Assembly (NCBI GenBank): GCA_040275305.1
Contig: JBEOJY010000001.1
Span: 78,858 to 142,857, forward strand
Source of the DNA: Bdellovibrionales bacterium
GTDB lineage: Bacteria; Pseudomonadota; Alphaproteobacteria; UBA9219
DNA length: 64,000 nucleotides
Reading direction: 5' to 3'
Both the position numbers and the translations under genes were made by a program. Numbering within the stretch: position 1 is the stretch's first letter; every line of letters starts with the position of its first letter. Below are positions 1 through 64,000 of the stretch, piece after piece. The notes under the pieces are model-generated. The model was not told where the DNA came from. It ran no database searches and was given only the letters and a program-made list of their open reading frames with translations.

Positions 1-441
1 GATGTTATGCTCAACGGTGGTTTTGATGCCTTCGACGAGGCAGGCGAAGATGGCGAGCGTATGCGGATTTATGTGGGCTTTGCCGATGTCTTCGTGTTCA
101 CAGATTTCATGCAGAATTTTGGCGAGACGCGCGGCGAGCAGATAATCGCACATTCCGGCTTTTGGCACGATGGCTAAGGCGCAGTCGCCGATACGTTTTA
201 GGGCGGTCGTTTCGTATTGACCGGGGCGCAACGCGGAGACGGCGCGGTCGATTCTGGCGATTTCAATATTGATTTCGTTGAGCATCACCTGACGGGAATC
301 GATGATGATCTTTTCGGCTTGATGGATGGTTTCTGGCGGGACGATTTGCCCGAAGCTGATATTTGGTCCCAGTTTATCCTTTAGAGACTGGTCAGGTTCG
401 AAGATGACCGCTTCGGGCGGGGACTGGTTATCGGGAGCCAT
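1..441 (-). CDS. Hypothetical protein, N-terminal part only; the gene runs off the window edge. Its ATG overlaps the last codons of the upstream response-regulator gene.
   Basis: Reverse-strand ORF continues past the ORF-track cutoff. ATG at 439-441 overlaps the RR stop (428-430), suggesting translational coupling. Translation begins MAPDNQSPPEAVIFEPDQSLKDKLGPNISFGQIV... No family recognised. Confidence 0.4.
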   Translation of the reverse strand, partial: MAPDNQSPPEAVIFEPDQSLKDKLGPNISFGQIVPPETIHQAEKIIIDSRQVMLNEINIEIARIDRAVSALRPGQYETTALKRIGDCALAIVPKAGMCDYLLAARLAKILHEICEHEDIGKAHINPHTLAIFACLVEGIKTTVEHNI

Positions 442-967
442 CGGGAGTCCATTTTACTGGCATCGGCTGGTTGCCGTTACGCCGTTCTTGCTTCGACGCT
501 TTGACCGGGTCCACGCGCCGTCGCCGCGATGGGCCTTTGTAGTTTTCTGTAAGCACAAATTCACGAGGATGTTCGATGATTTCGTTGATGCGCCGATGCA
601 ATTCCTTGACAGTAAACGGTTTGACCAAATATTCGGTGACGCCGACGTCGCGCGCGATTTCGATATGGTGGGGCTCGGCGTTGCCTGTCAGCATGATGAC
701 TGGGATCATGCAGTTTGGGGCGTTCATGTCGCGGAGTTGTTTGACGAGGCTGATGCCGTCCATGTCGGGCATGCGCCAATCGCAGATGATGAAGTCGATG
801 GGGGCCGCTTCTATTTGTTGAATTGCCTGATGACCGTTACTCGCTCTGAAAATATGTTTGAATCCGAGACGGTCTAGCACATCGTGGACGAGCTTTTGCA
901 TGAGCTGGTCGTCTTCGACGATCAGCACGTTGAATTTACTTAAAGGAGAGAGGATGACTCTGGACAT
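428..967 (-). CDS. Single-domain response regulator (CheY-like receiver) with a ~50-aa basic C-terminal tail
   Basis: NVLIVEDD...DFIICDWRMPDMDG...IMLTGN...EYLVKPF receiver signature. Phospho-acceptor Asp and the T/K motifs are present. Confidence 0.8.
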   Translation of the reverse strand: MSRVILSPLSKFNVLIVEDDQLMQKLVHDVLDRLGFKHIFRASNGHQAIQQIEAAPIDFIICDWRMPDMDGISLVKQLRDMNAPNCMIPVIMLTGNAEPHHIEIARDVGVTEYLVKPFTVKELHRRINEIIEHPREFVLTENYKGPSRRRRVDPVKASKQERRNGNQPMPVKWTPDGSR

Positions 968-1015
968 GTCACGCGCGTTGTCTGCATCAAAACATGAAGC
1001 AAGACGCGGCCAGCG

Positions 1016-1753
1016 TCAAGTGGCGAGGTTGAGAAGACGCGAGCCTGAATCAACGTGGATGATTTCTCCGGTGATCGAAGGCGTTTCGATCAGGAAGCGG
1101 ACGGCGCAGGCGACGTCTTCGGGACGCGTGGCGGCGCGTAGCGGCAAGGCGGCTATACGTTGCGCGAAGGTTTCTTCCGTGTCGCGCGCGCTGGGGAGAG
1201 TCGTGCCGGGGGCGACTGCGTTGACGCGCAGGCGTGGGGCTTCGCGCAGGGCCATGGCGAATGTCAGATTTCGCAGCGCGATTTTGCTGGCGTTGTAGTT
1301 GGAGAAGCTGGGCTTGTCCGGGCGGCTGTCGAGCAGATTGACGATGGCGGAAGATGTTAGCGCGGCGTTGTTCGCGGCGAAGGATTCGCTTAAAATCTTT
1401 GGCGCTTCGTAGTTTATGATTCGGTGGCGCGCGCCGCCGGGGTCCTGCGCGTCAGGCTCAAAGAGGCTGGCGTTGTTGACGAGGGCCGTGAGTGGGCCGA
1501 TTTCTTCGATCAGCGAGGGAATTAATTTTTCCGTCAGCGCAAGGTTAGCGAGGTTGATCTCGGCGAGCGCCGCCTTGCGGCCCATGTCCTGAATCTGTTC
1601 GGCGAGCGCCTGCGCTTCACTTTGCGAAGCGTGGTAATGGACGACGATATTCCAACCGTTCGCGGCGAGATCGAGCGCGATGGCGTGGCCAATGCGTCTG
1701 GCGGCTCCGGTGACTAGCGCCCAGCGTTCGGGGAAGGCCTGCTCAGTCATCAT
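1016..1753 (-). CDS. Short-chain dehydrogenase/reductase, possibly a pteridine-reductase (FolM/PTR1-like) given folB coupling
   Basis: ALVTGAARRIG Rossmann motif and NNAS; Y..K catalytic pair (NYNASK). Start ATG 1751-1753 overlaps the folB stop 1750-1752 (ATGA overlap). Confidence 0.75.
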   Translation of the reverse strand: MMTEQAFPERWALVTGAARRIGHAIALDLAANGWNIVVHYHASQSEAQALAEQIQDMGRKAALAEINLANLALTEKLIPSLIEEIGPLTALVNNASLFEPDAQDPGGARHRIINYEAPKILSESFAANNAALTSSAIVNLLDSRPDKPSFSNYNASKIALRNLTFAMALREAPRLRVNAVAPGTTLPSARDTEETFAQRIAALPLRAATRPEDVACAVRFLIETPSITGEIIHVDSGSRLLNLAT

Positions 1754-2136
1754 GTTTTTCTTCTGCGGCATAGTTCGATTCCTCCGATGGCATCCGGCAG
1801 CGCGTTGGGTTTTTCAAGGCGAACAGTTACCTGTTGCGCGCGCGGGTCGCGGAAACAATAGTCGATGATGAGATCGGCCAAGGTTTCCAGCAGGCAGATA
1901 TGGCCCATGGCGGGAATGTCGTGCGTGAGAAAATAGTGGATGGCGCTGTAGTCGATGACGCGCGAAAGGCCGCTGTCGGCGGGATCGCGGAATGTTTCTT
2001 GAAGTTCCGACTCGACCTCGATATGCGCGATGACAGGCTGAGGCTTCTGGCGCTCATGCTCAAGCACGCCGATGGACAGCGTCAGGCGGCAGTCGCGGAC
2101 GAAGGTGATTAGGGAGTCTTTTTTGCTATTTGTCAT
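1750..2136 (-). CDS. folB: Dihydroneopterin aldolase
   Basis: About 128 aa: MTNSKKDSLITFVRDCRLTLSIGVLEHERQKPQPV...YSAIHYFL, typical FolB length and motifs. Start 2134-2136 overlaps the trmJ-like stop. Confidence 0.75.
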   Translation of the reverse strand: MTNSKKDSLITFVRDCRLTLSIGVLEHERQKPQPVIAHIEVESELQETFRDPADSGLSRVIDYSAIHYFLTHDIPAMGHICLLETLADLIIDYCFRDPRAQQVTVRLEKPNALPDAIGGIELCRRRKT

Positions 2137-2897
2137 TGCATATCCGCGCTTTTCCTGCTCTTCCCGATCAGCGCCGAGATGACGCCGTGCCAGGTGCGGA
2201 TTTCCTGTTCGGTCATTTCGGCGCGCATCAGCATGTTTTGCAGGCTGCGGGTCATGGTGGGGCGCATATCGGCAGCAACGAAAAAGCCATGCGATTCGAG
2301 TTCGGATTCCAGTCTGCCAAAGAAGTTCAGGTATTCCTCGCGCGTTGCGGGGCGGCTGTTGCCAGTGTGGAGTTGCTTGCCGGGTGTTTGGTCTTTGGCC
2401 TGACACCATTCATAACTAATGAGCAGAACAGCTTGCGCGAGATTTAGCGAGGTGAATTCCGGATTGAGCGGAATCGTGATCTTGGCATTCGCCAACACTA
2501 TTTGGTCGTTGACGAGGCCTGTGCGTTCGCGGCCGAACATCACGCCGATTTTTTGTCCGGCGGCGATGCGTTCGGCCATGTCGGGCGCGGCGGAGCGGGC
2601 GGTCAGGATACGGGTTACCATGTCATGTGTGCGGGCGGTAGTCGCGTAGACGTAATGGAGGTCTGCGAGCGCTTCTTTCAAGGTGGCATAGATTTTGGCG
2701 TGGTTTAGGATCGCGTCGGCTCCTGAGGACGCGGCATGCATGCGTTCCTGCAAAGGATCGTGCAGGGGCCATGGGTCGCGGGGGTCGACGATCCGTAGCT
2801 CCGAGAGGCCGCAATTGGCCATGGCGCGGGCAGTCATGCCGATGTTTTCGACCAATTGCGGTTCGACCAGAAGGATGACAGGCGTTGGTTGCGTCAT
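2133..2897 (-). CDS. SpoU/TrmH-family RNA 2'-O-methyltransferase (TrmJ-like)
   Basis: MTQPTPVILLVEPQLVENIGMTARAMANCGLSELRIVDP...IGVMFGRERTGL...LNLAQAV SPOUT motifs. Alternative start at 2954 (MATTVSQ). Confidence 0.75.
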   Translation of the reverse strand: MTQPTPVILLVEPQLVENIGMTARAMANCGLSELRIVDPRDPWPLHDPLQERMHAASSGADAILNHAKIYATLKEALADLHYVYATTARTHDMVTRILTARSAAPDMAERIAAGQKIGVMFGRERTGLVNDQIVLANAKITIPLNPEFTSLNLAQAVLLISYEWCQAKDQTPGKQLHTGNSRPATREEYLNFFGRLESELESHGFFVAADMRPTMTRSLQNMLMRAEMTEQEIRTWHGVISALIGKSRKSADMQ

Positions 2898-2969
2898 GCG
2901 TTGTTTATGCCTATTCTTGCGCTTCTCAGGCTGTTGGGACACAGTGGTTGCCATACTAGGGAAACGTCG

Positions 2970-4535
2970 ATGCTTCAAGGCTATATTAAAAGAATATTGA
3001 ATGCGCCAGTTTACGATGTCGCCAGTTTCACGCCGCTTGATCCGGCGCGGGTGTTGTCGGCCCAGATGGGGCGGCATGTGCTGATGAAGCGCGAGGATCT
3101 GCAACCGGTTTTTTCGTTCAAGCTGCGGGGCGCTTACACGAAAATCATGGCCCTCAGCGCTGAAGAGCGCTTGCGGGGTGTCATTACGGCTTCGGCGGGC
3201 AACCATGCGCAAGGGGTGGCTTTGTCAGCTAAAAAGCTTGGAATTCGGGCGGTGATCGTGATGCCTGCGACGACGCCGGAGATCAAGGTTTCGGCGGTGC
3301 AGAGCCATGGGGCTGAGGTGGTTCTGTTCGGCGATGCCTATCCCGACGCTTTGGCGCATGCGCTGGAATTAACCAAACTGCATGGGCTTTCCTTCGTTCA
3401 TCCTTACGACGACCCTGACGTGATCGCCGGGCAGGGGACTATCGGCATGGAAATTCTACGCCAGTATTCCGGGCCGATCGACGCTATTTTTTGCCCGGTC
3501 GGCGGTGGAGGTCTGATTTCCGGAGTGGCGGCGTATGTGAAATTCCTGCGGCCCAGCGTGAAGATCATCGGCGTGGAGCCGGAGGATGCCGATTGTCTTT
3601 ATCAGGCCTTGAAGACGGGCGAGCGGGTGAAGCTTCCGCAGGTTGGCATTTTCGCCGATGGCGTGGCGGTCGCGCAGGTGGGCGAGGAGAATTTCCGCGT
3701 CGCGCGGGAATGCGTGGATCGCGTGATCCGTGTGACGACCGACGAGATGTGCGCGGCGATTAAGGACGTGTTCACCGACACGCGGGCGATTGCGGAGCCT
3801 TCGGGAGCTTTGGGCGTGGCGGGTATTCGCAAATATCGCATGGAGCAGGGCGAAGGGCAGGATCATGGCGCTTTAATCGCCGTGATTTCCGGCGCGAACA
3901 TGAATTTCGAGCGTTTGCGCTATGTCGCGGAGCGGACGGCGACGGGCGAGAAGCGCGAGATGCTTTTATCTGTACAGTTGCCGGAAACGCCGGGAAGTTT
4001 GCTTAAGTTCTGCGAACTGGTCGGGCGGCGGGCGATTACCGAGTTCAACTATCGCTATTTTAACCCGCGCGAGGCGCATATTTTTGTCGGGGTGCAGATG
4101 GGGAATGTCGCGCAGGAGGGGGGCGTATTTCTAGAGACTTTGGAGCGCAACGGATTTCCGGCGACCGATATGACCGACAATGACCTCGCCAAGGAACATA
4201 TTCGCCACATGGTCGGTGGCCACCCGCCCCGCTTGCTCGACGAGGCGCTTTATAGCTTCGAGTTTCCGGAACGTCCGGGAGCGTTGTTGCGTTTTTTAAC
4301 GGCGCTGAATCCGAGTTGGAATATCAGCCTCTTTCATTATCGGAATCACGGCGCGGCGTGGGGGCGTGTCCTGATGGGGTTGCAGGTTCCTGTGGCTGAA
4401 CGGAATGATCTCAGACAGGTGATACAGAATGTCGGATTTATTGCGACAGATGAAACGGTTAATCCTGCGTATAGGGTGTTTTTGGCGGGGGGGTGTTCGG
4501 ACGTAGAATTCGTTTGGTCAGGTTGTTCGGGATAA
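2970..4535 (+). CDS. ilvA: Threonine dehydratase, biosynthetic (PLP enzyme plus two C-terminal ACT-like regulatory domains)
   Basis: FKLRGAY, SAGNHAQGVA, GGGGLISG motifs. 521 aa with a tandem regulatory C-terminus. Confidence 0.93.
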   Translation: MLQGYIKRILNAPVYDVASFTPLDPARVLSAQMGRHVLMKREDLQPVFSFKLRGAYTKIMALSAEERLRGVITASAGNHAQGVALSAKKLGIRAVIVMPATTPEIKVSAVQSHGAEVVLFGDAYPDALAHALELTKLHGLSFVHPYDDPDVIAGQGTIGMEILRQYSGPIDAIFCPVGGGGLISGVAAYVKFLRPSVKIIGVEPEDADCLYQALKTGERVKLPQVGIFADGVAVAQVGEENFRVARECVDRVIRVTTDEMCAAIKDVFTDTRAIAEPSGALGVAGIRKYRMEQGEGQDHGALIAVISGANMNFERLRYVAERTATGEKREMLLSVQLPETPGSLLKFCELVGRRAITEFNYRYFNPREAHIFVGVQMGNVAQEGGVFLETLERNGFPATDMTDNDLAKEHIRHMVGGHPPRLLDEALYSFEFPERPGALLRFLTALNPSWNISLFHYRNHGAAWGRVLMGLQVPVAERNDLRQVIQNVGFIATDETVNPAYRVFLAGGCSDVEFVWSGCSG

Positions 4536-4605
4536 TTAAGAAAGATTTCATGAGAAGTTGGCATGTTCACGTTTTCTTTAACACAATCCATGTAGAGGGG
4601 GCGGT

Positions 4606-5196
4606 ATGAAATTTAGGCGTACGCATACAAAGGGTTGGTTGGTATTGGGCATTATCTTTGCCTTTGCCTTTGCCTTGTGGCTACCCCAAGAGGCGGAGGC
4701 TGATATGAGAACACAGGATCACATCGTTGATGGCAAGAAAATTACCTTTGGCTATGAAATGTTTAGCCCCCCGTTTCAGATCAAGAGAGACGCAGGAAAT
4801 GTTACCGTTCCTGCCTTGAAGGCTTCTTTGCGCTACTACGAATTGTTGGCGCAGGGGGATATTCCGGGCGCTTCGGCGCTGACCATGAAGCCGGATGCCG
4901 CTAAGAAGCAATGGGACGGTGTGGCGAAAAGCATGGGCGGAACCGAGGCATTCAAGAAGAAAATGGCGGAATACTTCACGCAAGGCATGACCGTGAGGGG
5001 TGTTCTCTATTACCAGAATGCCGCAGTATTACTTGTCGACAATCCCGACATGGGGGTTATGATGACCCAGAGCTTTGTTTGCCAGAAAGACGGTGGTTGC
5101 CTTCTGGACGACACGAGAGAAACTGAGGCCGCACGTATGCTTTCTGGACGTGTCGCCGGAGATATTCGTAACGAAAAACTCAAGTTGCCATTTTGA
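4606..5196 (+). CDS. Secreted hypothetical protein with N-terminal signal peptide, in a low-GC stretch
   Basis: MKFRRTHTKGWLVLGIIFAFAFALWLPQEAEA signal peptide. Codon usage is AT-shifted relative to neighbours. No family recognised. Confidence 0.55.
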   Translation: MKFRRTHTKGWLVLGIIFAFAFALWLPQEAEADMRTQDHIVDGKKITFGYEMFSPPFQIKRDAGNVTVPALKASLRYYELLAQGDIPGASALTMKPDAAKKQWDGVAKSMGGTEAFKKKMAEYFTQGMTVRGVLYYQNAAVLLVDNPDMGVMMTQSFVCQKDGGCLLDDTRETEAARMLSGRVAGDIRNEKLKLPF

Positions 5197-5294
5197 TCCT
5201 GCCGCGCCACAGGCTGAAGGCAAGTTAGTATGATTGATCGTGTGACTATGGTGCGGCTCGGGTTCGCAGGTGTGCTTCAAAGGTATGGTTTGGC

Positions 5295-5852
5295 ATGAGG
5301 TTGCGTTTGCACTATTCGAGACTTGTCGCGCTGGCGGCGCTTCTCATCGTTGTTTCTTGTACGGGCATTCCTGAGGGAGTCGTGCCGATACGTCCCTTCG
5401 ATATCGCAAGATACCAAGGGAAATGGCACGAGATCATGCGCCTTGACCATAGCTTCGAGCGGGGACTTACCAATGTCGACGCGACCTATAGCCTGCGCGA
5501 GGACGGTTCCATCGGCGTGCTTAACCGGGGGTTTGATCGCAAGGCGTGCGAATGGAACGCTGCCGAGGGGCGGGCAGTGTTTCAAGAGGATCCCAGTACG
5601 GCGAGCCTGTCCGTCACGTTCTTCTGGCCGTTCGCAGGCGGGTATCACGTCATTGATCTGGATCGGGAGTCTTATGGCTGGGCGCTCGTTTCCGGCCCGT
5701 CAAAGGACTATCTTTGGATTCTGGCGAGAAAGCCAAGCCTTCCGCTTCAGACGCGCAAACGCCTTGTCGAGAAGGCCCGCTCGCTCGGCTTTCCTGTCGA
5801 CGAGCTTATCCTTGTCGATCATGGCCCGATGATGTGCGAACGAAGGAAGTAG
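5295..5852 (+). CDS. blc: Bacterial lipocalin (outer-membrane lipoprotein Blc)
   Basis: Lipoprotein signal peptide with lipobox LIVVSCTG. Lipocalin SCR1 motif YQGKWHEI. Length ~180 aa. Confidence 0.8.
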   Translation: MRLRLHYSRLVALAALLIVVSCTGIPEGVVPIRPFDIARYQGKWHEIMRLDHSFERGLTNVDATYSLREDGSIGVLNRGFDRKACEWNAAEGRAVFQEDPSTASLSVTFFWPFAGGYHVIDLDRESYGWALVSGPSKDYLWILARKPSLPLQTRKRLVEKARSLGFPVDELILVDHGPMMCERRK

Positions 5853-5857
5853 GTTGA

Positions 5858-5994
5858 CTGCACATTACCCTATTACACTTGAAGCAATTCATTCCATTCA
5901 AGAAAGACCAACCTACAAGCGTCATGCCTGCGCGGGCATGACGCTTGCGGCCGCAACGAATCTTGTTCTGGGACAATATGTTAATGTGTAGGGC
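5858..5994. repeat. MITE-like element, family A short variant (shares terminal inverted repeats with 36826-37105)
   Basis: Left end cacattaccctattacacttgaagcaat, right end gttaatgtgtaggg. Internal hairpin gtcatgcctgcgcgggcatgac. Confidence 0.6.
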
Positions 5995-6135
5995 GGCAGG
6001 CGTCTGTCTATCTGCCCGCCTTTGAAGACGATGCCAAATACCGGAAGCTCCGCGACGTGATTGAGAATGTCGGCTTTGTCGCCAAGGACGAGGCGGATAA
6101 TCAGCTTAATCGGATGATATGGGGGAGGCGGTAAT
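5995..6135 (+). pseudogene. Remnant of a second threonine-dehydratase (ilvA paralogue) C-terminal ACT region
   Basis: Translation ...AFEDDAKYRKLRDVIENVGFVAKDEADNQLNRMIWGRR* parallels the ilvA C-terminus ...AERNDLRQVIQNVGFIATDETVNPAYRVFLAGG. A stop lies upstream and there is no N-terminal part. Confidence 0.55.
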
Positions 6136-6888
6136 TTACGGATTGCGGGTGTTTTCGTAATATCTCTTCGCGTTGACCATCCGACATGGGCGGTGACTAA
6201 TTTGGTAATTTGTTGATTTTATGGTGTTTCTTGGCGCGCCTGTGCATTCCGTCGAAGCCGATAGCGACATGTCGCATATCCAGATGTCGCACATCATGAT
6301 GTCGCCAATCCTCATCGCTGTGACGTGACTTATGCTGCCGTATAGGTGCGCGTTGGGATGTTTTCCTCCCTTATCCATAACAAACGTATTGGCAAAATCA
6401 CCTGTGTTTTTGAGCGCAATCATGGAGGTGGCATAAGTGCTTTGTCCTCGTGGGCTGCACAGCAGTTCGAGGGGAGGCAAGACCCATCGACCACCTAGGG
6501 CATCTTGTATCAGTTTTTGACCGAGAATTTCAGGGTCACGAATGTATGTTCCGCGATGTCCGAGTGAAGTCATGTTTCCAACTTCATGCGCCGCATCCTC
6601 GAAATTGGTCAGAAGCTGATTCCCTTCCTTGTCAGATAAATCTTTTGGGGAAGCAAATAAGCAATAAAGCAGGTTATCAGAAATACGAGTCGCTCCAGAG
6701 TAATTGGGATTTCTTACAATCTTCCAGACTCCCATGTAGATGCCTTGAGCAGGGATTAATTTTGCAATTTGATCGTGGCGCGGTATGGAAGGTATAAGCG
6801 CGGAATAATCCTCCGGTTCGATTGGAGATAACAGGCATGGGGATGTTGGAGTCTCTACAGGGTTTATGCGTGTTTCAGAATGTCGCAT
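6136..6888 (-). CDS. Hypothetical protein in a low-GC island; start and 3' end uncertain
   Basis: 250-aa ORF with atypical codon usage. 3' portion contains imperfect atgtcgc tandem repeats. No family recognised. Confidence 0.3.
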   Translation of the reverse strand: MRHSETRINPVETPTSPCLLSPIEPEDYSALIPSIPRHDQIAKLIPAQGIYMGVWKIVRNPNYSGATRISDNLLYCLFASPKDLSDKEGNQLLTNFEDAAHEVGNMTSLGHRGTYIRDPEILGQKLIQDALGGRWVLPPLELLCSPRGQSTYATSMIALKNTGDFANTFVMDKGGKHPNAHLYGSISHVTAMRIGDIMMCDIWICDMSLSASTECTGAPRNTIKSTNYQISHRPCRMVNAKRYYENTRNP

Positions 6889-7011
6889 TGTTAATACCCA
6901 ATCTTGTTGTTCTTATTGCATAAAAATCATCGCAGATTCAACTAGTCAGCGCATAATAATGCGGCTCGCTTTGTCATATACTCCGTAGGATTGGAAACCA
7001 GAAAGAGCAAC

Positions 7012-7105
7012 AAGCGCGATCCAGAGCCACAGAGACTATTCTATCGACTCTGGATCGCCTAAGTCGTCTCCCGCTTTGCAAGCGGGAAACTCCTCGCGAG
7101 ATGAC
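7012..7105. repeat. Interspersed palindromic repeat, family C (partial copy)
   Basis: cgcgatccagag...ctctggatcgcc...ctcctcgcgagatgac matches the copies at 11888, 28557 and 46770. Confidence 0.55.
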
Positions 7106-7149
7106 GCCCCATCCGCAAGGATTGTCTTTCCTGAGCCCTCTTTCTTTTG

Positions 7150-8532
7150 CTACCCCCTCTTCCACGTTGTCCCGTTGGGGCCGTCTTCGAGCGTGATGCC
7201 TTGGGCGGCGAGGGCATCGCGGATGCGGTCGGCTTCTTTGAAGTCGCGGACTTTGCGGGCGGCGAGGCGGGCGGCGATGGCGGATTCGATTTCGGATTCC
7301 GAGGGGCCAGAGAGGGCTACGCCTGCGCCTTTGAACCATGATTCGGCTGATTGCTGGAGCAACCCTAGGGCTTCTCCGGCGGCGATGATTTTGGCTTTCA
7401 GACGCGTTTTGTCTTCTGGCGATGATGCTTGATAGAAGGCGTTGACCAGCTCGTGGATTAGCGCGATGGCAAGCGGCGTGTTGAGGTCGTCGCGCAACGC
7501 CGCGTCTATGTTTTCGGGAATGGAGGTTTCATGCGTCGGCAGGTCAGTGGCGGCGCGAAGCGCTCCGTACCACCGGTCGAGCGTGGCTTTGGCTTGTTGC
7601 AGTGCGTCCTCGGAAAAGTCGAGCGGCTGGCGGTAATGGCCGGAGAGTAGCGCGAGACGCAGGGCTTCTCCCGGCGCGATGCCGAGAAGCTGGCGTACCG
7701 TGAAGAAGTTACCCAGAGACTTCGACATCTTGTCGTTGTCGATGGTCAGGAATCCGTTGTGCAGCCAGTAAGTCGCGAGCGGTTTGTGGTTTGCGCAGGC
7801 GCTTTGGGCAATTTCATTTTCGTGGTGCGGGAAGATGAGGTCGAGGCCGCCGCCGTGAATGTCGAACGTCTCGCCGAGATGTTCTTTCGCCATGGCCGAG
7901 CATTCGATGTGCCAGCCGGGGCGTCCGCGTCCCCATGGACTGTCCCAGCCGGGTTGGTCGTCGGCGCTCGGCTTCCACAGCACGAAGTCGGAGGGATCTT
8001 TTTTGTAGGGGGCGACTTCGACGCGCGCGCCTGCGACGAGCTCGTCGCGCGTGCGGCGTGAGAGCCTTCCGTAATCTGGCATCGATGGCACGTGGAACAG
8101 GACGTGGCCGTCGGCGGCGTAGGCGTGCTGTTGCTCGATCAGCGTTTGGATCATCGCCAGCATTTGCGGGATCGTTTGGGTGCAGCGCGGTTCAATATCG
8201 GGAGGCAGGGCGTTTAGCGCTTCCATATCCTCGTGATAGGCGTCGGTCGTTTTCGCCGTGATCGCGTCGATGGTTTCGCCGGACTGTTTTGCTTTGGCGA
8301 TGATCTTATCGTCGATATCGGTGATGTTGCGCACATAGGTCACGCGCGGATAATGCCGCTTTAATAGACGGTAGAGCGTGTCGAACACCACGACGGGCCG
8401 CGCGTTGCCGAGATGCGCGAAATCGTAAACAGTCGGGCCGCAGACATACATGCGAATATGCGCGGGATCGAGCGGCTTAAACTCTTCCTTGCTGCGGGAC
8501 AGGGTGTTGGTCAGGTGGATGGGGTGGGGCAT
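7150..8532 (-). CDS. cysS: Cysteinyl-tRNA synthetase
   Basis: MYVCGPTVYD, HLGN, KMSKSLGN class-I aaRS motifs. 460 aa. Confidence 0.95.
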   Translation of the reverse strand: MPHPIHLTNTLSRSKEEFKPLDPAHIRMYVCGPTVYDFAHLGNARPVVVFDTLYRLLKRHYPRVTYVRNITDIDDKIIAKAKQSGETIDAITAKTTDAYHEDMEALNALPPDIEPRCTQTIPQMLAMIQTLIEQQHAYAADGHVLFHVPSMPDYGRLSRRTRDELVAGARVEVAPYKKDPSDFVLWKPSADDQPGWDSPWGRGRPGWHIECSAMAKEHLGETFDIHGGGLDLIFPHHENEIAQSACANHKPLATYWLHNGFLTIDNDKMSKSLGNFFTVRQLLGIAPGEALRLALLSGHYRQPLDFSEDALQQAKATLDRWYGALRAATDLPTHETSIPENIDAALRDDLNTPLAIALIHELVNAFYQASSPEDKTRLKAKIIAAGEALGLLQQSAESWFKGAGVALSGPSESEIESAIAARLAARKVRDFKEADRIRDALAAQGITLEDGPNGTTWKRG

Positions 8533-8537
8533 GCGTG

Positions 8538-9029
8538 TCAGAACTCCTGCTGTAAAGCCCCTCGCCCTCCATAGGAGGGAGAGGGGTTTGGGGTGAGGGG
8601 GGAGTTTGGGTTTGCATGACTGACTCTCCCCCTCACCCTAACCCTCTCCCCCTCGCGGGGGCGAGGGAATCGCGCTGCGCTATCGCGGGCGTTTGTATCT
8701 AATGCTTTGAGTATGGCTTCTGTTACGCCTTCGGCATTTGCCAAAATGTCGTTGTTCCAGAAACGAAGGATTTGCCAGCCCCATTGTTTCAAATCTTTTG
8801 TGCGGCGTTCGTCGCGTTCGTTACTTGCATGTTGTCCGCCATCGGCTTCAATGACTAAATTATTTTCTATGTTGGCGAAATCGACGATATAGGGGCCGAT
8901 GGGATGTTGGCGGCGAAATTTGTAGTTTTGCAGTTGTCTGTGACGGAGGATGCTCCATAGCCTTCGCTCTGCGTCAGTAGGAATTCTCCGCATGTTTCGC
9001 GCATTCTGTAAGTTGCGCTTGCTCATCAA
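8538..9029 (-). CDS. DUF559 endonuclease-domain protein (Vsr-like fold) with a repeat-encoded C-terminal tail
   Basis: PTDAERRLWSILRHRQLQNYKFRRQHPIGPYIVDFANIENNLVIEADGGQHAS...DLKQWGWQILRFWNNDI. The last ~50 aa are read through the family-B repeat (PLTPNPSPSYGGRGA). Confidence 0.7.
   Translation of the reverse strand: MMSKRNLQNARNMRRIPTDAERRLWSILRHRQLQNYKFRRQHPIGPYIVDFANIENNLVIEADGGQHASNERDERRTKDLKQWGWQILRFWNNDILANAEGVTEAILKALDTNARDSAARFPRPREGERVRVRGRVSHANPNSPLTPNPSPSYGGRGALQQEF
8556..8676. repeat. Interspersed palindromic repeat, family B (G/C-rich cccctcgccc...gagggg type)
   Basis: Near-identical to 31245-31362. Internal inverted repeats. Confidence 0.6.
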
Positions 9030-10378
9030 CTTGCCTTGCCTTCAAGTCGGGTTCTGGCGCGGTCGGGGCCGATCATGGGCAGGAGCGCTTTCATTTCCGG
9101 GCCGTGGTCAGTTCCGGTCAGCGCGAGGCGCAGGGGAAGGAACAGATCCTTGCCTTTACGTCCGGTCGCGTATTTGATTGCGCCGATCCATTGTCCCCAT
9201 GTTTCCTCGTTCCATGGCGCGGGCGGCAGGAGGCTTTGAGCGGTCGCGATGAATTTGCGTTCTTCGTCAGCGATGACGGGGGCGACGGGGCCTTGCACGA
9301 CTTGCCACCATATCTTCGCGTCGCTGAGCTTGACGAGATTCGGCTTGATCGCGTTCCAGAAGTCTTCGTTGTTATCTGGGATGCCGAACGCCTTCAATCG
9401 GTCGCGCATGGTTTTGTATTCTGTCAGATGGAGAATTTTGGCGTTGAGCGCCTGAAGATCTTCCGTGCTGAATTTCGGCGTGGCGCGTGAGATTTTATGC
9501 AGGTCGAACGCGGCGGCCAGTTCGCCGGGCGTCAGGTGCGGGGTGACGGAGTCGGACGTGCCGAGATAGGCGAGCAGCGTGTTGATCGCCATCGGCTCGA
9601 TTTCCATGTCGTCGCGCATGCTGGCGATGCTCAGTGTGCCGAGGCGTTTGCTCATTTCGACGCCGCTGGCGCTGACGATCAGCGGGAAGTGCGCGAAGGC
9701 GGGAGGGGGCTTGTCGGTAACGGCTTGCCATATTTGAGTTTGCACAGCGGTGTTGGCGACATGATCTTCGCCGCGAATGACGTGCGTGACGCCAAAATCG
9801 GCATCGTCTACGACCGAACAGAAGGTGTAGAGCGGCACACCGTCTTCGCGCACGAGCACGGGGTCAGAGAGCGAGGTGGCGGGGAAGGTTTTGTGGCCTT
9901 GGATGACGTCGTCCCATGTGACGGGCGCGGAATCGAGCTTGAAGCGCCAGTGCGGGTTGCGGCCTTGTTGTTCGAGGGCGGCGCGTTCGGCGTTCGTGAG
10001 TTTCAGCGCAGAGCGGTCATAGACGGGGGGGAGGCCGCGTCCGAGTTGCGTTTTGCGTTTCAGGTCGAGTTCGGCCTGCGTTTCATAGCAGGGATAGACG
10101 CGGCCCGATTCTTTGAGCTTTTCGAGCGTTTCGCGGTAGCGGTCGAGGCGGTCGGATTGCCGCGCGAATACATCCCATGTTAGGCCGAGCCAAGTCATAT
10201 CGCGCTCGATGCCGCGCGCGAAGGCTTCGGTCGAGCGCTCGCGGTCGGTGTCGTCTAGGCGCAGCATGAACTTGCCGCCCTGTCGCCGCGCGAAGAGCCA
10301 ATTGAAGAGGGCCGACCGGATATTGCCTATATGCAGAAGGCCGGTGGGCGAGGGTGCAAACCGAACAAGGACGCTCAT
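9026..10378 (-). CDS. gltX: Glutamyl-tRNA synthetase
   Basis: Start MSVLVRFAPSPTGLLHIGNIRSALFNW (HIGH-type motif). KMSKR motif. About 451 aa. The ORF-track 5' extension lacks homology. Confidence 0.9.
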   Translation of the reverse strand: MSVLVRFAPSPTGLLHIGNIRSALFNWLFARRQGGKFMLRLDDTDRERSTEAFARGIERDMTWLGLTWDVFARQSDRLDRYRETLEKLKESGRVYPCYETQAELDLKRKTQLGRGLPPVYDRSALKLTNAERAALEQQGRNPHWRFKLDSAPVTWDDVIQGHKTFPATSLSDPVLVREDGVPLYTFCSVVDDADFGVTHVIRGEDHVANTAVQTQIWQAVTDKPPPAFAHFPLIVSASGVEMSKRLGTLSIASMRDDMEIEPMAINTLLAYLGTSDSVTPHLTPGELAAAFDLHKISRATPKFSTEDLQALNAKILHLTEYKTMRDRLKAFGIPDNNEDFWNAIKPNLVKLSDAKIWWQVVQGPVAPVIADEERKFIATAQSLLPPAPWNEETWGQWIGAIKYATGRKGKDLFLPLRLALTGTDHGPEMKALLPMIGPDRARTRLEGKAS

Positions 10379-10700
10379 GGCTACGGTTTTAGAGGATTTT
10401 TTGTCGGTTTGCAGCATGATTTTGCATTGCACCAATCGGAATTGTCGTGGGCATTGGCGTGATTCGTGAACGAGTACTGCCTTGGTGCTAATAATTTTTA
10501 GCAGCAGTATTTGTGCTTTTTCTGATTTATTTTTCCTGATGTTGCGGCGCAATATTTTTGTTTGTTTTTTTGTTTGATTTTTTTATGTGATTTATTGTTG
10601 ATTGTGGTTAAGTCAGGTGGTTTTGGCTTTAATATTTCAAGAGCGCCTCACTTGACGACACGATGACTGATAAACACTTTTTCTTTTAAGGAGTGATTTT

Positions 10701-10952
10701 ATGACTACTATGGCTGATGTTTACCTATCACAAAATTCCCGTGAAAAGTACGCGCGGGGAGCCGAAAATAATGATGAGCAACGAGCCGCGCATTCTGCTG
10801 TAGGTCGAATGACGGTGACATCTGCCCAAGTGGCTGCTGCAAGCCTTTGTAGTGGCTTTGGATTTGGCGATTATTCTTTGCGCGAGGGGGGGCATCCCAA
10901 GTGGGTTCGTGGGGGCCGCTATAATTGTAGTATGGACTGTGCTCCGGCTTAA
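10701..10952 (+). CDS. Small hypothetical protein (83 aa) with Cys/Gly-rich C-terminus; its own SD and terminator
   Basis: aaggag 7 nt upstream of the ATG. AT-rich promoter region. Intrinsic terminator 11010-11039 follows. AT-shifted codons. C-terminus CSGFGFGDYSLREGGHPKWVRGGRYNCSMDCAPA. Confidence 0.45.
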   Translation: MTTMADVYLSQNSREKYARGAENNDEQRAAHSAVGRMTVTSAQVAAASLCSGFGFGDYSLREGGHPKWVRGGRYNCSMDCAPA

Positions 10953-11009
10953 TTACTTAAGCTCTCATATTTTTGGGTGCCACGTTTCTATAGTTCTATA
11001 TGGAAACAA

Positions 11010-11039
11010 GGGCGGCTGATGGATCAGCCGCCCTTTTTG
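11010..11039 (+). terminator. Rho-independent terminator (bidirectional-looking) between the small ORF and the convergent oxygenase gene
   Basis: gggcggctga-tgga-tcagccgccc stem followed by tttttg. Confidence 0.7.
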
Positions 11040-11041
11040 CA

Positions 11042-11806
11042 TTATCCTTTCAGCGTGATCGGCTTGTCTGGGAAGGAGAGCTGGTCGCGGTCGCGCCAGA
11101 GGGAGCGGACATAGTTGACTTCCATCAGGCGGCGGACGCCTTTGATGGGGCGTTTTTCGAAGCCGTGGAAGGTCACGTCAGAACGGACGAAGATGACGGC
11201 GGAGTTGAACGCGGCGGTCGAGCGGCCTACCCATTTCTTGTCGGCATCATAGATATCCGTGCCCCAGTCTTTCGCTTCCGGGCCAGTGCACAAGTAGATC
11301 ACCATCGAGAAAAGTTTGGCCGTGATGTCCGGGTGCGGTTCCAGCCATGCGCCGTCGGTGTCTTGAATGTATTCGACGCGCAGGTAGCTGCCTTCGATGT
11401 CGTTTGGCGGGAGGTTCAGGGTTTCCGTAATTTGTCGCGCGACTTCCGGGCGCTGGAACGCATCGCAGAAGGTTTGGACCGCCGGGAAATCCTCGCGCAT
11501 TTCGGGCGTGAAGAAGGAGCGCTTTCGGTTGTTTTGCTCGTAATCGCGGACGCCTGCGCATTCTTCAATGGCTGGCGGCACGATGGGGAGGACGAGCACG
11601 CCGACGCACATGTCTTCCGGTAGCGTGTTTTTAAGCACCCAGCGACGGTAGGGCTGTTCCTTGATTTCGCTGGCTTTCAGTGCGCCGATGAAGTGGGTTG
11701 CGATGGATTCTGGTGAGGAGAGCTGGAGAAATTCGTGATAGGGTTTCCCTGAAATTTCTGCGCTTTGGTTTTCTTCGATTCGCAAGGCTGTTTGCGTGTA
11801 GGACAT
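11042..11806 (-). CDS. 2OG-Fe(II)-oxygenase-like protein (HxD...H facial triad), paralogue 1
   Basis: LEPHPDITAKL ... VTFHGFEKRP ... RRL. Start at MSYTQTALRIE; the upstream ORF extension runs through repeat C. Confidence 0.55.
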   Translation of the reverse strand: MSYTQTALRIEENQSAEISGKPYHEFLQLSSPESIATHFIGALKASEIKEQPYRRWVLKNTLPEDMCVGVLVLPIVPPAIEECAGVRDYEQNNRKRSFFTPEMREDFPAVQTFCDAFQRPEVARQITETLNLPPNDIEGSYLRVEYIQDTDGAWLEPHPDITAKLFSMVIYLCTGPEAKDWGTDIYDADKKWVGRSTAAFNSAVIFVRSDVTFHGFEKRPIKGVRRLMEVNYVRSLWRDRDQLSFPDKPITLKG

Positions 11807-11887
11807 GATGGCCTCATTTATTGTTGCGTTGTTGTATGGACAAAATGTACCGAGAAGGAGAATATGGGCAATATTCACAACAAGGGC

Positions 11888-12003
11888 CGTCATTGCGAGC
11901 CCCATTCTTGGGGCGAAGCAATCCAGAGTCACAAAAACTGCCTTTGCCGCTCTGGATTGCCACGTCGCTTTCCGCCTTCGGCGGAAAACTCCTCGCAATG
12001 ACG
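11888..12003. repeat. Interspersed palindromic repeat, family C
   Basis: gtcattgcgag...cgaagcaatccagag...ctctggattgccacgtcgc...ctcctcgcaatgac with terminal and internal inverted repeats. Confidence 0.65.
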
Positions 12004-12063
12004 GCCTTTGTTGCGATGCTTGTCCTAATCATCATCAGGGACGGCTTGGCAGTTACTACTCTC

Positions 12064-12810
12064 CTATCCCTTGTTTCCAAACGATCTTGGCGCCCAGTCG
12101 ATCAATTGCTTCATGCCGGGGATCGATTTGGCGAAGGCGCTGAGGGCGTGGCGGATGTTTTCGCGGTGGGCATACCATTCCGTGTCGACGTAGCACAGCT
12201 GCACGCTCATGCGCTTGCCTTTTTGCGGCAGAAAGCCGTGCCATGAATGGCCGCAGACGCGGAACATCAGGATGTTACCGTATTCCGGTTTGAACTCGAA
12301 GGCGTAGTCGTCGCGGTCGTTGCCGCGCAGGACGCGCAGGCGGCCTTTTTCGTAGGGCCATTCTTCGCTGAAGCCGATGAGAACGGTGATGATCTTGTGC
12401 TTCGAATCTGGATGCGCGTAACCTTCGTTGTAGTGTCCCGTGGTGTTGCCCATCATGACGATGGAGGCCGGGCGGCCCGTCAGGTCGATGTCGAATTTCT
12501 GTTCGACGAGGCGGCGGAAACGGTCGCTCAAAAGATCTTCCATGCAGTCCGCGAATTTGCGGCCATAGCGCAGATTGGCGAGCGCATAGCTGCCACGATC
12601 CGGGATAACAGGCGCTTCGGCAAGGACCGCCGCTTTTTCCTCCATGGGGAAGGCGTTTTCGATGTAGCAGAAATCGTAAGGGTCGCGGCGTAGCTCGGCG
12701 GCCTTGATTGCCTCTTCATTCAGGAGCTTGAATTGTGAACCGGGTTTGGGAGGTTTCGCGGTGACCGGCTCGACGAACTTTCTCGCGGTGGCTTCGGCTG
12801 GCGGCGTCAT
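12064..12810 (-). CDS. 2OG-Fe(II)-oxygenase-like protein, paralogue 2
   Basis: GYAHPDSKHK ... CGHSWHGF. Shares a colinear motif pattern with 11042-11806 (Y..W/C.L/I.N..P.E; HPD; FR/VRS..HGF). Confidence 0.55.
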   Translation of the reverse strand: MTPPAEATARKFVEPVTAKPPKPGSQFKLLNEEAIKAAELRRDPYDFCYIENAFPMEEKAAVLAEAPVIPDRGSYALANLRYGRKFADCMEDLLSDRFRRLVEQKFDIDLTGRPASIVMMGNTTGHYNEGYAHPDSKHKIITVLIGFSEEWPYEKGRLRVLRGNDRDDYAFEFKPEYGNILMFRVCGHSWHGFLPQKGKRMSVQLCYVDTEWYAHRENIRHALSAFAKSIPGMKQLIDWAPRSFGNKG

Positions 12811-12837
12811 GGCGGTTTTCTCCTTTGTTTGCACACG

Positions 12838-13022
12838 CGATGCTAGTAGTCTGTGTGACTTAAAAAGTAGCATTCTGACTTGGTCTTTTTCGCCGTGGCC
12901 GCGTCAAGAGGCTTGCTCGTAGCACGCGCTACGCGCTGCGCCTCTTTCCTTGCCACGTCAAAAAATTCCTGCGTCATAATCCTACTTTTTAAGTCACACA
13001 GACTACTAGCAAATACGGTTTT
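12838..13022. repeat. MITE-like element with ~29-bp perfect terminal inverted repeats
   Basis: gctagtagtctgtgtgacttaaaaagtag ... ctactttttaagtcacacagactactagc. Confidence 0.65.
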
Positions 13023-13031
13023 GTACGACAA

Positions 13032-14228
13032 CTAAAACTCCGGTAAGGACGGCTCCTTGTTGGGGGTCGCGGCTATCCCCTCGATTTCGATGAGCCATTC
13101 CGGGCGGCAGACGGGACCTTGCACGACAACGAAGGGTAGTTCGGGGCAGCGTTCGTTCAAGCGTTCCGCGATTCGCGCGTAGTCGGCCGGGTCGCGCAGA
13201 TAGACGGTCATGGTCATCATGTCGTCGAGCGACGCGCCGCCGGAGTTCAAAAGCGCTTCAATGTTTTCTAATGTGCGGTCAAGTTGTTTCTCTACGTCGC
13301 CGATGTGGACGACATCGCCAGCCGCGTCGATGCTGGCGGTACCGGAGATGTAGTAGTGGCGGCGGTCAGCGAACGAGACGCGCGCGCCGCGTTCGAAATG
13401 CACGTTGTAGTCTTTGGTCGCGCAAAGGCGGCTGAAATCGTTGAGGTAGGAGATTTGCTCCGGCTTCATGCCTAGAATCGAGTAGGCGTCCATGACGACG
13501 AGGTCGTAGCGGTGCGCTCCGCCGCCCTCGATTCCTGTGCTGGCGATGAAGTGCGTATCCCCCGTCAATCCGTTATGCGCGAACATGTCGCGGCGTTCAT
13601 CGACCATGCCTTGATAGAAGATATCGACACCCTTGACGTAGATCCATGTGCGCACGCAGTTGTCTTTCAGCGTGCCGCCTTGCGCCGCGAGCGCTGCGAT
13701 CAGGTCGTTGAACGCGCGGCGCGTTTGTTTAGACGAGGAGAGGGATTGGTCGGTGTTATGGGCGCAGAGGCGCGCGCTCCAGAGATGTTTCAGGTCTTTT
13801 CGCGCTATCAGGGTATGGGATGGACCTAGCCTTTGTTTATTAAGCTTGCCGCGTCCTTCGATGTGGTAGGCGCTCATCGCGATTTTGGCGTAGGGCAAGG
13901 GCGGTTGCTGCACGATCGAGACGGCGACCGGGTTTTCCGCGCTATCCTGTCCCAGAAACGAGCGGCGGATCGTTTCGGCCTGTGTGAGGGAATCGCTTAG
14001 GTAAACACGGCGGAACACCGCGCTGTCGTGGTCGAGGCCTTGGGCGCGCAGGGACTCGCTATAGAGCGATTCCAGACACTCTACCTGTTCCTTGAAGCTT
14101 AGATGTGATGGGGCAGTGAGTGTGAGGAAATGCTCGGTGTCACCGGAGGATCCTGCGAACGCCCGGTGCCTGACATCTGCACTTCTTGGGGCAGGGGTAG
14201 GGGGGATGTTGCGTGCTGGTTCGGACAC
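13032..14228 (-). CDS. Tandem YjgF/RidA-fold protein, chorismatase-like (FkbO/Hyg5/XanB2 family candidate)
   Basis: C-terminal 130 aa align to RidA (ISGTASID ... MTMTVYLRDPADYARIAE ... RPEWLIEIEGIAA). A second degenerate YjgF-like half precedes it (VRTWIYVKGVD...HFIASTGIEG). 398 aa. Confidence 0.45.
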   Translation of the reverse strand: MSEPARNIPPTPAPRSADVRHRAFAGSSGDTEHFLTLTAPSHLSFKEQVECLESLYSESLRAQGLDHDSAVFRRVYLSDSLTQAETIRRSFLGQDSAENPVAVSIVQQPPLPYAKIAMSAYHIEGRGKLNKQRLGPSHTLIARKDLKHLWSARLCAHNTDQSLSSSKQTRRAFNDLIAALAAQGGTLKDNCVRTWIYVKGVDIFYQGMVDERRDMFAHNGLTGDTHFIASTGIEGGGAHRYDLVVMDAYSILGMKPEQISYLNDFSRLCATKDYNVHFERGARVSFADRRHYYISGTASIDAAGDVVHIGDVEKQLDRTLENIEALLNSGGASLDDMMTMTVYLRDPADYARIAERLNERCPELPFVVVQGPVCRPEWLIEIEGIAATPNKEPSLPEF

Positions 14229-14444
14229 GGCGTTTGAGCCTCAATTGTACATCGCAGTTTAAGGTGGGCCTTCGCACAGGCTCTTACACTTCTTGTTTAA
14301 TCCGGTCAATTTTTAGTTGTTTAGGCTATTTAAGGGTTGTCAGTCAGGGAGGTGGGCGAGTAGGTTGCTGACTTAATCGGTTGACGACTAGGTCCGCGCA
14401 GGCGGGGTTCGGCGAGATTAAGGGCAGATTTCAGGGAGGATGCG

Positions 14445-14717
14445 ATGTTGCAATCGCGCATTGACGAGATTTTGGACGTTGTGGCGCAGAAGGCGATGAT
14501 TGATCGCAGCAAGCTGACGCGCGAGGCGAAGCTTAGCGATCTTAATGTCAGTTCGCTTGATATGGTCGAGGTGATGTTTGCGCTTGAGGACAAATTCGGC
14601 ATCGAATTGCCGTTTAACGCTAATGTCAATGCGAATGCGTTTGAGACATTGGGCGACGTGATCAATCTGGTGGAAAAGCAGATGGCGGCTTCCGGCAAGT
14701 CGGCAGCGAATGGATAG
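14445..14717 (+). CDS. Acyl carrier protein (NodF/AcpXL-like specialised ACP)
   Basis: SDLNVSSLDMVEVMFALEDKFGIELP matches the AcpXL/NodF pattern. Ser in the DSL-like motif. 90 aa. Confidence 0.8.
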   Translation: MLQSRIDEILDVVAQKAMIDRSKLTREAKLSDLNVSSLDMVEVMFALEDKFGIELPFNANVNANAFETLGDVINLVEKQMAASGKSAANG

Positions 14718-14723
14718 GCGCGC

Positions 14724-15941
14724 TTGACACGTCGCATCGTCATTACCGGGTTGGGCGTCATATCGCCGATTGGGCAATCGGTCGCCGAATTTGGGCAAAA
14801 CCTGTTCGCGGGCCGTTGCGGGATTGAGAGCGCGACGTTTACTTATCGCAACGCCGAAGTAAAATTTCCGGCGGCTCCGGTCAAGAATTTCAAAATCGAA
14901 GACTGGATTGAGCCCAAGAAGGCCTCGCTGCTTGATCGTTTTTCACAGTTCGCGGTCGCGGCGGCTTTACAAGCGATGAAGGATTCCGGGTTGGTTTTGA
15001 CGCCGGAAGACGCCGAGCGTATGGCGGTGATTACGGGCACAGGCGTGGGCGGGCAGAATACGCTTGAAGATTCCTATATGCGGCTTCTGGACGCCAATGG
15101 TTCGCCGCGCGTGCATCCGTTCACTATTCCGCGTCTGATGGCCAATGCCGGATCGAGCCAGATCAGCATGGCGACGGGTATCACGGGGCCGGGCTTCACG
15201 GTCGCGAGCGCTTGCGCGTCGGCTATCCATGCTATGGGCGTGACGCTGCACATGCTGCGCACTGGCTTTATCGACCGCGCGATTACGGGCGGTTCTGAAA
15301 GCTGTCTGACGTTTGGGACTTTGAAGGGGTGGGAGGCGTTGCGCGTGATGGCTCCGGACGTATGTCGTCCTTTCTCGAAAGATCGCGCCGGGATGGTGCT
15401 GGGCGAGGGGGCGGCTATGTTCGTTCTGGAGACGTTGGAGGCGGCACAGGCTCGCGGGGCGAAGATTTACGCCGAGTTCGCTGGGTTTGGTATGAGCTCG
15501 GATGCTAAGGATATCACCACTCCGGACGTGAAAGGCGCGTCGCGGGCGGTGGTGGCCGCGCTGAAAGATGCGGGGCTGAAACCTGAGGATGTCGATTATA
15601 TCAACGCGCATGGCACGGGCACGCGCATTAACGATCTGACGGAGACGGCGGCGTTGAAGCTCGCGTTGGGGGAAGATAGAGCCAAGAAGATTCCGATTTC
15701 GTCCAGCAAGTCGATGTTTGGCCATGCGCTTGGCGCGGCGGGGGCGTTGGAGATGCTCGCGACGGTGTTGGCGGTCTGCGAGGATAAGGCTCCTCCGACC
15801 ATCAATTATCTGGGTTTGGATCCCGAATGCGACCTCGATTGCGTGCCGAACGAGGCTCGGGCGATGCCAATCCGCGCGGCGCTGAACAATTCGTTCGCTT
15901 TTGGCGGGCTGAACGCAGTCGTGGCTGTGCGGAAAATTTAA
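14724..15941 (+). CDS. Beta-ketoacyl-ACP synthase, KAS-II type (NodE/FabF-like)
   Basis: Active-site Cys in ASACAS. His-His pair in HGTGT and GHALGAAG. 405 aa. Starts 7 nt after the ACP stop. Confidence 0.88.
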   Translation: MTRRIVITGLGVISPIGQSVAEFGQNLFAGRCGIESATFTYRNAEVKFPAAPVKNFKIEDWIEPKKASLLDRFSQFAVAAALQAMKDSGLVLTPEDAERMAVITGTGVGGQNTLEDSYMRLLDANGSPRVHPFTIPRLMANAGSSQISMATGITGPGFTVASACASAIHAMGVTLHMLRTGFIDRAITGGSESCLTFGTLKGWEALRVMAPDVCRPFSKDRAGMVLGEGAAMFVLETLEAAQARGAKIYAEFAGFGMSSDAKDITTPDVKGASRAVVAALKDAGLKPEDVDYINAHGTGTRINDLTETAALKLALGEDRAKKIPISSSKSMFGHALGAAGALEMLATVLAVCEDKAPPTINYLGLDPECDLDCVPNEARAMPIRAALNNSFAFGGLNAVVAVRKI

Positions 15942-16290
15942 AGCGACAAGTCTATGCCTGTCGCAGGATTTTTTGCGCTTCGCCCCGAGAGCATGTTCTT
16001 TTTCATAAGAATAGAGATGGTTGCCTGCACAGCGCGAATCATTGCGCATGTATTGTATCGCGTGTTGTATCTTTCTTCTGCATCAGTATTGCCGAATCTT
16101 CGGCATTCATTTTTATATTGTATGAATAAGTATATTCTGTCCATGACGCGGGGCTTGGTTATGGTTTCTTCTGCGACTGTGAAGAGGAGGCGTGTGTTGC
16201 TTGTGGCATGAACGATGAGAAGATTATCATTATTGCTGTATATTAGTTTATGCTCTTTAGCGAAAATGGATGCATCTTGGTTTAGAAATA

Positions 16291-16668
16291 CTATATTATT
16301 CTTTTTTCGTGATATATTCTGGTTCCTGCTTTAACTACTTGACCGTGGTGGGATCTTTTTGATTTCTCTGGGTCGATAATGCCGGTCTTTTGCGCTAGCA
16401 CATACAGTATTCCGAGTAGATTGTATTTGGATTCGCATACTGAGGCCATACGTTCTGCGCTGGCTCGTGCATTATGTTCTGTGTCACGTAAATTATATCG
16501 GATGTGTGCGGCGATATCTCGTTTCTGCGAGGTTACGTATGTAGCGTGCGCGTTTTCTAGCCATTTCAAATCTTCTCTTGAGAAAGCGGACATCGGAAAT
16601 CCACTGGCATTGAGAAATTTTCTGGTATCCAGAACTCCATCTTTGAATAGTTCAAGCGTGTCTTGCAT
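16291..16668 (-). CDS. Hypothetical protein in a ~1 kb AT-rich island
   Basis: 125-aa ORF, the only long ORF in the 15950-16900 low-GC stretch. No family recognised. Confidence 0.3.
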   Translation of the reverse strand: MQDTLELFKDGVLDTRKFLNASGFPMSAFSREDLKWLENAHATYVTSQKRDIAAHIRYNLRDTEHNARASAERMASVCESKYNLLGILYVLAQKTGIIDPEKSKRSHHGQVVKAGTRIYHEKRII

Positions 16669-16928
16669 GTAGTTTCCTATCTATATAAATAGAAGAGTAT
16701 ATTTTGCTGCGCATATTTCGGTAATTTATACATTATCCATGTTGGTGGTCAATGGTTGGGGGCTGCAGGCGCGCAGGGGGGTGATTTTTGTTATGTATAT
16801 GGCGATTAACAACATTTGATGATGTTGGCATGCGCATAGTTTATCGACACCTCATGTGGTAGAGGTGTTTTGTTTGATTTCTGAAAATAATCAGTTGCTT
16901 TTGTTGGGGATTGTGGAAACTATACTTC

Positions 16929-18272
16929 ATGCCTAAAAAACTCTTCATCAAGACCTGGGGTTGCCAGATGAACGTGTACGACTCGGGTCGGATGGCCGAT
17001 GTCGTGGCGCCGCTTGGCTATGAGCCGGGGGAAAGCGCCGAAGACGCCGATTTGGTGATCTTCAACACCTGCCATATTCGTGAGAAGGCGACCGAAAAGC
17101 TGTTTTCCGAGTTGGGGCGGTTGAAGCCGTTGCAGGAGGAGAAGGCCGTTGCGGGCGGGCGCATGATGATCGCGGTGGCGGGTTGCGTCGCGCAGGCAGA
17201 AGGCGAGGAGATCCATCGCCGCGCGCCCTATGTCGATTTGGTGTTCGGGCCGCAATCCTATCACCGATTGCCGGAGATGATCGCGCGGGCGAGCCGCGAG
17301 GCAGGGGTGGTGCTGGACACCGATTTTTCTGTCGAACCGAAGTTCGATCAGTTGCCGCAGGGCGAGAGCAAGGCAGGTGTTAGCGCGTTTTTGTCGATAC
17401 AGGAAGGTTGTGATAAGTTTTGCGCGTTTTGCGTCGTGCCCTACACGCGCGGCGCGGAATATTCGCGCTCGGTCGCGGCGATTCTTGCGGAGGCGGAGAG
17501 CCTTACGCGGCGCGGGGCGCGGGAAATCACGCTTTTGGGGCAGAACGTCAACGCTTTTCATGGTGAAGGGCAGGATGGCCAGGTCTGGGGGCTTGGGCGT
17601 TTGCTGCGACGGATGGCCGAGATTCCCGGGGTCAAGCGTCTTCGCTACATGACTTCGCACCCGCGCGATGTCGATGACGAGCTGATCGCTGCACACCGGG
17701 ACGTGTCGCAGGTTATGCCTTTTTTGCATCTTCCGGCGCAGAGCGGTTCGGATTCCATTCTGGCGGCGATGAATCGTAAGCATACGGCGGATGATTATTT
17801 GCGGCTGGTGGAGCGGTTGCGCAAGGCGCGGCCAGACTTAGCGCTTTCGACGGATATTATCGTCGGCTTTCCGGGCGAGACGGATCAGGATTTTGCTGCG
17901 ACGATGGCGCTGGTGCGCGAGGTCGGCTACGCGCAGTCCTTCTCGTTCAAATACAGTCGCAGGCCGGGGACTCCGGCGGCGGCGATGCCGAACCAGATTG
18001 CGGATGAGGTGAGCGACGCGCGGTTGCAGGAGTTGCAAGCGCTGTTGCGCGAACAGCAGATTGGTTTCAACGCCGCCATGGTGGGGCGGACTGTGCCCGT
18101 ATTGTTCGAAAACGAGGGACGGCAGGAGGGGCAAATTTTTGGGCGCACGTCCTATATGCAGGCTGTGCGGGTCGAGGCCTCCGCGCGACTGATAGGACAG
18201 GAGATGCGCGTAGAGATTGAGCAAGCTAGTTTGAATGCCTTGGCAGGAAGCCTTGCGATCCATGGAGATTGA
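16929..18272 (+). CDS. miaB: tRNA-i6A37 methylthiotransferase
   Basis: Start [15 protein letters not shown]. Radical-SAM [13 protein letters not shown]-terminus. Confidence 0.93.
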
Positions 18273-18545
18273 AGGCAACCCCAACCAGATCACCTTGCGC
18301 AGCTATCAGGCGCGGCGCGATTGGATGCCGACTTTCGTCGGCATGACGTTAACGGCCATGTTGGTCTTTATGCTAAAACAGCGTGTTAGCGTATTGATTC
18401 GACTTGCGTAGAGACCTGTTGCCGTAAGGAGGGGCTGCGTTGCGCTTTCTTCGTGACTTGGCGTTTGTATCCTGCTGCGGGAGGGGCTATAATTCCCAGT
18501 CTTTAACGTTAACCATATGTATTCATTTGCCAAGCGATTTAGAAC

Positions 18546-19232
18546 ATGTCTCAATCTTTTAGCCAACGCGCGCCGTTCAACGATTGGTGGTACTGGTCGG
18601 AGTGTCTTGTCAAACGGCTCCGGACGATGGCGGATCTTTACCGGGAGAACGACGAAGTCGAGCGAGCGGAGCAGGCCAATGGCTGGGTAAAAAAGCTTAA
18701 AGACAATGTGATGCCTCCAATCACGCTGGCGCGTAAGGGCGCCAAAACAGACGAGCAGAAAAAAGAACTTAAGGCGCTTGAGGAAGAAGCGATTTTCAAC
18801 GCGGCGCAAATGTTCCGCGAGCTCCTGACGAATCTTCCCTTTATGTCGAGCGCGATTCAAAGTTTCCTTGGCGTCAACTGGCAGGACTGCAATTGGGACG
18901 ATCCCAATGCGCAGGAAGAAATTGACGAAGATACTGGCTTGCCGATCAAAAAGAAGAAAAAGAAGGGCGGCGATACGCGCGTGACCGAGTTGTTCTGGGG
19001 GCCTAAGGCGCGGCAGGACGAAGGCATTCGCAGCGGCAATGTGGGGGATGGCGGGTTGCCCGGCATTCTGTACAATCTCCTGTTGGCCGAGAAAACCACA
19101 TCGAACCGCGCGCCGACGGAGTATGGTCAGGCGATGCTGGCGTCTGCCGTGCAGCAAAATCTTGCGACATCCATGCAGCAGGCCGAGAAACTAGGACACA
19201 GCATGAATTTCCGGCCCGGCGGGTCGATCTAA
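18546..19232 (+). CDS. Hypothetical protein with internal KKKKKKGG run
   Basis: Protein-like composition. The opposite-strand ORF 18306-19157 is Arg/Leu-rich, typical of antisense. Confidence 0.5.
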   Translation: MSQSFSQRAPFNDWWYWSECLVKRLRTMADLYRENDEVERAEQANGWVKKLKDNVMPPITLARKGAKTDEQKKELKALEEEAIFNAAQMFRELLTNLPFMSSAIQSFLGVNWQDCNWDDPNAQEEIDEDTGLPIKKKKKKGGDTRVTELFWGPKARQDEGIRSGNVGDGGLPGILYNLLLAEKTTSNRAPTEYGQAMLASAVQQNLATSMQQAEKLGHSMNFRPGGSI

Positions 19233-19247
19233 CCAGAGGCGGGACGC

Positions 19248-20075
19248 TTGATGGATGATGACGACCACTACGAAAATTCTGATGGCATCGAGATTCACGG
19301 CGCGGAAGATTTCGTGGCGATGCGTCGCGCTGGGCGGTTGGCCGCCGAGTTGCTCGACGTCGTGATTCCGCTCGTTATTCCGGGCGCGAGGACGGGGGAT
19401 ATCGACGATTTTTGCGATCAATGGACGCGCGACCATGGCGCGACTTCGGCGCCGCTTGGCTATCGCGGATTTCCTCGTGCGACGTGCATTTCTCCTAACC
19501 ATGTGGTCTGTCATGGCATTCCTGGCGACAAGTGGATCGAGGAAGGCGATATCGTCAACATTGATGTGACGGTGTTGCTTGATGGATGGCACGGGGATTC
19601 CAGTCGCATGTTTTTGGTCGGCGACAAGGTTGGGGTGAAGGCTCGCAGACTGGTCGACGTAACCTATGAATGCCTGATGATTGGCATTGAGGCGGTTAAG
19701 CCCGGCGCGACCTTTGGGGATATCGGCCACGCCATCCAGACTCATGCCGAAGCCGCCGGGTTTTCGGTGGTGCGCGATTTTTGCGGCCATGGCGTGGGGC
19801 GCGTGTTCCATACGCAGCCTTCGGTCCTGCATTACGGCAAGCCGGGTCAGGGAGCTGAGATCAAACCGGGGATGATTTTTACCATCGAGCCGATGATCAA
19901 TGCAGGCAAATACGAGATCAAAGTCCTTAATGACGGGTGGACGGCGGTTACGAAAGACAAATCGCTTTCGGCACAGTTCGAGCACACCATTGGCGTCACG
20001 GAAACAGGCGCAGAGATTTTTACCTTGTCGCCGCGTGGCTTGCATAACCCTCCTTATCTCATCCCCCCTGCTTGA
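19248..20075 (+). CDS. map: Methionine aminopeptidase, type I
   Basis: CHGIP, DIVNIDV, GHGVGR, FTIEPM metal-ligand motifs. Confidence 0.93.
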   Translation: MMDDDDHYENSDGIEIHGAEDFVAMRRAGRLAAELLDVVIPLVIPGARTGDIDDFCDQWTRDHGATSAPLGYRGFPRATCISPNHVVCHGIPGDKWIEEGDIVNIDVTVLLDGWHGDSSRMFLVGDKVGVKARRLVDVTYECLMIGIEAVKPGATFGDIGHAIQTHAEAAGFSVVRDFCGHGVGRVFHTQPSVLHYGKPGQGAEIKPGMIFTIEPMINAGKYEIKVLNDGWTAVTKDKSLSAQFEHTIGVTETGAEIFTLSPRGLHNPPYLIPPA

Positions 20076-20710
20076 TGGTCGGAAGCGTATCCCATTCTGC
20101 GGTGTTTGAGGCCGATAACCTCTCTTGCCGTCGTAGTGGACGCTGCGTGTTTCGCGGGGTGTCGTTTGTGTTGGAAGCTGGGGGGGCGCTTGTCGTCATG
20201 GGGGCTAACGGCAGCGGAAAATCAACCTTGCTGCGTGTGTTGGCTGGATTGTTGCCGCATGTGGGCGGCTCGTTGCGTTGGCAAGGAGAGATTCTGAATC
20301 CTTTTGGCGAAGGGTGGCGTGAGCGCGTACGCTATGTCGGGCACTTGGACGCTTGCAAACCGGAATGGACGGTGGGCGAGACTCTGGCCTACTGGGGTGA
20401 CCTTTATCGCGCGACACTGCGAGACGATCCTTTTTGTTTGCTGCCGGACGTGGGAACCGGTCGGCTTGTGCGCTTTTTGTCGGCAGGGCAGCGGCGGAAG
20501 CTGGCTTTGACGCGGCTGTGTTTGTCCGGGGGAACTCAGGAATCCCGCGTTTGGCTGCTGGACGAGCCGATGACGGCGCTTGATCAAGTTGGACAGGACG
20601 CGCTTGTTAACCTTATCGAGAGCCATCGCAAAGCAGCGGGGCTTGTGGTTATCGCTTCGCATCAAGGGGTGCCTTTGAGCCGACAAGTCGTTCTGAGTTT
20701 GTCCGTTTGA
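20072..20710 (+). CDS. ccmA: ABC ATPase, heme exporter CcmA-like
   Basis: GANGSGKSTLL Walker A. LSAGQRRK signature. LLDEP Walker B. ~210 aa. ATGA overlap with map. Confidence 0.65.
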   Translation: MMVGSVSHSAVFEADNLSCRRSGRCVFRGVSFVLEAGGALVVMGANGSGKSTLLRVLAGLLPHVGGSLRWQGEILNPFGEGWRERVRYVGHLDACKPEWTVGETLAYWGDLYRATLRDDPFCLLPDVGTGRLVRFLSAGQRRKLALTRLCLSGGTQESRVWLLDEPMTALDQVGQDALVNLIESHRKAAGLVVIASHQGVPLSRQVVLSLSV

Positions 20711-20878
20711 GCCAGAATTATTTTGCAGTTGCACGCGCCTTCGCAAGAGCGAGACAGGAAACTATAAGTTCTCGATTGCTCGATTGACCTGCCGGAAAGC
20801 GGGCATTACTTTGTTTTCTTGCGCGCTTGAGGGGGTTGGCGAGCTTATAACAAACGGCAATTTTGAAAGGGATGGCGT

Positions 20879-23800
20879 ATGTCGAAGCGGGTAGGCAAGT
20901 CACAGACGGCGCGTTCGGGCAATAGTTCTCCCTCCGGCAAGCCCACACGAAAAACCCAAGGCGGTTTGAACAACGGTTCATCCCCCTCGTCCGCTGTTTC
21001 TTCCAGTTCGCCTTATCCGGCCGCTCCGGAAATTTTTGAGAAGATATTTTACGCCGATATTCCTCAGGCAGATTTGTCGGCTTTTCAGGCGCATGACCGC
21101 GCGCGCATTGTGGCATCGATCTGGCATCTTGCGCGGGAGCGCGCGAGGGGTGAACTGAAGCTGCGGCTTTACAATCCGTCGCCTGCGCGGGATGGCTGGA
21201 CGGTCGATCACACTGTTTTGGAAATCATCAACGACGATATGCCGTTTCTCGTCGAGTCGGTGACTGGCGCGTTGCAACGGCGCGGCTTGACGGTGCACCT
21301 TGTTATCCACCCGCTCGTGCGTTTGCGGCGTTCGCAGCAAGGCGCTTTTCAAGAATTGCTTGGCGGCGTGAGCATTGTCAATATCGCGGCGCTTGCCTCT
21401 CCGTCGCTTGCGCGCGTGGACGTGTCGTCCCCCCCGGATGTGACGGCGATCGGGAGGGCAATCACAGAGTCTTTCATTCATATTCAATTTGATCACTGCC
21501 TTGATGATATGACCTTGCGCGAGATCGAAGCCGATGTACGCAGCGTGTTGGCCGATGCGCGGGCTTGCGTCGAAGATTGGCCTGCGATGCGACAGCGCAT
21601 GGAAGAGACCATTGCCAACGCGCAAGCCTCGAAACTTCAGTGCGGCGATATCGCCGAGAACACGGAAGAAGTGAAGGCGTTTTTACGCTGGATCGACGAT
21701 AATAATTTTGTTTACCTTGGTTATCGCGAAGTCGATTTCGAGTGCTCGGACGATAACAAGCTGCGTTCGATCAAGGTGCGCAAGAATTCAGGGCTTGGCA
21801 TTCTGCGCGATCCCGACGTGCGCATGTTCGGCGGCATGCGTGACATCGTCGCGAGCAAGAGTCCGGAGTTGCAGCTGTATGTGCGCCAGTACCGTATTTT
21901 AAGCGTCGCTAAAACGTGCGCGATTTCTCGCGTGCATCGCATGGTTCCGATGGACGCCCTGTTTATTCGCGCCTTCAACAGCGAAGGGCGGCTGATGTCC
22001 GAGCGGCTGTTCGTTGGGTTGTTCACGTCGCAATCCTATGCGCAGAGTCCGCGCGAGGTGCCGTTCCTGCGCCGCAAGATTGAGAATGTTATCGCTAAAG
22101 CAGGTTTCTTGCCGACCAGCCATAATGGGCGCGCGTTGGTGCACATTCTTAGCAACTATCCCCATGACGAGCTCTTTCAAATCGCTGAGGACGAGCTTCT
22201 CAACAACGCGCTTGGCATTCTACAGTTGCAGGAGCGCGCGCGCGTCGCGTTGTTTGTTCGTCGCGATCCGTTCAAGCGGTTCGCGACGTGCCTGATCTAT
22301 GTGCCGCGCGACCGCTATGATTCCTCGTTGCGCTACAAATTCCACCATTTGCTGGAAGCGACGTTTGGCGGCACGACAGAGAATTGGCAGGTTCGTATTG
22401 ATGACAATCCGCTTGCGCGCGCGTTCATCACGATTCGGTTGCGTTCGGAAACCTATAAAGATCCAGATTTTAAGAAACTGGAATCGGATTTGCGCGATCT
22501 TTGCCGCGCGTGGCATGATCGTTTGCGCGATTGCTTGGCCGCGCGATATGGCGAGGCGGCAGGGTTGGCGCTGCTTGGACGATATCGTCGCGCGTTTTTG
22601 CCTTCCTATCGCGAGGCGGTCGATCCGGCGCGCGCGGTGAATGATATTCAGGTCATTGAGCGCAGCAAGGCGACGCTTGGCGAACGTCTGGCGGTCGAGT
22701 TTGAGTTGCCGGGGGCCGATGGGCTTTATCATCTTAAGCTGTTTCAGGCCAATCGTCCGATCGTGTTGTCGCAGGCTTTGCCGTTGATCGAGAATGCGGG
22801 GCTGAAGGTCGAATATATGGGGGGGCCTTACGAGGTGCTTCCGCGCGACGCGCTGAAGGCGGTTTACGTCCATGATTTTGCCGCGCGTCCGGCTTTGTCA
22901 CCGATTGTCGAACCGCACCGGATCAAGACGGTTTTTGAAGAGGCGTTCGCCAGAATCTGGACGGGCGAGGTCGAGAACGACGCTTTCAACGGGTTGTCGA
23001 TCCGCGCTGGGATGTCGTGGAGGGAGATCATCGTGCTGCGTTGTTTTGCGCGATATCTTCGCCAGCTGAGGATCCCATACAGCCACGATATGATGGCGGC
23101 GACATTTCTCACGCATCCTGAACTGGCGCAGCGTCTTTACGCGCTGTTTTTCGCGCGGCACAATCCCGATCTTCAGGGCAACCGCCAAGCGGTGATGCGC
23201 GAGATCGAAAAGCCGATCGAGGAAGCGTTGGCCAAGGTGGATGCGCTGGAGGAAGACAGGATTATCCGCCGCTATCTCAATCTTGCGCACGCCTCGTTGC
23301 GCACAAATTATTTCCAATCGGACGCAGATGGCGCCTGCAAACCGAGTCTCGCGATTAAGTTCGACAGTCGCGCGGTCGATTTCATGCCGTTGCCGCGCCC
23401 GCTTTACGAGATTTTCATTTACAGTCCGCGCGTTGAGGCGGTGCATTTGCGTGGCGGTAAGGTCGCGCGCGGCGGCATTCGCTGGTCGGACAGGCGAGAT
23501 GATTTCCGCAATGAGATTCTGGGGCTGATGAAGGCCCAGATGGTCAAGAACACAGTGATCGTTCCGGTCGGTTCGAAGGGCGGGTTCATCGTCAAGCATC
23601 CTTCTTCGGAGCCGGAGAAGCATCAGGCCGAGGGCGTCGCGTGCTACCAGACGATGATGCGCGGGATGCTTGATATCACAGACAATCGCGTCGGCAGCAA
23701 GATCGTGCCGCCGGAGCGTGTGGTGCGGCATGATGGGGACGATCCCTATCTTGTGGTGGCGGCGGACAAGGGAACGGCTTCGTTCTCCGATATTGCCAAT

Positions 23801-25870
23801 GCGATTTCGCAGGAGCGCGGGTTCTGGCTCGACGATGCGTTCGCGTCGGGCGGTTCGGCGGGGTACGATCACAAAGGCATGGGCATCACCGCGCGAGGCG
23901 CGTGGGAAGCCGTCAAGCGCCATTTCCGAGAGATGGGCAAGGACATTCAGACGACGGAGTTCACCTGCGTCGGCGTCGGCGACATGTCGGGCGATGTGTT
24001 TGGCAACGGCATGTTGTTGTCGGAGCATACCTTGCTTCTGGGCGCGTTCGATCACCGCCATATTTTCTGCGATCCGATGCCGGATGCGGCTGTCAGTTAC
24101 GCGGAGCGCAAGCGCTTGTTCGATAAGCCGCGCAGCTCGTGGGCTGATTACGACAGGGCGAAGATTTCGAAGGGCGGCGGCGTTTTCGCGCGTTCGGAGA
24201 AGTCGATCAAGATTTTGCCTGAGATGAAAAAAGCGTTCGGGATATCCGCAGACAGTCTGCCCCCGGCGGAGTTGATTCAGGCGATGCTCAAGGCTGAGGT
24301 GGAGCTGGTTTATTTCGGCGGCATCGGGACCTATGTGAAGGCTTCGACCGAGACGCACGAGGATGTGGGGGACCGCGCGGCGGAGGCCTTGCGGATCGAC
24401 GCGAAAGATATTCGCGCGAAGGTCGTCGGCGAAGGGGCTAACCTTGGCATGACGCAGCGCGGGCGCATCGAATATGCGTTGCGCGGCGGCAGGCTTAACA
24501 CGGACGCTATCGACAATTCTGCGGGCGTCGATACGTCCGACCACGAGGTCAACATCAAGATTCTTCTGCGTCGCGTGGTGGATCGCAAGGGGCTGTCGAT
24601 CAAGGACCGCAACAAGCTGCTCGGCAGCATGACGGACGAGGTCGGCGAGCTTGTTCTGCGCGACAACATCCGGCAGACGCAGGCGATTTCGATCGCGGAA
24701 TCGCAGGCGGCTGAGCTGTTGCCTTCGCATGTGCGCACGATCCACGCGCTGGAAACGACAGGGTTGTTGAACTGCGTGGTTGAATACCTGCCCGATGGCC
24801 ATGCTTTGGCAGAACGCCAGCGCACAGGCAAGGGGTTGACGCGCCCGGAACTGGCCGTGTTGCTGGCTTATGCGAAGATTTGGCTGTACGAGGAAATTCT
24901 CGCTTCCTCTTTGCCGGACGACGCTTATTTGGAGCGCGAGCTTGAGTTGTATTTTCCGGCGGCGCTGCGTAAGAAGCACGCCGACGATATCGAGCACCAT
25001 CAGCTCGCGCGTGAGATCGTGGCGACGGCGGTGACCAACAGCGTCGTCAATCGTGGCGGTTGTCACTTCGTCTTCGCGATGATGGATCGTACGGGTCAGG
25101 ATGCCGTGGCGGTGGCTCGCGCTTATTTGTTGTCGCGCGAGTCTTTCCGTTTACGCGATGTGTGGCAAGAGATTGACGCGCTCGATAACAAGGTTTCTGT
25201 GGCCGCGCAGATGCGCATGCATCGCATGGTGCAGCAGACCTTGCGCAATGTCACGCAGCGCTTTTTGAACTTACCGGATATTCCCACCAAGCTTGCGCCT
25301 GCGATGCAGGCCTATAGCCGCGATGTCGAAGCGTTGGCGAAGTGGCTGTCGAAGTGCGGAGGCGGTCCGGCCTGCCATTACAAGGACGTAGAATCCGAGT
25401 TAATCGCTCAAATGGTACCGCCTGTTTTAGCGCGGCGCATCGCGATGTTGCCCGCGCTGGAGACGGCGCTCGATCTTTGCCGTCTGGCCGAGGCGGCCAA
25501 GGTTTCGTTGGAAGGCGCGGCGGAAGCGCATTTTGCGCTTGGCGAGCGGTTGGGCTTCGACTGGTTGTCTGGCAGGGCGCATGCCGCTTCGGCGGTCGCG
25601 CAGACTTCCTGGCACCGCGAGGCGATGGCGGTTTTGCTCGATGATCTCGCCGATATTCGCAGGCGGCTGGTGTCGCAGGCGCTTGGCGTGGCGGGAGGCA
25701 AGGGCAAGAAAGTTTCCGCTTCTCCGGCGCAAAGGCTGGAGGCATGGGCAGAGGCGCATGCGGACGATCTTGTGCGCTATGACACGATGCTGCATGAATG
25801 GCGCAATGCGGGCGTCGTCGATATGGCGATGTTGACGTTGGCGGTCAGGAAGTTGGGCGAGCTGGGGTAA
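20879..25870 (+). CDS. gdhB: NAD-specific glutamate dehydrogenase, large (~180 kDa) form
   Basis: 1663 aa. GYDHKGMGITARGAWE and ANLGMTQRGRIE motifs, typical of bacterial large NAD-GDH. Confidence 0.93.
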   Translation: MSKRVGKSQTARSGNSSPSGKPTRKTQGGLNNGSSPSSAVSSSSPYPAAPEIFEKIFYADIPQADLSAFQAHDRARIVASIWHLARERARGELKLRLYNPSPARDGWTVDHTVLEIINDDMPFLVESVTGALQRRGLTVHLVIHPLVRLRRSQQGAFQELLGGVSIVNIAALASPSLARVDVSSPPDVTAIGRAITESFIHIQFDHCLDDMTLREIEADVRSVLADARACVEDWPAMRQRMEETIANAQASKLQCGDIAENTEEVKAFLRWIDDNNFVYLGYREVDFECSDDNKLRSIKVRKNSGLGILRDPDVRMFGGMRDIVASKSPELQLYVRQYRILSVAKTCAISRVHRMVPMDALFIRAFNSEGRLMSERLFVGLFTSQSYAQSPREVPFLRRKIENVIAKAGFLPTSHNGRALVHILSNYPHDELFQIAEDELLNNALGILQLQERARVALFVRRDPFKRFATCLIYVPRDRYDSSLRYKFHHLLEATFGGTTENWQVRIDDNPLARAFITIRLRSETYKDPDFKKLESDLRDLCRAWHDRLRDCLAARYGEAAGLALLGRYRRAFLPSYREAVDPARAVNDIQVIERSKATLGERLAVEFELPGADGLYHLKLFQANRPIVLSQALPLIENAGLKVEYMGGPYEVLPRDALKAVYVHDFAARPALSPIVEPHRIKTVFEEAFARIWTGEVENDAFNGLSIRAGMSWREIIVLRCFARYLRQLRIPYSHDMMAATFLTHPELAQRLYALFFARHNPDLQGNRQAVMREIEKPIEEALAKVDALEEDRIIRRYLNLAHASLRTNYFQSDADGACKPSLAIKFDSRAVDFMPLPRPLYEIFIYSPRVEAVHLRGGKVARGGIRWSDRRDDFRNEILGLMKAQMVKNTVIVPVGSKGGFIVKHPSSEPEKHQAEGVACYQTMMRGMLDITDNRVGSKIVPPERVVRHDGDDPYLVVAADKGTASFSDIANAISQERGFWLDDAFASGGSAGYDHKGMGITARGAWEAVKRHFREMGKDIQTTEFTCVGVGDMSGDVFGNGMLLSEHTLLLGAFDHRHIFCDPMPDAAVSYAERKRLFDKPRSSWADYDRAKISKGGGVFARSEKSIKILPEMKKAFGISADSLPPAELIQAMLKAEVELVYFGGIGTYVKASTETHEDVGDRAAEALRIDAKDIRAKVVGEGANLGMTQRGRIEYALRGGRLNTDAIDNSAGVDTSDHEVNIKILLRRVVDRKGLSIKDRNKLLGSMTDEVGELVLRDNIRQTQAISIAESQAAELLPSHVRTIHALETTGLLNCVVEYLPDGHALAERQRTGKGLTRPELAVLLAYAKIWLYEEILASSLPDDAYLERELELYFPAALRKKHADDIEHHQLAREIVATAVTNSVVNRGGCHFVFAMMDRTGQDAVAVARAYLLSRESFRLRDVWQEIDALDNKVSVAAQMRMHRMVQQTLRNVTQRFLNLPDIPTKLAPAMQAYSRDVEALAKWLSKCGGGPACHYKDVESELIAQMVPPVLARRIAMLPALETALDLCRLAEAAKVSLEGAAEAHFALGERLGFDWLSGRAHAASAVAQTSWHREAMAVLLDDLADIRRRLVSQALGVAGGKGKKVSASPAQRLEAWAEAHADDLVRYDTMLHEWRNAGVVDMAMLTLAVRKLGELG

Positions 25871-26408
25871 TTTGGTTGTCGTTATCGCTTTACTTGTGTT
25901 ACGGCCAAGGTTGCCTTGAGTGTTTTATGCAACCATAGTCCTTTTTGCATGTTGCCTAAATAATTTGGTATGACCAAAATATCGTTGGTTTTCATTCTTT
26001 GCATTTGTGGAGATTGTCTGTGAAATATTGTATGCTAATACCCGATTTTGCGCTTGTGCGGGAGGCTGTTCAGGCGGGGCGGGAAATTGCAGACTACTCT
26101 TCGCCTAGCCGAGACGCTGCCATTAATTATCAGATACTATGGCGGGATATCATGCTTCGGATGGCCGTTTTGCCGAGGCCGCATTGCAGGTCGTAACCTA
26201 CGCTGCGGCGGGCGGGAAGATGGAAGACATGCACAGGACTATTATCGTGCGCGCGTCGGAAGTTAGTCGCGTGGGCAAGCTTTTGATGAAATGGTCGGTG
26301 AGACAGCCGTGGTTTTGCCGGATGCTCATGGACAGTCCGCAAGAATGTGCGCCCGCTTAGAGCTTGGTTCTCTGGCTTTCGCGTGCGGGTTGAGATAGCT
26401 TTGCCTTT

Positions 26409-27152
26409 ATGTCTAAGGATTTGTTCGCTCAAAGATCAGTGACGGGCGCAGTGGACGCGGAGGAACAAGATTCCTGTCGCAAGGCGCCGCATTATTATGG
26501 CCATCGCGAACGCTTGCGTGGGCGGTTATTCGAGCGCGGGGCGGATTCTCTTCAGGATTATGAGCTTCTGGAACTTTTGCTGTTCGCCGCGATTCCTCGC
26601 CGCGATGTGAAGCCTTTGGCCAAGACGCTGTTGGAGACTTTTGGGGATTTGTGGAGTCTTTTGAACGCTGGTCCGGACAAGCTTTTGGCGGCAGGGTTGT
26701 CCGAGGCGGCGGCGGCGAACCTGCTTGCCACGGGGGCGGTGGCGTTGCGGGCGCATAAAGGGGCGGCCCTGAGGGGGACGGTGCTGAACAGTTGGCAGCG
26801 GGTGGTGGATTACTGCCGCGCCGCGTTGGCGCATGAGCCTAAGGAGCAGTTCCGTATTCTGTTCATCGACCGCAAAAATCACCTTTTGGCGGAGGATAAA
26901 CATCAAAGGGGCACGATCGACCATACGCCCGTTTATCCGCGCGAGATCGTGCAGAGGGCGTTGGAGGTCGGGGCGGGGGCTCTGGTGCTCGTCCATAACC
27001 ACCCCAGCGGGGATCCGCAACCTAGCCGGGAAGATATTGAGATGACGAACGCGTTGGTTAAGATTTGCATGCCTTTAGGGATTACCATCCATGATCACCT
27101 TGTGATTGGCCGTGAAGGGGTGGCCAGTTTCAAGGTTTTGGGACTTCTTTAG
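26409..27152 (+). CDS. radC: RadC-family JAB/MPN domain protein
   Basis: HNHPSGDPQPSREDIEMT JAMM motif. N-terminal HhH. Confidence 0.85.
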   Translation: MSKDLFAQRSVTGAVDAEEQDSCRKAPHYYGHRERLRGRLFERGADSLQDYELLELLLFAAIPRRDVKPLAKTLLETFGDLWSLLNAGPDKLLAAGLSEAAAANLLATGAVALRAHKGAALRGTVLNSWQRVVDYCRAALAHEPKEQFRILFIDRKNHLLAEDKHQRGTIDHTPVYPREIVQRALEVGAGALVLVHNHPSGDPQPSREDIEMTNALVKICMPLGITIHDHLVIGREGVASFKVLGLL

Positions 27153-27219
27153 GGAGTAGTTGCCTTTACCGCCAAAATCGTTAAAACTAGCGCCGCTTGC
27201 TTTGTTTGGGGGCCTTCCG

Positions 27220-27642
27220 ATGCGTTTGGGATTATTGCTTTCTTGTCTTGCTCTTGTGCTCGTTCTTGGGCTTGCCGCTTGTGGCGGTCGCAAGACGGTT
27301 GCGCAGTTTTGGCGGCCGATCAGCGAGCCGAATATCGAGATGGCGCTTGATCAGTCGCAACGCAAGCTGACCTATGACATCAGTCAATGTCGTTGCGGCG
27401 TTTACCCGACCAACGCATTCCATTCCGAGAATGTGCAGTTCCAGCGCGACAAGCAAAGGCTGGCCGAGACGGGCGTGACCTTTACCCCGAATAGCAGCGG
27501 CGAATGCAAGAACCAGCCGGGGTTGGTCTTGGTCGAATGCATGCGTCAGCGTGGCTGGGAGCCAACGAATTGTTCAGGTCGCATGCCGATGCCGAACGGA
27601 GGCTCCGCTTGCTCCGGTTTTGCGGTCGTCGAGTCGGATTAG
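27220..27642 (+). CDS. Lipoprotein, hypothetical
   Basis: MRLGLLLSCLALVLVLGLAACGG lipobox; Cys-rich mature part. Confidence 0.55.
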   Translation: MRLGLLLSCLALVLVLGLAACGGRKTVAQFWRPISEPNIEMALDQSQRKLTYDISQCRCGVYPTNAFHSENVQFQRDKQRLAETGVTFTPNSSGECKNQPGLVLVECMRQRGWEPTNCSGRMPMPNGGSACSGFAVVESD

Positions 27643-27646
27643 CGCA

Positions 27647-28471
27647 GTGACCAGTTCTGGCGCGTTGCGTGTGCTTCTTGTCGGTTGTGGCAAGATGGGT
27701 GGCGCGTTGTTGAAGGGGTTGCTTGATTCCTTACCATCGTCGAGCGCCGTCGTCGTTGATCCTATAGAGACCGATAGAGCAATCCCTTCTTCGGTCGTTT
27801 TTTGCGATTCATTTGATCACATTCCTTCTGCGTTCGCGCCAGATATCGTTGTGTTGGCGGTTAAGCCGCAAAGCATGGAGGAGGTTGTTCCTGCTTATGG
27901 CCGCGCTTATGGGCAATCGGCGGCGTTCCTTTCCATCGCGGCGGGGATGACGTTGGCGCGGCTGGAAGCGATGCTGGGCGGCCCGTCTTGCGCGGTCGTT
28001 CGCGCGATGCCTAATCTTCCAGCCAGCATTGGGCAGGGCATGACAGTCGCGGTGGCGAATGGCCATGCGACGCATATGCAGCGCGAGACGTGTTCGCGCG
28101 TTTTGCGCGGCGCGGGGAGGGTCGAGTGGGTTGAGGACGAGGGCTTGATGGACGCGGTGACGGCGTTGTCGGGCAGTGGTCCGGCTTATGTTTTCGCGCT
28201 TGTGGAGGCGATGGCGCAGGTTGGCGTGGCGCTGGGGTTGTCGGAAGATATGGCGCAGAGGCTGGCGCGGCAAACAGTGATCGGCAGCGGCGCTTTGCTG
28301 GCGCAGTCGTCGGAGAACGTTGCGGCGATGCGTCGCGCGGTGACGAGTAAGGGCGGCACGACCGAGGCTGCGCTTGTTCATTTGCTGGCGGCGGGGGCCG
28401 GGTTGCAGGAACTCATGCAACGCGCCATGGCGGCGGCAGCGGCGCGGGCGAAGGAGCTTGCCAAAGGATGA
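27647..28471 (+). CDS. proC: Pyrroline-5-carboxylate reductase (GTG start)
   Basis: LLVGCGKMGGALLKG NAD(P) motif, SGSGPAY, KGGTTEAAL. The ATG-extended ORF in the track overlaps the lipoprotein and is rejected. Confidence 0.85.
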   Translation: MTSSGALRVLLVGCGKMGGALLKGLLDSLPSSSAVVVDPIETDRAIPSSVVFCDSFDHIPSAFAPDIVVLAVKPQSMEEVVPAYGRAYGQSAAFLSIAAGMTLARLEAMLGGPSCAVVRAMPNLPASIGQGMTVAVANGHATHMQRETCSRVLRGAGRVEWVEDEGLMDAVTALSGSGPAYVFALVEAMAQVGVALGLSEDMAQRLARQTVIGSGALLAQSSENVAAMRRAVTSKGGTTEAALVHLLAAGAGLQELMQRAMAAAAARAKELAKG

Positions 28472-28556
28472 CTCTGGAACGTGGGCGTAATCGTCACTAA
28501 ACTCTAGTGTGGGCGCTCTTCCATGAGTTCACGAAGACAAACGTTGTGGAAAGGGG

Positions 28557-28664
28557 CGTCATTGCGAGGAGCCCTCTTTGGGCGACGAAGCAATCCAGAG
28601 CTCCAAGCGCTTGCCCCCTTAAGACTCTGGATCGCCACGTCGCCTGCGACTCCTCGCGAAGACG
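28557..28664. repeat. Interspersed palindromic repeat, family C
   Basis: gtcattgcgaggagccc...cgaagcaatccagag...ctctggatcgccacgtcgc...ctcctcgcgaagacg. Confidence 0.65.
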
Positions 28665-28733
28665 GCTCTTTTGCGACGTTTGTCTTTACGGACACCAAGA
28701 AGAGCGGGGGAATTACAAAGGTCGGAGCTTACC

Positions 28734-29318
28734 ATGCCTAGACTATCTAAATCTTCTTTGTCCGAATCTCGGCTTGTTGAAGTTGCGTTGCGCGTGATCG
28801 CGCGGCATGGCTGGTCGGCGGTTACGCTTGAGGAGGTTGCGCGGGAGGCGAAGGTTTCCGTGGATTTCGTCCAGCGTACTTTCTCCGACAAGGGCGATTT
28901 GCTGTGCGCGGTCGCGCGATATGTCGATGGCAAGAGCGCCGGGGACGATACGACGAACCCGTCGGCATCGGCGCATGATCGTTTGTTCGATGCCTTGATG
29001 GCGCGGTTCGATGCTCTGCAAGCGCACAGGGAGGCGTTTGTGTCGATGATTGAGGAGTCGCGACGCGATCCTCAGTTGTTGAGAACGACGGTTTGTTTGT
29101 TGCGGGGTTCGATGGGCGAGACGTTGCGGCGCGTTGGGCTTGATCGTCACGATGCCGCGCGGCAGGCGTTGATTACAGCGGCGCTGGAGGGCCTTTATCT
29201 TCTGGCATTGCGCGTGTGGTCGCGCGACGAGTCTGCGGACATGGCGAAGACGATGGCGGCGCTTGATCGTTATTTGAGTCGCGCGGAGAAGGTGGCGACG
29301 GCGCTGCGGATAGCCTGA
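28734..29318 (+). CDS. TetR-family transcriptional regulator
   Basis: N-terminal HTH VTLEEVAREAKVSVDFVQRTF. ~195 aa. Confidence 0.8.
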   Translation: MPRLSKSSLSESRLVEVALRVIARHGWSAVTLEEVAREAKVSVDFVQRTFSDKGDLLCAVARYVDGKSAGDDTTNPSASAHDRLFDALMARFDALQAHREAFVSMIEESRRDPQLLRTTVCLLRGSMGETLRRVGLDRHDAARQALITAALEGLYLLALRVWSRDESADMAKTMAALDRYLSRAEKVATALRIA

Positions 29319-29926
29319 GCGACGATATCGGCGTTCTGGCTTGCGTCGATGACGACGATGCGTTGCGGGTTTTCGGCGGCGAGCTTCAAGTAGGCATCGC
29401 GCAAGGTTTGATGAAAAACGACGTTCTTTTGCTGATAGCGGTCGTCGGGGCCGCGCCTTTCGGCCATGCGGGCGAGGCCGGTTTCGACCGGAAGATCAAG
29501 CAACAGGGTTAGATCGGGTTCGAAGTTTCCGGCGACGTGGCGCGTCAGGTCGTTGACTGTCTCGATCCCCATGCCGAGGCCCATGCCTTGATAGGCGCGG
29601 GAGGAATCCGTAAATCTGTCCGTGACGACCCATGCGCCGCGCTTGAGCGCTGGCCAGACGGCGCGCACGAGATGCTCACGCCGCGCGGCGGAGATCAAGA
29701 GAAGTTCGGTCAGCGGATCCCAGTGGCCTTCGCCTTTGCTTAGCCAAAGCTCGCGGATTTCTTCCGCTGAAGGGGAGCCTCCGACTTCGCGCGTTTGCAC
29801 GACATCGTGGCCGAGGCCGCGCAGGCATTCGGCGAGCAGGCGCGTTTGGGTTGATTTGCCAGCGCCTTCTCCGCCTTCCAGAGAAATAAAGACGCCGCGC
29901 GGCGGCGAGGGGGGGGAATCGATCAT
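29270..29926 (-). CDS. tmk: Thymidylate kinase
   Basis: ISLEGGEGAGKST P-loop; DRF..S motif. Confidence 0.85.
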   Translation of the reverse strand: MIDSPPSPPRGVFISLEGGEGAGKSTQTRLLAECLRGLGHDVVQTREVGGSPSAEEIRELWLSKGEGHWDPLTELLLISAARREHLVRAVWPALKRGAWVVTDRFTDSSRAYQGMGLGMGIETVNDLTRHVAGNFEPDLTLLLDLPVETGLARMAERRGPDDRYQQKNVVFHQTLRDAYLKLAAENPQRIVVIDASQNADIVAQAIRSAVATFSARLK

Positions 29927-29942
29927 CGGGGCGACTTGCCGT

Positions 29943-31112
29943 TTATGTTTTATGTAGGAGCAATTTGGCTTTGGCGGCGATGCGGTCGAGCAAGCCCACG
30001 CGCGGGACATCTTTTGCCGCCAGAAGCGGTACCTCAACGGGATCTGTGCCGGGAGCTGTGACGATCAGTTTGCCCAGTTGCTGGCCTTTCACGATTGGCG
30101 CATGGATGGGATGGATGAAGTCGACCGTCGCGGTCAAGCCTGTTCTTGCCGCGCGCGGGAGCGTGAGAGAGAGGGCTTGCTGGGCGACAAGCTCGATATT
30201 GTTCGATTGGCCAAGCCAGACGTTTGCGTTGGCGAGATGCTGTCCGGCCTCCGCGATACGGTAGAGGCCGAATTCGCGGTAGCCCCAGTCGAGTACTTGG
30301 GCCGATTCGTCCGCGCGGGCCTGCATGTCCGTCATTCCGTTGAGGACGAGGATCAGGCGGCGGCCGTTGCGCAGGGCGGAGGCTGTCAGGCCGAATCCTC
30401 CTGCTTCGGTATGGCCGGTTTTAAGGCCGTCCACGTTCATGTTGCGGTAGAGGAGCGGGTTGCGGTTGCCTTGCTTGATGTTGTTGAAGGTGAATTCAAG
30501 TTCGGAGTAGTAGTGGTAGTTTTGCGGAAAATCGCGGATTAGCGCGAGCGCGAGCCGCGCGAGGTCGCGGGCGGTCGAGTAATGCTCCGGGTCCGGCATG
30601 CCTGTGGCATTGACGAAGTGGCTGTTGGTCATGCCAAGCTGGCGCGCCTTGGCGTTCATCATTTCCGCAAAATTTCCTTCGGAACCGCCGAGCGCTTCGG
30701 CCAGAGTCACTGCGGCATCGTTGCCAGATTGCACGATCACGCCGCGCACAAGGTCCTCGACTTTGGCTTTTTGGCCGACATTCAGGAACATGCGCGAGCC
30801 TTCTTGTTTCCACGCATGTTCGCTTGCCGTCAGGGTGTCGTCGAGACGCAGCTTGCCGTCGCGCAGCGCTTCGAACACCAGATACATGGTCAAAAGCTTG
30901 CTCATCGACGAAGTCGGCATCTTGCTGTCGGCGTCTTTGGCGAACAAGGGCGTTCCGGTCGTTGCGTCGAGAAGGAAGGCTTGTTTGGCGGCTGTTTCGA
31001 CGGGCGCGACGGAAGGGGCGGTGGTGGATTCCGCATAAGCCGTTGCGCCGCCGCCGAAGGCGAGCAGTGCGATTAACAGAAGCGTGCGGGCGGGGAAAAT
31101 CGAGTGTTTCAT
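29943..31112 (-). CDS. D-alanyl-D-alanine carboxypeptidase (PBP5/6 family, S11)
   Basis: Signal peptide; SMSKL (SxxK), SGN, KTG motifs. Confidence 0.88.
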   Translation of the reverse strand: MKHSIFPARTLLLIALLAFGGGATAYAESTTAPSVAPVETAAKQAFLLDATTGTPLFAKDADSKMPTSSMSKLLTMYLVFEALRDGKLRLDDTLTASEHAWKQEGSRMFLNVGQKAKVEDLVRGVIVQSGNDAAVTLAEALGGSEGNFAEMMNAKARQLGMTNSHFVNATGMPDPEHYSTARDLARLALALIRDFPQNYHYYSELEFTFNNIKQGNRNPLLYRNMNVDGLKTGHTEAGGFGLTASALRNGRRLILVLNGMTDMQARADESAQVLDWGYREFGLYRIAEAGQHLANANVWLGQSNNIELVAQQALSLTLPRAARTGLTATVDFIHPIHAPIVKGQQLGKLIVTAPGTDPVEVPLLAAKDVPRVGLLDRIAAKAKLLLHKT

Positions 31113-31244
31113 AGCGGTGCGTTCGTTGAGGTCAATCGAAAAGGGTCAGTATTGTCGGTTTGTTTTTGTTGCCGCCAGAGATGCATCGATTACTATACTC
31201 ATCGTAGATCAAGAGTTGGTAAGTCATTGCTACAAGACAGGCGC

Positions 31245-31362
31245 GACTCCCTCGCCCCCGTGAGGGGGAGAGGGTTGGGGTGAGGGGGCGAGTCTATCGC
31301 TTGGAATCCAGACTCCACCCTCACCCCAAACCCCTCTCCCTCCCGTGGAGGGAGAGGGGCTT
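31245..31362. repeat. Interspersed palindromic repeat, family B
   Basis: Near-identical to 8556-8676. Confidence 0.6.
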
Positions 31363-31429
31363 TGCGCCGCGCTTGCCGCAATGTTTTTCCAAATCTTCAA
31401 GTGCGATGGGTATATTTCAGTCATGCAGA

Positions 31430-31666
31430 TTAAGGACGATCTCTATTTATGTAGTCACGCACGTTTAGGCCGTCAGGGTCCGGCTTTACGCGCGTCTGGA
31501 TTTCCAGAATGCGGTTTATAGCTGTTATGACTGACATATGAGGATTTATTTGCGCGTCTTGCATTGCTAGACGTTGGCACCACTCTTCGAGCGTGAATCC
31601 GTGCGCTGCGGCTTGTTCGCGTAACGCAGCGACTTGTTCATCGGGAAGGCAAAAAGTGACCTGCAT
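31430..31666 (-). CDS. Small ribbon-helix-helix-like protein (solitary antitoxin/CopG-like candidate)
   Basis: 78 aa. N-terminal beta-strand then helix (QVTFCLPDEQVAALREQAAAHGFTLEEW). No partner toxin ORF adjacent. Confidence 0.4.
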   Translation of the reverse strand: MQVTFCLPDEQVAALREQAAAHGFTLEEWCQRLAMQDAQINPHMSVITAINRILEIQTRVKPDPDGLNVRDYINRDRP

Positions 31667-31731
31667 GGATCAACCTTTATGACTGGCGTTGACTTCTTGC
31701 GTATGCGGTTATCATAGGCGACGAAGGTTGC

Positions 31732-32736
31732 CTAGTCCACGACAGTTCGCGCGTTTTCTACGCCTGTGCTGCGGACTTGGTTTAGGAGCGAGTCGGCCTG
31801 CGCGACCGAGGCGATGGGGCCTACGCGCACGCGGTGGAAGACGGTTCCGTTGACGATGATATCGGAGAGCGTGGCGGGGTGTCCCTTCTGCGCTAACTTC
31901 TGTTGGAGGCGCTTGGCGTTGTCGAGCACGGTGAAGGCTCCGGCCTGGACGAACAGGCTATTGTTCGCGGGGTTGACGGGCATTTGCACGACTTCCGCCA
32001 CGGGACGGGTTTCCAGAAGCTGTTGATGTACGGCGGGCGTCGTGCGTATGGGCTCCAGCGTTATGCTTTCGACACCTGCGGGCATGATCCCGGATCGTTC
32101 ATTGGCGGCGTAGGGCGAGGTCGCGACAAGGCCTTGCTGGGCTTCTTCCGGAGACGAGGCGGAGGCGGTGACGATTTGCCTGTCGGTTCCATAGCGGCGC
32201 ATGGCGTCGGCGATGGCTTTGCTTTCGTCGGCGAGGACTTGAACGCGCACTTTCGCGGTTCCGGCTTTTTCAAAGCCCAATAACTGGGCGGAGCGCTGGG
32301 ACATGTCGATGATGCGCGCGCCGGAGAAGGGGCCACGGTCGTTGACGCGCACGACAATGGATTTCCCGTTGTCGAGGTTGGTGACGCGGGCGAGCGACGG
32401 AAGCGGCAGGGTTTTGTGCGCGGCGGTCAGCTCGTCTTTGTTAAAGATTTCGCCGTTCGCGGTCATGCCATTGTGGAAGTCGCTGCCGTACCAAGAGGCG
32501 ATGCCGGTTTCGTTGTAGCTGAAATCCTCTTTGGGGTAGTATCGTTCGCCCTTGATCTCGTAAGGTTCGCCGACTTTGTAGTGAGGTTTGACGGTTGCGG
32601 ACTGTGGGGGGCGCGTTGAAGGCGCGTGCGAGGCACAGGCGGATAGCGCGAGGGTTAGCGCGAGCAGTGCGTAGGCAGAACCAGATTTATGCAACAGGTC
32701 GAAAAAATTAAATGAGATGCCCGCCTGCGCGGGCAT
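31732..32736 (-). CDS. rlpA: Septal ring lytic transglycosylase RlpA-family lipoprotein with C-terminal SPOR domain
   Basis: Lipobox LSAC; DPBB region GIASWYG...G..TANGE; SPOR-like C-terminus. ATG lies inside the family-D repeat; alternative TTG at 32697. Confidence 0.8.
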   Translation of the reverse strand: MPAQAGISFNFFDLLHKSGSAYALLALTLALSACASHAPSTRPPQSATVKPHYKVGEPYEIKGERYYPKEDFSYNETGIASWYGSDFHNGMTANGEIFNKDELTAAHKTLPLPSLARVTNLDNGKSIVVRVNDRGPFSGARIIDMSQRSAQLLGFEKAGTAKVRVQVLADESKAIADAMRRYGTDRQIVTASASSPEEAQQGLVATSPYAANERSGIMPAGVESITLEPIRTTPAVHQQLLETRPVAEVVQMPVNPANNSLFVQAGAFTVLDNAKRLQQKLAQKGHPATLSDIIVNGTVFHRVRVGPIASVAQADSLLNQVRSTGVENARTVVD

Positions 32737-32800
32737 GACGGGATTCCGGCGCAATATGGCGATGAATCCCGACGTCACACCCGCGAAGGCGGGTGTCCCA
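32712..32800. repeat. Interspersed palindromic repeat, family D (core gtcacacccgcgaaggcgggtg)
   Basis: Shares its core hairpin with 40791-40908 and a gcccgcctgcgcgggcatgac hairpin with family A. Confidence 0.55.
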
Positions 32801-32858
32801 TTTCTTTTCTTTTGCGCGAGTTTTGCTGAAGGGGCAAGCCTTGAAGGCGATAGGGGCA

Positions 32859-34061
32859 TCATTGTCCAATCCGATCGGCCAGCAGGCCGACGGCCGTGGC
32901 GAAGTATGTCGAGCGATTCCAGCGCATTATGGCCCGGTAATTGTCGTAGACGAGAAAGCTGCGACCGTCGGGGCCATCGGGCTGGATGAGGGAAGCGGCG
33001 ATGTTCCGGGCGGGAAGCTCGGAGTCGTCGAGGTTGCGCACGCCTAGTTCGTTCCATTCAGGAAGCGACTTGGACGAATCGAGACCCGCCTTCACATTGC
33101 TCGGAATGCTATCGGTGTCAACCTCTCTTCCCCAAGCGAGGTCACGACGCCAACCTTCGGCGGCGAGGTAGTTGGCGATCGAGGCAAAGACATCCGTCGT
33201 GTCGTTCCAGATATCGCGCGCGCCATCGCCGTTGCCGTCTACGGCGTAGCGGCGAAAGGTTGAGGGCATGAACTGGCATTGGCCTAAGGCTCCGGCCCAT
33301 GAGCCGATCAGGGAGGAGGCGGGGCGGCGCTCTTCGTCGAGGATATGCAGCGCTTCGATCAGCTCCTTGCGGAAAAAGCTGGCGCGGCGGCCCTCGTAGG
33401 CGAGGCTTATGAGCGAGTCGAGCACGTCGTAACTGCCGATGTTACGGCCAAAGGCGCTTTCGATTCCCCATAAGGCGAGAATAACGGGGGCGGGCACGCC
33501 ATAGCGTTCGGCGGCTTGCCGCAACATGGCGGCATGTTCGTTGTAGAGAAGGCGGGCTTTGGCGACGCGGTCGGCTGAGACGATGCGAGCCTGATAGGCT
33601 TCGAAGGTGATGGTTTTTTCCGGCTGTTTGCGGTCAAGTTCGACGACACGTTCGTCAAGCGTGCGGTTTTGCAGCGCGTTTCTGGCCGTGATGGGGGAGA
33701 CGCCTTGCGCAATCGCGTCTTGTTCCAGTTCGCGCAGCCATTGGTCGAAGCTTTCGTCGCCGCTCGTTGGTTGAAAGGCGTCGCGCGGGGCGAGCGTTGC
33801 AGGCGCTGGGGGCGGCGCGGCAGAGGTCGGGGGAGGAAGAATTTGCGCGGGTGGAGATTGGGGCGCGGAGGGGGGCGTAGGCGCAGGAGCTGGCGTTTCG
33901 GGCGTGGATAATGTCGCGGTAGCATTGAAGTTATTCGTCGTTTGCGGCGGCATGACGGGGTAGGGCGCGAAGGCGGGAGGTTTTTCGCCGCTGTACCAAG
34001 AATCTTGTTCAGCGGCGTGGGAGGTCGATGGCCATGCCAAAAGACTGATCAAAATTATCAA
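32859..34061 (-). CDS. Lytic murein transglycosylase (MltB-like) with C-terminal peptidoglycan-binding domain; 5' end disrupted by a MITE
   Basis: LWGIESAFGR, GALGQCQFMPSTF motifs. Signal peptide ILIILISLLAWPSTSHA lies just after repeat E. Start uncertain: TTG 34061, or ATG 34199 inside the repeat. Confidence 0.75.
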   Translation of the reverse strand: MIILISLLAWPSTSHAAEQDSWYSGEKPPAFAPYPVMPPQTTNNFNATATLSTPETPAPAPTPPSAPQSPPAQILPPPTSAAPPPAPATLAPRDAFQPTSGDESFDQWLRELEQDAIAQGVSPITARNALQNRTLDERVVELDRKQPEKTITFEAYQARIVSADRVAKARLLYNEHAAMLRQAAERYGVPAPVILALWGIESAFGRNIGSYDVLDSLISLAYEGRRASFFRKELIEALHILDEERRPASSLIGSWAGALGQCQFMPSTFRRYAVDGNGDGARDIWNDTTDVFASIANYLAAEGWRRDLAWGREVDTDSIPSNVKAGLDSSKSLPEWNELGVRNLDDSELPARNIAASLIQPDGPDGRSFLVYDNYRAIMRWNRSTYFATAVGLLADRIGQ

Positions 34062-34077
34062 TATACTTTGTATCCGA

Positions 34078-34255
34078 AAAAATCCGAAAAAAGGGAAAGG
34101 GCTGTCATTCCGCACGAAGCGTCCTGCGAAGCGGGACGCGAAGATGCGGAATCTGATGTTGTTCAGGATGTTTGTTCCGCACGACATTGGATTCCGCATA
34201 AATTTTCTTTCGTCTTGCTTCGCAATCCGAAAAGAAAATTTTGCGAAATGACGGC
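34078..34255. repeat. MITE-like palindromic element, family E
   Basis: gtcattccgcacgaagcgtcctgcgaagcgggacgcgaagatgcggaatc plus inverted partner. Inserted in the mltB 5' region. Confidence 0.6.
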
Positions 34256-34447
34256 CCTTTTTTTTGGTTTTCCCGGATACAGGGGCTACATGACTTGTCG
34301 GCAGGGACTGCGTGATTCCGTCCCCCTTGGGGGAGGGAATCAGGTTGTTCTTGTCGGCAAAATAGTTCGACACCTTCAAGACGGTTTCGGCGTTATTAGT
34401 TTTTTTGCGCCATGGATGGGTACGTTGCCTCATGATCCTCCTTGCTT

Positions 34448-35242
34448 TCATCCGGGCCATAAAGCGTTGGTGAAACCCATCGCGCGGTAGGCGACGAGGC
34501 CTATGTATTCGCGGATGGCGCGGGTGAGGATGCTAAGGTGTTCCTGAAGATTTAGATCGGGGGCCAAGATGCGGCTTGTGCCGGTCAGATACCCGGCGGG
34601 GGCTGGGAGGACGTTCCATCCGGCTTGCCTGAAGCACCCCATTGCGCGTGGCATGTGCATCGCCGAGGTGACGAGGAGCCAAATTTCCTGTGGTTGCGGT
34701 TTGACGATTTGCGCGGCCATCACGGCATTTTCGCGGGTGTTGCGCGATTGTTTTTCGATGATGAGTTTTTCCACGGGAAAACCGATATCCTTGAGCGCGT
34801 TCGTGGCGACTTCATAATCTTTCATGCCGGACCACGGTGCGAGAGAACCAGAACCGCCGCTGAAGACGAGTTTTGCGTTGGGGTATTGTCGGGCCAGTTT
34901 GGTGAAGAGGATGTAGCGACTGGTTGTGTCCATGGCTATGGGTTGGCCGCGCTGTTCGCTGATACGCGCTCTTTCGCTGCCGCCGATCAGGATGATGCCG
35001 TCGACATGTTCCGGCGTAGCCGTGGGGAAGCGGTTTTCCAGCGGCTGCGCGCTCCATTCGCCCACGGGCAGGACGGCGATGAGAAAGAAGGCTCCGGCGC
35101 TGAATGCTACCAGCATGCGGCCAGATTTAGCCCAGAAGGTCCGGCGGGCGGTCGCAAGGAAGGCTCCGGCTAGCAGGGTGAGCACAAGGAGGTTGCCGGG
35201 CGCGGCGAAGGTCCACAAGACTTTGGAGAGCAGGAATTCCAT
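34448..35242 (-). CDS. YdcF/ElyC (DUF218) family membrane protein
   Basis: N-terminal TM helices followed by the DUF218-type pattern (VLSGGSG, IVTSAMHMPRA). Confidence 0.65.
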   Translation of the reverse strand: MEFLLSKVLWTFAAPGNLLVLTLLAGAFLATARRTFWAKSGRMLVAFSAGAFFLIAVLPVGEWSAQPLENRFPTATPEHVDGIILIGGSERARISEQRGQPIAMDTTSRYILFTKLARQYPNAKLVFSGGSGSLAPWSGMKDYEVATNALKDIGFPVEKLIIEKQSRNTRENAVMAAQIVKPQPQEIWLLVTSAMHMPRAMGCFRQAGWNVLPAPAGYLTGTSRILAPDLNLQEHLSILTRAIREYIGLVAYRAMGFTNALWPG

Positions 35243-35291
35243 GGGTTCTTGTGTACCTGTCCGAGGCAGCAAAAACAAGGGAATCCCGCTT

Positions 35292-35543
35292 TTACTCCTT
35301 CATGCCGATGGCGGACATATACAGTTCCAGAAGCTCTTCGTGTTCGCGGCGCTTTTCGACTTCGATCTTACGCATGCGCACGATCTGGCGGATGACTTTG
35401 ATGTCAAAGCCGGTTCCCTTGGCTTCGGCGTAGACTTCCTTGATGTCTTCGCTGACGGCGGCTTTGTCTTCTTCAAGTTTTTCAATGCGCTTAATGATCG
35501 AACGCAGGCGGTCTGCGGAGATTCCGCTGGAATTTTCGCTCAT
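35292..35543 (-). CDS. gapR: GapR (DUF2312/UPF0335) nucleoid-associated protein
   Basis: LRSIIKRIEKLEEDKAAVSEDIKEVYAEAKGTGFDIKVIRQIVRMRKIEVEKRREHEELLELYMSAIG parallels Caulobacter GapR closely. Confidence 0.75.
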   Translation of the reverse strand: MSENSSGISADRLRSIIKRIEKLEEDKAAVSEDIKEVYAEAKGTGFDIKVIRQIVRMRKIEVEKRREHEELLELYMSAIGMKE

Positions 35544-35766
35544 GGGGTTTAGGCTCCTGATTGTTTCTGGGAGTGGGGGGCGGGGAGTTATGGTTAAGAA
35601 CGCGGTTTTGTAATGCAGACAGGGCCGCGAATCCAGTCTAAAAAACATTGCGTCAATCGCGGGTTTTCTCCAGTATCGGTTTGTGGCGCTACGGCATGCG
35701 AGTCGGTAGCGTGGAGATAGCGATGCCTGTTGCTTATTCGGAATGACCTGAGGGGGTTGGTTTGCA

Positions 35767-36102
35767 ATGCCATATGTTTTTCGTAGCGAAGGCGGTCAGA
35801 TATATCGCATTGGCGTCAAGCCTGTTCCCGGCGCTGAACCGCTTCCGCATGATCATCCGGAAGTACGTTCGTTTCTTGTCACACACGGGCAGGATCCGGC
35901 GCAGATTGACAACGCGCTGAGCGAGCTGCGGCGTACGGATAACGAGATGGCGCGCGCGGTCGAAGATGTCATCACGGTTCTTTTGCGCAAAAATATCTTG
36001 AAGCTTTCCGAGTTGCCCAAGGCGGTGCAGGAGCGCATGGCGCTTCGCGTGCGTATGCGCGTGTTGATTCAGGAAGCGTATGACCGCGCTTCGGTCGCGT
36101 AA
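35767..36102 (+). CDS. Hypothetical protein (111 aa)
   Basis: ORF with host-like codon usage between gapR and ftsE. No family recognised. Confidence 0.4.
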   Translation: MPYVFRSEGGQIYRIGVKPVPGAEPLPHDHPEVRSFLVTHGQDPAQIDNALSELRRTDNEMARAVEDVITVLLRKNILKLSELPKAVQERMALRVRMRVLIQEAYDRASVA

Positions 36103-36114
36103 GAACTTGTTGTT

Positions 36115-36789
36115 CTAAGCGACTTGCGCCAGCGGGGCTGACAGAATTCCGTCGCGCAGGCGCAGGGCGGGTTTGTTGAAGCGGTCGACAAGATGCTGTT
36201 GGTGCGTGGCGAGCATGACGGTCGTGCCCATTTTGTGCAATTCGTCAAACAGGTGGAACAGCTTGTAGGCGGTTTCGTCGTCTACGTTGCCAGTTGGTTC
36301 GTCAGCGAGCAGAAGTTTGGGGCGGTTGACAACGGCGCGCGCGATGGCGACCCGTTGTTGTTCTCCGCCGGAAAGCTCTGCCGGGAAGGCTTCCACACGG
36401 TCTTTTAACCCTACCCATTCCAGCAATTCGCGCGTATGGCGGTAGATATAGTCGTCGCTTGCGCCTGACAGGCGTAGCGGCAAGCCAGCGTTCTCGATCG
36501 CGGTCAAATGCGGGATTAATCTAAAATCCTGATAGACGACGCCGATCTGGCGGCGCAAGGCGGTTTTGTCTTTGCGCGAGGCTTGGGCCAAGTCGTGATT
36601 GAGCAAATAGATATGGCCTTGACTGGGTTTCTCCGCGCCATACACAAGCTTGAGCAGCGTTGATTTCCCTGCGCCGCTGGGGCCGGTCAGGAAGTAGAAT
36701 CCTCCGGCAGGAAGCGCGAAATCGACATCCGACAGGACCGGCCTATGGTTGCCGTAACGTAAGCTGACATGTTCGAAGCGGAGAAGCAT
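36115..36789 (-). CDS. ftsE: Cell-division ABC ATPase FtsE
   Basis: [34 protein letters not shown]. ~224 aa. No ftsX follows. Confidence 0.8.
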
Positions 36790-36825
36790 GGGGCGAGGAA
36801 TCTTTCACGAGGCTGTTTGCGTTCG

Positions 36826-37105
36826 AGTCTATAGTCACACTACCCTACACATTAACTCATTGCTTCAGAACAAGATTCGTTGTGACCGTCCGCGTCATTC
36901 CGGCGCAAGCCGGAATCCAGCAACGCCGCGTCTGCGGCGCGAAAGAGTCAAAAACACGCCCTTGATCGCAGGCCGTGAATTCGTTCTTTTCCTCTCGCTG
37001 CCGCTCGCAAGCTGGATTCCGGCTTGCGCCGGAATGACACTTTCGGCCAAGATTAGTTTTGTTATCAAACAATGTGTTAGCGTGTAGGGTAGTATGGTCT
37101 ATGGT
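36826..37105. mobile_element. MITE, family A (~280 bp, ~30-bp terminal inverted repeats, internal palindromes)
   Basis: ctatagtcacactaccctacacattaac ... gttagcgtgtagggtagtatggtctatgg. Internal gtcattccggcgcaagccggaatcc and its inverted copy. Confidence 0.7.
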
Positions 37106-37383
37106 TATATTTATGCGCATGGAAAGCAGGGGGATTGTGTTTCTCAAGCTTGATGCAATTCCCTCCCTGCAAGGGGGAGGGAATCAAGCTGCGCCCGCAC
37201 CATCGAGATTCCTAAATCTTCAAACGCAAGTCGTATGTTGTATCACAACAACTATAAGCTATTCCGTAAGGAGGGGCTGACGCAAGCGCTATCCTTTTTG
37301 GGTTTGGGGTGCGTGGCCCCATGCAGCCCCCTCCCCGTATCTATGATAATTCCGATTTATTTGAAATATCCCTAATTATCCTC

Positions 37384-37412
37384 TTGACGTGATGATTCCC
37401 ATGCGATAGAGT
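37384..37412 (+). promoter_or_regulatory. Sigma70-like promoter candidate (TTGACG-17-TAGAGT) ahead of a ~380-nt leader before the ZitP-like gene
   Basis: ttgacg tgatgattcccatgcga tagagt. Confidence 0.35.
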
Positions 37413-37795
37413 GATCCCACTTTCTTTTCGAATATGTAGGAAAAGGAAGTGCTGACGAAGCCGACGGACCCGCTGACTAGCTAGCATGCGGGAGAGGAGC
37501 CGAAGGGGGAGACAGCGGGTAGGCCACCCTAAGCAGGCCGGGGCAGACAGGGTACCGGACTGTGATTGGGGAGCGCGCTCCATACTTTAGACAAGGCGAG
37601 GCAGGAGATGGCGATAGCGATGTTGGAGGCGGAATGAAGACGAATTAAGTGGCTATTGGATAATTGGCAATCGGGTCGTGTTCGCTTGCCATCTTGCGCG
37701 GCTTGATTATACTTTGCGTCGCGCGGCGCGGCGTGACCCTATTTCTTCTTTTTTCCTTTCGCATTCCGCGAGGGGCGTATTGAGTTCGCATCAAC

Positions 37796-38554
37796 ATGAT
37801 TGTGGCTTGTCCTTTGTGTCAGACCAGATTTCTGGTCGCTGCTGGCCTATTTGTGGGCGGCGCGCGCCATGTGCGTTGCGGGCGGTGCCGACATGTTTGG
37901 ATGGCGGAACTTGAGCAGGCGGGGCAAGAGGAAGGGGCAGGCGGCATTAAAGCGATGAGCGCGCAGCGAGGGGCTGTGGGCGATACGCCGCTTGGCGCGT
38001 CGCCGCTCGTTAGCCAGCCGTTGCCTCTGGATGTTTCCGCCGTTTTGGCGTCTGTCGCAGGCGCTATGCCGATGAACGCTTCGATGCTGCGCAGGACATT
38101 GCCGCTTTGGGCGCGGCTTACGGTCGTTGCCGCGCTTGCCTTGCTGTTCGTCGTGGGCACGCTTTGGGGGATCGTGGGGCGCCACGAAATCGCCTTGCGG
38201 TGGCCTCATATGACGGAGGTGTACGACAAGGTTGGGCTTGACAGCCATCAGCCGGGGGACGGCATTGATTTCCGCGAGGTGAAGTCGGAACTGGTTTACG
38301 ACGGGGGGATTTTGCGGCTGACGGTTGAGGGAAATCTGGTCAACGCAACCGAAAAAGAGCAGATAGTTCCCCATATTTTGGCGGTGGCTGTTGGTTCGGA
38401 CGGCAGCACGATACAAAGCTGGCGTATCGACGCTCCGGCGGCTACATTGGCGCCGCTTGCGACGGCGTCTTTCCGTTCGGCAATCAATGCGCCGCGCGAG
38501 GGCGTTGCGCATGTCAATTTAAATTTTGTCGGACGCAAGAATGTCGCAGATTGA
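37796..38554 (+). CDS. MJ0042-type zinc-ribbon plus DUF3426 membrane protein (ZitP-like)
   Basis: N-terminal CPLC...CGRC zinc ribbon, one TM helix, C-terminal DUF3426-like domain. Confidence 0.6.
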   Translation: MIVACPLCQTRFLVAAGLFVGGARHVRCGRCRHVWMAELEQAGQEEGAGGIKAMSAQRGAVGDTPLGASPLVSQPLPLDVSAVLASVAGAMPMNASMLRRTLPLWARLTVVAALALLFVVGTLWGIVGRHEIALRWPHMTEVYDKVGLDSHQPGDGIDFREVKSELVYDGGILRLTVEGNLVNATEKEQIVPHILAVAVGSDGSTIQSWRIDAPAATLAPLATASFRSAINAPREGVAHVNLNFVGRKNVAD

Positions 38555-38954
38555 ATTTGATGCTGGTCTGGAACATGCTCCGCGCGTTATCGTGGCGGAG
38601 GATAATCCGGCTGTGCGAGAATTTATCGTTCGCTCCCTCATGGGGGACGGGTGCGTCGTGGTGTCGGTTGCGGACGGCCAGCAGGCGTTGGAGGCTATGG
38701 CGCGCGAGGTTTTCGACGTGCTGGTTACCGACATCGTGATGCCGCATGTCGACGGAATCGAGTTGGCGCTTAAGGCCTTGCGGCAGTATCCGGATCTACG
38801 GATTGTCATGATTTCCGGTTATGCGCAGGAGCGGATGCGCGCGCATAATCTTGACGCGCTGGTACATCGCATCATCGCCAAACCGTTTTCGCTTGAGGAA
38901 ATTTGTGGCGCGGTTCGGGATGCGTTGTCGCTGCCGCCGGGTTCGCGATCTTAA
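38526..38954 (+). CDS. cpdR: Single-domain response regulator, CpdR-like
   Basis: RVIVAEDNPAVREF...VLVTDIVMPHVDGIELA...DLRIVMISGY closely parallels Caulobacter CpdR. Confidence 0.55.
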   Translation: MSDARMSQIEFDAGLEHAPRVIVAEDNPAVREFIVRSLMGDGCVVVSVADGQQALEAMAREVFDVLVTDIVMPHVDGIELALKALRQYPDLRIVMISGYAQERMRAHNLDALVHRIIAKPFSLEEICGAVRDALSLPPGSRS

Positions 38955-39036
38955 GCAAGATTTGCCCTTGAAATGGCACAGTCTTTTGCGCATATACCCA
39001 TGTTTTGAGTTTATTCCGATCAAGGAGGGCATTCTT

Positions 39037-39921
39037 ATGGCTACACATCGTCGCGTCCGCAAAGCGGTTTTTCCTGTCGCGGGGTTGGGTACTCGATTCC
39101 TTCCGGCGACGAAGGCTATGCCGAAGGAGATGTTGACGCTGGTGGATCGTCCTTTGATCCAGCATGCTGTGGACGAGGCGCGGGCGGCTGGCATCGAGCA
39201 GTTCATTTTCGTCACGAGTCGCGGCAAGGGCGCTTTGGAAGACCATTTCGACAGTAATAATGACTTGAAGCGCACGCTGGAAAAGCGTGGCAAGACGGAT
39301 GCTCTCAAGCTTCTGGAGACGACGGAAATCGATTCCGGGCAGCTGTTGTTTACACGTCAGCGCGAGCCGTTGGGGCTTGGGCACGCGGTATGGTGCGCGC
39401 GGCACCTTGTGAACGACGAGCCTTTTGCCGTGTTGCTGGCCGACGACGTGGTGTTGGCGCAGAAGCCGTGTTTGCGACAGATGATCGAGGCCTATGACGA
39501 GACGGGCGGGAATTTGGTCGCGGTGGTCGATGTGCCGCGCGAGCAGACCAATCGTTACGGCATTCTCGATATTGAGCAGGACAAGGGCAAGCTGGTGTCG
39601 ATCAAGGGGCTGGTTGAGAAGCCTGCGCCGGAGGTCGCGCCTTCGACTCTTTCGATTATTGGGCGTTATATCTTACAGCCGGAGATTTTTAAGGAATTGG
39701 ATGCCAAGTTTACCGGCGCTGGCGGCGAGATTCAGCTGACCGACAGTATGGCTAAACTCATCGGCAAGCAGCCCTTCCATGGGCTTCGGTATGAGGGCAA
39801 ACGCTATGATTGTGGCGATAAAGCCGGGTTTATCGAGGCAAACGTGGCTTTTGCGCTGGCTCATGCCGATATGGGGGGCATCGTGCGGGATTCGGTTAAG
39901 AAGCTGGTTAGCGGCATGTGA
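39037..39921 (+). CDS. galU: UTP-glucose-1-phosphate uridylyltransferase
   Basis: KAVFPVAGLGTRFLPATKAMPKEML. SD aaggaggg upstream. Confidence 0.9.
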   Translation: MATHRRVRKAVFPVAGLGTRFLPATKAMPKEMLTLVDRPLIQHAVDEARAAGIEQFIFVTSRGKGALEDHFDSNNDLKRTLEKRGKTDALKLLETTEIDSGQLLFTRQREPLGLGHAVWCARHLVNDEPFAVLLADDVVLAQKPCLRQMIEAYDETGGNLVAVVDVPREQTNRYGILDIEQDKGKLVSIKGLVEKPAPEVAPSTLSIIGRYILQPEIFKELDAKFTGAGGEIQLTDSMAKLIGKQPFHGLRYEGKRYDCGDKAGFIEANVAFALAHADMGGIVRDSVKKLVSGM

Positions 39922-40073
39922 GCGTTTCGTAATAAAAGCTTTGCAATTTCTGCGCTATTTGGCTAATTTGCCGCCTTCGCTAGACCATGGGGGCGGAGCT
40001 TCGCGGGGCGTTGCCCTTGACTTAGATCTGCTTTTTGCGTTTGTGATCGTGCATGAAGGCCCGTTAAGGGTAG

Positions 40074-40150
40074 GCGCCCGTAGCTCAACTGGATAGAGCA
40101 TCTGACTACGAATCAGAAGGCTAGGAGTTCGAATCTCTTCGGGCGCGCCA
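40074..40150 (+). tRNA. tRNA-Arg (anticodon ACG)
   Basis: Cloverleaf folded by hand: acceptor GCGCCCG/CGGGCGC, anticodon loop CUACGAA, T-loop UUCGAAU, 3' CCA encoded. Confidence 0.9.
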
Positions 40151-40176
40151 TTCACGACAGACTATCTGGAGCGTCC

Positions 40177-40779
40177 ATGCGTCCCTTCACCCAACTCACA
40201 AGCGTCGCGGCGTCCTTGCCGATGGTGAATGTCGATACGGACGCGATCATTCCCAAGCAATTTCTCAAGACGATTCGGCGTTCCGGGCTGGGGCGCAATT
40301 TGTTTTACGATTTGCGATATCTACCATCTGGCGACGAGAATCCTGATTTCGCGTTGAACAAGCCGGACTGGAAAGACGCGCGGATTTTGATTGCGGGCGC
40401 GAATTTCGGGTGCGGTTCGAGCCGCGAGCATGCGCCGTGGGCGTTGGAGGATTACGGCATTCGCTGTGTGATCGCGCCGAGCTTTGCCGATATTTTTTAT
40501 AATAATTGTTTTAAGAATGGGCTGTTGCCGTTGGTTTTGCCGCAGGAGCAGGTGGACAGCCTGATGGCGCGCGCGCAGGCGAAAGCGGTTTTTACCATCG
40601 ACCTTGAACAACAAATTGTTTCGGTCGCGGCGAGCAATGAGCGATATGCCTTCACGATTGACCCATTTTTGCGCCATTGTTTGCTTGAGGGGCTGGACGA
40701 GATTGGGCTGACCGAGCAGCATGTCGACGATATCGCGGCGTTCGAGCAGCGCCGCGAGGCCGAGAGGGCGTGGCTGTAG
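40177..40779 (+). CDS. leuD: 3-isopropylmalate dehydratase small subunit
   Basis: [13 protein letters not shown]; [17 protein letters not shown]. Confidence 0.9.
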
Positions 40780-40790
40780 AATTATCTATA

Positions 40791-40908
40791 CCCCCAACCT
40801 CTTAGAGTTGGCAAAAACCCACCGACAGCAAGGCGTCACACCCGCGAAGGCGGGTGTGACGCTGCGTTGTGGGGCATCATTTTGCCAACTCTTCACGCGC
40901 GATGGGTC
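40791..40908. repeat. Interspersed palindromic repeat, family D variant
   Basis: agagttggcaaaa...gtcacacccgcgaaggcgggtgtgac...ttttgccaactct. Confidence 0.55.
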
Positions 40909-41600
40909 TAGTAGTTGCGTACGAGGCCTATCAGGGTTCCTTGCACCTTGACCGCATCGGCGGGCAGGAGTCTGGTTTCATAGTTTTTATTGGCGGGAAT
41001 CAGCGCGATCTGGTTGCCGCGTCTTTCGAAGAATTTCAGCGTGGCTTCGTGGTCGTGGATCAGCGCGACGACGATGGCGCCGTTTTCGGCGGTGTCGCAG
41101 GCGCGGATGACGATGCGGTCGCCGTCGAGGATTCCCGCTTCGATCATCGAGTCGCCAGCGATTTCGAGCGCGTAGTGTTGAGGCGTGGTTGAAGCGGTTC
41201 TTGGCGGCGATTTCCCCAGCATCGACGGTGGTATTTCAAGCTGCGCCGAGGGGTCGCGCAGCGCCTCGATGGGTGTGCCCGCCGCTATGCGGCCATAGAG
41301 CGGGATGGTCAGGCTGGTGGCGAATTCGTCGGGGGGGCGGACGGAATCGTTGCTACTATGGCGTGCGAGACTGGCCCGCTCCCCCGTTTCTGGCATGCGC
41401 AAGATCTCTAAAGCGCGCGCACGATGCGGCAAGCGGCGAATGAAGCCGCGATCTTCAAGTCCGGTGATAAGGCGGTGGATGCCTGATTTGGAATGCAGGC
41501 CCAACGCTGTTTTCATTTCCTCGAAGGAGGGGGGGACGCCGTTGGCCGCGAGGCGGTCATGGATTAGGACGAGAAGGTCCTTTTGTTTTTGGGTCAGCAT
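40908..41600 (-). CDS. lexA: LexA repressor
   Basis: Start MLTQKQKDLLVLI (winged HTH). C-terminal S24 peptidase domain (GDSM, Ser/Lys dyad). Confidence 0.9.
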   Translation of the reverse strand: MLTQKQKDLLVLIHDRLAANGVPPSFEEMKTALGLHSKSGIHRLITGLEDRGFIRRLPHRARALEILRMPETGERASLARHSSNDSVRPPDEFATSLTIPLYGRIAAGTPIEALRDPSAQLEIPPSMLGKSPPRTASTTPQHYALEIAGDSMIEAGILDGDRIVIRACDTAENGAIVVALIHDHEATLKFFERRGNQIALIPANKNYETRLLPADAVKVQGTLIGLVRNY

Positions 41601-41626
41601 GATAGGGTTGATTCCTGTGGCGTGTA

Positions 41627-41645
41627 GAACAAAACAAGAATGTTC
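41627..41645. promoter_or_regulatory. Alphaproteobacterial-type LexA box (GAAC-N7-GAAT; also a GAAC...GTTC palindrome) between divergent lexA and xthA
   Basis: gaacaaaacaagaatgttc. A second GTTC-N6-GTTC lies just downstream at ~41653-41666. Confidence 0.5.
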
Positions 41646-41693
41646 TAGTTTAGTTCCGTGGGGTTCGTCAAGCGGGTTTTTTTGAGGCTGTCT

Positions 41694-42461
41694 ATGCGCA
41701 TTGCGACGTGGAACGTGAATTCGGTGCGGGCAAGGATGGCGAATGCGCTGGAGTGGCTTGGCGCGGCGAAACCTGACATCGTTCTTTTGCAGGAGATCAA
41801 GTGCGAAACGGAGGCGTTTCCGCGCCTTGAATTCGAAGCGCTTGGTTATCACTGCCATGCGCTGGGGCAGAAGAGTTATAACGGGGTTGCGATTCTAAGC
41901 CGTTTGCCGATTGAAGACGTTCGTGAAGGATTGCTGGGCGATGCGGGTGACGCACAGGCGCGGTATCTTGAGGCGCTGATTGGCGGCGTGCGAATCGCTA
42001 GCCTTTATGTGCCGAACGGCAATCCGGTCGAGACGGAGAAATTCACTTATAAGCTTGCATGGATGGAGCGGTTGCGCGTTCACGCGGCGGAGCTTTTGCG
42101 GCGTGAGGAGGCGCTTGTTCTTGGCGGCGATTACAACGTGATTCCGGAAGCGCTGGACGTGTACGATCCGGCGGCGTGGGAACAGGATGCGTTGTTTCAT
42201 CCGATGGCTCGCGCGGCGTTTCGACGGCTGGAGGCGCTGGGCTTGACGGATATTTATCGCGCCCTGCATCCTGATAAACCGCATGCCTATACGTTTTGGG
42301 ACTATCAGGCGGGCGCGTGGCCTCAGGATCACGGGTTGCGCATCGACCATTTTCTGATGTCGCCAGAAGCCGTGGATCGTGTGCGCGGCTGTCAGATTGA
42401 TCGCGCCCCGCGCGGGCAGGATAAGGCTTCGGATCATACGCCGGTGGTGGTGGAGATATAG
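41694..42461 (+). CDS. xthA: Exodeoxyribonuclease III
   Basis: MRIATWNVNS..., LQEIK, GDYNV, DH...S EEP-fold motifs. Confidence 0.9.
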   Translation: MRIATWNVNSVRARMANALEWLGAAKPDIVLLQEIKCETEAFPRLEFEALGYHCHALGQKSYNGVAILSRLPIEDVREGLLGDAGDAQARYLEALIGGVRIASLYVPNGNPVETEKFTYKLAWMERLRVHAAELLRREEALVLGGDYNVIPEALDVYDPAAWEQDALFHPMARAAFRRLEALGLTDIYRALHPDKPHAYTFWDYQAGAWPQDHGLRIDHFLMSPEAVDRVRGCQIDRAPRGQDKASDHTPVVVEI

Positions 42462-42494
42462 TAGGCAAAGTATGGAGGCGAGGGACCAGATGCT

Positions 42495-44666
42495 TTATTT
42501 TCCCTTCGCGCGTTCAACCGAGTTGATGGCGCGGTTGGCGCGCAGCGCGGCGATGATGTTGGTGAGGTGTTCGACGCTGTTGACTTCCACATCGACAAAG
42601 AGATCGAAGAACTCGGTCGAACGGTTGAGAATCTTCAGATTTGTGATGTTGCCGCCGTTTTTGCCGATGAGAGTCGTCAGTGTGCCGAAGCTGTTGGGTT
42701 GGTTCACGAGCACGACGTTGAGGCGTCCTATTTGCACATGGCCATCCTTGCCGTGGCCGTCGTCCCAGCCCACGTCGACCCAGCGCGTGGGCGAACGCGC
42801 GAAGCTTTCGAGCGTTTCGCAGTCGCTGGTGTGGATGGTCACGCCTTTGCCGGTGGTGACGATTCCGACGATGGCGTCTCCTGGCAGCGGGTGGCAGCAT
42901 CGCGCGTAATGGACCGCCATGCCGGGGATCAGGCCTTTGAGCGTCAGCGGCGCGGAGGTTTGCGGCGACGTCGCCGCTTTGGGTTTGAAGATTGGCGCTT
43001 TGAAGCTGCCTATGAAGCCTTTCTTATCTTTGGATTTTAGCTGATCCGGCGGGTAGGCCGCCGCGAACACGTCACGCGCCGATTGCAGCGACGCGCCGAT
43101 GTTGGCGAGCAGATCTTCAAGCGACGCGCTTTGGAAATTCTTCGCGATGGCTTCAAAAGATTTGTCGGAGAATTCAAGGCCTTCTTGCTTGCATAGTTTA
43201 TCGAGCATCGAGCGGCCCAGCAAAATAAATTCCGTGCGTTGCTGGTTGCGGATGAAGCGGCGGATGCAGGAGCGCGCTTTGCCACTGACGACGAAGCGTT
43301 CCCATGCGGGCGACGGCATGCCGCCTTTTTGGGTGATGATATCGACTTGATCGCCGTTGCGCAGAGACGTGCGTAGCGGAACCATGCGCCCGTTGACTTT
43401 TGCGCCGACGCAGCTGTCTCCGACTTTGCTATGCACGCCATATGCGAAATCGACGGGCGTCGAGCCGCGCGGCAGCGCAATCAAGTCGCCTTTGGGCGTG
43501 AAGCAGAAGACCTGATCTTGAAACAGTTCCAGTTTGGTGTTTTCGAGGAATTCTTCCGGTCTTTGCGCGTGCTCCACGATATCGAGCAGCTCGCGCAGCC
43601 AGCGGTATTGCACGCCGTCCGTCGTTGGCGCTCCTTGCTTGTAGCTCCAGTGCGCGGCGACGCCCATTACCGCGATGGCATGCATTTCCTTCGTGCGGAT
43701 CTGGATCTCGATTCGATGTTTTTCTGGGCCGATCACGCCAGTGTGGAGACTTTGGTAGCCGTTCGGTTTGGGCGTCGAGATGTAATCCTTGAAGCGGCCC
43801 GGCACAACGGGATAGCGGCTGTGAATGACGCCGAGCGCTTGATAGCATTGTTCGATGTTGTCCACGATGATGCGGAACGCCATGATGTCGGAGAGCTGTT
43901 CGACCGCGACGTTCTTACGTTGCATCTTGCGCCAGATGGAATAGGGCGCTTTTTCGCGACCATAAACGATGGCGGAGTTAAGGCCGGATTCGGCTAGCAC
44001 GAGGCGCAGTTCGTCGAGCACCTTGTGGACGAGGCTGCTGCCTTCGCTGCGCAGAAAATTCAAGCGCGTGACGATGCTGGCGCGCGCGTCGTGGTTCAGT
44101 TCCTGAAACGACAAATCCTCCAGCTCGTCTTCCATTTTCTCGATGCCGATGCGCTGCGCGAGCGGGGCATAGATTTCGAGCGTTTCGCGCGCGATGCGGT
44201 GGCGCTTGTTGGGATCCTTCAGATGATACAGCGTCCGCATGTTGTGCAGGCGGTCGGCGAGCTTGACGAGCAGGACGCGGATGTCTTCGGACATCGCGAG
44301 CACGAGCTTGCGGAAGTTTTCGGCTTGCTTGGTTTGGTCGCTTTGCAATTCAATGCGCGAGAGCTTGGTCACGCCATCCACAAGCCTTGCGACGTTGGGG
44401 CCGAACTGTTTTTGAATATCTTCCAGCGAGGCGAGCGTATCTTCCACCGTGTCGTGCAGAAGCGCCGTCGCGATGGTCGTGCAGTCCATTTTCATGTCGG
44501 TGAGGATTCCGGCGACTTCAAGCGGGTGCGAGAAGTACGGGTCGCCGGAGGCGCGCGTTTGGGTGCCGTGCGCTTGCATCGAGAAGACATAGGCGCGGTT
44601 CAGCAGGTCTTCGTTGACGTCCTTGTCGTAGGCGCGCACGCGCTCGACCAGCTCGTATTGCCTCAT
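42495..44666 (-). CDS. spoT: Bifunctional (p)ppGpp synthetase/hydrolase (Rsh/SpoT)
   Basis: HD domain (HDTVEDT), synthetase, TGS and ACT domains. Start taken at MRQYELVERV; in-frame alternative start at 44840. Confidence 0.93.
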   Translation of the reverse strand: MRQYELVERVRAYDKDVNEDLLNRAYVFSMQAHGTQTRASGDPYFSHPLEVAGILTDMKMDCTTIATALLHDTVEDTLASLEDIQKQFGPNVARLVDGVTKLSRIELQSDQTKQAENFRKLVLAMSEDIRVLLVKLADRLHNMRTLYHLKDPNKRHRIARETLEIYAPLAQRIGIEKMEDELEDLSFQELNHDARASIVTRLNFLRSEGSSLVHKVLDELRLVLAESGLNSAIVYGREKAPYSIWRKMQRKNVAVEQLSDIMAFRIIVDNIEQCYQALGVIHSRYPVVPGRFKDYISTPKPNGYQSLHTGVIGPEKHRIEIQIRTKEMHAIAVMGVAAHWSYKQGAPTTDGVQYRWLRELLDIVEHAQRPEEFLENTKLELFQDQVFCFTPKGDLIALPRGSTPVDFAYGVHSKVGDSCVGAKVNGRMVPLRTSLRNGDQVDIITQKGGMPSPAWERFVVSGKARSCIRRFIRNQQRTEFILLGRSMLDKLCKQEGLEFSDKSFEAIAKNFQSASLEDLLANIGASLQSARDVFAAAYPPDQLKSKDKKGFIGSFKAPIFKPKAATSPQTSAPLTLKGLIPGMAVHYARCCHPLPGDAIVGIVTTGKGVTIHTSDCETLESFARSPTRWVDVGWDDGHGKDGHVQIGRLNVVLVNQPNSFGTLTTLIGKNGGNITNLKILNRSTEFFDLFVDVEVNSVEHLTNIIAALRANRAINSVERAKGK

Positions 44667-44973
44667 TAGATGCGCGGGTTTCAAGGTGGCTGGCGGAGGG
44701 GAGATGGTTGACGTGTCGGCGGCCAATCCGGGGCCTGATGATTCAGTCATATCATGAGGCGCCCTATCGTCGTTATGCGAAGAGGGCGGCACGTTGCCCG
44801 TTTCATTCAGGGCGCCGGGAGTCGGTTCGTCCGTGGGCATGTTGGGCGTTCAGGGAACCTCTTTAGATTGCCATACTTATGACCTTCAAGCGTATGGGAT
44901 TATCGATTCATAGACCAACGCTACAGGACAAGCTACTCCTAATCGTATTTTCGGCGCTTCCAGAAATTTTCGT

Positions 44974-45423
44974 CTAGCGTTTTGCGTCTGTGTCTTCGTA
45001 AGATGCCGTCGCGCCTTCTTCGGGGCCGGCATCGGCTTCGGATTCAAGGTTTTCTTCGTCGCTTACTTCTTCGTCATCGTCGGGCAGGTCGTCGAGGCTT
45101 CGCGATCCGGGCTCGTTCACGTCGTCCATTGCGCCAGCCCAGTTCTGCTGTTCGCCTGTCATTGTGTCGAGCGTTTCTTCTTCCGGTTGCTCGGGTTCGA
45201 TCCGCTTTTGGAATGTTTTAACCAAAGAATCTTCCACAGTCGAAAGGTCCAGTCGCGATTCCGCAATTTCACGCAGAGCGACGACCGGGTTTTTATCGCG
45301 ATCACGTTCGATGGCTAGCTCCGCGCCGGATGCAAGCGCACGGGCACGGTGGGCCGCCAGCATGACAAGCTCGAAGCGGTTGGGGATTTGAACAACGCAA
45401 TCTTCCACGGTAACGCGCGCCAT
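44974..45423 (-). CDS. rpoZ: RNA polymerase omega subunit
   Basis: MARVTVEDC...NRFELV..AAHRAR. Acidic C-terminal tail. Conserved rpoZ-spoT pairing. Confidence 0.85.
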
Positions 45424-45947
45424 ATGCATTCCTTTCGATGACTATCAGTAGCCTACTTGCGTAAACCTATCGGCTGATCTTTGCAAGGCCATGCGCCTTG
45501 CTTGTGGCCATTTCCGATCCGGCGGGTCGTAAGGCCCTAAATTTCTATAGCTTTCGGCTGCCTGAAATAGATAGCTTCCTGCCTGATCTTTATACGCTTC
45601 GCAAAGGCTTTATTCTTTTTTCTATCTTACCTTGTTTTCTAACTGCTTGTAAAGCCTGCAATTTGTAATTTTAGTGTGTTTGAGCGGCGGTTCGTAAAAT
45701 TATTCGGTTGTATTCCGTGGAGGGTTCACGTACGTTTTTTTTGGGTGATTCGTGATCGTGGCGATCCTGTTGGGAAGTGTCTAGGCGCGGCGTCGGGGAG
45801 TTTTTGCTTGATTTGCGTAATGACTTGGTAGAAAAAGGATTTTTTGCGCTATTTGCACGATTTGGCAATCTTACGACAATGGGGCAGATGCAAGGTATTT
45901 CCGCGCGGAAGTCGGGCATTAACGGTTTTTGTTAACCAGAGGGTGAC

Positions 45948-46574
45948 ATGATTTTTTACAAGGAAGAGCGTACCGCGATGTTTATTGACGGCGCGAATCT
46001 TTATGCAGCCGCGAGAGGATTGGGGTTCGATATTGACTACAAGAGGTTGCTGGAGGTGTTTGCCGGGCGCGGGAGACTCGTTCGCGCGTTCTATTACACG
46101 GCGCTGATCGAGAATGAGGAATACTCTCCGATTCGTCCGCTCGTCGACTGGCTTGACTATAACGGCTACACGATGGTTACGAAACCAACCAAAGAATTTA
46201 CGGATGCTTTCGGTCGCCGCAAGATCAAGGGCAACATGGATATCGAGCTGGCCATCGACGTGATGGAAATCTCGGAGCATGTGGATCATATCGTTGTTTT
46301 CTCAGGCGACGGCGATTTTCGCAGGCTGGTCGAAGCTGTGCAACGCAAGGGCGTGCGCGTGAGCGTCGTCAGCACGATGCGTTCCTCGCCGCCGATGGTT
46401 GCCGATGAGTTGCGTCGTCAGGCCGATAACTTTATCGAGCTTCAGGACCTTATGCATCTTATCTCACGCGCGCGCACGGAAGGTCAGCAAGGCGCTTCGC
46501 CGCAGCAGACTACTATTAAAGAAGTCGCGCAGAATCTTGCCGTTACGCAAGAGCAGATTCAGGACGTTGCCTGA
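45948..46574 (+). CDS. NYN-domain (LabA-like) protein
   Basis: FIDGANLY ... VVFSGDGDF motifs. Confidence 0.75.
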   Translation: MIFYKEERTAMFIDGANLYAAARGLGFDIDYKRLLEVFAGRGRLVRAFYYTALIENEEYSPIRPLVDWLDYNGYTMVTKPTKEFTDAFGRRKIKGNMDIELAIDVMEISEHVDHIVVFSGDGDFRRLVEAVQRKGVRVSVVSTMRSSPPMVADELRRQADNFIELQDLMHLISRARTEGQQGASPQQTTIKEVAQNLAVTQEQIQDVA

Positions 46575-46769
46575 TGAGTTCCAGAGTTAGGAAGTTGGGC
46601 GTTTAGCTCCTGTTGTTTGAGCGAGTTTTTTTCTTGCGCATTCTTCCTTCGCTTGTCCCCATACATGGGGACTTATTTCTGGCTGTGCTGTATCACGTTG
46701 GAGGCTAACTTTTCCTTCAATATCAGGGCAATTGTTTGGGATACAGCCATTCCAAATCATTTCGATGAT

Positions 46770-46860
46770 GCGCAATCGTCCGTTCTTGCGAGGAGCTTCG
46801 CTCCGAAGCGATTCAGAATCTCAGGCGACTGCATTTGGCTCTGGATCGCGTCGCTTTGTT
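46770..46860. repeat. Interspersed palindromic repeat, family C variant
   Basis: tcttgcgaggagcttcgctccgaagcgattcag...ctctggatcgcgtcgc. Confidence 0.5.
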
Positions 46861-46897
46861 CGCGCTGTAGGCATCGTCTTGTGTTGCGGCATGGCGT

Positions 46898-47749
46898 TCA
46901 AAGCCTTCCTGCAGCAGCGATTTCGTTGCCTCTGCCTAGCACAAAATCGGTGAGCGGTTCGACGACGACCTGCATGTGGTGGCCGCTGGCGTGGATGATG
47001 TGATCTGGTCCCGTCATAATGCCGACATGGCCTTTGACGAAGACGAGGTCTCCGCGTTTCCAGGCCACATCGCGCCAGTGGCAAGGGAGCGTTTTTCCGT
47101 ACGTTTCGCATTGCTGGTCGGCGTCACGTGGGCAGTCGTCGCGCCCAGACAATTCTAAGGCCAATTGCACAAGGCCAGAACAGTCGATGCCGTTGGCGCT
47201 TCTTCCCCCCCATAGGTAAGGCGTGTGCAGCAAGCGGCCTGCCGTAAAGACATAATCGCTTGTGAGGGATTCGGAGGCGGGCAATACGTGATCGGCATAG
47301 ACGTAACCGCCCCCTAGGAGGGCGACCATCTTGCCTTCTTGTTGCAGGGGTTTGACGTAAGAGCCGAGGGTCAGGGTGTCGAGCACGGGGCTTTTGATGT
47401 TGGGTTCTGCATAGACAAAGGTTTTGAGTATGCCAATTCGGCTCGACAGATCCGCGATTTCTTCGCTCATGGTGTTTTCAGACGGCATATAGCCGACATA
47501 CCGATCTGTCCGGTTTTGCACCCAGACATAACCGTCGTTGCGCGTTTCGAAGACGTCGATGAACTCGCCATAGCGGATCTGACTGACGAGGGGGGCTTTC
47601 GCGTTGGGGGCGGCTAGCAACGGCACGATGCCACGCACACACTGGCGCAGCGTTGGTTCGATATAGCGCAGAGCCTCTACGATTCCGCTGAGCGATAAAT
47701 CGGCTAGATCGGGGCGATAGGCGTGGGTGCGGGGGTCAGGCAAGGTCAT
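46898..47749 (-). CDS. NlpC/P60 (C40) peptidase with N-terminal SH3-like region
   Basis: GIDCSGLVQ (Cys) and GHVGIM (His) motifs. Start MTLPDPRTHAYRPDLA. Confidence 0.8.
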   Translation of the reverse strand: MTLPDPRTHAYRPDLADLSLSGIVEALRYIEPTLRQCVRGIVPLLAAPNAKAPLVSQIRYGEFIDVFETRNDGYVWVQNRTDRYVGYMPSENTMSEEIADLSSRIGILKTFVYAEPNIKSPVLDTLTLGSYVKPLQQEGKMVALLGGGYVYADHVLPASESLTSDYVFTAGRLLHTPYLWGGRSANGIDCSGLVQLALELSGRDDCPRDADQQCETYGKTLPCHWRDVAWKRGDLVFVKGHVGIMTGPDHIIHASGHHMQVVVEPLTDFVLGRGNEIAAAGRL

Positions 47750-47759
47750 GTTGTGGGGA

Positions 47760-48359
47760 CTAAGCGCCTGTTTTAGCGCAGCGCAACTTATCAAGAAAAC
47801 CCGTGAAAATGCGCGGAGCTATTCGGGTTAGGACATCATCGCGGTCTATCCAGTGATGCTTAAGCGCGGCGGCAACATGGAGAACAAGCAACGCAACCAT
47901 GCCGTAGGCAAGCAGTTCGTGGGATTCATGCGCAAACTCGTTGATTTCCTGTTTGTTGGCTAGCGTGGAGATTATTGGCAGATGCGGCAGGGGGACTAAG
48001 CCGAATAGAACGGTTGGGAAGTTGCGCGACGAGGTGGACACCATGGCCCAGCCGGAGAGGGGTATGCCGATCATCAGGACGTAGAGCAGTCCATGGACAA
48101 TGCGCGCCAGAGCTTTTTCCCAAGTTTTCATTGCGCTTGGCATTGGCGGCGCGCTATGCGCTAGCCTCCAGCCTAGGCGCAGCAAGCTTAGCAGGAGAAT
48201 GGCGATGCCGATGGATTTATGCAGGCCATAAAGAGCTGATTTACCGGGGCCGTTTGGCGCGTCTCCCATCGTCCATCCCAGCGCCAACATGCCGAGAATG
48301 GCGAGCGCGATTAGCCAGTGAAAAGTTTTGGCTACTTTGTCGTAGGACGGGTTCGTCAT
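47760..48359 (-). CDS. cybB: Cytochrome b561 family protein
   Basis: Four TM helices with conserved His residues (HWLIA..., HKS.G, H..L..LH). Confidence 0.75.
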   Translation of the reverse strand: MTNPSYDKVAKTFHWLIALAILGMLALGWTMGDAPNGPGKSALYGLHKSIGIAILLLSLLRLGWRLAHSAPPMPSAMKTWEKALARIVHGLLYVLMIGIPLSGWAMVSTSSRNFPTVLFGLVPLPHLPIISTLANKQEINEFAHESHELLAYGMVALLVLHVAAALKHHWIDRDDVLTRIAPRIFTGFLDKLRCAKTGA

Positions 48360-48400
48360 GGCGCGCGCTCCTTTTCGATATTGTCTTAAGATTCGGTTTT

Positions 48401-49042
48401 CTAGTCGGCTTTGTTAAACTCCGTTTCGATCTGCAATGTTACTTCGTCGCCGATCATGGGCAGGTAGTTGGTCAGGCCGAAGTCGCTACGACGAATGGTC
48501 GCGGTCGCGCTGAAACCCAAAACCGGCTTTTTGAGCATCGGATGCTCGCCCGATCCGATCAATGCCACGTCGAGCGTCAACGGTTTCGTGACACCCATTA
48601 GCGTGAATTCTCCGGTGATTTTTGCGGCTGCAGGGCCAGCGCGTTCGATCTTGACGCCATGGAAGGTAGCGCGCTGGAATTTCAGGACATTAAACCATTT
48701 GTCTCCGCGCAGTTCTTCTTCCAGTTTGACGTTGTTCGCGTTCACGCTGTTCGGGTAGACGGTAATATCGAGGCCGCTTTGCTCCGGCGCGTTCGCGTTG
48801 AAATTCATCGTGCCTTCAATCTTATCGAAGCGGCCGGTAAAGCGCGAGAAGCCCATGTGCAGGACGCGGAAAGTCACGCTTGTATGGTTCGGATCCAGTT
48901 GATAGGTGCCTGAGACGAGGGCAGGACGGGCATCGCTTTCAGCCTGAGTGGGGGCTGCGGGTTGCAGAATTAGGGCCAGAGAGGCTAACATTGCGATGGC
49001 CAGAAACGACAATAGTGGGCGTATGGAGCGCACAAGGCGCAT
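48401..49042 (-). CDS. yceI: YceI-family periplasmic protein
   Basis: Signal peptide. YQLDPNHTSVTFRVLHMGFSRFTGRF motif region. Confidence 0.8.
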   Translation of the reverse strand: MRLVRSIRPLLSFLAIAMLASLALILQPAAPTQAESDARPALVSGTYQLDPNHTSVTFRVLHMGFSRFTGRFDKIEGTMNFNANAPEQSGLDITVYPNSVNANNVKLEEELRGDKWFNVLKFQRATFHGVKIERAGPAAAKITGEFTLMGVTKPLTLDVALIGSGEHPMLKKPVLGFSATATIRRSDFGLTNYLPMIGDEVTLQIETEFNKAD

Positions 49043-49208
49043 GGGCAACACTCCGTGTCAGGGGTAAGGTCGCTTTATTATTAGAACCTGACTCGCGTCT
49101 TTGCAATGTCGCCTTCGGTTTCATTGGAGCAATATCATGCCCCGTATGCGGCTTTTCGCGCTTGACAAACGACGCGATGCCACCTTTATTACCTCGCGTC
49201 CGACGAGG

Positions 49209-49283
49209 CGGGTGCGTAGCTCAGCGGGAGAGCATTACCTTCACACGGTAGGGGTCACAGGTTCAATCCCTGTCGCACCCACC
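49209..49283 (+). tRNA. tRNA-Val (anticodon CAC)
   Basis: Hand-folded: acceptor GGGUGCG/CGCACCC, anticodon loop UUCACAC, T-loop UUCAAUC, CCA encoded. Confidence 0.88.
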
Positions 49284-49435
49284 AGCTTCGTCAGCGCGGT
49301 CGGATACGGTCAGCGATTTTTGGCCGAATGCTTTTCGTTGCGGATTTCAAAATATTTATTTTCATTGTCGCTCCGCTAGTTTGATTTTTCATTATATTTT
49401 CCGGTTTCTCTCCAATCTGTCCTGAAGGGTTTTCC

Positions 49436-50407
49436 ATGACTCGCAGCCGCCTCGTCATAGCTGCTAAGCTTGCCTTGTCAGGTGGCATTATATATTTGCT
49501 GGGGCAGCGGTTCGAGGCTCGGCAACTTCTCGAATCGATGCATGGCTTCGATCCGTCTTATTTGTTGGCTTCGATCTTTTGCGCCGTTCTGGCCGTTCCC
49601 ATCGTTGGATACCGTTGGGTTCTGCTTGCTAAGGCGCTTTCCGTATCCATTTCGTTTGTCGAGGCCGTTAACGCGACGTTCGCAGGGCTGTTTGTCGGAC
49701 AAATATTACCAGGCGCCATTGGCGCAGATCTTGTGCGCGGCTGGATGGTTTGGAGGGCCAAAGTCAGCAACAAGCGCATGATCGCAAGCCTCGTGCTGGA
49801 CAGGGTCGTTTCGTTGGGCGCGGTCGGGCTTATGATCGCGGGGACGTTGCCGTTTCTTATTGTTCGGCTGCCGCGCGAGCATTTTCTTTGGGTGGTGTGG
49901 AGTCTTCTGGGATTGACCGGGTGTTTGATCGCGGCATATGTCGGCTTGCGTCTTTTCGGGCGCATCAGCAAGAATTTGTCCTTACGCGCCATGATCGACA
50001 AGCTTGATTTGAAGCGATTAAAATTGTCTGTCTCGGACGCTTTGGTTTTGGCGGCTCTCGGCATCGCCGGGCATGTCGCCATGATCGTGTCCGCCTATTT
50101 TCTTAGTAAGGCTATCGGCATGAATTCGGCGCTGTGGATGTGGATGCTGGTCATGCCGGTCGTAATTTTGGCCAGCGCTATCCCGCTTTCCATCAATGGG
50201 TGGGGCGTGCGCGAATTTATGATGATTCAACTTTGGGCATCTTTTGGTTTTCTTGAGTCTGAAGCGTTTCTGACTTCCGTCTGTCTTGGCGCCGTTGCCA
50301 TGGCGTCTAGCCTTCCGGGGGTTTGGTTTTATCTGAAACGTAAATCAGGGCGGTCGCGAGAATCCCTTGAAAAGTATGCACAGGGTTTTTCCAAGAGGTT
50401 GGTGTGA
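49436..50407 (+). CDS. Flippase-like membrane protein (UPF0104 / lysyl-PG-synthase TM-region family)
   Basis: ~8 TM helices, 323 aa. Family commonly partnered with polyprenyl-phosphate glycosyltransferases. Confidence 0.55.
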   Translation: MTRSRLVIAAKLALSGGIIYLLGQRFEARQLLESMHGFDPSYLLASIFCAVLAVPIVGYRWVLLAKALSVSISFVEAVNATFAGLFVGQILPGAIGADLVRGWMVWRAKVSNKRMIASLVLDRVVSLGAVGLMIAGTLPFLIVRLPREHFLWVVWSLLGLTGCLIAAYVGLRLFGRISKNLSLRAMIDKLDLKRLKLSVSDALVLAALGIAGHVAMIVSAYFLSKAIGMNSALWMWMLVMPVVILASAIPLSINGWGVREFMMIQLWASFGFLESEAFLTSVCLGAVAMASSLPGVWFYLKRKSGRSRESLEKYAQGFSKRLV

Positions 50408-52038
50408 TGACTCTTTCGATCAAAAATAAAAACGCAGTTTATCGCGCTATAGATTTCACTCAAATTCTTATTCTTGTTGGGATATTTGTTTATTACTTTG
50501 TCGAGAATTTCGTGTTGTCCGGGAGCTGGGAAATCCTAGCGCTTCGGAGCGTTGACGACGCGGCGATGCAGGGGGCTGTCCATAATATACATAAGGCGAT
50601 GACGGAGGGGCGTTATCCGCTTAACAAGCTGCTTGCAACATTCGATTATGCTTACGGCAACGCATACTGGCTCTTGACCTCCATACTTCTTTTTCCTTTC
50701 TATCTTATCGGCGACGCGCAGGCTCAGATCGTCGCGGGGCGGCAGATTTCCTTGCTGTTTGTCGCTGGCAGCATTTATGTCATGGGGCGCATTGTTGAAA
50801 AGTTGTATCCCGAATCTCGTCGATTGAAATATCCTTTGATGATCGCGATGGCAACCGCTCCGATGGTCGCGGTAATCGCAACGAAGCTTCACGTCAACGC
50901 GCCGTGCATCTTTTGGGGCGTTTTGTCGTTTTACTACCTTGTGCGACGTCCGGACTTTATCAGGAAAGATATGATGTGGTCGGCGGTGTTCGCCGGAGTT
51001 GCTGTGGGCTTCAAGCTTACGGCGGTTTTTATTCTTCCCGTCATAGGTTTGACGTTACTCAGTCAAATCTGGCGGTTCAGTCCTTTGAGGAAGATTACCG
51101 AGATCGCTATTTTTTCCGGCCTGTTTCTTGTGGTCGCCGCAGCTTCCATGTTTCCACCCTTGCTGTTGTTTCCGTTTTACGGCGACAAAATTTCCGAGGC
51201 CTATAAAGCTTTTTTGATGTTTAGGGATCTTGCCGCTATTGGCGGCAACAGCGACTTATTTTTGAAACTTATTAACACGCTTGGTTATTTTCTCTCGCCT
51301 TTGACACTTGCTGTCCTGTCGTTCCTGTTTCTTATGCTGATCCTTGACGATATCAGGAAGCGTAGATTTGTGAGTTCGTTCATTTTCGGCACCATCTTGC
51401 TGACGCTAGGTTATCTTGTTTTGACCGTCCAAAAGGATGCTACGTATGTCGCGAGTTATATGTTGAGCGTTAGCCTGTTCCTGCCGCTTGGGCTTCTGGG
51501 GGTCGCTGCGTTCCGTGCGCCAGAATCGATCAAGCTTACCGTACTTTATCTTATCGTCGTCTCTGGCTTGATTTGCATGACGCCTCATCAGAAAAGCGTG
51601 TTTGATTATTTTAATTTCTTTGCGCTTGCCAAAAGCGAAAAAGCGACTAATCAAATGGCTGCTCTGGAAGAGATAAGGTCCTTGGTTTCGCCGTTGAAGC
51701 TTCCAGTTCGTGTTTTACAGGATTGCGAGTCCGTTTTTCCGGCGACGATGTACACCGATGGCGTTTTTATCGGGTATATTTTCGGGGACCTGAAAGACAA
51801 GACGACATGGGGGGATTTTGACTATATCCTTTTGAGCCGCAAGCATTACATTGGTAAGCCGCCTGCTCCGCTGGTCATCGACAAGAAGACTCCATTGGAG
51901 AAGCTTTCTGGCACCGAACTTGAAGAAGCCATAAGACAGCGTCTGTATGACAAGGGGGATTATTACGGGCGCAAGTATCGTTTGATTTACGATCGTTACG
52001 ATTCGCTTTTGTATCAGCTTGTGAAGCCAGCAAAATAA
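50407..52038 (+). CDS. Polytopic membrane protein, GT-C-like (ArnT/PMT-type) glycosyltransferase candidate
   Basis: ~11 predicted TM helices in the first 400 aa plus a 140-aa soluble C-terminus. Start overlaps the upstream stop (TGATG). Confidence 0.4.
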   Translation: MTLSIKNKNAVYRAIDFTQILILVGIFVYYFVENFVLSGSWEILALRSVDDAAMQGAVHNIHKAMTEGRYPLNKLLATFDYAYGNAYWLLTSILLFPFYLIGDAQAQIVAGRQISLLFVAGSIYVMGRIVEKLYPESRRLKYPLMIAMATAPMVAVIATKLHVNAPCIFWGVLSFYYLVRRPDFIRKDMMWSAVFAGVAVGFKLTAVFILPVIGLTLLSQIWRFSPLRKITEIAIFSGLFLVVAAASMFPPLLLFPFYGDKISEAYKAFLMFRDLAAIGGNSDLFLKLINTLGYFLSPLTLAVLSFLFLMLILDDIRKRRFVSSFIFGTILLTLGYLVLTVQKDATYVASYMLSVSLFLPLGLLGVAAFRAPESIKLTVLYLIVVSGLICMTPHQKSVFDYFNFFALAKSEKATNQMAALEEIRSLVSPLKLPVRVLQDCESVFPATMYTDGVFIGYIFGDLKDKTTWGDFDYILLSRKHYIGKPPAPLVIDKKTPLEKLSGTELEEAIRQRLYDKGDYYGRKYRLIYDRYDSLLYQLVKPAK

Positions 52039-52050
52039 GTAGGATGTTTG

Positions 52051-52584
52051 ATGAATAGCGTTTTAAAGCCCAAGCAATTCATTCTTGATGTCGATGGCGT
52101 TATGACCACTGGCCAATTCCTCTATACGCCTGAGGGCAAGGCCATGAAGGTCTTTGGTCCGGACGATAATGACGCGCTTTCGCTGCTCAAACCGTATATG
52201 GATATCCGCTTCGTGACGGGCGACAAAAAGGGGTTTCCTATCAGCAAGAGACGCATCGTCGACGATATGGGCTTTTCTTTGGAGATCGTCAGCACGATTC
52301 GCCGCATCGACTGGATTCGCCAGCAGTTCGATCCTCAGGACGTTATCTATATGGGCGACGGAATCTTTGACCACTATGTCATGCGGCAGGTGGGGTATGC
52401 TATCGCGCCCGCAAATTCGGATGCACTTGCGAAGCGCCATGCGCATTTTGTCACGCAGAGAAGCGGTGGCGATCGCGCCGTCGCGGAGGCTTGTCTTCAC
52501 ATTCTGGAGAGGTTCTTCGCGCCCTATAATCCAGACATGTTGCCGAGCGAAAACACCAAGCTTTCCGGGGAGTGGACCGTATGA
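52051..52584 (+). CDS. HAD-IIIA phosphatase, KdsC-like
   Basis: ILDVDGVMTTG, ...GDK..., YMGDG..D motifs of the KdsC/YrbI subfamily. SD agga 5 nt upstream. Confidence 0.7.
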   Translation: MNSVLKPKQFILDVDGVMTTGQFLYTPEGKAMKVFGPDDNDALSLLKPYMDIRFVTGDKKGFPISKRRIVDDMGFSLEIVSTIRRIDWIRQQFDPQDVIYMGDGIFDHYVMRQVGYAIAPANSDALAKRHAHFVTQRSGGDRAVAEACLHILERFFAPYNPDMLPSENTKLSGEWTV

Positions 52585-53750
52585 TTCATCAAAGACTGGA
52601 GTCATTTCTCAACAAGCGGCGTTGCACGCTTTTGGGCCTTGGCCCTATGAGCGTCAATTGCGTCGATGCCGCAATCGAGTTGGCGAACGAGCATGAGATT
52701 CCGCTGTTGATGGTCGCCTCGCGGCGACAGATCGATTCTGAGGATTTCGGAGGGGGCTATGTCAACAATTGGACGACTTCGGAATTCGCTCGCTATGTGA
52801 TCGACCATGACAAGAAGGGCAAAATCCTTCTGGAACGCGATCATGGCGGGCCGTGGCAGAATACTAAGGAGATTGATGCGGGGCTTAGCCTGCGTCGCGC
52901 CATGGAGTCTGCCAAGGCGTCATATCGCGCCGATATCGATGCTGGATTTCAGATTATCCATATCGATCCGAGCGTGGATATTCATGGAACGCCGGATGTT
53001 GACGATGTTCTGGAGAGGATCTTCGAGCTTTATGAATATTGTTGGAGCCATGCGCAGAAGCTTCAGCGAGAGATCATTTTTGAGATCGGCACGGAGGAGC
53101 AGAGCGGTAGCACCAACACGCAGGAGGAGTTGGACTACACATTGAGAACGGTCAAACGCTTTTGTTCCAAGAACAATTTCCCACAGCCGACTTTTGTCGT
53201 CGTGCAGTGCGGTACGCGCACGAAAGAGACCCGCAATGTGGGGTCTTTCGACGCTCCGGTGCGCGTCGCCGACGAGTTGCCGCCGGAAATCCAGTTGCCT
53301 AGGATGATCGAGATTTGTAACAAATACTCCATCTTCATGAAGGAGCATAACGCAGACTATCTTTCGGATGCGGCTTTACAGTGGCATCCGCGTCTGGGCA
53401 TTCATGCGGCTAACATTGCGCCGGAATTCGGCGTCGCGGAGACTCGCGCTTTGGTTTCGATTCTGGAGTCCCATGGCCAGAAGAAGTCTGCCGAAGAATT
53501 TCTTAAGGCTTCGTATGATTCCAGAAAATGGGAGAAATGGATGGTCGAGAACACCAAGGCGACTGATCGCGACAGGGCCATTATTTCAGGACACTATGTG
53601 TTCTCCAAGCCGAAGGTCGTCGAGCAATTGGCGGCGGCCAAACAGAATCTCAAGGCGAAAGGCATCGACCTTGATCTTCAGCTTAAAGAGGCCGTCAAGA
53701 AATCCATCTTGCGCTATCTTGTCAATTTCCGTCTCGCGAGGGTCGCATGA
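52572..53750 (+). CDS. GatZ/KbaZ-family (tagatose-bisphosphate aldolase non-catalytic subunit-like) TIM-barrel protein
   Basis: The N-terminal ~110 aa align with E. coli GatZ: LLGLGPMSVNCVDAAIELA vs GICSVCSAHPLVIEAAL; LLMVASRRQIDSEDFGGGYVNNWTTSEFARYV vs [28 protein letters not shown]. Overlaps the kdsC-like 3' end by 13 nt. Confidence 0.55.
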   Translation: MDRMIHQRLESFLNKRRCTLLGLGPMSVNCVDAAIELANEHEIPLLMVASRRQIDSEDFGGGYVNNWTTSEFARYVIDHDKKGKILLERDHGGPWQNTKEIDAGLSLRRAMESAKASYRADIDAGFQIIHIDPSVDIHGTPDVDDVLERIFELYEYCWSHAQKLQREIIFEIGTEEQSGSTNTQEELDYTLRTVKRFCSKNNFPQPTFVVVQCGTRTKETRNVGSFDAPVRVADELPPEIQLPRMIEICNKYSIFMKEHNADYLSDAALQWHPRLGIHAANIAPEFGVAETRALVSILESHGQKKSAEEFLKASYDSRKWEKWMVENTKATDRDRAIISGHYVFSKPKVVEQLAAAKQNLKAKGIDLDLQLKEAVKKSILRYLVNFRLARVA

Positions 53751-54574
53751 ACAAGCGCGTTGCTACGATTATTTTGAATCGCAATCTGCCGGAGGCGACG
53801 GATCGACTGTATGATCATTTGATTAAACACGATGGCGATTTTACGGATGTGTATGTCGTCGAGTCCGGTTCCGATCCCGATCGCTTGTCCAAACATGTCA
53901 CATGGCGCGCGGATTGGCCTGAGGCGGTCGCTCATGGTTTGCGCTTTAACAGGGGGATGAATTACGGGTTGAGCCAGTTGTGGAAGGAAGGCAAGTTCAA
54001 GAACTATGACGCATTCTTTCTTCTGACGAACGATTCGGAACTGCAAGATAGCTCGACGCTCAAGCCGTTGTTGGATATTCTTGACAAGCATCGGCGGGTC
54101 GGGATTCTGTCGCCCTGCGGCAAGCGTTGGGGCGAAAGATTTCTGCTTAAGCATCAGACGACGAAATATTTTTGGTTCATTCACAACAACGCCTTGTTGT
54201 TGCGACGCGAGTTTGTCGAGGCGGTTCTTAACGCGGATCAGCCCGATCATATGGGGTTTTTGTTTGATGGCGCAAACTTTCGGGGCTACGGCGCGGAAAG
54301 CGAAATGATCGCCAAGGCCTATGCCAACGACTGGGCGGCGGCCATCACTTCGGATGTTTACGTCGGGGAGAACGAATCGTATCTTCTCAATCAGGCTGAT
54401 CTGATCAAGACGGAAGGCTATGAAGAGAATTTGAGGCTCTATATCGAGGAAGGCCAGCGCTGGATGCGCAATAAGTACGGATTCAACAGCCGCTGGTCGA
54501 TGCAGCAATATGTGAAGAGCTTCTACGAACGGTTCTTCGACTTTTATCCGGAATACAAAAACTATCAGGTGTGA
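53747..54574 (+). CDS. GT-A-fold glycosyltransferase-like protein
   Basis: VATIILNRNLPE at the N-terminus resembles the GT2 start; TNDSE possible DxD. ATGA overlap with the upstream gene. Confidence 0.4.
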   Translation: MNKRVATIILNRNLPEATDRLYDHLIKHDGDFTDVYVVESGSDPDRLSKHVTWRADWPEAVAHGLRFNRGMNYGLSQLWKEGKFKNYDAFFLLTNDSELQDSSTLKPLLDILDKHRRVGILSPCGKRWGERFLLKHQTTKYFWFIHNNALLLRREFVEAVLNADQPDHMGFLFDGANFRGYGAESEMIAKAYANDWAAAITSDVYVGENESYLLNQADLIKTEGYEENLRLYIEEGQRWMRNKYGFNSRWSMQQYVKSFYERFFDFYPEYKNYQV

Positions 54575-54582
54575 GGATCGTC

Positions 54583-54927
54583 ATGGACGTTATCGAAAAG
54601 CCTTGGGGCAAGGAAGAAGTGATCGAGATCAATGATCGCTATATGATGAAGAAGCTTACGATGTGGAAAGGCCATCGTTGCAGCATTCAGTATCATAACG
54701 TCAAATGCGAGACGATCTATGTGTTGTCGGGGCAGTTGCGCATCTATAGCGGCCCTTCGCTTGAAAAGCTTGACTCCAAGGTTTATGTGCCCGGCGAGAC
54801 GATCACGATCAGGCCGGGGACCGTTCATCGCATGGAAGCGGTCGAGGATAGCGTCTATCTAGAAGCCAGCACCCCGGAAATGACAGATGTGGTGCGGCTT
54901 CAGGACGATTATCAAAGGGCTTCGTAG
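54583..54927 (+). CDS. Cupin-domain protein (mannose-6-phosphate-isomerase type II C-terminal-like)
   Basis: EKPWGKEE ... H.CSIQYH ... ETIYVLSG. SD gagga upstream. Confidence 0.6.
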   Translation: MDVIEKPWGKEEVIEINDRYMMKKLTMWKGHRCSIQYHNVKCETIYVLSGQLRIYSGPSLEKLDSKVYVPGETITIRPGTVHRMEAVEDSVYLEASTPEMTDVVRLQDDYQRAS

Positions 54928-56504
54928 TGGGGTACAGGGTTTGCATTCCGACCGCAGGGACGGGGTCAAGGCTCGGCGGGTTGACGCGGTATGTCAATAA
55001 GTCGCTGGTCGCTCTTGCCAACCGTCCGACCTTGTCGCATGTGATCGAGCAATTTCCACAAGATGCAGAATTCGTCATTCCGCTGGGGCACAAGGCTCAT
55101 CTGGTACGCGAATATTTGCAGTTGGCCTATCCGCAGCGCAAATTTTTCTTCGCCAGCGTTTCGCCGTTCGAAGGGCCGGGGTCGGGGCTTGGGCTTAGCC
55201 TGCTCACCTGCAAGGAATTTCTCCAGCAACCCTTCATCTTCATTTCCTGTGATACTCTGGTGAAAGAACCGATCCCCGCGCCTGACCAAAACTGGATGGG
55301 CTATGCGGAGTTGGATCAGATTGCGTCGTACAGGACGCTTTGCGTTCGCGATGGGAAGGTCGAGAGGATTTGCGAGAAGGGCGAGGGGAGTCCGGAGACG
55401 CACAAGCCCTATATCGGGCTTGCAGGCATTCACGATTACAAGGCTTTCTGGGAGGCTATGGAGGCGGGCGGCGACAAGACGATTGCTATGGGTGAGTCGC
55501 ACGGAATGCGCGACCTTGTGGGCCTTGACATTCGCGCGCATGGCTTCACGTGGTTCGACACGGGCAATCCGCAGGCTTTGGCGCGGACTCAGGAAGCCTA
55601 TCGGGTGGCGGATGCTCCTAATATTCTTGAGAAGGCGAACGAGGCGATTTGGTTCGTGGACGGCAAGGTCATCAAGTTTTCGGACGACGAAAAGTTTATT
55701 CGGAACAGGGTCGAGCGCGTTGGCGAGCTTACGGGATTCGTGCCGGAAGTTACGGGTTCGACCGCTCATATGTACAGCTATGCCAAGGTGAAGGGCAGGG
55801 TGCTGTCCGAGGCGGTGACGCTGCCGGTATTTGACAAACTGTTGGCATTCAGCAAGGGATTTTGGCAACCGCATGCGTTGGACGCCGCCGGGGCCAAGGC
55901 TTTCCATGACGGCTGCATGAAGTTTTATCGGGACAAGACTTTGGAGCGCGTGCAGCTTTTCTATAAGAATTTCAAGCGGCAGGACGGCACGGAATCCATC
56001 AATGGGTTCGCTATGCCGACGCTTGAGGAATTGTTCAAGTCGCTGGATTGGGAGTGGCTTGCGCAGGGTATGTCAGGACGGTTCCATGGCGATTTTCATT
56101 TCGAGAATATTTTGTGGGATGCTGATACAAAACGGTTTGTTTTTCTTGATTGGCGACAAGATTTTGGCGGCGATCTTAAGACGGGCGATGTTTATTACGA
56201 TCTGGCTAAGCTTTGGCATGGCCTTATCATTTGCCATGAGTTGATTGCCCAGAATCAATTCTTGGTCGAATGGGGCGCTAGGGAAATCCGTTACGATTTT
56301 CATCGTAAACAGATGCTGGTCGCGTGCGAAGAGGCGTATAGGCGATGGCTTGATGCTGAAGGATATGACCGCAAGAAAGTTTGGATTATGACGGCGCTGG
56401 TCTACCTTAATATTGCGGCTTTGCACCATTATCCCTATTCGTTGTTGTTGTATGCCTTGGGCAAGGCGATGCTGTTCAGAGGATTGCAAGATGCAGTTGA
56501 TTGA
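54927..56504 (+). CDS. Fused nucleotidyltransferase (N-term) plus APH/choline-kinase-like kinase (C-term); LicCA-like or MurU/AmgK-like
   Basis: N-terminus CIPTAGTGSRLG (sugar/alcohol-phosphate NTase G-loop). C-terminus HGDFHFENILWD...FLDW (Brenner HGDxxxxN motif and D of APH/ChoK fold). GTG start overlaps the cupin stop. Confidence 0.6.
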   Translation: MGYRVCIPTAGTGSRLGGLTRYVNKSLVALANRPTLSHVIEQFPQDAEFVIPLGHKAHLVREYLQLAYPQRKFFFASVSPFEGPGSGLGLSLLTCKEFLQQPFIFISCDTLVKEPIPAPDQNWMGYAELDQIASYRTLCVRDGKVERICEKGEGSPETHKPYIGLAGIHDYKAFWEAMEAGGDKTIAMGESHGMRDLVGLDIRAHGFTWFDTGNPQALARTQEAYRVADAPNILEKANEAIWFVDGKVIKFSDDEKFIRNRVERVGELTGFVPEVTGSTAHMYSYAKVKGRVLSEAVTLPVFDKLLAFSKGFWQPHALDAAGAKAFHDGCMKFYRDKTLERVQLFYKNFKRQDGTESINGFAMPTLEELFKSLDWEWLAQGMSGRFHGDFHFENILWDADTKRFVFLDWRQDFGGDLKTGDVYYDLAKLWHGLIICHELIAQNQFLVEWGAREIRYDFHRKQMLVACEEAYRRWLDAEGYDRKKVWIMTALVYLNIAALHHYPYSLLLYALGKAMLFRGLQDAVD

Positions 56505-57627
56505 AAGATCCCGTTGCGCGATTTCCGGGCAGGACGATCTGGAGCCGCTTTACACGTTTCCCAAGTTTCCCGTGTTCATGGGGTGCATGGATCAGCCGGA
56601 GACGGACGATCTCAAGCAGGATATGGCTTGGTGGATCAGCCGGGGAAGCGGCTTGATCCAATTGAAGAACTTGTTGCCTCTCGATGTGCTCTATCCGGAG
56701 TCGCATGGTTCCGGCGCAATCGGCGCGTTATGGGAGAAGCATCACAGGACGTTCGCGCAGTTTATTCATCGCCTCAATCCTTCGTCGGTGCTGGAGATCG
56801 GAGGGGGGCATGGCATGCTGGCCAAAGAATATCAGTCTTTGGCTGACATTCCGTGGACGATCCTTGAGCCGAATCCTTCTCCGGTCGAGGGATTGAAAGC
56901 GCGCATCATCAAGGGTTTCTTCGACGAGCGCTTTACGTTTAGCGATTCGTTCGATGTTCTCGCGCACTCCCATGTTTTCGAGCATATTTATGAACCCGAC
57001 CAGTTTATGGGCCAATTATCCCACTTTATGAAGGTCGGGCAGCATCTGGTGTTTTCCTTGCCGAATATGCAGGTCATGCTTGAGCGCCAGTACAACAATT
57101 GCATCAATTTTGAGCACACGGTTTTGCTGACCGAGACCTATGTCGAGCATTTGCTCGCCAAACATGGGTTCAGGGTTCATGCCAAGGAATTCTTCATGGA
57201 CGATCACAGCATCTTTTATGACGCGGTGCGCGATGATACCATGAAGCCGATGGCGCTGCCGTCTGGGCTCTACGATTCCTATAAGAATCTTTATCTGGGC
57301 TATGTCGGTCATCATCAAAAGCTGGCTTCGGAATTGAACGAGACGATCCGGGGTCTTTCCGGACCGGTCTATCTCTTTGGCGCGCATGTGTTTTCGCAAT
57401 ATATGCTCGCGTTCGGGCTGGATGAGAGCAAGATCACATGCCTGCTGGATAACGATCCAAACAAGCAGGGACGGAGGCTTTACGGCACGTCGCTCGGCGT
57501 GAAATCCCCCTCTTGTCTTAAGTCGGTGGACAAACCGCATGTTATTTTGAAGGCAGGCGTTTACAATCAGGAAATAAAAAATGATATATTGAAGAATATC
57601 AATCCGCATACTGTCTTTTTGGGGTGA
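56491..57627 (+). CDS. Class I SAM-dependent methyltransferase with C-methyltransferase-type N- and C-terminal extensions
   Basis: VLEIGGGHGMLA motif I. ~380 aa architecture like NDP-sugar C-/O-methyltransferases. Confidence 0.6.
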   Translation: MQLIERSRCAISGQDDLEPLYTFPKFPVFMGCMDQPETDDLKQDMAWWISRGSGLIQLKNLLPLDVLYPESHGSGAIGALWEKHHRTFAQFIHRLNPSSVLEIGGGHGMLAKEYQSLADIPWTILEPNPSPVEGLKARIIKGFFDERFTFSDSFDVLAHSHVFEHIYEPDQFMGQLSHFMKVGQHLVFSLPNMQVMLERQYNNCINFEHTVLLTETYVEHLLAKHGFRVHAKEFFMDDHSIFYDAVRDDTMKPMALPSGLYDSYKNLYLGYVGHHQKLASELNETIRGLSGPVYLFGAHVFSQYMLAFGLDESKITCLLDNDPNKQGRRLYGTSLGVKSPSCLKSVDKPHVILKAGVYNQEIKNDILKNINPHTVFLG

Positions 57628-57630
57628 TCC

Positions 57631-58521
57631 ATGGCTGCCGCGCATAGTTCTGGCCTTAAAGTCGGCCTTATCATCCCGGTTTTCAATGTCGAAAAAACCA
57701 TCGCTAAGGTTTTGGCGGGGATTCCGCAAAAGTTTTTTGAGGATATTTCTGAAATCCTTGTCGTCGACAACCATAGCTCCGATAACACCGTGCCTGTGAT
57801 CATGGGGTTTATGAACGAGCACCCGGATTTCGCTTCGCATGTTACATTCATTCAACATGCCGAGAATTACGGCTATGGCGGTAGCATTAAGGCTGGTTTT
57901 GAGTATTTCATCAACCGAGGCATGACCCATGCGATGATTTTCCATGGGGATCATCAGGTTGATCCCGCGTGGCAGATTGGCCTTCTTTTGAGCATCATCA
58001 AGGATAAGCCGCAGACGGATCTTGTGATGTCGAGCCGTTTTTTGTCCGAAAGCAAGATCGAGAACTACAGCCTTCTACGCACCGTCGGCAACTATTTCTT
58101 CAATGCCGTGACGACGCTTTGCTCCGGTTGCAAGATGTCGGATGCAGGGACGGCGATTATCGTCGCGCGTTGCGACGCGTTGAGCCGGGTGCCGTTTCGC
58201 AATCTTTCCAACACGTGGCAGTTCCATCCGCAGCTTAATATTCTTATCCACAAACTGCCGAATGTGCAGGTGGTGGAGACGACCTTAAACTGGTCGGATT
58301 CCGAGGCTGGTTCGTCGGTGCCCCTGATTCGCTATGGCTTGATCTTGTTGAGAATGCTTGTGCGGTATTGGTACAAGACGAATGTTCTGAGACAGAAGCC
58401 GGAGCAGGCTTTCCCGGTCGATTCGGTTCGGGCTGATCGCCGCTATACCGTGTTGATGCAGTCAGGAAAGGACGCTCCTGTCGCGTGCGGCGAGGCTGTG
58501 GGATTGTCCGCAGCGCGGTGA
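57631..58521 (+). CDS. GT2 polyprenyl-phosphate glycosyltransferase (DPM1/GtrB/ArnC-like)
   Basis: GLIIPVFNVEKTI, VVDNHSSDNT (DxD-like). C-terminal amphipathic/TM region. Confidence 0.75.
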   Translation: MAAAHSSGLKVGLIIPVFNVEKTIAKVLAGIPQKFFEDISEILVVDNHSSDNTVPVIMGFMNEHPDFASHVTFIQHAENYGYGGSIKAGFEYFINRGMTHAMIFHGDHQVDPAWQIGLLLSIIKDKPQTDLVMSSRFLSESKIENYSLLRTVGNYFFNAVTTLCSGCKMSDAGTAIIVARCDALSRVPFRNLSNTWQFHPQLNILIHKLPNVQVVETTLNWSDSEAGSSVPLIRYGLILLRMLVRYWYKTNVLRQKPEQAFPVDSVRADRRYTVLMQSGKDAPVACGEAVGLSAAR

Positions 58522-58525
58522 ATTA

Positions 58526-59413
58526 TCAGCCGGCTTTTTCTTCGTTCAGCAGGCGCAGGATGTATTGTCCGTAGCCGCTTTTGGCCATGGGTTGGGCCAG
58601 ACGTTCGAGCTGTTCCGCGCTTATGAAGCCTCGGCGGAACGCTACTTCCTCAGGACAGGCGATTTTCAGGCCTTGCCGCTTTTCAATGGTTCTCACGAAT
58701 AAGCCCGCGTCCATCAGACTGTCATGCGTCCCGGTGTCTAGCCATGCGTAGCCGCGCCCCATGATTTCGACGTTGAGCTGGCCTCGTCGCATGTAGTGGC
58801 GGTTTACGTCGGTGATTTCCAGTTCGCCACGCGCTGAGGGCTTGAGGTTCTTTGCGATATCGACGACTTGGTTGTCATAAAAATATAGACCAGTCACGGC
58901 GTAGTTGCTTTGCGGATTAGCTGGCTTTTCTTCCAAAGAGATGGCGTGGCCATCCTTGTCGAAGGAGACGACACCATAGCGCTCCGGGTCCTGCACACGG
59001 TAGGCGAAGACGGTTGCGCCGCTTTTGCGCGCGTTAGCATGCTCGGTGCGCATCGGCAGGTCGTTGCCGTAGAAGATATTGTCGCCCAACACAAGGGCGC
59101 TTGGCGCGTCGCCAAGGAAGTCTTGCGCGATCAGGAAGGCTTGCGCGAGGCCGTCGGGGCTAGGCTGCACAGCGTACTGAAAGTTCATGCCCCATGGGTT
59201 TCCATCGCCCAACAATTGCTCGAAGCGCGGCGTGTCCTGCGGCGTCGAGATAATCAGGATGTCGCGCAGACCCGCCAGCATCAGGACGCTGAGAGGATAA
59301 TAAATTAATGGCTTATCGAAGACCGGCAGCAACTGCTTGGAGACCGCCATGGTCAGGGGATAGAGCCTCGTGCCGGAGCCTCCGGCGAGGACGATGCCTT
59401 TGCGTGCAAGCAT
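58526..59413 (-). CDS. rfbA: Glucose-1-phosphate thymidylyltransferase
   Basis: [16 protein letters not shown], typical RmlA. Confidence 0.92.
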
Positions 59414-59526
59414 AATTTTTACCAATTGCCTGTTTCTGGCCGCTTTACTGTGTTGGGACGTTGCTGTGTCGCCCGCATTTCTGATAGAGTGTGGCCTATC
59501 TCTTTCATGAAAGACGTGCCAGACAA

Positions 59527-60084
59527 ATGCTTGCGGTTCAAGAATTATCCATTCCCGGCGTCAAGTTGGTCCGGCCTAGGGTTTTCGATGACCCTCGCGG
59601 CACGATGACCGAGGTCGCGCACGATGCGCGGTTTCGCGAGTTGGGATTCCCGGATTTTGTGCAGGAAAATCAATCTTTTTCGAGGCTTCGCGGCACGATT
59701 AGGGGTATGCATTTCCAGAAACCGCCACAGGCGCAAGCCAAGCTGGTGAGGGTTTTACGAGGCCAGATTTTCGATGTCGCGGTTGATGTGCGGCCACAAT
59801 CGGCGAGTTTTGGGCGGCATGCGGTGGCGATGCTATCGGAAGACGAGCTGGCGTGGCTTTATGTTCCCGAAGGCTTCGCGCATGGGTTTTGCACGCTGAC
59901 GAAGGATGTTCAGGTTCTGTACAAGGTTTCTTCCTACTATGCGCCGGGCAGCGAGTGCGGCATGCGTTGGAATGATCCGGCGCTGGGGATTGATTGGCCG
60001 ATTTCCCCGTCAGAGGCGGTTTTATCGGATAAGGACATGCAATTGCCATTGTTCAAGGATCTTCCGGCGGTCATTTGGGGTTAA
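59527..60084 (+). CDS. rfbC: dTDP-4-dehydrorhamnose 3,5-epimerase
   Basis: DDPRG...F.E...[14 protein letters not shown]. RmlC cupin. Confidence 0.9.
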
Positions 60085-60118
60085 TTGTTACGCAGTTGAT
60101 TTCATAGGGTGTATTGCG

Positions 60119-61222
60119 ATGGTTGAGACTCATCATAGCAACAGAGTGCTGGTGACGGGATGCGCGGGATTTATCGGCGCGAATTTTGTTCATCACTTTT
60201 TGGGGCGCACGCGTGGCGGTGGCGCGGTGGTGGGGCTGGATAAGCTGACCTACGCTGGGTGTCTCAAGAATTTGGAGAGCCTTGAGGGCGATGCGCGGTT
60301 TGCCTTCGCGCGCGGCGATATCGGCGACGTTGCGCTTGTGAGGAGCTTGCTTGAGAAGCATAAGCCAGCGGCGATCATCAATTTCGCCGCCGAGTCGCAT
60401 GTTGATCGCTCGATCCATGCGCCGGAAGCGTTCATCGAAACGAATGTGGCGGGGACGTTCCGGCTGCTTGAGGCAGTGAAGGCGTATTGGGTTGGGTTGG
60501 AGGGCGAAGAGAAAGCGCAGTTTCGTTTTCTGCATATTTCGACCGACGAGGTCTATGGTTCGCTGGGGCCGAACGACCCCGCTTTTACCGAAGAGAATCC
60601 CGCGCGGCCCAACAGCCCTTATGCGGCGTCAAAGGCGAGCTCAGATCATCTTGCGCGGGCGTATCACCACACTTATGGGTTGCCTACTTTGACGACGAAT
60701 TGCTCGAACAATTATGGGCCGTACCAGTTCCCTGAAAAGCTAATTCCGCTCATGATTCACCATGCGCTTGCAGGCAAGAAATTGCCGGTTTATGGCGACG
60801 GGCAGAATGTACGCGACTGGCTTTTCGTTGAAGATCATTGCGTGGCGATTATGCGTGTGCTGGAAGCGGGGCGCGTGGGAGAGGTCTATAATGTTGGTGG
60901 GCGCAACGAGGTCAAGAATCTCGATGTCGTGCATACGCTTTGCGATATTCTGGACCGTTTAAGGCCTCGCGCGGAGGGTGGTTCGTACCGTGAGCAAATT
61001 ACCTTTGTCATGGATCGTCCGGGGCATGACAGGCGCTATGCGATTAATGCCGACAAGATTGCGGCGGAGCTTGGCTGGAAACCTGCGGAGACTTTCACAA
61101 CAGGGTTCGAGAAGTCGGTGCGCTGGTATTTGGAGCATGAAGACTGGGTTGCGCATGTCACATCTGGCGCATATCGCCAGTGGATGGAGACGAATTACGA
61201 AGGACGTGTAGCGCGGGCGTGA
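60119..61222 (+). CDS. rfbB: dTDP-glucose 4,6-dehydratase
   Basis: VLVTGCAGFIG, YAASK, extended-SDR RmlB motifs. Confidence 0.93.
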   Translation: MVETHHSNRVLVTGCAGFIGANFVHHFLGRTRGGGAVVGLDKLTYAGCLKNLESLEGDARFAFARGDIGDVALVRSLLEKHKPAAIINFAAESHVDRSIHAPEAFIETNVAGTFRLLEAVKAYWVGLEGEEKAQFRFLHISTDEVYGSLGPNDPAFTEENPARPNSPYAASKASSDHLARAYHHTYGLPTLTTNCSNNYGPYQFPEKLIPLMIHHALAGKKLPVYGDGQNVRDWLFVEDHCVAIMRVLEAGRVGEVYNVGGRNEVKNLDVVHTLCDILDRLRPRAEGGSYREQITFVMDRPGHDRRYAINADKIAAELGWKPAETFTTGFEKSVRWYLEHEDWVAHVTSGAYRQWMETNYEGRVARA

Positions 61223-61349
61223 GATATTTTTAGCTCGCTGCCGCTTGCGGATGGATGCCGGATCAAGTCCCGCATGACGTGGAGAGTGCAATCGTCAGAA
61301 ATCGTAGTTGTGCCTTGGGGGGGATTCCATGGGGACCGTGCCAGTTCAG

Positions 61350-62072
61350 CTATGCTGGCGGTCTTTCGATTTCGGTGACGGTTCCGTGCTCAAGGCGGAA
61401 GAAGCGGTTGCAATAATCGCGCACGAGTTTGTTGTCGTGCGAGGCGAAGACGAAGATTCCAACCGAGCGGATCAATTCTTCCATGCGTTGTTTGGCCTTG
61501 ACCTGAAACTCGGCGTCTCCGGTGCCGAACATTTCATCCACAAGTAGGATATCGGGCTTGGTCGAGGTCGCGACGGCGAACATCAGGCGCGTGGCCATAC
61601 CGCTTGAATAGGTGCGGACGGGCAGTTCGAGAAATTCCCCCAGCTGTGTGAATTCCTCGATTTCTTTCGCGTTACGTTTGATTTCCGCATTCGACAAGCC
61701 CAGAAGCTTTGACATGCGGATGATGTTCTCGTAGCCGGATAGCTCCATATCCATTCCGGTTCCAAGCTCTAGTACGGTCGCTACCCTTCCTGTGCGTTCT
61801 ACCCGGCCTTCCATGGGGGCGTAGACTCCGGCCATGGTGCGCAGCATTGTGCTTTTGCCCGCGCCATTGTGTCCTATCAGGCCAACAGTGTCGCCTTCGC
61901 GCAGCGTGAAGCTGACATTCTTCAGCGCGGTGACGAGGCGGATGTTTCCGGCGTCTTCTTCGATGCGGCCGCCTGTGCTGATGCGCACGAGGTGGTTGCG
62001 CAGGGACATGCTGCGGCTGTTGTAGATCGGGTAACGGATGGTTACGTTGTCGAAGGCGAGATGCGCGCTCAT
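61350..62072 (-). CDS. ABC transporter ATPase for polysaccharide export (Wzt/KpsT/TagH-like)
   Basis: GHNGAGKST, YSSGMATRL, LLVDE. Confidence 0.85.
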   Translation of the reverse strand: MSAHLAFDNVTIRYPIYNSRSMSLRNHLVRISTGGRIEEDAGNIRLVTALKNVSFTLREGDTVGLIGHNGAGKSTMLRTMAGVYAPMEGRVERTGRVATVLELGTGMDMELSGYENIIRMSKLLGLSNAEIKRNAKEIEEFTQLGEFLELPVRTYSSGMATRLMFAVATSTKPDILLVDEMFGTGDAEFQVKAKQRMEELIRSVGIFVFASHDNKLVRDYCNRFFRLEHGTVTEIERPPA

Positions 62073-62089
62073 GTTCGGTTCCGCCTATC

Positions 62090-62872
62090 CTATACCCAGA
62101 ATGCAATGCGCTTGCATTTGGCGTTGAACATCGCAAGCGCCAAAGCTCCGCCGATTAGCAGCATGCCGCCATTGACGGCGTAGAGAAACCACGGAGTCGG
62201 TTCGCCGAGAAGCGGCGACCTGATGATTTCGATCATGTTGGCTAGCGGATTGAGCCATATATATTTTCCGGAAAAAGGCAGCGCGTTCGGGCGGTACAAC
62301 ACGGGGCTTAGGAACATCAGGAGCGGCAAGATCATGGCGACCAGATATTCGAAGTCGCGGAATCTTGCGCCCATCATGCCGAAGATCAGAGAAATCCAGA
62401 ATAGATTGCCTACGACCAACAAAAAGCCGGGAATTACCATCAGCGTGTTCAAGTTGATTGGCGAACCAAGAATCAGGGCCACAATAAAGAATAGAGGAAC
62501 ATTGTGCGCGATGTTGATTGTGTGGCGCAAAGCTAGCTGGGCGACATGCAGAGAGAGCGGCAGGTCGAGATTTTTGATGATGTTCGCCTGTCGCGTGAAG
62601 ACAGAGGTTGATTCGGCGATGCAGGAAGCCATGAACTGCCAGAGAATCAGGCCGGCCGTCAGCGAGGGTATGTAGGTCGCTTTGTCTTGTTTGAACAGTT
62701 CGCTCCAAATGAAGCCCAAGCCGACGACGCCGAAGGCGGTTCCTATCGTGATCCATAGCGGGCCTAGCACGCTGCGTTTATAGCGCGCACGAATGTCGCT
62801 CCAAGCCATGTACAGGATCAGGCTTGGGTTCTTGAAGGTTTTTATGATGTCAGACAGACCGGGAGCACTCAT
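62090..62872 (-). CDS. ABC-2 type permease (Wzm/KpsM-like)
   Basis: 6 TM helices; ABC-2 signature region. Start MSAPGLSDIIKTF. Confidence 0.8.
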   Translation of the reverse strand: MSAPGLSDIIKTFKNPSLILYMAWSDIRARYKRSVLGPLWITIGTAFGVVGLGFIWSELFKQDKATYIPSLTAGLILWQFMASCIAESTSVFTRQANIIKNLDLPLSLHVAQLALRHTINIAHNVPLFFIVALILGSPINLNTLMVIPGFLLVVGNLFWISLIFGMMGARFRDFEYLVAMILPLLMFLSPVLYRPNALPFSGKYIWLNPLANMIEIIRSPLLGEPTPWFLYAVNGGMLLIGGALALAMFNAKCKRIAFWV

Positions 62873-62964
62873 TAGCGCTGGGTTCCTTGGAAAACGGGTA
62901 GTCTCCATTACCCGAAAATGACGCGAGAGGCAATTCGTTCGCCTTATGTTCCGTTTGGGGTGTT

Positions 62965-63843
62965 TTATTTATGACGCAGGCGCCAGCCCACGCATTTAAG
63001 AGCGGCGCGGAGCCAGATGGCGGGCAGGAGGAAAGTGAGAAGCGGGATGTCGCGCGGGCTTGAGAAATTGTTGAGAAAATAGCGGGTGAAGCCTTTCGCT
63101 TTACAGATTTCGAGGAATGTCGATGTGGCTTCGCTGGTGCCGCCAACATGGGTCATCGCGATATCTGGCGCGAAGTAAATTTCTCCTCCTGCGCGGCGGA
63201 AACGCAAGCAGAGGTCGAGGTCTTCAACATGCAAAAAATAGCCTTCGTCGTAGCCGCCGATGGCCCAGTAGTCTTTTGCGCACAGAAACATGAAGGCGCC
63301 GCTGATCGCGGGGATCGGGGCGATAGATGCAGGAATTGGCTCTTCGTGCAGGTTGAGGCGCAAGCGGGGGAACAGGCGGTGCATGCGCAGGGCTTCGATG
63401 CTGGCCGAGAGGGGGGTTAGTAGCGCGCGGCGGCTTCCGCGCTGGTCGCGTCCCTGTTCGTCCAGAAGCCTTGCGCCGATCATGGCGGGCTGTTTGAGGT
63501 CGCTTTCCCGCATATGGGTCAGCAGGCGGTCAATGGTGTTCGGTTTCAGCAGTCCGTCGGGGTTCAACAACAAAAGATATTTTCCTTTGGCCGCCTTCGC
63601 GCCGAGATTGCAGGCGGTTGCGAAGCCGACGTTGCCATGGCTGGAGAGCCAGACCATGCGCGGCTCGGTTTTCGCGCGCGCCGCAAGCTTTAATTCCACA
63701 TCGGGAGGATTGCCATTGTTGACGAGCACGAGTTCTACCGACGCGGTCGAACCCAGCACAGCGGCTATCGCCCTTTCTAGTACCTCCCCGGTGTGGTAGG
63801 TGACCATGACGACAGAAGTTAAGGGCGCCTCTGGCGGCATCAT
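62965..63843 (-). CDS. Glycosyltransferase family 2
   Basis: VVMVTYHTGE, NPDGLL, VEDLDLC (DxD). Confidence 0.8.
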   Translation of the reverse strand: MMPPEAPLTSVVMVTYHTGEVLERAIAAVLGSTASVELVLVNNGNPPDVELKLAARAKTEPRMVWLSSHGNVGFATACNLGAKAAKGKYLLLLNPDGLLKPNTIDRLLTHMRESDLKQPAMIGARLLDEQGRDQRGSRRALLTPLSASIEALRMHRLFPRLRLNLHEEPIPASIAPIPAISGAFMFLCAKDYWAIGGYDEGYFLHVEDLDLCLRFRRAGGEIYFAPDIAMTHVGGTSEATSTFLEICKAKGFTRYFLNNFSSPRDIPLLTFLLPAIWLRAALKCVGWRLRHK

Positions 63844-64000
63844 TTGGGTTCGCCGTCCGTTTTATATTTCTTCTTCGTGGTCGCTTCCTTCAGTTCCGCG
63901 AGTTTCGCGAAGGGACCTTCGACGACGGTGTTTTCGGCGCTCGGATCGGCGGATATGGCCCGCACGTATGGTATGTTCGGCTTGCGTGGGTAGGGGTCGA
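63839..64000 (-). CDS. Hypothetical protein, C-terminal fragment; stop overlaps the ATG of the GT2 gene
   Basis: Reverse frame ...DPYPRKPNIPYVRAISADPSAENTVVEGPFAKLAELKEATTKKKYKTDGEPK*. AAATGATG overlap. Confidence 0.35.

Follow-up and report, generated by a model that had tools for sequence, protein, structure and literature searches.

A GatZ-family enzyme in a widespread gene cassette for the probable synthesis of a rare nucleotide-activated sugar of cell-surface glycans

Closest described systems

The GatZ family has long been annotated as a non-catalytic aldolase chaperone, and PF08013 also holds the tagatose-6-phosphate 4-epimerase of Agrobacterium. In Escherichia coli, GatZ and KbaZ are reported to turn fructose-6-phosphate (F6P) into tagatose-6-phosphate (T6P) (PMC11907403). 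The metal site and base proposed for E. coli GatZ, an assignment that comes from modelling, consist of an Asp, a His, a Glu, and a second His residue, while C4 epimerisation and aldol addition go through one common intermediate (PMC11907403). The tagatose route of E. coli proceeds from phosphorylation through epimerisation to dephosphorylation (PMC11907403).

The remaining enzymes with which the present locus can be compared come from other pathways. The KdsC/YrbI phosphatases of Kdo-8-P, KDN-9-P, and Neu5Ac-9-P have a small cap-less (C0) HAD fold and a DxDGV motif, both shared by the HAD protein described here. In the NDP-heptose route (GmhA, HldE, and GmhB), an isomerase, an anomeric kinase, a distal phosphatase, and a nucleotidyltransferase operate together, and HldE performs two reactions within one fusion, with the phosphatase step between them. 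LmbR, LmbN, LmbP, LmbK, and LmbO synthesise a GDP-octose by an aldol-type logic.

The operon and its setting

The window, by which we mean the whole 64-kb stretch of DNA analysed, contains a nine-gene operon at 49436 to 58521 (Table 1). All nine genes abut or overlap their neighbours, and tight coupling is thus not particular to the pair of HAD and GatZ-like genes from which the original prediction started. The genes located 5′ of the first gene at 49436 are housekeeping genes, and promoter-like or terminator-like sites across the operon region showed no excess over shuffled controls. The G+C content of the module is about 0.50 to 0.52 compared with about 0.55 to 0.58 in its flanks, a gap too small to serve as an argument for recent transfer, which we did not retain. 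The neighbours of the GatZ-like gene are glycan-synthesis genes, without GatY, phosphotransferase system (PTS), or galactitol genes nearby, which agrees with the biosynthetic rather than catabolic setting proposed originally.

Table 1. Position and assignment of the genes in the operon
Feature	Coordinates	Strand	Basis or remark
Flippase-like membrane protein (LPG_synthase_TM)	49436..50407	+	PF03706, 124 bits; TIGR00374 flippase-like domain
Polytopic membrane protein, 544 aa, no family	50404..52038	+	Homolog position in loci L003 and L084
KdsC/YrbI-type cap-less HAD sugar-phosphate phosphatase	52051..52584	+	TIGR01670; PDB 2p9j; DVDGV motif
GatZ/KbaZ-family TIM-barrel enzyme, 389 aa	52581..53750	+	PF08013; hhalign to E. 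coli GatZ
Soluble GT-A (GT2-like) glycosyltransferase, 275 aa, outside Pfam families	53747..54574	+	
Small type II cupin of the phosphomannose isomerase (PMI) kind	54571..54927	+	PF01050; start GTG 54571 or ATG 54583
Fusion of N-terminal sugar-1-phosphate nucleotidyltransferase (NTase) and C-terminal APH-fold kinase	54927..56504	+	PF12804, PF00483, PF01636
SAM-dependent methyltransferase, TcaB9/TylC3 sugar C-methyltransferase architecture	56491..57627	+	PF13489; weak PF08484
Polyprenyl-phosphate-type GT2 glycosyltransferase, accessory	57631..58521	+	PF00535, 52.8 bits

The HAD and GatZ-like reading frames are both present as predicted, but the overlap of 13 nt claimed between them rests on GTG 52572 as the start of the latter, which almost certainly is ATG 52581 instead. 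Nearly all of the best 120 homologs listed are 389 aa long, with a few of 386 to 392 aa; the Met encoded by ATG 52581 is the first residue in at least 90% of the 38-sequence subfamily alignment; and a GGAG sequence lies 8 nt 5′ of this ATG, with GTG 52572 falling within the same Shine-Dalgarno region. From homolog lengths, the aligned Met, and the Shine-Dalgarno position it follows that the two genes overlap by 4 nt (ATGA). Of about 62 HAD/GatZ-like junctions in other genomes, 42 share this overlap, which also recurs at 53747 to 53750, between the GatZ-like and the GT-A gene.

The GatZ-like protein

Profile comparison places the product of 52572 to 53750 in the GatZ family, as originally proposed: it scores 38 bits against PF08013, above the gathering score of 26.7, with the Pfam HMM spanning only residues 30 to 190, and the profile of its subfamily aligns with E. 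coli GatZ over 287 columns (hhalign, probability 98.2%). Its scores against the AgaZ/GatZ/KbaZ equivalogs TIGR02810, PRK15458, and PRK15052 are 32.4, 31.6, and 16.1 bits, each below the respective cutoff of 568.8, 707, and 579. With only about 24% identity to E. coli GatZ, the protein belongs to a distinct subfamily of about 300 clusters (50% identity) at E<1e-30, where ‘ASRRQ’ takes the place of the ‘ATSNQ’ of E. coli GatZ. Fold and family are nevertheless those of GatZ/KbaZ, and the Asp/His/Glu/His positions are conserved, since Asp87, His88, Glu171, and His257 of E. coli GatZ align with D87, H88, E168, and H256, of which E168 is invariant and the other three are kept in at least 90% of the 38-sequence subfamily alignment. 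We thus predict that the GatZ-like protein epimerises a ketose phosphate at C4 in a metal-dependent manner, by way of a retro-aldol/aldol mechanism, and the E. coli enzymes likely share this chemistry, i.e., the metal-dependent C4 inversion of a ketose 6-phosphate. The protein database holds more than 4000 sequence clusters (90% identity) of homologs, and identity is about 75% across phyla among the best 120 listed.

The premise that GatZ/KbaZ proteins are aldolase partners is outdated in view of the conversion of F6P to T6P by the E. coli proteins (PMC11907403) and of the lack of a GatY-type partner, as a tblastn search of the 64-kb window and of 82 loci with E. coli GatY gave no match. Neither the annotated contexts nor the ten neighbour families annotated from 80 glycan-type loci include a galactitol/tagatose transporter, which speaks against a standing association with tagatose or galactitol catabolism. 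Unlike E. coli GatZ/KbaZ, then, the GatZ-like gene has neither GatY nor a galactitol/GalNAc PTS beside it and lies in a context of glycan biosynthesis instead of catabolism.

The HAD phosphatase

The HAD gene (52048/52051 to 52584) encodes a small cap-less protein of 178 aa with an ‘ILDVDGVMT’ nucleophile motif. Its best NCBIfam match is TIGR01670 (KdsC/YrbI), at 64.7 bits compared with a curated cutoff of 106.95, and against the KdsC equivalog PRK09484 it scores 57.8 bits, compared with a cutoff of 208. In the PDB, it aligns end to end with 2p9j (E 2.5e-15) and with several KdsC structures (range E 1e-15 to 1e-10). It possesses the core features of the KdsC/YrbI group, namely, a cap-less HAD fold, DxDGV, and a length of about 160 to 190 aa, and the best NCBIfam and PDB matches bear out its KdsC-like nature. 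It differs from KdsC/YrbI phosphatases in scoring below the family cutoff and in adjoining no ulosonic-acid synthase or CMP-transferase: neither the nine operon genes nor the ten annotated recurrent neighbour families include a Kdo-8-P, KDN-9-P, or Neu5Ac-9-P synthase or a CMP-transferase. A Kdo-like ulosonic acid pathway was ruled out on this ground, and the likely substrate is the phosphate or bisphosphate of a neutral sugar, not an ulosonic acid phosphate.

The cupin, the NTase-kinase fusion, and the methyltransferase

The cupin scores 39.2 bits against PF01050 (gathering score, 23.6) and aligns with the C-terminal domain of E. coli CpsB through the motifs PWG, SxQxH....E, His, and E..S..DDVVR..D.Y.R, all of them invariant. 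With E. coli CpsB included in the alignment, Q36, H38, E43, H82, D102, R105, D108, and R112 are invariant, and all four PMI metal-ligand positions (Gln/His/Glu/His) are kept. On these grounds the cupin is predicted to be a sugar-6-phosphate ketose/aldose isomerase. PF01050 and the PWG, SxQxH....E, His, and DDVVR..D.Y.R motifs are common to the C-terminal cupin of ManC/CpsB/AlgA-type GMP-PMI enzymes; in contrast to the latter, the cassette cupin is a stand-alone protein of about 115 aa, without a guanylyltransferase fusion, and shares about 31% identity with the CpsB domain of E. coli. The cupin gene adjoins the GatZ-like gene even in distant relatives, such as loci L067, L071, L080, and the Sinorhizobium locus L087, and this adjacency is kept at 37 to 51% identity in CPR bacteria, an alphaproteobacterium, and a Sinorhizobium plasmid. 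The pairing with a GatZ-like enzyme makes F6P an improbable substrate for the cupin.

The N terminus of the NTase-kinase protein matches PF12804 and PF00483, while residues 363 to 433 match PF01636 (APH), the match being confined to the surroundings of the HGDFHFEN catalytic loop. When compared with the PDB, the family profile finds RmlA-like, CDP-glucose, and LicC nucleotidyltransferases, and the kinase domain could be assigned no more closely than to the APH fold. We discarded a LicC/LicA-type phosphocholine pathway, since the NTase profile fits sugar-1-phosphate nucleotidyltransferases over its full length and the cassette contains sugar-phosphate enzymes. The methyltransferase, whose start at ATG 56491 agrees with the starts of its homologs, matches PF13489 with 50 bits and, weakly, the C-methyltransferase C-terminal domain PF08484; its alignment with TcaB9 (PDB 4rv9) is full-length but weak (E 4e-4).

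Glycosyltransferases and membrane proteins

The GT-A gene lies between the GatZ-like and the cupin gene. Its product has a GT-A fold, and for its AlphaFold2 model the alignment was widened by 120 divergent homologs. Neither sequence nor profile searches matched it to an entry of the PDB or Pfam, PF00535 did not match the window protein even at E = 10, and only 4 of 36 homologs matched PF00535 weakly (best E 0.003). Identity to the GT2-type GT-A enzymes SpsA, K4CP, GlfT2, PcManGT, WrtF, and TarP is 10 to 17%, and the cassette protein differs from known enzymes of this type in having neither a Pfam family nor a membrane segment. Its identity across phyla, about 70%, is unusually high for transferases acting on variable glycan acceptors.

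The accessory GT2 protein has PgfS, PpgS, AglJ, and ArnC as its best NCBIfam matches, all below their cutoffs. Members of its family adjoin the cassette in about nine loci; in L070 and L074, both of which are devoid of the GT-A gene, they lie immediately next to the GatZ-like gene. The flippase-like gene, which only some versions of the cassette carry, occupies an equivalent position in L003 and L084. The 544-aa membrane protein gave no Pfam, NCBIfam, or PDB match, and a homolog is found between the flippase-like and HAD genes in L003 (40% identity) and L084 (a 543-aa gene); we infer that it may be a GT-C-like periplasmic transferase using a polyprenyl-phosphate-linked sugar.

Composition and distribution of the cassette

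The conserved cassette comprises the HAD, GatZ-like, GT-A, PMI-type cupin, and NTase-kinase genes and usually the methyltransferase gene. Of 80 species-level genome loci, 54 have all five core genes, and 50 have them in a colinear and compact arrangement. Among testable loci, the HAD gene is next to the GatZ-like gene in 60/75, GT-A is found in 62/73, the cupin in 64/70, the NTase-kinase in 56/64, and the methyltransferase in about two thirds (40/61). The unit is neither the trio proposed originally (PF08013, HAD-IIIA, and cupin) nor the initial pair: it is a cassette of five to six genes that includes an unrecognised glycosyltransferase. The other recurrent neighbours annotated (epimerase/dehydratases, DegT aminotransferases, ABC exporters, and glycosyltransferases) are those of ordinary glycan synthesis. 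According to our analysis, the most likely function of the cassette is the synthesis of a rare nucleotide-activated sugar destined for a cell-surface glycan.

Unannotated as such, the cassette occurs across many bacterial phyla, with hosts that include Burkholderiales, Planctomycetota, Chlorobi, Prochlorococcus, SAR11, and CPR bacteria. Cultured carriers are Massilia sp. Root418, Chlorobium ferrooxidans DSM 13031, Solidesulfovibrio aerotolerans DSM 16695, and strains of Luminiphilus and Pseudoduganella. A marine virus contig holds the HAD, PMI cupin, NTase-kinase, and GatZ-like genes together, with a set of GHMP kinase, cupin, and NTase genes alongside. Three loci (L070, L074, and L078) keep the HAD, GatZ-like, cupin, and NTase-kinase genes without the GT-A gene, from which we conclude that these four constitute the biosynthetic core and that the glycosyltransferase is exchangeable. 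About 19 loci have, in place of this cupin and NTase-kinase, a version only about 33% identical, while the HAD, GatZ-like, GT-A, and methyltransferase proteins are still 59 to 75% identical.

Proposed route

With a probability that we put at about 50%, the module turns a central ketose phosphate into a rare nucleotide-activated aldose by the steps suggested here from sequence comparison. Family and fold assignments, conservation of catalytic residues, and gene order are computed results, whereas we infer the order of the steps, the substrate, and the product. The GatZ-like enzyme would first invert C4 of the ketose phosphate by metal-dependent retro-aldol/aldol chemistry, most likely turning F6P into T6P, with sedoheptulose-7-phosphate (S7P) and a pentulose-5-phosphate as alternative substrates. 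The PMI-type cupin would then convert the new ketose phosphate to an aldose phosphate, which, with PMI-like stereochemistry, would be a talo-configured sugar; a talo-configured hexose or heptose is our best guess for the product. Subsequently, the APH-fold kinase domain would phosphorylate the anomeric carbon, a specificity that we assume, the KdsC-type HAD protein would take off the distal phosphate, and the fused nucleotidyltransferase domain would form the NDP-sugar. The TcaB9-like methyltransferase would tailor this NDP-sugar before its transfer by the cassette GT-A protein, and in the window the polyprenyl-phosphate GT2 protein, the flippase-like protein, and the GT-C-like membrane protein may also handle the sugar.

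By analogy with GmhB, the phosphatase most likely acts after the kinase, on the distal phosphate, and not directly on the GatZ-like product. The originally suggested logic of a ketose-phosphate rearrangement and a dephosphorylation feeding the kinase/NTase thus stands, while the placing of the phosphatase directly after the GatZ-like step is probably wrong. The proposed order follows the reaction logic of the NDP-heptose route (isomerase, anomeric kinase, distal phosphatase, and nucleotidyltransferase), with kinase and nucleotidyltransferase fused in one polypeptide in the cassette as in HldE. The resemblance to GmhA/HldE/GmhB (or HddA/HddC) lies only in the proposed reaction logic, as no enzyme is homologous: a cupin takes the place of the SIS isomerase, an APH-fold kinase that of the PfkB/GHMP kinase, and a KdsC-type HAD that of the GmhB-type HAD; the fusion runs from NTase to kinase, and an additional GatZ-like epimerisation stands at the beginning. 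The modular exchange of the cupin and NTase-kinase described above is not predicted by a strictly linear pathway and counts against the proposed route, as does the high identity of the GT-A protein across phyla.

Alternative readings

The GatZ-like protein might instead be a true C–C bond-forming aldolase that joins a dihydroxyacetone-type donor to an aldose or aldose phosphate, and the resulting unusual or higher-carbon ketose phosphate would then pass through the isomerase, kinase, phosphatase, and nucleotidyltransferase, in the manner of the GDP-octose route. This reading corresponds to the aldol-type half of the original proposal. We consider it unlikely, although several observations are in its favour: the protein is a member of the class II aldolase superfamily with metal site and catalytic Asp kept, epimerisation and aldol addition have a common intermediate (PMC11907403), the cassette and the octose route have the same set of five functions, and ‘ASRRQ’ adds two Arg residues relative to the ‘ATSNQ’ of GatZ, which could bind an extra phosphate or acid group. 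However, the sole GatZ/KbaZ activity reported in PMC11907403 is that from F6P to T6P, and the cassette lacks an enzyme to supply a special aldehyde acceptor. Furthermore, GatZ-like relatives with 35 to 36% identity are found on an Enterococcus faecium plasmid, 3′ of fructose-type PTS genes and directly before an F6P aldolase, and on a Klebsiella plasmid, after fructose-type PTS genes and directly before a transaldolase, with a transketolase close by. An aldolase would be redundant next to these enzymes, whereas the context fits the conversion of a ketose phosphate to F6P or S7P that may be expected of an epimerase.

A second possibility, rather doubtful in our view, is that the HAD protein dephosphorylates the GatZ-like product, for instance, T6P to tagatose, and that the cupin, kinase, and NTase act on the free sugar, on the pattern of salvage by NahK or AmgK/MurU. 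In its favour, most loci have the HAD and GatZ-like genes side by side with translational coupling, and phosphate bookkeeping balances. The APH-fold anomeric kinases NahK and AmgK work on free sugars, which also counts for this route. The order of phosphorylation, epimerisation, and dephosphorylation would be that of the E. coli tagatose route (PMC11907403). Against it, the cupin bears the complete PMI signature, and such enzymes act on 6-phosphates; CPR loci with the GatZ-like and cupin genes and a separate nucleotidyltransferase, but without HAD or kinase, suggest that phosphorylated intermediates are passed to a mutase; and gene adjacency does not fix the order of reactions, as HldE and GmhB illustrate.

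It is improbable that the GT-A and HAD proteins are a synthase/phosphatase pair like those for sucrose phosphate, trehalose phosphate, and glucosylglycerate, the former glycosylating the GatZ-like ketose phosphate with an NDP-sugar from the cupin and NTase-kinase and the latter dephosphorylating it to a glycosyl-ketose. L070, L074, and L078 keep the four-gene core without the GT-A gene; the cassette loci are surface-glycan clusters with exporters and transferases and not osmolyte loci; and the adjacency held in distant relatives is that of the GatZ-like gene with the cupin, not with the GT-A gene. Lastly, we regard it as highly improbable that the ordinary annotation is right and that a non-catalytic tagatose-bisphosphate aldolase chaperone or subunit of galactitol, GalNAc, or tagatose catabolism and a KdsC of Kdo synthesis are chance neighbours, because, although the best Pfam and NCBIfam matches bear these names and public annotations repeat them, there is no GatY/KbaY homolog in the window or the 82 loci (on which ground the chaperone role is rejected) and no PTS or galactitol gene close by, scores are far under the equivalog cutoffs, the gene order is kept across many phyla, and the catalytic residues are conserved.

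Implications

Our literature searches found no description of the cassette and no talose-6-phosphate, NDP-talose, mannoheptulose-7-phosphate, or tagatose-containing bacterial glycan, and the candidate sugars therefore explain no known glycan component. Tentatively, and with somewhat less than even odds, the cassette may represent an undescribed and very widespread de novo route to a C4-inverted, perhaps talo-configured NDP-sugar, often methylated and installed by a new family of glycosyltransferases. If so, the C4 epimerisation of a central ketose phosphate would be the first biosynthetic role of a GatZ-family enzyme, while the usual mutase or GmhA/HldE/GmhB chemistry would give way to that of a PMI-type cupin, an APH-kinase/NTase fusion, and a KdsC-type phosphatase. 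One portable cassette would then combine a new nucleotide-sugar pathway with a new glycosyltransferase family, and its sugar would be a so far unrecognised common component of the surface glycans of environmental bacteria. A natural enzyme set leading from F6P through T6P to an aldose phosphate would also be of use for rare-sugar manufacture.

Our model predicts a rare, often methylated sugar on the cell surface, where the make-up of the glycans influences both susceptibility to phages and grazing and may contribute to dissolved organic matter. The carriers of the GatZ-like gene include some of the most abundant freshwater and ocean bacteria and at least one marine virus contig. As a minor observation, the cassette proteins are small and soluble.

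Composition and conservation of the cassette

The original prediction concerned a pair, the KdsC-type phosphatase (HAD) gene and the GatZ/KbaZ-like gene. Among 185,579 species genomes searched, 80 loci were kept (L-numbers below denote loci of other genomes), and they show that this pair is part of a larger cassette with five core genes, encoding HAD, the GatZ-like protein, a 275-aa GT2-like glycosyltransferase without a Pfam family (GT-A), a cupin and a nucleotidyltransferase-kinase fusion (NTase-kinase). All five are found in 54 loci, and in 50 of these they form a compact, colinear block. The hosts comprise Burkholderiales, Planctomycetota, Chlorobiaceae, Synechococcus/Prochlorococcus, Pelagibacteraceae, Elusimicrobia, Desulfobacterota, Bacteroidota, Verrucomicrobiota, Melainabacteria and CPR phyla. 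The protein database holds more than 4000 GatZ-like homologs, the best 120 of which show 73-93% identity. The nine-gene arrangement of the window recurs in full in L003 and L084 (a Burkholderiales MAG and a 730-kb metagenome contig).

Coordinates of the operon, its surroundings and selected loci of other genomes; the last column counts loci with the gene beside the GatZ-like gene, only loci with enough sequence flanking the latter being testable
Gene or locus	Coordinates	Strand	Content	Present/testable loci
Operon	49436-58521	+	Nine genes, start and stop codons abutting or overlapping	
Gene 1	49436-52038 (with gene 2)	+	Flippase-like LPG_synthase_TM protein	
Gene 2	49436-52038 (with gene 1)	+	544-aa polytopic membrane protein, no family	
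Gene 3	52051-52584	+	KdsC-type HAD phosphatase	60/75
Gene 4	52581-53750	+	GatZ/KbaZ-like protein	
Gene 5	53747-54574	+	275-aa protein (GT-A), no family	62/73
Gene 6		+	Small cupin	64/70
Gene 7		+	Nucleotidyltransferase/APH-kinase fusion	56/64
Gene 8	56413-57627 (mechanical ORF)	+	Methyltransferase	40/61
Gene 9	57631-58521	+	GT2 glycosyltransferase, polyprenyl-phosphate type	
rmlA	within 58526-63843, directly downstream of operon	-		
Candidate rmlC and rmlB	within 58526-63843	+	Read from ORF translations	
Transporter genes	within 58526-63843, past rmlA/rmlC/rmlB	-	ABC-2 type, wzm/wzt-like; further GT2	
L087	8049-11525		Sinorhizobium sp. CCBAU 05631 symbiosis plasmid pSS05631a	
L065	3941-16167		Balneolaceae MAG	
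L090	~6761-13756		MH319741.1, Marine virus AG-345-E15 (Caudoviricetes, single-cell genome)	

Flanking ORFs were clustered, and ten of the 13 most frequent neighbour clusters were annotated. Of these, eight represent a heterogeneous set of genes for glycan synthesis (epimerase/dehydratases, DegT aminotransferases, MsbA-like ABC exporters, glycosyltransferases, a sugar dehydrogenase and another methyltransferase), and the remaining two are a longer cupin variant and a shikimate-dehydrogenase-like gene.

The GatZ-like protein and its junction with the phosphatase gene

The HAD protein carries the DVDGV nucleophile motif and matches KdsC/YrbI best (TIGR01670, 64.7 bits, under the cutoff of 106.95; also PDB 2p9j and KdsC structures). 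The product starting at 52572 does belong to the GatZ family as predicted, passing the gathering score of PF08013 (38 versus 26.7 bits), a Pfam model which covers only its N-terminal half; E. coli GatZ aligns over 287 columns with a profile of the 38-sequence GatZ-like subfamily (98.2% probability). The 13-nt overlap with the HAD gene depended on GTG 52572. Instead, nearly all of the best 120 homologs listed are 389 aa long (a few 386-392), the Met of ATG 52581 is the first residue in at least 90% of the 38-sequence alignment, and a GGAG lies 8 nt upstream of this ATG, so that the junction is deemed to be a 4-nt ATGA overlap, a form also present in 42 of ~62 other genomes.

E. coli GatZ and KbaZ, long termed aldolase chaperones, are reported to convert fructose-6-P (F6P) to tagatose-6-P (PMC11907403), and modelling proposed a Zn site of His88, Glu171 and His257 with Asp87 as base (PMC11907403). 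In the window protein the four residues correspond to D87, H88, E168 and H256, with little or no variation across the subfamily. Neither the 64-kb window nor any of 82 loci yielded a GatY-type aldolase. Since the proposed catalytic residues are kept and no GatY was found nearby, the GatZ-like protein is, on its sequence, best read as a stand-alone catalyst and not as a partner subunit. The data contradict an ordinary catabolic or chaperone annotation: GatY was not found, nor was a galactitol or tagatose transporter seen in the annotated neighbourhoods.

Other enzymes of the cassette

The cupin shares with E. coli CpsB every type II phosphomannose isomerase (PMI) hallmark (PWG, SxQxH....E, a distal His and E..S..DDVVR..D.Y.R). 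The N-terminal half of the NTase-kinase matches sugar-1-phosphate nucleotidyltransferases along the full extent of that half, and the C-terminal half carries the catalytic loop of APH-fold kinases, HGDxHxxN. The methyltransferase gives a weak but full-length match to the sugar C-methyltransferase TcaB9 and has a TcaB9-like architecture, apparently without most of the N-terminal zinc-ribbon cysteines. Its mechanical ORF starts at TTG 56413 and shares 92 nt with the preceding gene; from ATG 56491, at whose Met the homologs begin (378 aa), the overlap is 14 nt. The GT-A protein, 100% identical to a hypothetical protein of a Bdellovibrionales MAG, belongs to an unannotated glycosyltransferase family, and its ~70% identity across phyla suggests an invariant acceptor.

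Operon and surroundings in the window

Within the nine-gene operon, promoter-like and terminator-like sites showed no excess over shuffled controls. Housekeeping genes (YceI, cytochrome b561, NlpC/P60, RelA/SpoT) lie upstream, while the downstream genes place the operon at the edge of an ABC-transporter-type O-polysaccharide locus. They suggest an ABC-transporter-dependent, rhamnose-containing O-polysaccharide, of which the cassette's sugar may be a modification or cap. Genes 1, 2 and 9 flank the cassette; together, their products look like a three-component periplasmic glycosylation system for its sugar, of the ArnC/ArnT or Gtr kind.

Proposed pathway and alternatives

The most economical reading, to which we assign a probability of about 0.5, is a de novo nucleotide-sugar pathway in seven steps. 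The GatZ-like enzyme would epimerise a ketose phosphate at C4, the PMI-type cupin would isomerise it to an aldose phosphate, the kinase domain would phosphorylate the anomeric position, the HAD enzyme would take off the distal phosphate and the NTase domain would nucleotidylate the sugar; methylation would follow, and then transfer by GT-A, in the window also by the polyprenyl-phosphate GT2, the flippase-like protein and the membrane transferase. In NDP-heptose synthesis (GmhA, HldE, GmhB), HldE is a kinase-nucleotidyltransferase fusion whose two reactions are split by the HAD phosphatase (GmhB) step; the cassette appears to mirror this reaction logic, although its enzymes are not homologous. 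Speculatively, F6P as substrate and PMI-like stereochemistry would lead to an NDP-D-talose derivative, and sedoheptulose-7-P (S7P) as substrate to a D-glycero-D-talo-heptose derivative.

The GatZ-like protein could alternatively be a true aldolase that makes a ketose with more carbons, on the model of the lincosamide octose pathway. We consider this unlikely because epimerisation is the only GatZ-family activity reported in PMC11907403, and because the cassette encodes no supplier of an aldehyde acceptor. Direct action of HAD on the GatZ-like product, giving a free sugar, is rather improbable given the PMI-type signature of the cupin and the CPR loci without HAD and without kinase. A synthase/phosphatase pairing of GT-A and HAD is very improbable, several loci keeping the four-enzyme core of HAD, GatZ-like protein, cupin and NTase-kinase without a GT-A gene. 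These are L070, L074 and L078, the first two of which have a polyprenyl-phosphate-type GT2 gene directly beside the GatZ-like gene instead.

What does not fit the nucleotide-sugar pathway well is a second lineage of the cupin and the NTase-kinase in ~19 loci (including L001/L004, L025, L026, L034, L068, L070, L073, L076 and L078), where the cupin is a longer form (~251 aa, with an N-terminal extension of ~110 aa without a family) and the NTase-kinase is ~33% identical, whereas HAD, GatZ-like, GT-A and methyltransferase are still 59-75% identical. A shikimate-dehydrogenase-like gene follows the NTase-kinase in seven of them.

Literature searches for the cassette and candidate sugars turned up no account of the former or of the predicted intermediates, and we class the cassette as a nucleotide-sugar biosynthesis module from an unprecedented combination of enzyme families. 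The core intuition of the original prediction, a ketose-phosphate rearrangement and a dephosphorylation that feed the kinase/NTase fusion, was sound, its gene boundary, aldolase-partner premise and extent of unit having needed correction.

Distant relatives and other contexts

GatZ-like/cupin adjacency is kept at 37-51% identity in Liptonbacteria, an alphaproteobacterium and a Sinorhizobium plasmid. In Liptonbacteria the two genes occur with a separate nucleotidyltransferase and methyltransferases, without HAD or kinase. On the Sinorhizobium plasmid (L087), the GatZ-like gene (42% identity) is followed by cupin, DegT-type aminotransferase and HAD-IA hydrolase genes, which may constitute an amino-sugar or rhizopine-like pathway starting from the same two enzymes. 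An NopM effector gene is located near this GatZ-like gene, with a DeoR regulator and a Gfo/Idh/MocA oxidoreductase close by.

GatZ-like proteins of 35-36% identity are encoded behind fructose-type PTS genes in plasmid-borne operons. An F6P aldolase gene directly follows in Enterococcus faecium DSM 20477 (L088), and a transaldolase gene in the Klebsiella pneumoniae IncR plasmid pCAV1016-90 (L086), with transketolase and HAD-IA nearby; the transaldolase/transketolase arrangement is found on Klebsiella IncR plasmids. Such arrangements would be expected for an enzyme that makes F6P or S7P from an imported ketose phosphate, and both operons appear to be uncharacterised pathways that catabolise a rare ketose by the same epimerase chemistry. 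Genes similar to these two GatZ-like genes also occur in Listeria phage and prophage records.

At L065, as well as L063 and L064, a GatZ-like gene (54% identity at L065) sits in a SusC/SusD polysaccharide-utilisation locus. Its L065 neighbours encode a Gfo/Idh/MocA oxidoreductase, a 3-keto-disaccharide hydrolase, a GMC oxidoreductase and a gluconate 2-dehydrogenase subunit, none of the other cassette genes being present there, and this locus may serve to break down the sugar that the cassette makes.

The marine virus record (L090) has four cassette-type genes in a row, encoding HAD, a PMI-type cupin, an NTase-kinase (36% identity, full length) and a shortened GatZ-like protein (314 aa, 33%), followed by a 2OG-Fe(II) oxygenase gene and a set of GHMP kinase, cupin and NTase genes. 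The virus may thereby carry an auxiliary glycan module, or the record may include host DNA.

Follow-up and report, generated by a model that had tools for sequence, protein, structure and literature searches.

A nucleotidyltransferase/APH-fold kinase fusion as the proposed activation step of a widespread six-gene module for surface-glycan sugars

The principle of a bifunctional kinase/nucleotidyltransferase (NTase) is already known from HldE, Fkp, and LicCA. Both heptose pathways, HldE/GmhA/GmhB and HddA/GmhB/HddC, run in the order kinase, HAD phosphatase, NTase, and HldE, with its kinase and NTase in one polypeptide, fuses steps that are not consecutive. In LicCA, which makes CDP-choline for decoration with phosphocholine, the NTase is N-terminal and the kinase C-terminal, and the system comes with a choline transporter, LicB, and a phosphocholine transferase, LicD. 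AmgK and MurU, which are separate genes in a recycling context, pair an APH-fold anomeric MurNAc kinase with a small RmlA-like NTase, the MurNAc-1-P uridylyltransferase, and AmgK, like the APH-fold anomeric kinase NahK, acts on free sugars. KdsC-family phosphatases take monophosphate substrates in the Kdo and KDN pathways, before nucleotide activation. Type II PMI-GMP enzymes (ManC/AlgA) couple a PMI-type cupin to an NTase, and the GDP-mannose pathway relies on a phosphomannomutase. In Fkp (L-fucokinase/GDP-fucose pyrophosphorylase) and other kinase-pyrophosphorylase fusions, an N-terminal NTase and a C-terminal sugar-1-kinase in a single chain together yield an NDP-sugar (PMC11982464, PMC12732313). 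Our search of the open-access literature found nothing on a fusion of an NTase with an APH-fold kinase or on the gene cassette described here.

The window, by which we mean the whole 64,000-nucleotide stretch of DNA that was analyzed, encodes a 525-aa protein in which an NTase is fused to an APH-fold kinase. The fusion and the genes around it are laid out as follows.

49436..50407, + strand: flippase-like membrane protein (LPG_synthase_TM / TIGR00374), which opens the operon and is assigned to the delivery module
50404..52038, + strand: polytopic membrane protein, 544 aa, GT-C-like candidate periplasmic glycosyltransferase
52048..52584, + strand: KdsC/YrbI-like HAD phosphatase, 178 aa, which accompanies the fusion almost without exception
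52572..53750, + strand: GatZ/KbaZ-like protein of the class-II-aldolase fold, 392 aa (PF08013, 38 bits against a cutoff of 26.7)
53747..54574, + strand: U274, 275 aa, from a family without annotation and given the tentative label GT-A-like (nucleotide-sugar binding)
54571..54927, + strand: cupin of the type-II phosphomannose-isomerase kind, 118 aa (MannoseP_isomer PF01050, 39.2 bits against a cutoff of 23.6)
54927..55607, + strand: N-terminal half of the fusion, residues 1-227, sugar/alcohol-phosphate NTase domain
55608..56504, + strand: C-terminal half of the fusion, residues 228-525, small-molecule kinase domain of the APH/choline-kinase fold
56491..57627, + strand: SAM methyltransferase, 378 aa, homologous to the NDP-sugar 3-C-methyltransferases TylC3/TcaB9/KijD1
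57631..58521, + strand: GT2 glycosyltransferase resembling polyprenyl-phosphate glycosyl synthases (Glycos_transf_2, 52.8 bits), likewise assigned to the delivery module

Set beside the heptose pathways, the operon is predicted to encode the same four activities (sugar-phosphate isomerase, anomeric kinase, HAD phosphatase, and NTase), with kinase and NTase sharing one polypeptide as in HldE. The kinase of HldE is ribokinase-like (PfkB) and HddA is a GHMP kinase, whereas the window kinase has the APH fold. Where the heptose pathways use the isomerase GmhA, the cassette has a cupin or a SIS protein resembling 6-phospho-3-hexuloisomerase (PHI); its phosphatase is of the KdsC rather than the GmhB type, and its NTase belongs to the RmlA/GalU type in contrast to the cytidylyltransferase type of HldE. 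The window fusion is an analogue of HldE, not a homologue. A probable C4-epimerase and a methyltransferase are additions relative to the heptose pathways, and the 1,n-bisphosphate intermediate of the cassette is one that we only propose here. LicC and LicA represent the same two fold classes as the fusion, in the same order in LicCA, and both are among its top structural neighbors, but their identity to the window protein is only 14-17%, and the partners of the cassette are sugar-phosphate enzymes. The chemistry of AmgK and MurU is that proposed for the fusion; unlike them, the window protein is one chain, with no MurNAc-related neighbors. Fkp has a GHMP-fold kinase and salvages free fucose, whereas the APH-fold window kinase would serve a de novo pathway with a dedicated phosphatase. 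The cassette resembles PMI-GMP in pairing a PMI-type cupin with an NTase, but the natural fusions P0249 and P0256 reverse the domain order and place the cupin first. The cassette has no mutase and carries a kinase and a phosphatase instead, and the probable C4-epimerase ahead of the fusion points to a sugar other than mannose.

The first-pass annotation had read the protein as an N-terminal NTase joined to a C-terminal APH-type kinase, with the catalytic motifs of both in place, and had suggested checking this with domain HMMs. The searches bear out the architecture. Pfam PF01636 (APH), with a cutoff of 23.2 bits, matches the C-terminal half of the window protein at 41.7 bits (E 1.5e-10) and also matches 29 of 42 divergent fusion members. 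The Brenner motif HxDxxxxN reads H387-G-D389-F-H-F-E-N394, and it is invariant or at least 90% conserved in the family, as are the Mg-binding D408 and the beta3 ATP-binding K250. This half has a bilobal kinase fold that structural comparison places at equal distance from aminoglycoside, choline, and fructosamine kinases; a family-profile search of solved structures returned no kinase among the 60 matches listed. The N-terminal half has a Rossmann-like NTase fold and a complete RmlA-type motif set, consisting of the G-x-G-[ST]-R-L loop, the phosphate-binding Lys, two Mg-binding Asp residues, EKG (with the EKP-type Lys), and WxDTG. Across the family, conservation is complete or no lower than 90% at the corresponding positions G11, G13, R15, K25, D109, K151 (EKG), and D211 (WxDTG), their equivalence to RmlA residues being drawn from HMM alignments and general knowledge of RmlA. 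In a sequence search of solved structures the single window protein gave only marginal matches, to its N-terminal half; a profile of the NTase half reached RmlA-type enzymes at E 2e-12 and HddC at E 2.3e-10.

The Pfam scores of this N-terminal half could be read another way. For NTP_transferase and NTP_transf_3 the window protein stays below the gathering cutoffs (19.2 against 21.2 and 23.6 against 27, respectively), as might be expected if only one half of the fusion were catalytic and the other had become a degenerate regulatory or scaffolding domain. Relatives do exceed the gathering cutoff for the Pfam NTase families, P0249 with 43.9 bits, and 20-22 of the 42 divergent members match them (E<=0.001). 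What makes a single catalytic half very improbable is that, even when the aligned members share no more than 30-53% identity with the window protein, every canonical catalytic residue of either half is invariant or conserved in at least 90% of them, and that both domains give confident predicted-structure models. Judged by sequence and model, both halves are structurally and catalytically intact, and activity is predicted for each.

The genes next to the fusion keep a fixed order and spacing across loci. In a tblastn tally of 57 loci with adequate flanks, the cupin accompanies the fusion in 54, the HAD and the GatZ-like protein in 51 each, the methyltransferase in 43, and U274 in 39. The window junctions from the flippase-like gene through the GT2 gene measure -4, +9, -13, -4, -4, -1, -14, and +3 nt; the cupin stop codon overlaps the GTG start of the fusion by 1 nt, and the methyltransferase ATG at 56491 creates a 14-nt overlap with the fusion stop. 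Some neighbors are joined to the fusion in a single chain, as cupin-NTase-APH in P0249 and P0256 (cupin N-terminal), NTase-APH-GatZ-like in P0200, and NTase-APH-GT2 in P0270. The N-terminal extension of P0168 was considered as a U274 domain and ruled out on testing; it looks cupin-like. ORF clustering places a GT-B-type protein of about 400 aa beside the cassette in 18 of 84 loci, and the tblastn tally does so in 13 of the 57 well-flanked loci. In variant B loci, the GatZ-like protein and the cupin give way to an Rpe/AlsE-like epimerase (193 bits) and to a SIS protein that resembles 6-phospho-3-hexuloisomerase (173.9 bits, cutoff 160), with the HAD and the fusion both kept; a third variant of the cassette has the cupin only. 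We rejected GmhA as an identity for this SIS protein, which scores only 23 bits with a GmhA model and falls in the 6-phospho-3-hexuloisomerase family. Because the epimerase and isomerase are exchanged as a pair while the HAD and fusion stay, the input to the fusion appears to be an epimerised and isomerised sugar phosphate.

These partners bear directly on two substrate ideas suggested by LicCA and AmgK/MurU, the systems with which the first-pass annotation had compared the protein. In the first, raised in that annotation, the kinase would act on choline, ethanolamine, glycerol, or a similar small alcohol and the NTase would make a CDP-alcohol for glycan decoration. In sequence, the NTase half is no nearer to sugar-1-P enzymes than to LicC (phosphocholine) and PntC (phosphonate). 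Against the idea, it carries the full RmlA-type motif set including EKG and WxDTG, and Pfam Choline_kinase PF01633 has no match in the window protein at E<=1 and matches just 1 of 42 family members (E 0.001). No LicB- or LicD-type gene was seen among the annotated neighbors in the window and the related loci examined, which agrees with the absence of an obvious LicD remarked on earlier, and the genes that do recur beside the fusion, or in some cases are joined to it, encode epimerases and isomerases of sugar phosphates together with an NDP-hexose C-methyltransferase homologue, none with a role in alcohol activation. Phospho-alcohol activation is accordingly very unlikely, and LicCA does not serve as a family assignment. 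In the second idea, the protein would be a fused AmgK/MurU that recycles MurNAc or GlcNAc to UDP-MurNAc or UDP-GlcNAc. The NTase profile does reach the two MurU structures (4y7t, E 1.2e-6; 8hhd, E 0.0086), far less well than RmlA-type enzymes, but the MurU equivalog NF045761 gives 13.8 bits against a cutoff of 250, each locus examined is a surface-glycan locus without cell-wall-recycling genes, and the patchy, apparently horizontally transferred gene is unlike a housekeeping function. Recycling is therefore extremely improbable, and AmgK/MurU fails as a family assignment as well. The setting noted at first, a glycan locus beside a methyltransferase, holds, and the module occurs in glycan loci of the Wzx, ABC-transporter, and polyprenyl-P/GT-C types.

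The best explanation, and one that we consider fairly probable, is that the fusion is the activation step of a portable, uncharacterized six-gene module that converts a common sugar phosphate into an NDP-activated rare sugar for surface glycans, a reading that supports the role in making an NDP-activated donor first ascribed to it. The analysis shows the domain folds, the conserved catalytic residues, the conservation of the cassette, and the natural fusions, and from these we infer the substrate class, step order, methylation target, and delivery route. At the start of the pathway, the GatZ-like protein is a probable ketose-phosphate C4-epimerase by sequence, with a family profile that matches E. 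coli GatZ (2fiq, E 3e-5), whose motifs DH, GTE, and AHSTDY line up with D90-H91, E175, and H259 of the GatZ-like protein. In E. coli GatZ, an F6P/T6P epimerase, D87, H88, E171, and H257 are reported to provide the Zn ligands and the catalytic base (PMC11907403). The GatZ-like Zn enzyme would invert C4 of a common ketose phosphate, turning fructose-6-P into tagatose-6-P or doing likewise with the corresponding heptulose phosphate. The cupin, which aligns with residues 360-466 of GMP_PMI TIGR01479, the PMI part at its C-terminus, is a probable ketose-P/aldose-P isomerase and would convert the C4-epimerised ketose phosphate to an aldose phosphate. The APH-fold domain would then phosphorylate the anomeric hydroxyl of this rare aldose. 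Together, the fusion and the KdsC-like HAD would stand in for a phosphomutase, with C1 phosphorylated, the terminal phosphate removed, and the nucleotide added as the N-terminal NTase couples the sugar-1-phosphate to an NTP and yields the NDP-sugar.

The HAD, which scores 64.7 bits with the KdsC-phosphatase model TIGR01670 (below its cutoff of 107) and 51 bits as a KDN-9-P phosphatase, and which is also present in variant B loci that lack the GatZ-like and cupin genes, could act at a different point. It might first dephosphorylate the rare aldose phosphate, leaving the fusion to work as kinase and pyrophosphorylase on the free sugar, much as Fkp or AmgK with MurU does, and this step order would be the sole difference from the explanation above. 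The free-sugar substrates of NahK and AmgK favor such an order, as does the normal placement of KdsC-type phosphatases before activation. Fusions of consecutive activities are also the commoner pattern, Fkp being an example (PMC11982464). Pointing the other way are basic residues found family-wide near the kinase catalytic motifs, namely R410 (right after D408), K337, R341, and K428, which would suit an anionic kinase substrate but are suggestive only. The heptose pathways, built from the same four activities, likewise place the HAD between kinase and NTase. We judge the free-sugar order unlikely while keeping it in serious consideration. The earlier description of the protein as a one-polypeptide route from free substrate to activated donor is correct in putting the kinase and NTase in one chain and leaves out the HAD partner (51/57); "free substrate" would be right only if the HAD first frees the sugar, since otherwise the HAD acts between the kinase and the NTase.

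Under the preferred order, with the HAD between the two activities of the fusion, the NDP-sugar would be tailored by the TylC3-like methyltransferase and perhaps also by the GT-A-like U274. The methyltransferase matches Pfam Methyltransf_23 at 50 bits, with a weak Methyltransf_14 match, and its profile finds TylC3 (4rv9, E 8.6e-15, residues 48-363), TcaB9 (7e-11), and KijD1 (7e-9) in the PDB. Its H162 and E205-H206 align with stretches that we take to be TcaB9 H181 and E224-H225; the N-terminal 50 or so residues do not align with TylC3-type enzymes, and the Zn-Cys4 motif is not apparent. As a homologue of NDP-sugar C-methyltransferases that keeps the catalytic His and Glu-His, the enzyme points to an NDP-sugar product, and the activated sugar is probably methylated. 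A point against the proposal is that TylC3-type C-methyltransferases act next to a keto group on the sugar, whereas no dehydratase or oxidoreductase able to form one belongs to the core cassette. U274 has no Pfam, NCBIfam, or PDB sequence match. It has 1,756 homologues, and the 120 listed carry no Pfam domain, are unnamed or called "hypothetical protein," and are almost all 274 aa long and 72-88% identical. Its AF2 model has a mean pLDDT of 62.5, with residues 1-120 alone confident, and Foldseek retrieves GT-A glycosyltransferases at E ~1e-3 and TM 0.3-0.45, from which we tentatively call it GT-A-like. We rejected U274 and the HAD as a glycosyl-phosphoglycerate synthase/phosphatase pair, as loci lacking U274 still pair the HAD with the fusion.

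The acceptor step had been left to some unassigned glycosyltransferase, and the window allows a more specific proposal in which the product would probably be passed to undecaprenyl phosphate by the GT2, the flippase-like protein would flip the lipid-linked sugar, and the GT-C-like protein would transfer the sugar in the periplasm. The best NCBIfam matches of the GT2 are PgfS, PpgS, AglJ, and ArnC, all far below cutoffs; it has no TM segment, and its orthologues in loci L001 and L004 are 53-54% identical. The flippase-like protein, with about 7 TM segments, scores 124 bits with PF03706 and 50.9 bits with TIGR00374 (cutoff 43.2), and its gene accompanies the cassette in the same two loci, where orthologues of the 544-aa protein (40-44% identity) also sit at the same position. 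The latter has no Pfam or NCBIfam match; its topology, with about 9-10 TM helices across residues 1-395 followed by some 150 aa of soluble C-terminal domain, makes it a GT-C candidate, and it has a DD motif at residues 50-51.

The fusion family spans 2,337 representative clusters when the limit is E<=1e-3, of which a limit of E<=1e-30 leaves 658, and the best 150 representatives are nearly all full-length fusions, down to 31% identity. Existing annotation calls its members "phosphotransferase" or "choline kinase" only. The fusion is conserved across phyla at 65-72% identity, and the module is present in more than 12 phyla, with Prochlorococcus, Synechococcus, SAR86, Pelagibacteraceae, gut Firmicutes, and Campylobacter concisus among the carriers. 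Besides C. concisus, the cultured carriers include Sulfuriflexus mobilis, Chlorobium ferrooxidans DSM 13031, Massilia sp. Root418, and Aliiglaciecola lipolytica E3. The gene is patchily distributed and appears to have spread by horizontal transfer. Neither complete E. coli genomes nor PLSDB plasmids gave a match, so no known O-antigen structure could be linked to the family, and it is from genomic context that we infer the family's substrate, nucleotide, and product. A fuller version of the proposal, possible though less likely than not, is a de novo pathway, not described before, whose product would be a new nucleotide-activated rare sugar: a hexose or heptose epimerised at C4, of talo or galacto configuration and maybe C-methyl-branched. 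In this pathway kinase and HAD replace the phosphomutase and U274 takes part in tailoring, and the module has spread horizontally through those more than 12 phyla.

What makes this fusion family stand out is that it is very large, conserved across phyla, and locked in a six-gene module, one member of which, U274, belongs to no named family. The proposed pathway consists of six small soluble proteins and is accessible to direct testing, and once it is worked out the fusion and the HAD would offer a compact enzyme pair for chemo-enzymatic synthesis of rare NDP-sugars. Bacterial glycobiology would probably gain a nucleotide sugar not seen before, along with a way of activating sugars that needs no mutase, and thousands of genes now called "hypothetical" in genomes from the environment, the sea, and the gut could be interpreted. 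If the de novo route is true, it would represent a widespread and so far unrecognized component of bacterial surface glycans.

The nucleotidyltransferase (NTase)-kinase fusion lies within nine genes that run along the + strand from 49436 to 58521, with successive junctions of -4, +9, -13, -4, -4, -1, -14, and +3 nt.

Genes of the operon (position, strand, product, basis)
49436-50407, +, flippase-like LPG_synthase_TM protein (Pfam/NCBIfam)
50404-52038, +, 544-aa protein with about 9-10 TM helices and a soluble C-terminal domain (topology)
52048-52584, +, KdsC/YrbI-like HAD phosphatase (TIGR01670, 64.7 bits)
52572-53750, +, GatZ/KbaZ-like protein (Pfam)
53747-54574, +, U274, 275 aa (ORF; no family match)
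54571-54927, +, cupin of the phosphomannose-isomerase type, 118 aa (PF01050, 39.2 bits; GMP_PMI C-terminal region)
54927-56504, +, NTase-kinase fusion, GTG start, 525 aa (ORF; Pfam)
56491-57627, +, methyltransferase, MT (Pfam)
57631-58521, +, GT2 (best matches the polyprenyl-phosphate glycosyl synthases PgfS, PpgS, AglJ, and ArnC)

Housekeeping genes, including LeuD, LexA, RelA/SpoT, and YceI, lie upstream of the operon, and RmlA, an RmlB-like dehydratase, a Wzm/Wzt-type ABC transporter, and a second GT2 lie downstream. In the RmlB-like dTDP-glucose 4,6-dehydratase ORF (59906-61222, 438 aa), the Pfam domain begins only at residue 80, so the protein may be extended at its N-terminus or its start codon may be annotated too far upstream. 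Pfam and NCBIfam gave no match for the 544-aa membrane protein, whose first loop carries a DD motif; its topology makes it a candidate for an unclassified transferase of the GT-C type.

Both halves of the fusion look catalytically competent from their sequences. The first-pass annotation had described an N-terminal GxGTRLG-type loop and a Brenner motif with a downstream FLDW, and these are found at residues 6-17 (CIPTAGTGSRLG), 387-398 (HGDFHFENILWD), and 406-409, respectively. The proposed kinase fold was borne out by Pfam APH at residues 363-433 (41.7 bits against a cutoff of 23.2, E 1.5e-10). On the NTase side, residues 7-110 did find NTP_transf_3 and NTP_transferase, with scores slightly below the cutoffs, and NCBIfam gave weak matches only, to sugar-1-phosphate nucleotidyltransferases. 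An alignment of 42 family members (30-53% identity to the window protein) revealed that NTase residues G11, G13, R15, K25, D109, K151 (EKG), and D211 (WxDTG) and kinase residues K250, H387, G388, D389, N394, and D408 are invariant or at least 90% conserved; equally conserved are the basic residues R410, K337, R341, and K428 close to the kinase active-site motifs. With a divergent-family profile, the N-terminal half matched the RmlA-type G1P thymidylyltransferase 3hl3 across the whole domain (E 2.4e-12), followed by LicC (4.3e-12), ST0452, HddC (2.3e-10), and PntC, and MurU was far weaker (1.2e-6). No solved kinase structure appeared among the 60 sequence matches listed for the fusion-family profile (weakest E 0.015), so the kinase half represents a very divergent branch of the APH fold. 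The suggested likeness to LicCA and AmgK/MurU extends to architecture and chemistry. A LicCA-like assignment fails, since the choline-kinase family gave no match and neither LicB nor LicD was seen among the neighbors examined, as does an AmgK/MurU-like one, given 13.8 bits to the MurU model against a cutoff of 250 and no recycling context.

The genes surrounding the fusion recur with it. All nine are found in the same order in Sulfuriflexus mobilis and a Burkholderiales MAG, and the six-gene core (HAD, GatZ-like, U274, cupin, fusion, and MT) adjoins Wzx-type genes in another contig and immediately follows Wzm/Wzt in a Deltaproteobacteria MAG. Among the 57 loci with adequate flanks, tblastn recovered the cupin in 54, the HAD and the GatZ-like protein in 51 each, MT in 43, and U274 in 39; the complete core was present in 35 and the flippase-like, GT-C-like, and GT2 trio in 3. 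Unbiased clustering of all neighboring ORFs returned the same partners and added a roughly 400-aa GT-B-like glycosyltransferase (18 of 84 loci, with both cassette variants), a candidate dedicated transferase for the product of the module. Examples of this Glyco_trans_1_2/GT90-like protein occur at L015 7072-8370, L027 12758-13960, and L053 8226-9416 (L-numbers denote individual loci); the common cassette has the gene behind MT, and the variant described next has it ahead of HAD. Partners are also joined naturally to the fusion, as cupin-NTase-APH (family members P0249 and P0256), NTase-APH-GatZ-like (P0200), and NTase-APH-GT2 (P0270).

In Oscillospiraceae, Lachnospiraceae, and SAR86, the HAD and the fusion are retained in a variant cassette where the GatZ-like protein and cupin give way to two other proteins. 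One is Rpe/D-allulose-6-phosphate-3-epimerase-like (192.9 bits to rpe and 160.8 to AlsE), and the other, a SIS protein, falls in the 6-phospho-3-hexuloisomerase family (173.9 against a curated cutoff of 160). Two non-homologous pairs of ketose-phosphate epimerase and sugar-phosphate isomerase thus supply one HAD/kinase/NTase trio. Where the first-pass annotation had allowed for either a sugar or a choline-type alcohol, this is the strongest evidence that the input is an epimerized, isomerized sugar phosphate rather than an alcohol of the choline kind. The sugar and its configuration probably differ between cassette variants. Upstream of one variant module (L046 5937-9404, an Oscillospiraceae MAG) are an asparagine-synthase-like gene, a DUF362 gene, and two WavE-family LPS-synthesis-like genes, an unusual glycan-locus make-up for a Firmicute.

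The partner enzymes allow a pathway to be proposed. The GatZ-like family profile matched E. coli GatZ 2fiq (E 3e-5), and D90-H91, E175, and H259 align with the GatZ motifs DH, GTE, and AHSTDY. GatZ and KbaZ convert F6P to tagatose-6-phosphate according to a 2025 study, in which AlphaFold2/Rosetta docking led to a proposed Zn-dependent retro-aldol/aldol mechanism via Asp87, His88, Glu171, and His257 (PMC11907403). Judged by this homology, the first step would be C4 epimerization of a common ketose phosphate, either F6P or S7P. The cupin, of the type II phosphomannose-isomerase kind by Pfam and NCBIfam, would then isomerize it to an aldose phosphate, talo- or galacto-configured if derived from F6P. 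In the order that we propose for the three domains identified, the APH-fold half would next phosphorylate C1, the HAD would strip the terminal phosphate, and the NTase half would add NMP from an NTP to yield an NDP-sugar. NCBIfam places the HAD in the KdsC/KDN-9-P phosphatase group, which removes the terminal phosphate of sugar acids. It is nearly as likely that the phosphatase acts first and the fusion then works on the free sugar in the style of Fkp or AmgK plus MurU.

The fusion product is argued to be an NDP-sugar because the MT homologues TylC3, TcaB9, and KijD1 bind nucleotide-linked sugars. MT residues 48-363 are homologous to these NDP-sugar 3-C-methyltransferases (E 8.6e-15 for TylC3), and the catalytic His and Glu-His pair appear to be kept (HVFEH aligns with TLCHI and NFEH with YDEH). 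MT would methylate the NDP-sugar, which U274 may modify or transfer. TylC3-type C-methyltransferases require an adjacent keto group; the six core genes include no dehydratase or oxidoreductase. The U274 family (about 1,756 homologues/clusters) is large, extremely conserved, and wholly unannotated: among 120 listed members, almost all are 274 aa and 72-88% identical across phyla, with no Pfam domain and the name "hypothetical protein" or none. Its predicted model is confident in the N-terminal 120 residues only, and these weakly resemble GT-A glycosyltransferases. In two contigs with fusion member P0077, carrying the NCBI name "Candidatus Pacearchaeota archaeon", a B12-binding radical-SAM gene sits between U274 and the cupin (L002 3704-5230 and L003 788-2326) with a second such gene close by, a hint that certain lineages methylate this sugar further by a radical route. 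In the window and two other loci, GT2 would place the sugar on polyprenyl phosphate, the flippase-like protein would translocate it, and the 544-aa GT-C-like protein would transfer it to a periplasmic acceptor, a delivery like that of Arn and Gtr systems. In other genomes, the module joins Wzx/Wzy- or ABC-transporter-dependent loci.

The NTase-kinase fusion is old. At 90% identity, its homologues fall into more than 1,700 clusters; the 120 matches listed are full-length (516-529 aa, 65-100% identity, the 100% being the source MAG), come from the window's own Bdellovibrionales MAG, Sulfuriflexus, Burkholderiales, Deltaproteobacteria, and others, and bear generic names only ("phosphotransferase" and "choline kinase", for example). 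When 1.84 billion representatives were searched exhaustively, 2,337 clusters reached E<=1e-3, and 658 of these reached E<=1e-30; the top 150 representatives are nearly all full-length fusions with identity as low as 31%. A one-genome-per-species scan found 176 relatives, and the 80 loci fetched represent more than 12 phyla, including Chlorobium ferrooxidans, Planctomycetes, Bacteroidota, Lachnospiraceae, Oscillospiraceae, Synechococcus, Prochlorococcus, Melainabacteria, Campylobacter concisus, Legionellaceae, SAR86, and Pelagibacteraceae. Complete E. coli genomes and plasmids gave no match. The six core proteins share about 60-88% identity with orthologues in unrelated phyla, and GC falls to 0.48-0.54 across the cassette (50001-58000) against mostly 0.55-0.61 in the rest of the window; together, these observations fit a cassette that spread horizontally as a unit.

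Relatives also occur on contigs labeled as viral. Marine virus AG-345-E15 (MH319741.1, 16013-17557, - strand), an unannotated single-cell contig labeled "virus", encodes a full-length homologue with 35% identity. In Enterococcus phage 9183 (MT939241.1, L087, 2499-4474), the 5' end of a 544-aa gene annotated "NDP-sugar pyrophosphorylase-like" overlaps with the gene for a small HAD hydrolase. The C-terminal part of the 544-aa product resembles the kinase half (25% identity, E 2e-6), and dTMP kinase, thymidylate synthase, dUTPase, and thymidine kinase genes surround the two. The pair looks like a distant phage counterpart of the HAD and NTase-kinase pair, possibly serving DNA or glycan modification.

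Functionally, the fusion is closest to HldE/GmhB and the PMI-GMP/ManB route. ADP-heptose synthesis uses GmhA, HldE, and GmhB, which follow the same logic as the cassette (an isomerase, a HAD phosphatase, and a single polypeptide for kinase and NTase), yet every fold differs, and the fusion is therefore an analogue of HldE and not a relative. The PMI-GMP/ManB route employs a mutase, for which a kinase and a phosphatase stand in here. Our search of the open-access literature found no description of the fusion or the cassette. A fused kinase/NTase that yields an NDP-sugar is already known; what is new is the combination of folds, within an uncharacterized and very widespread pathway.
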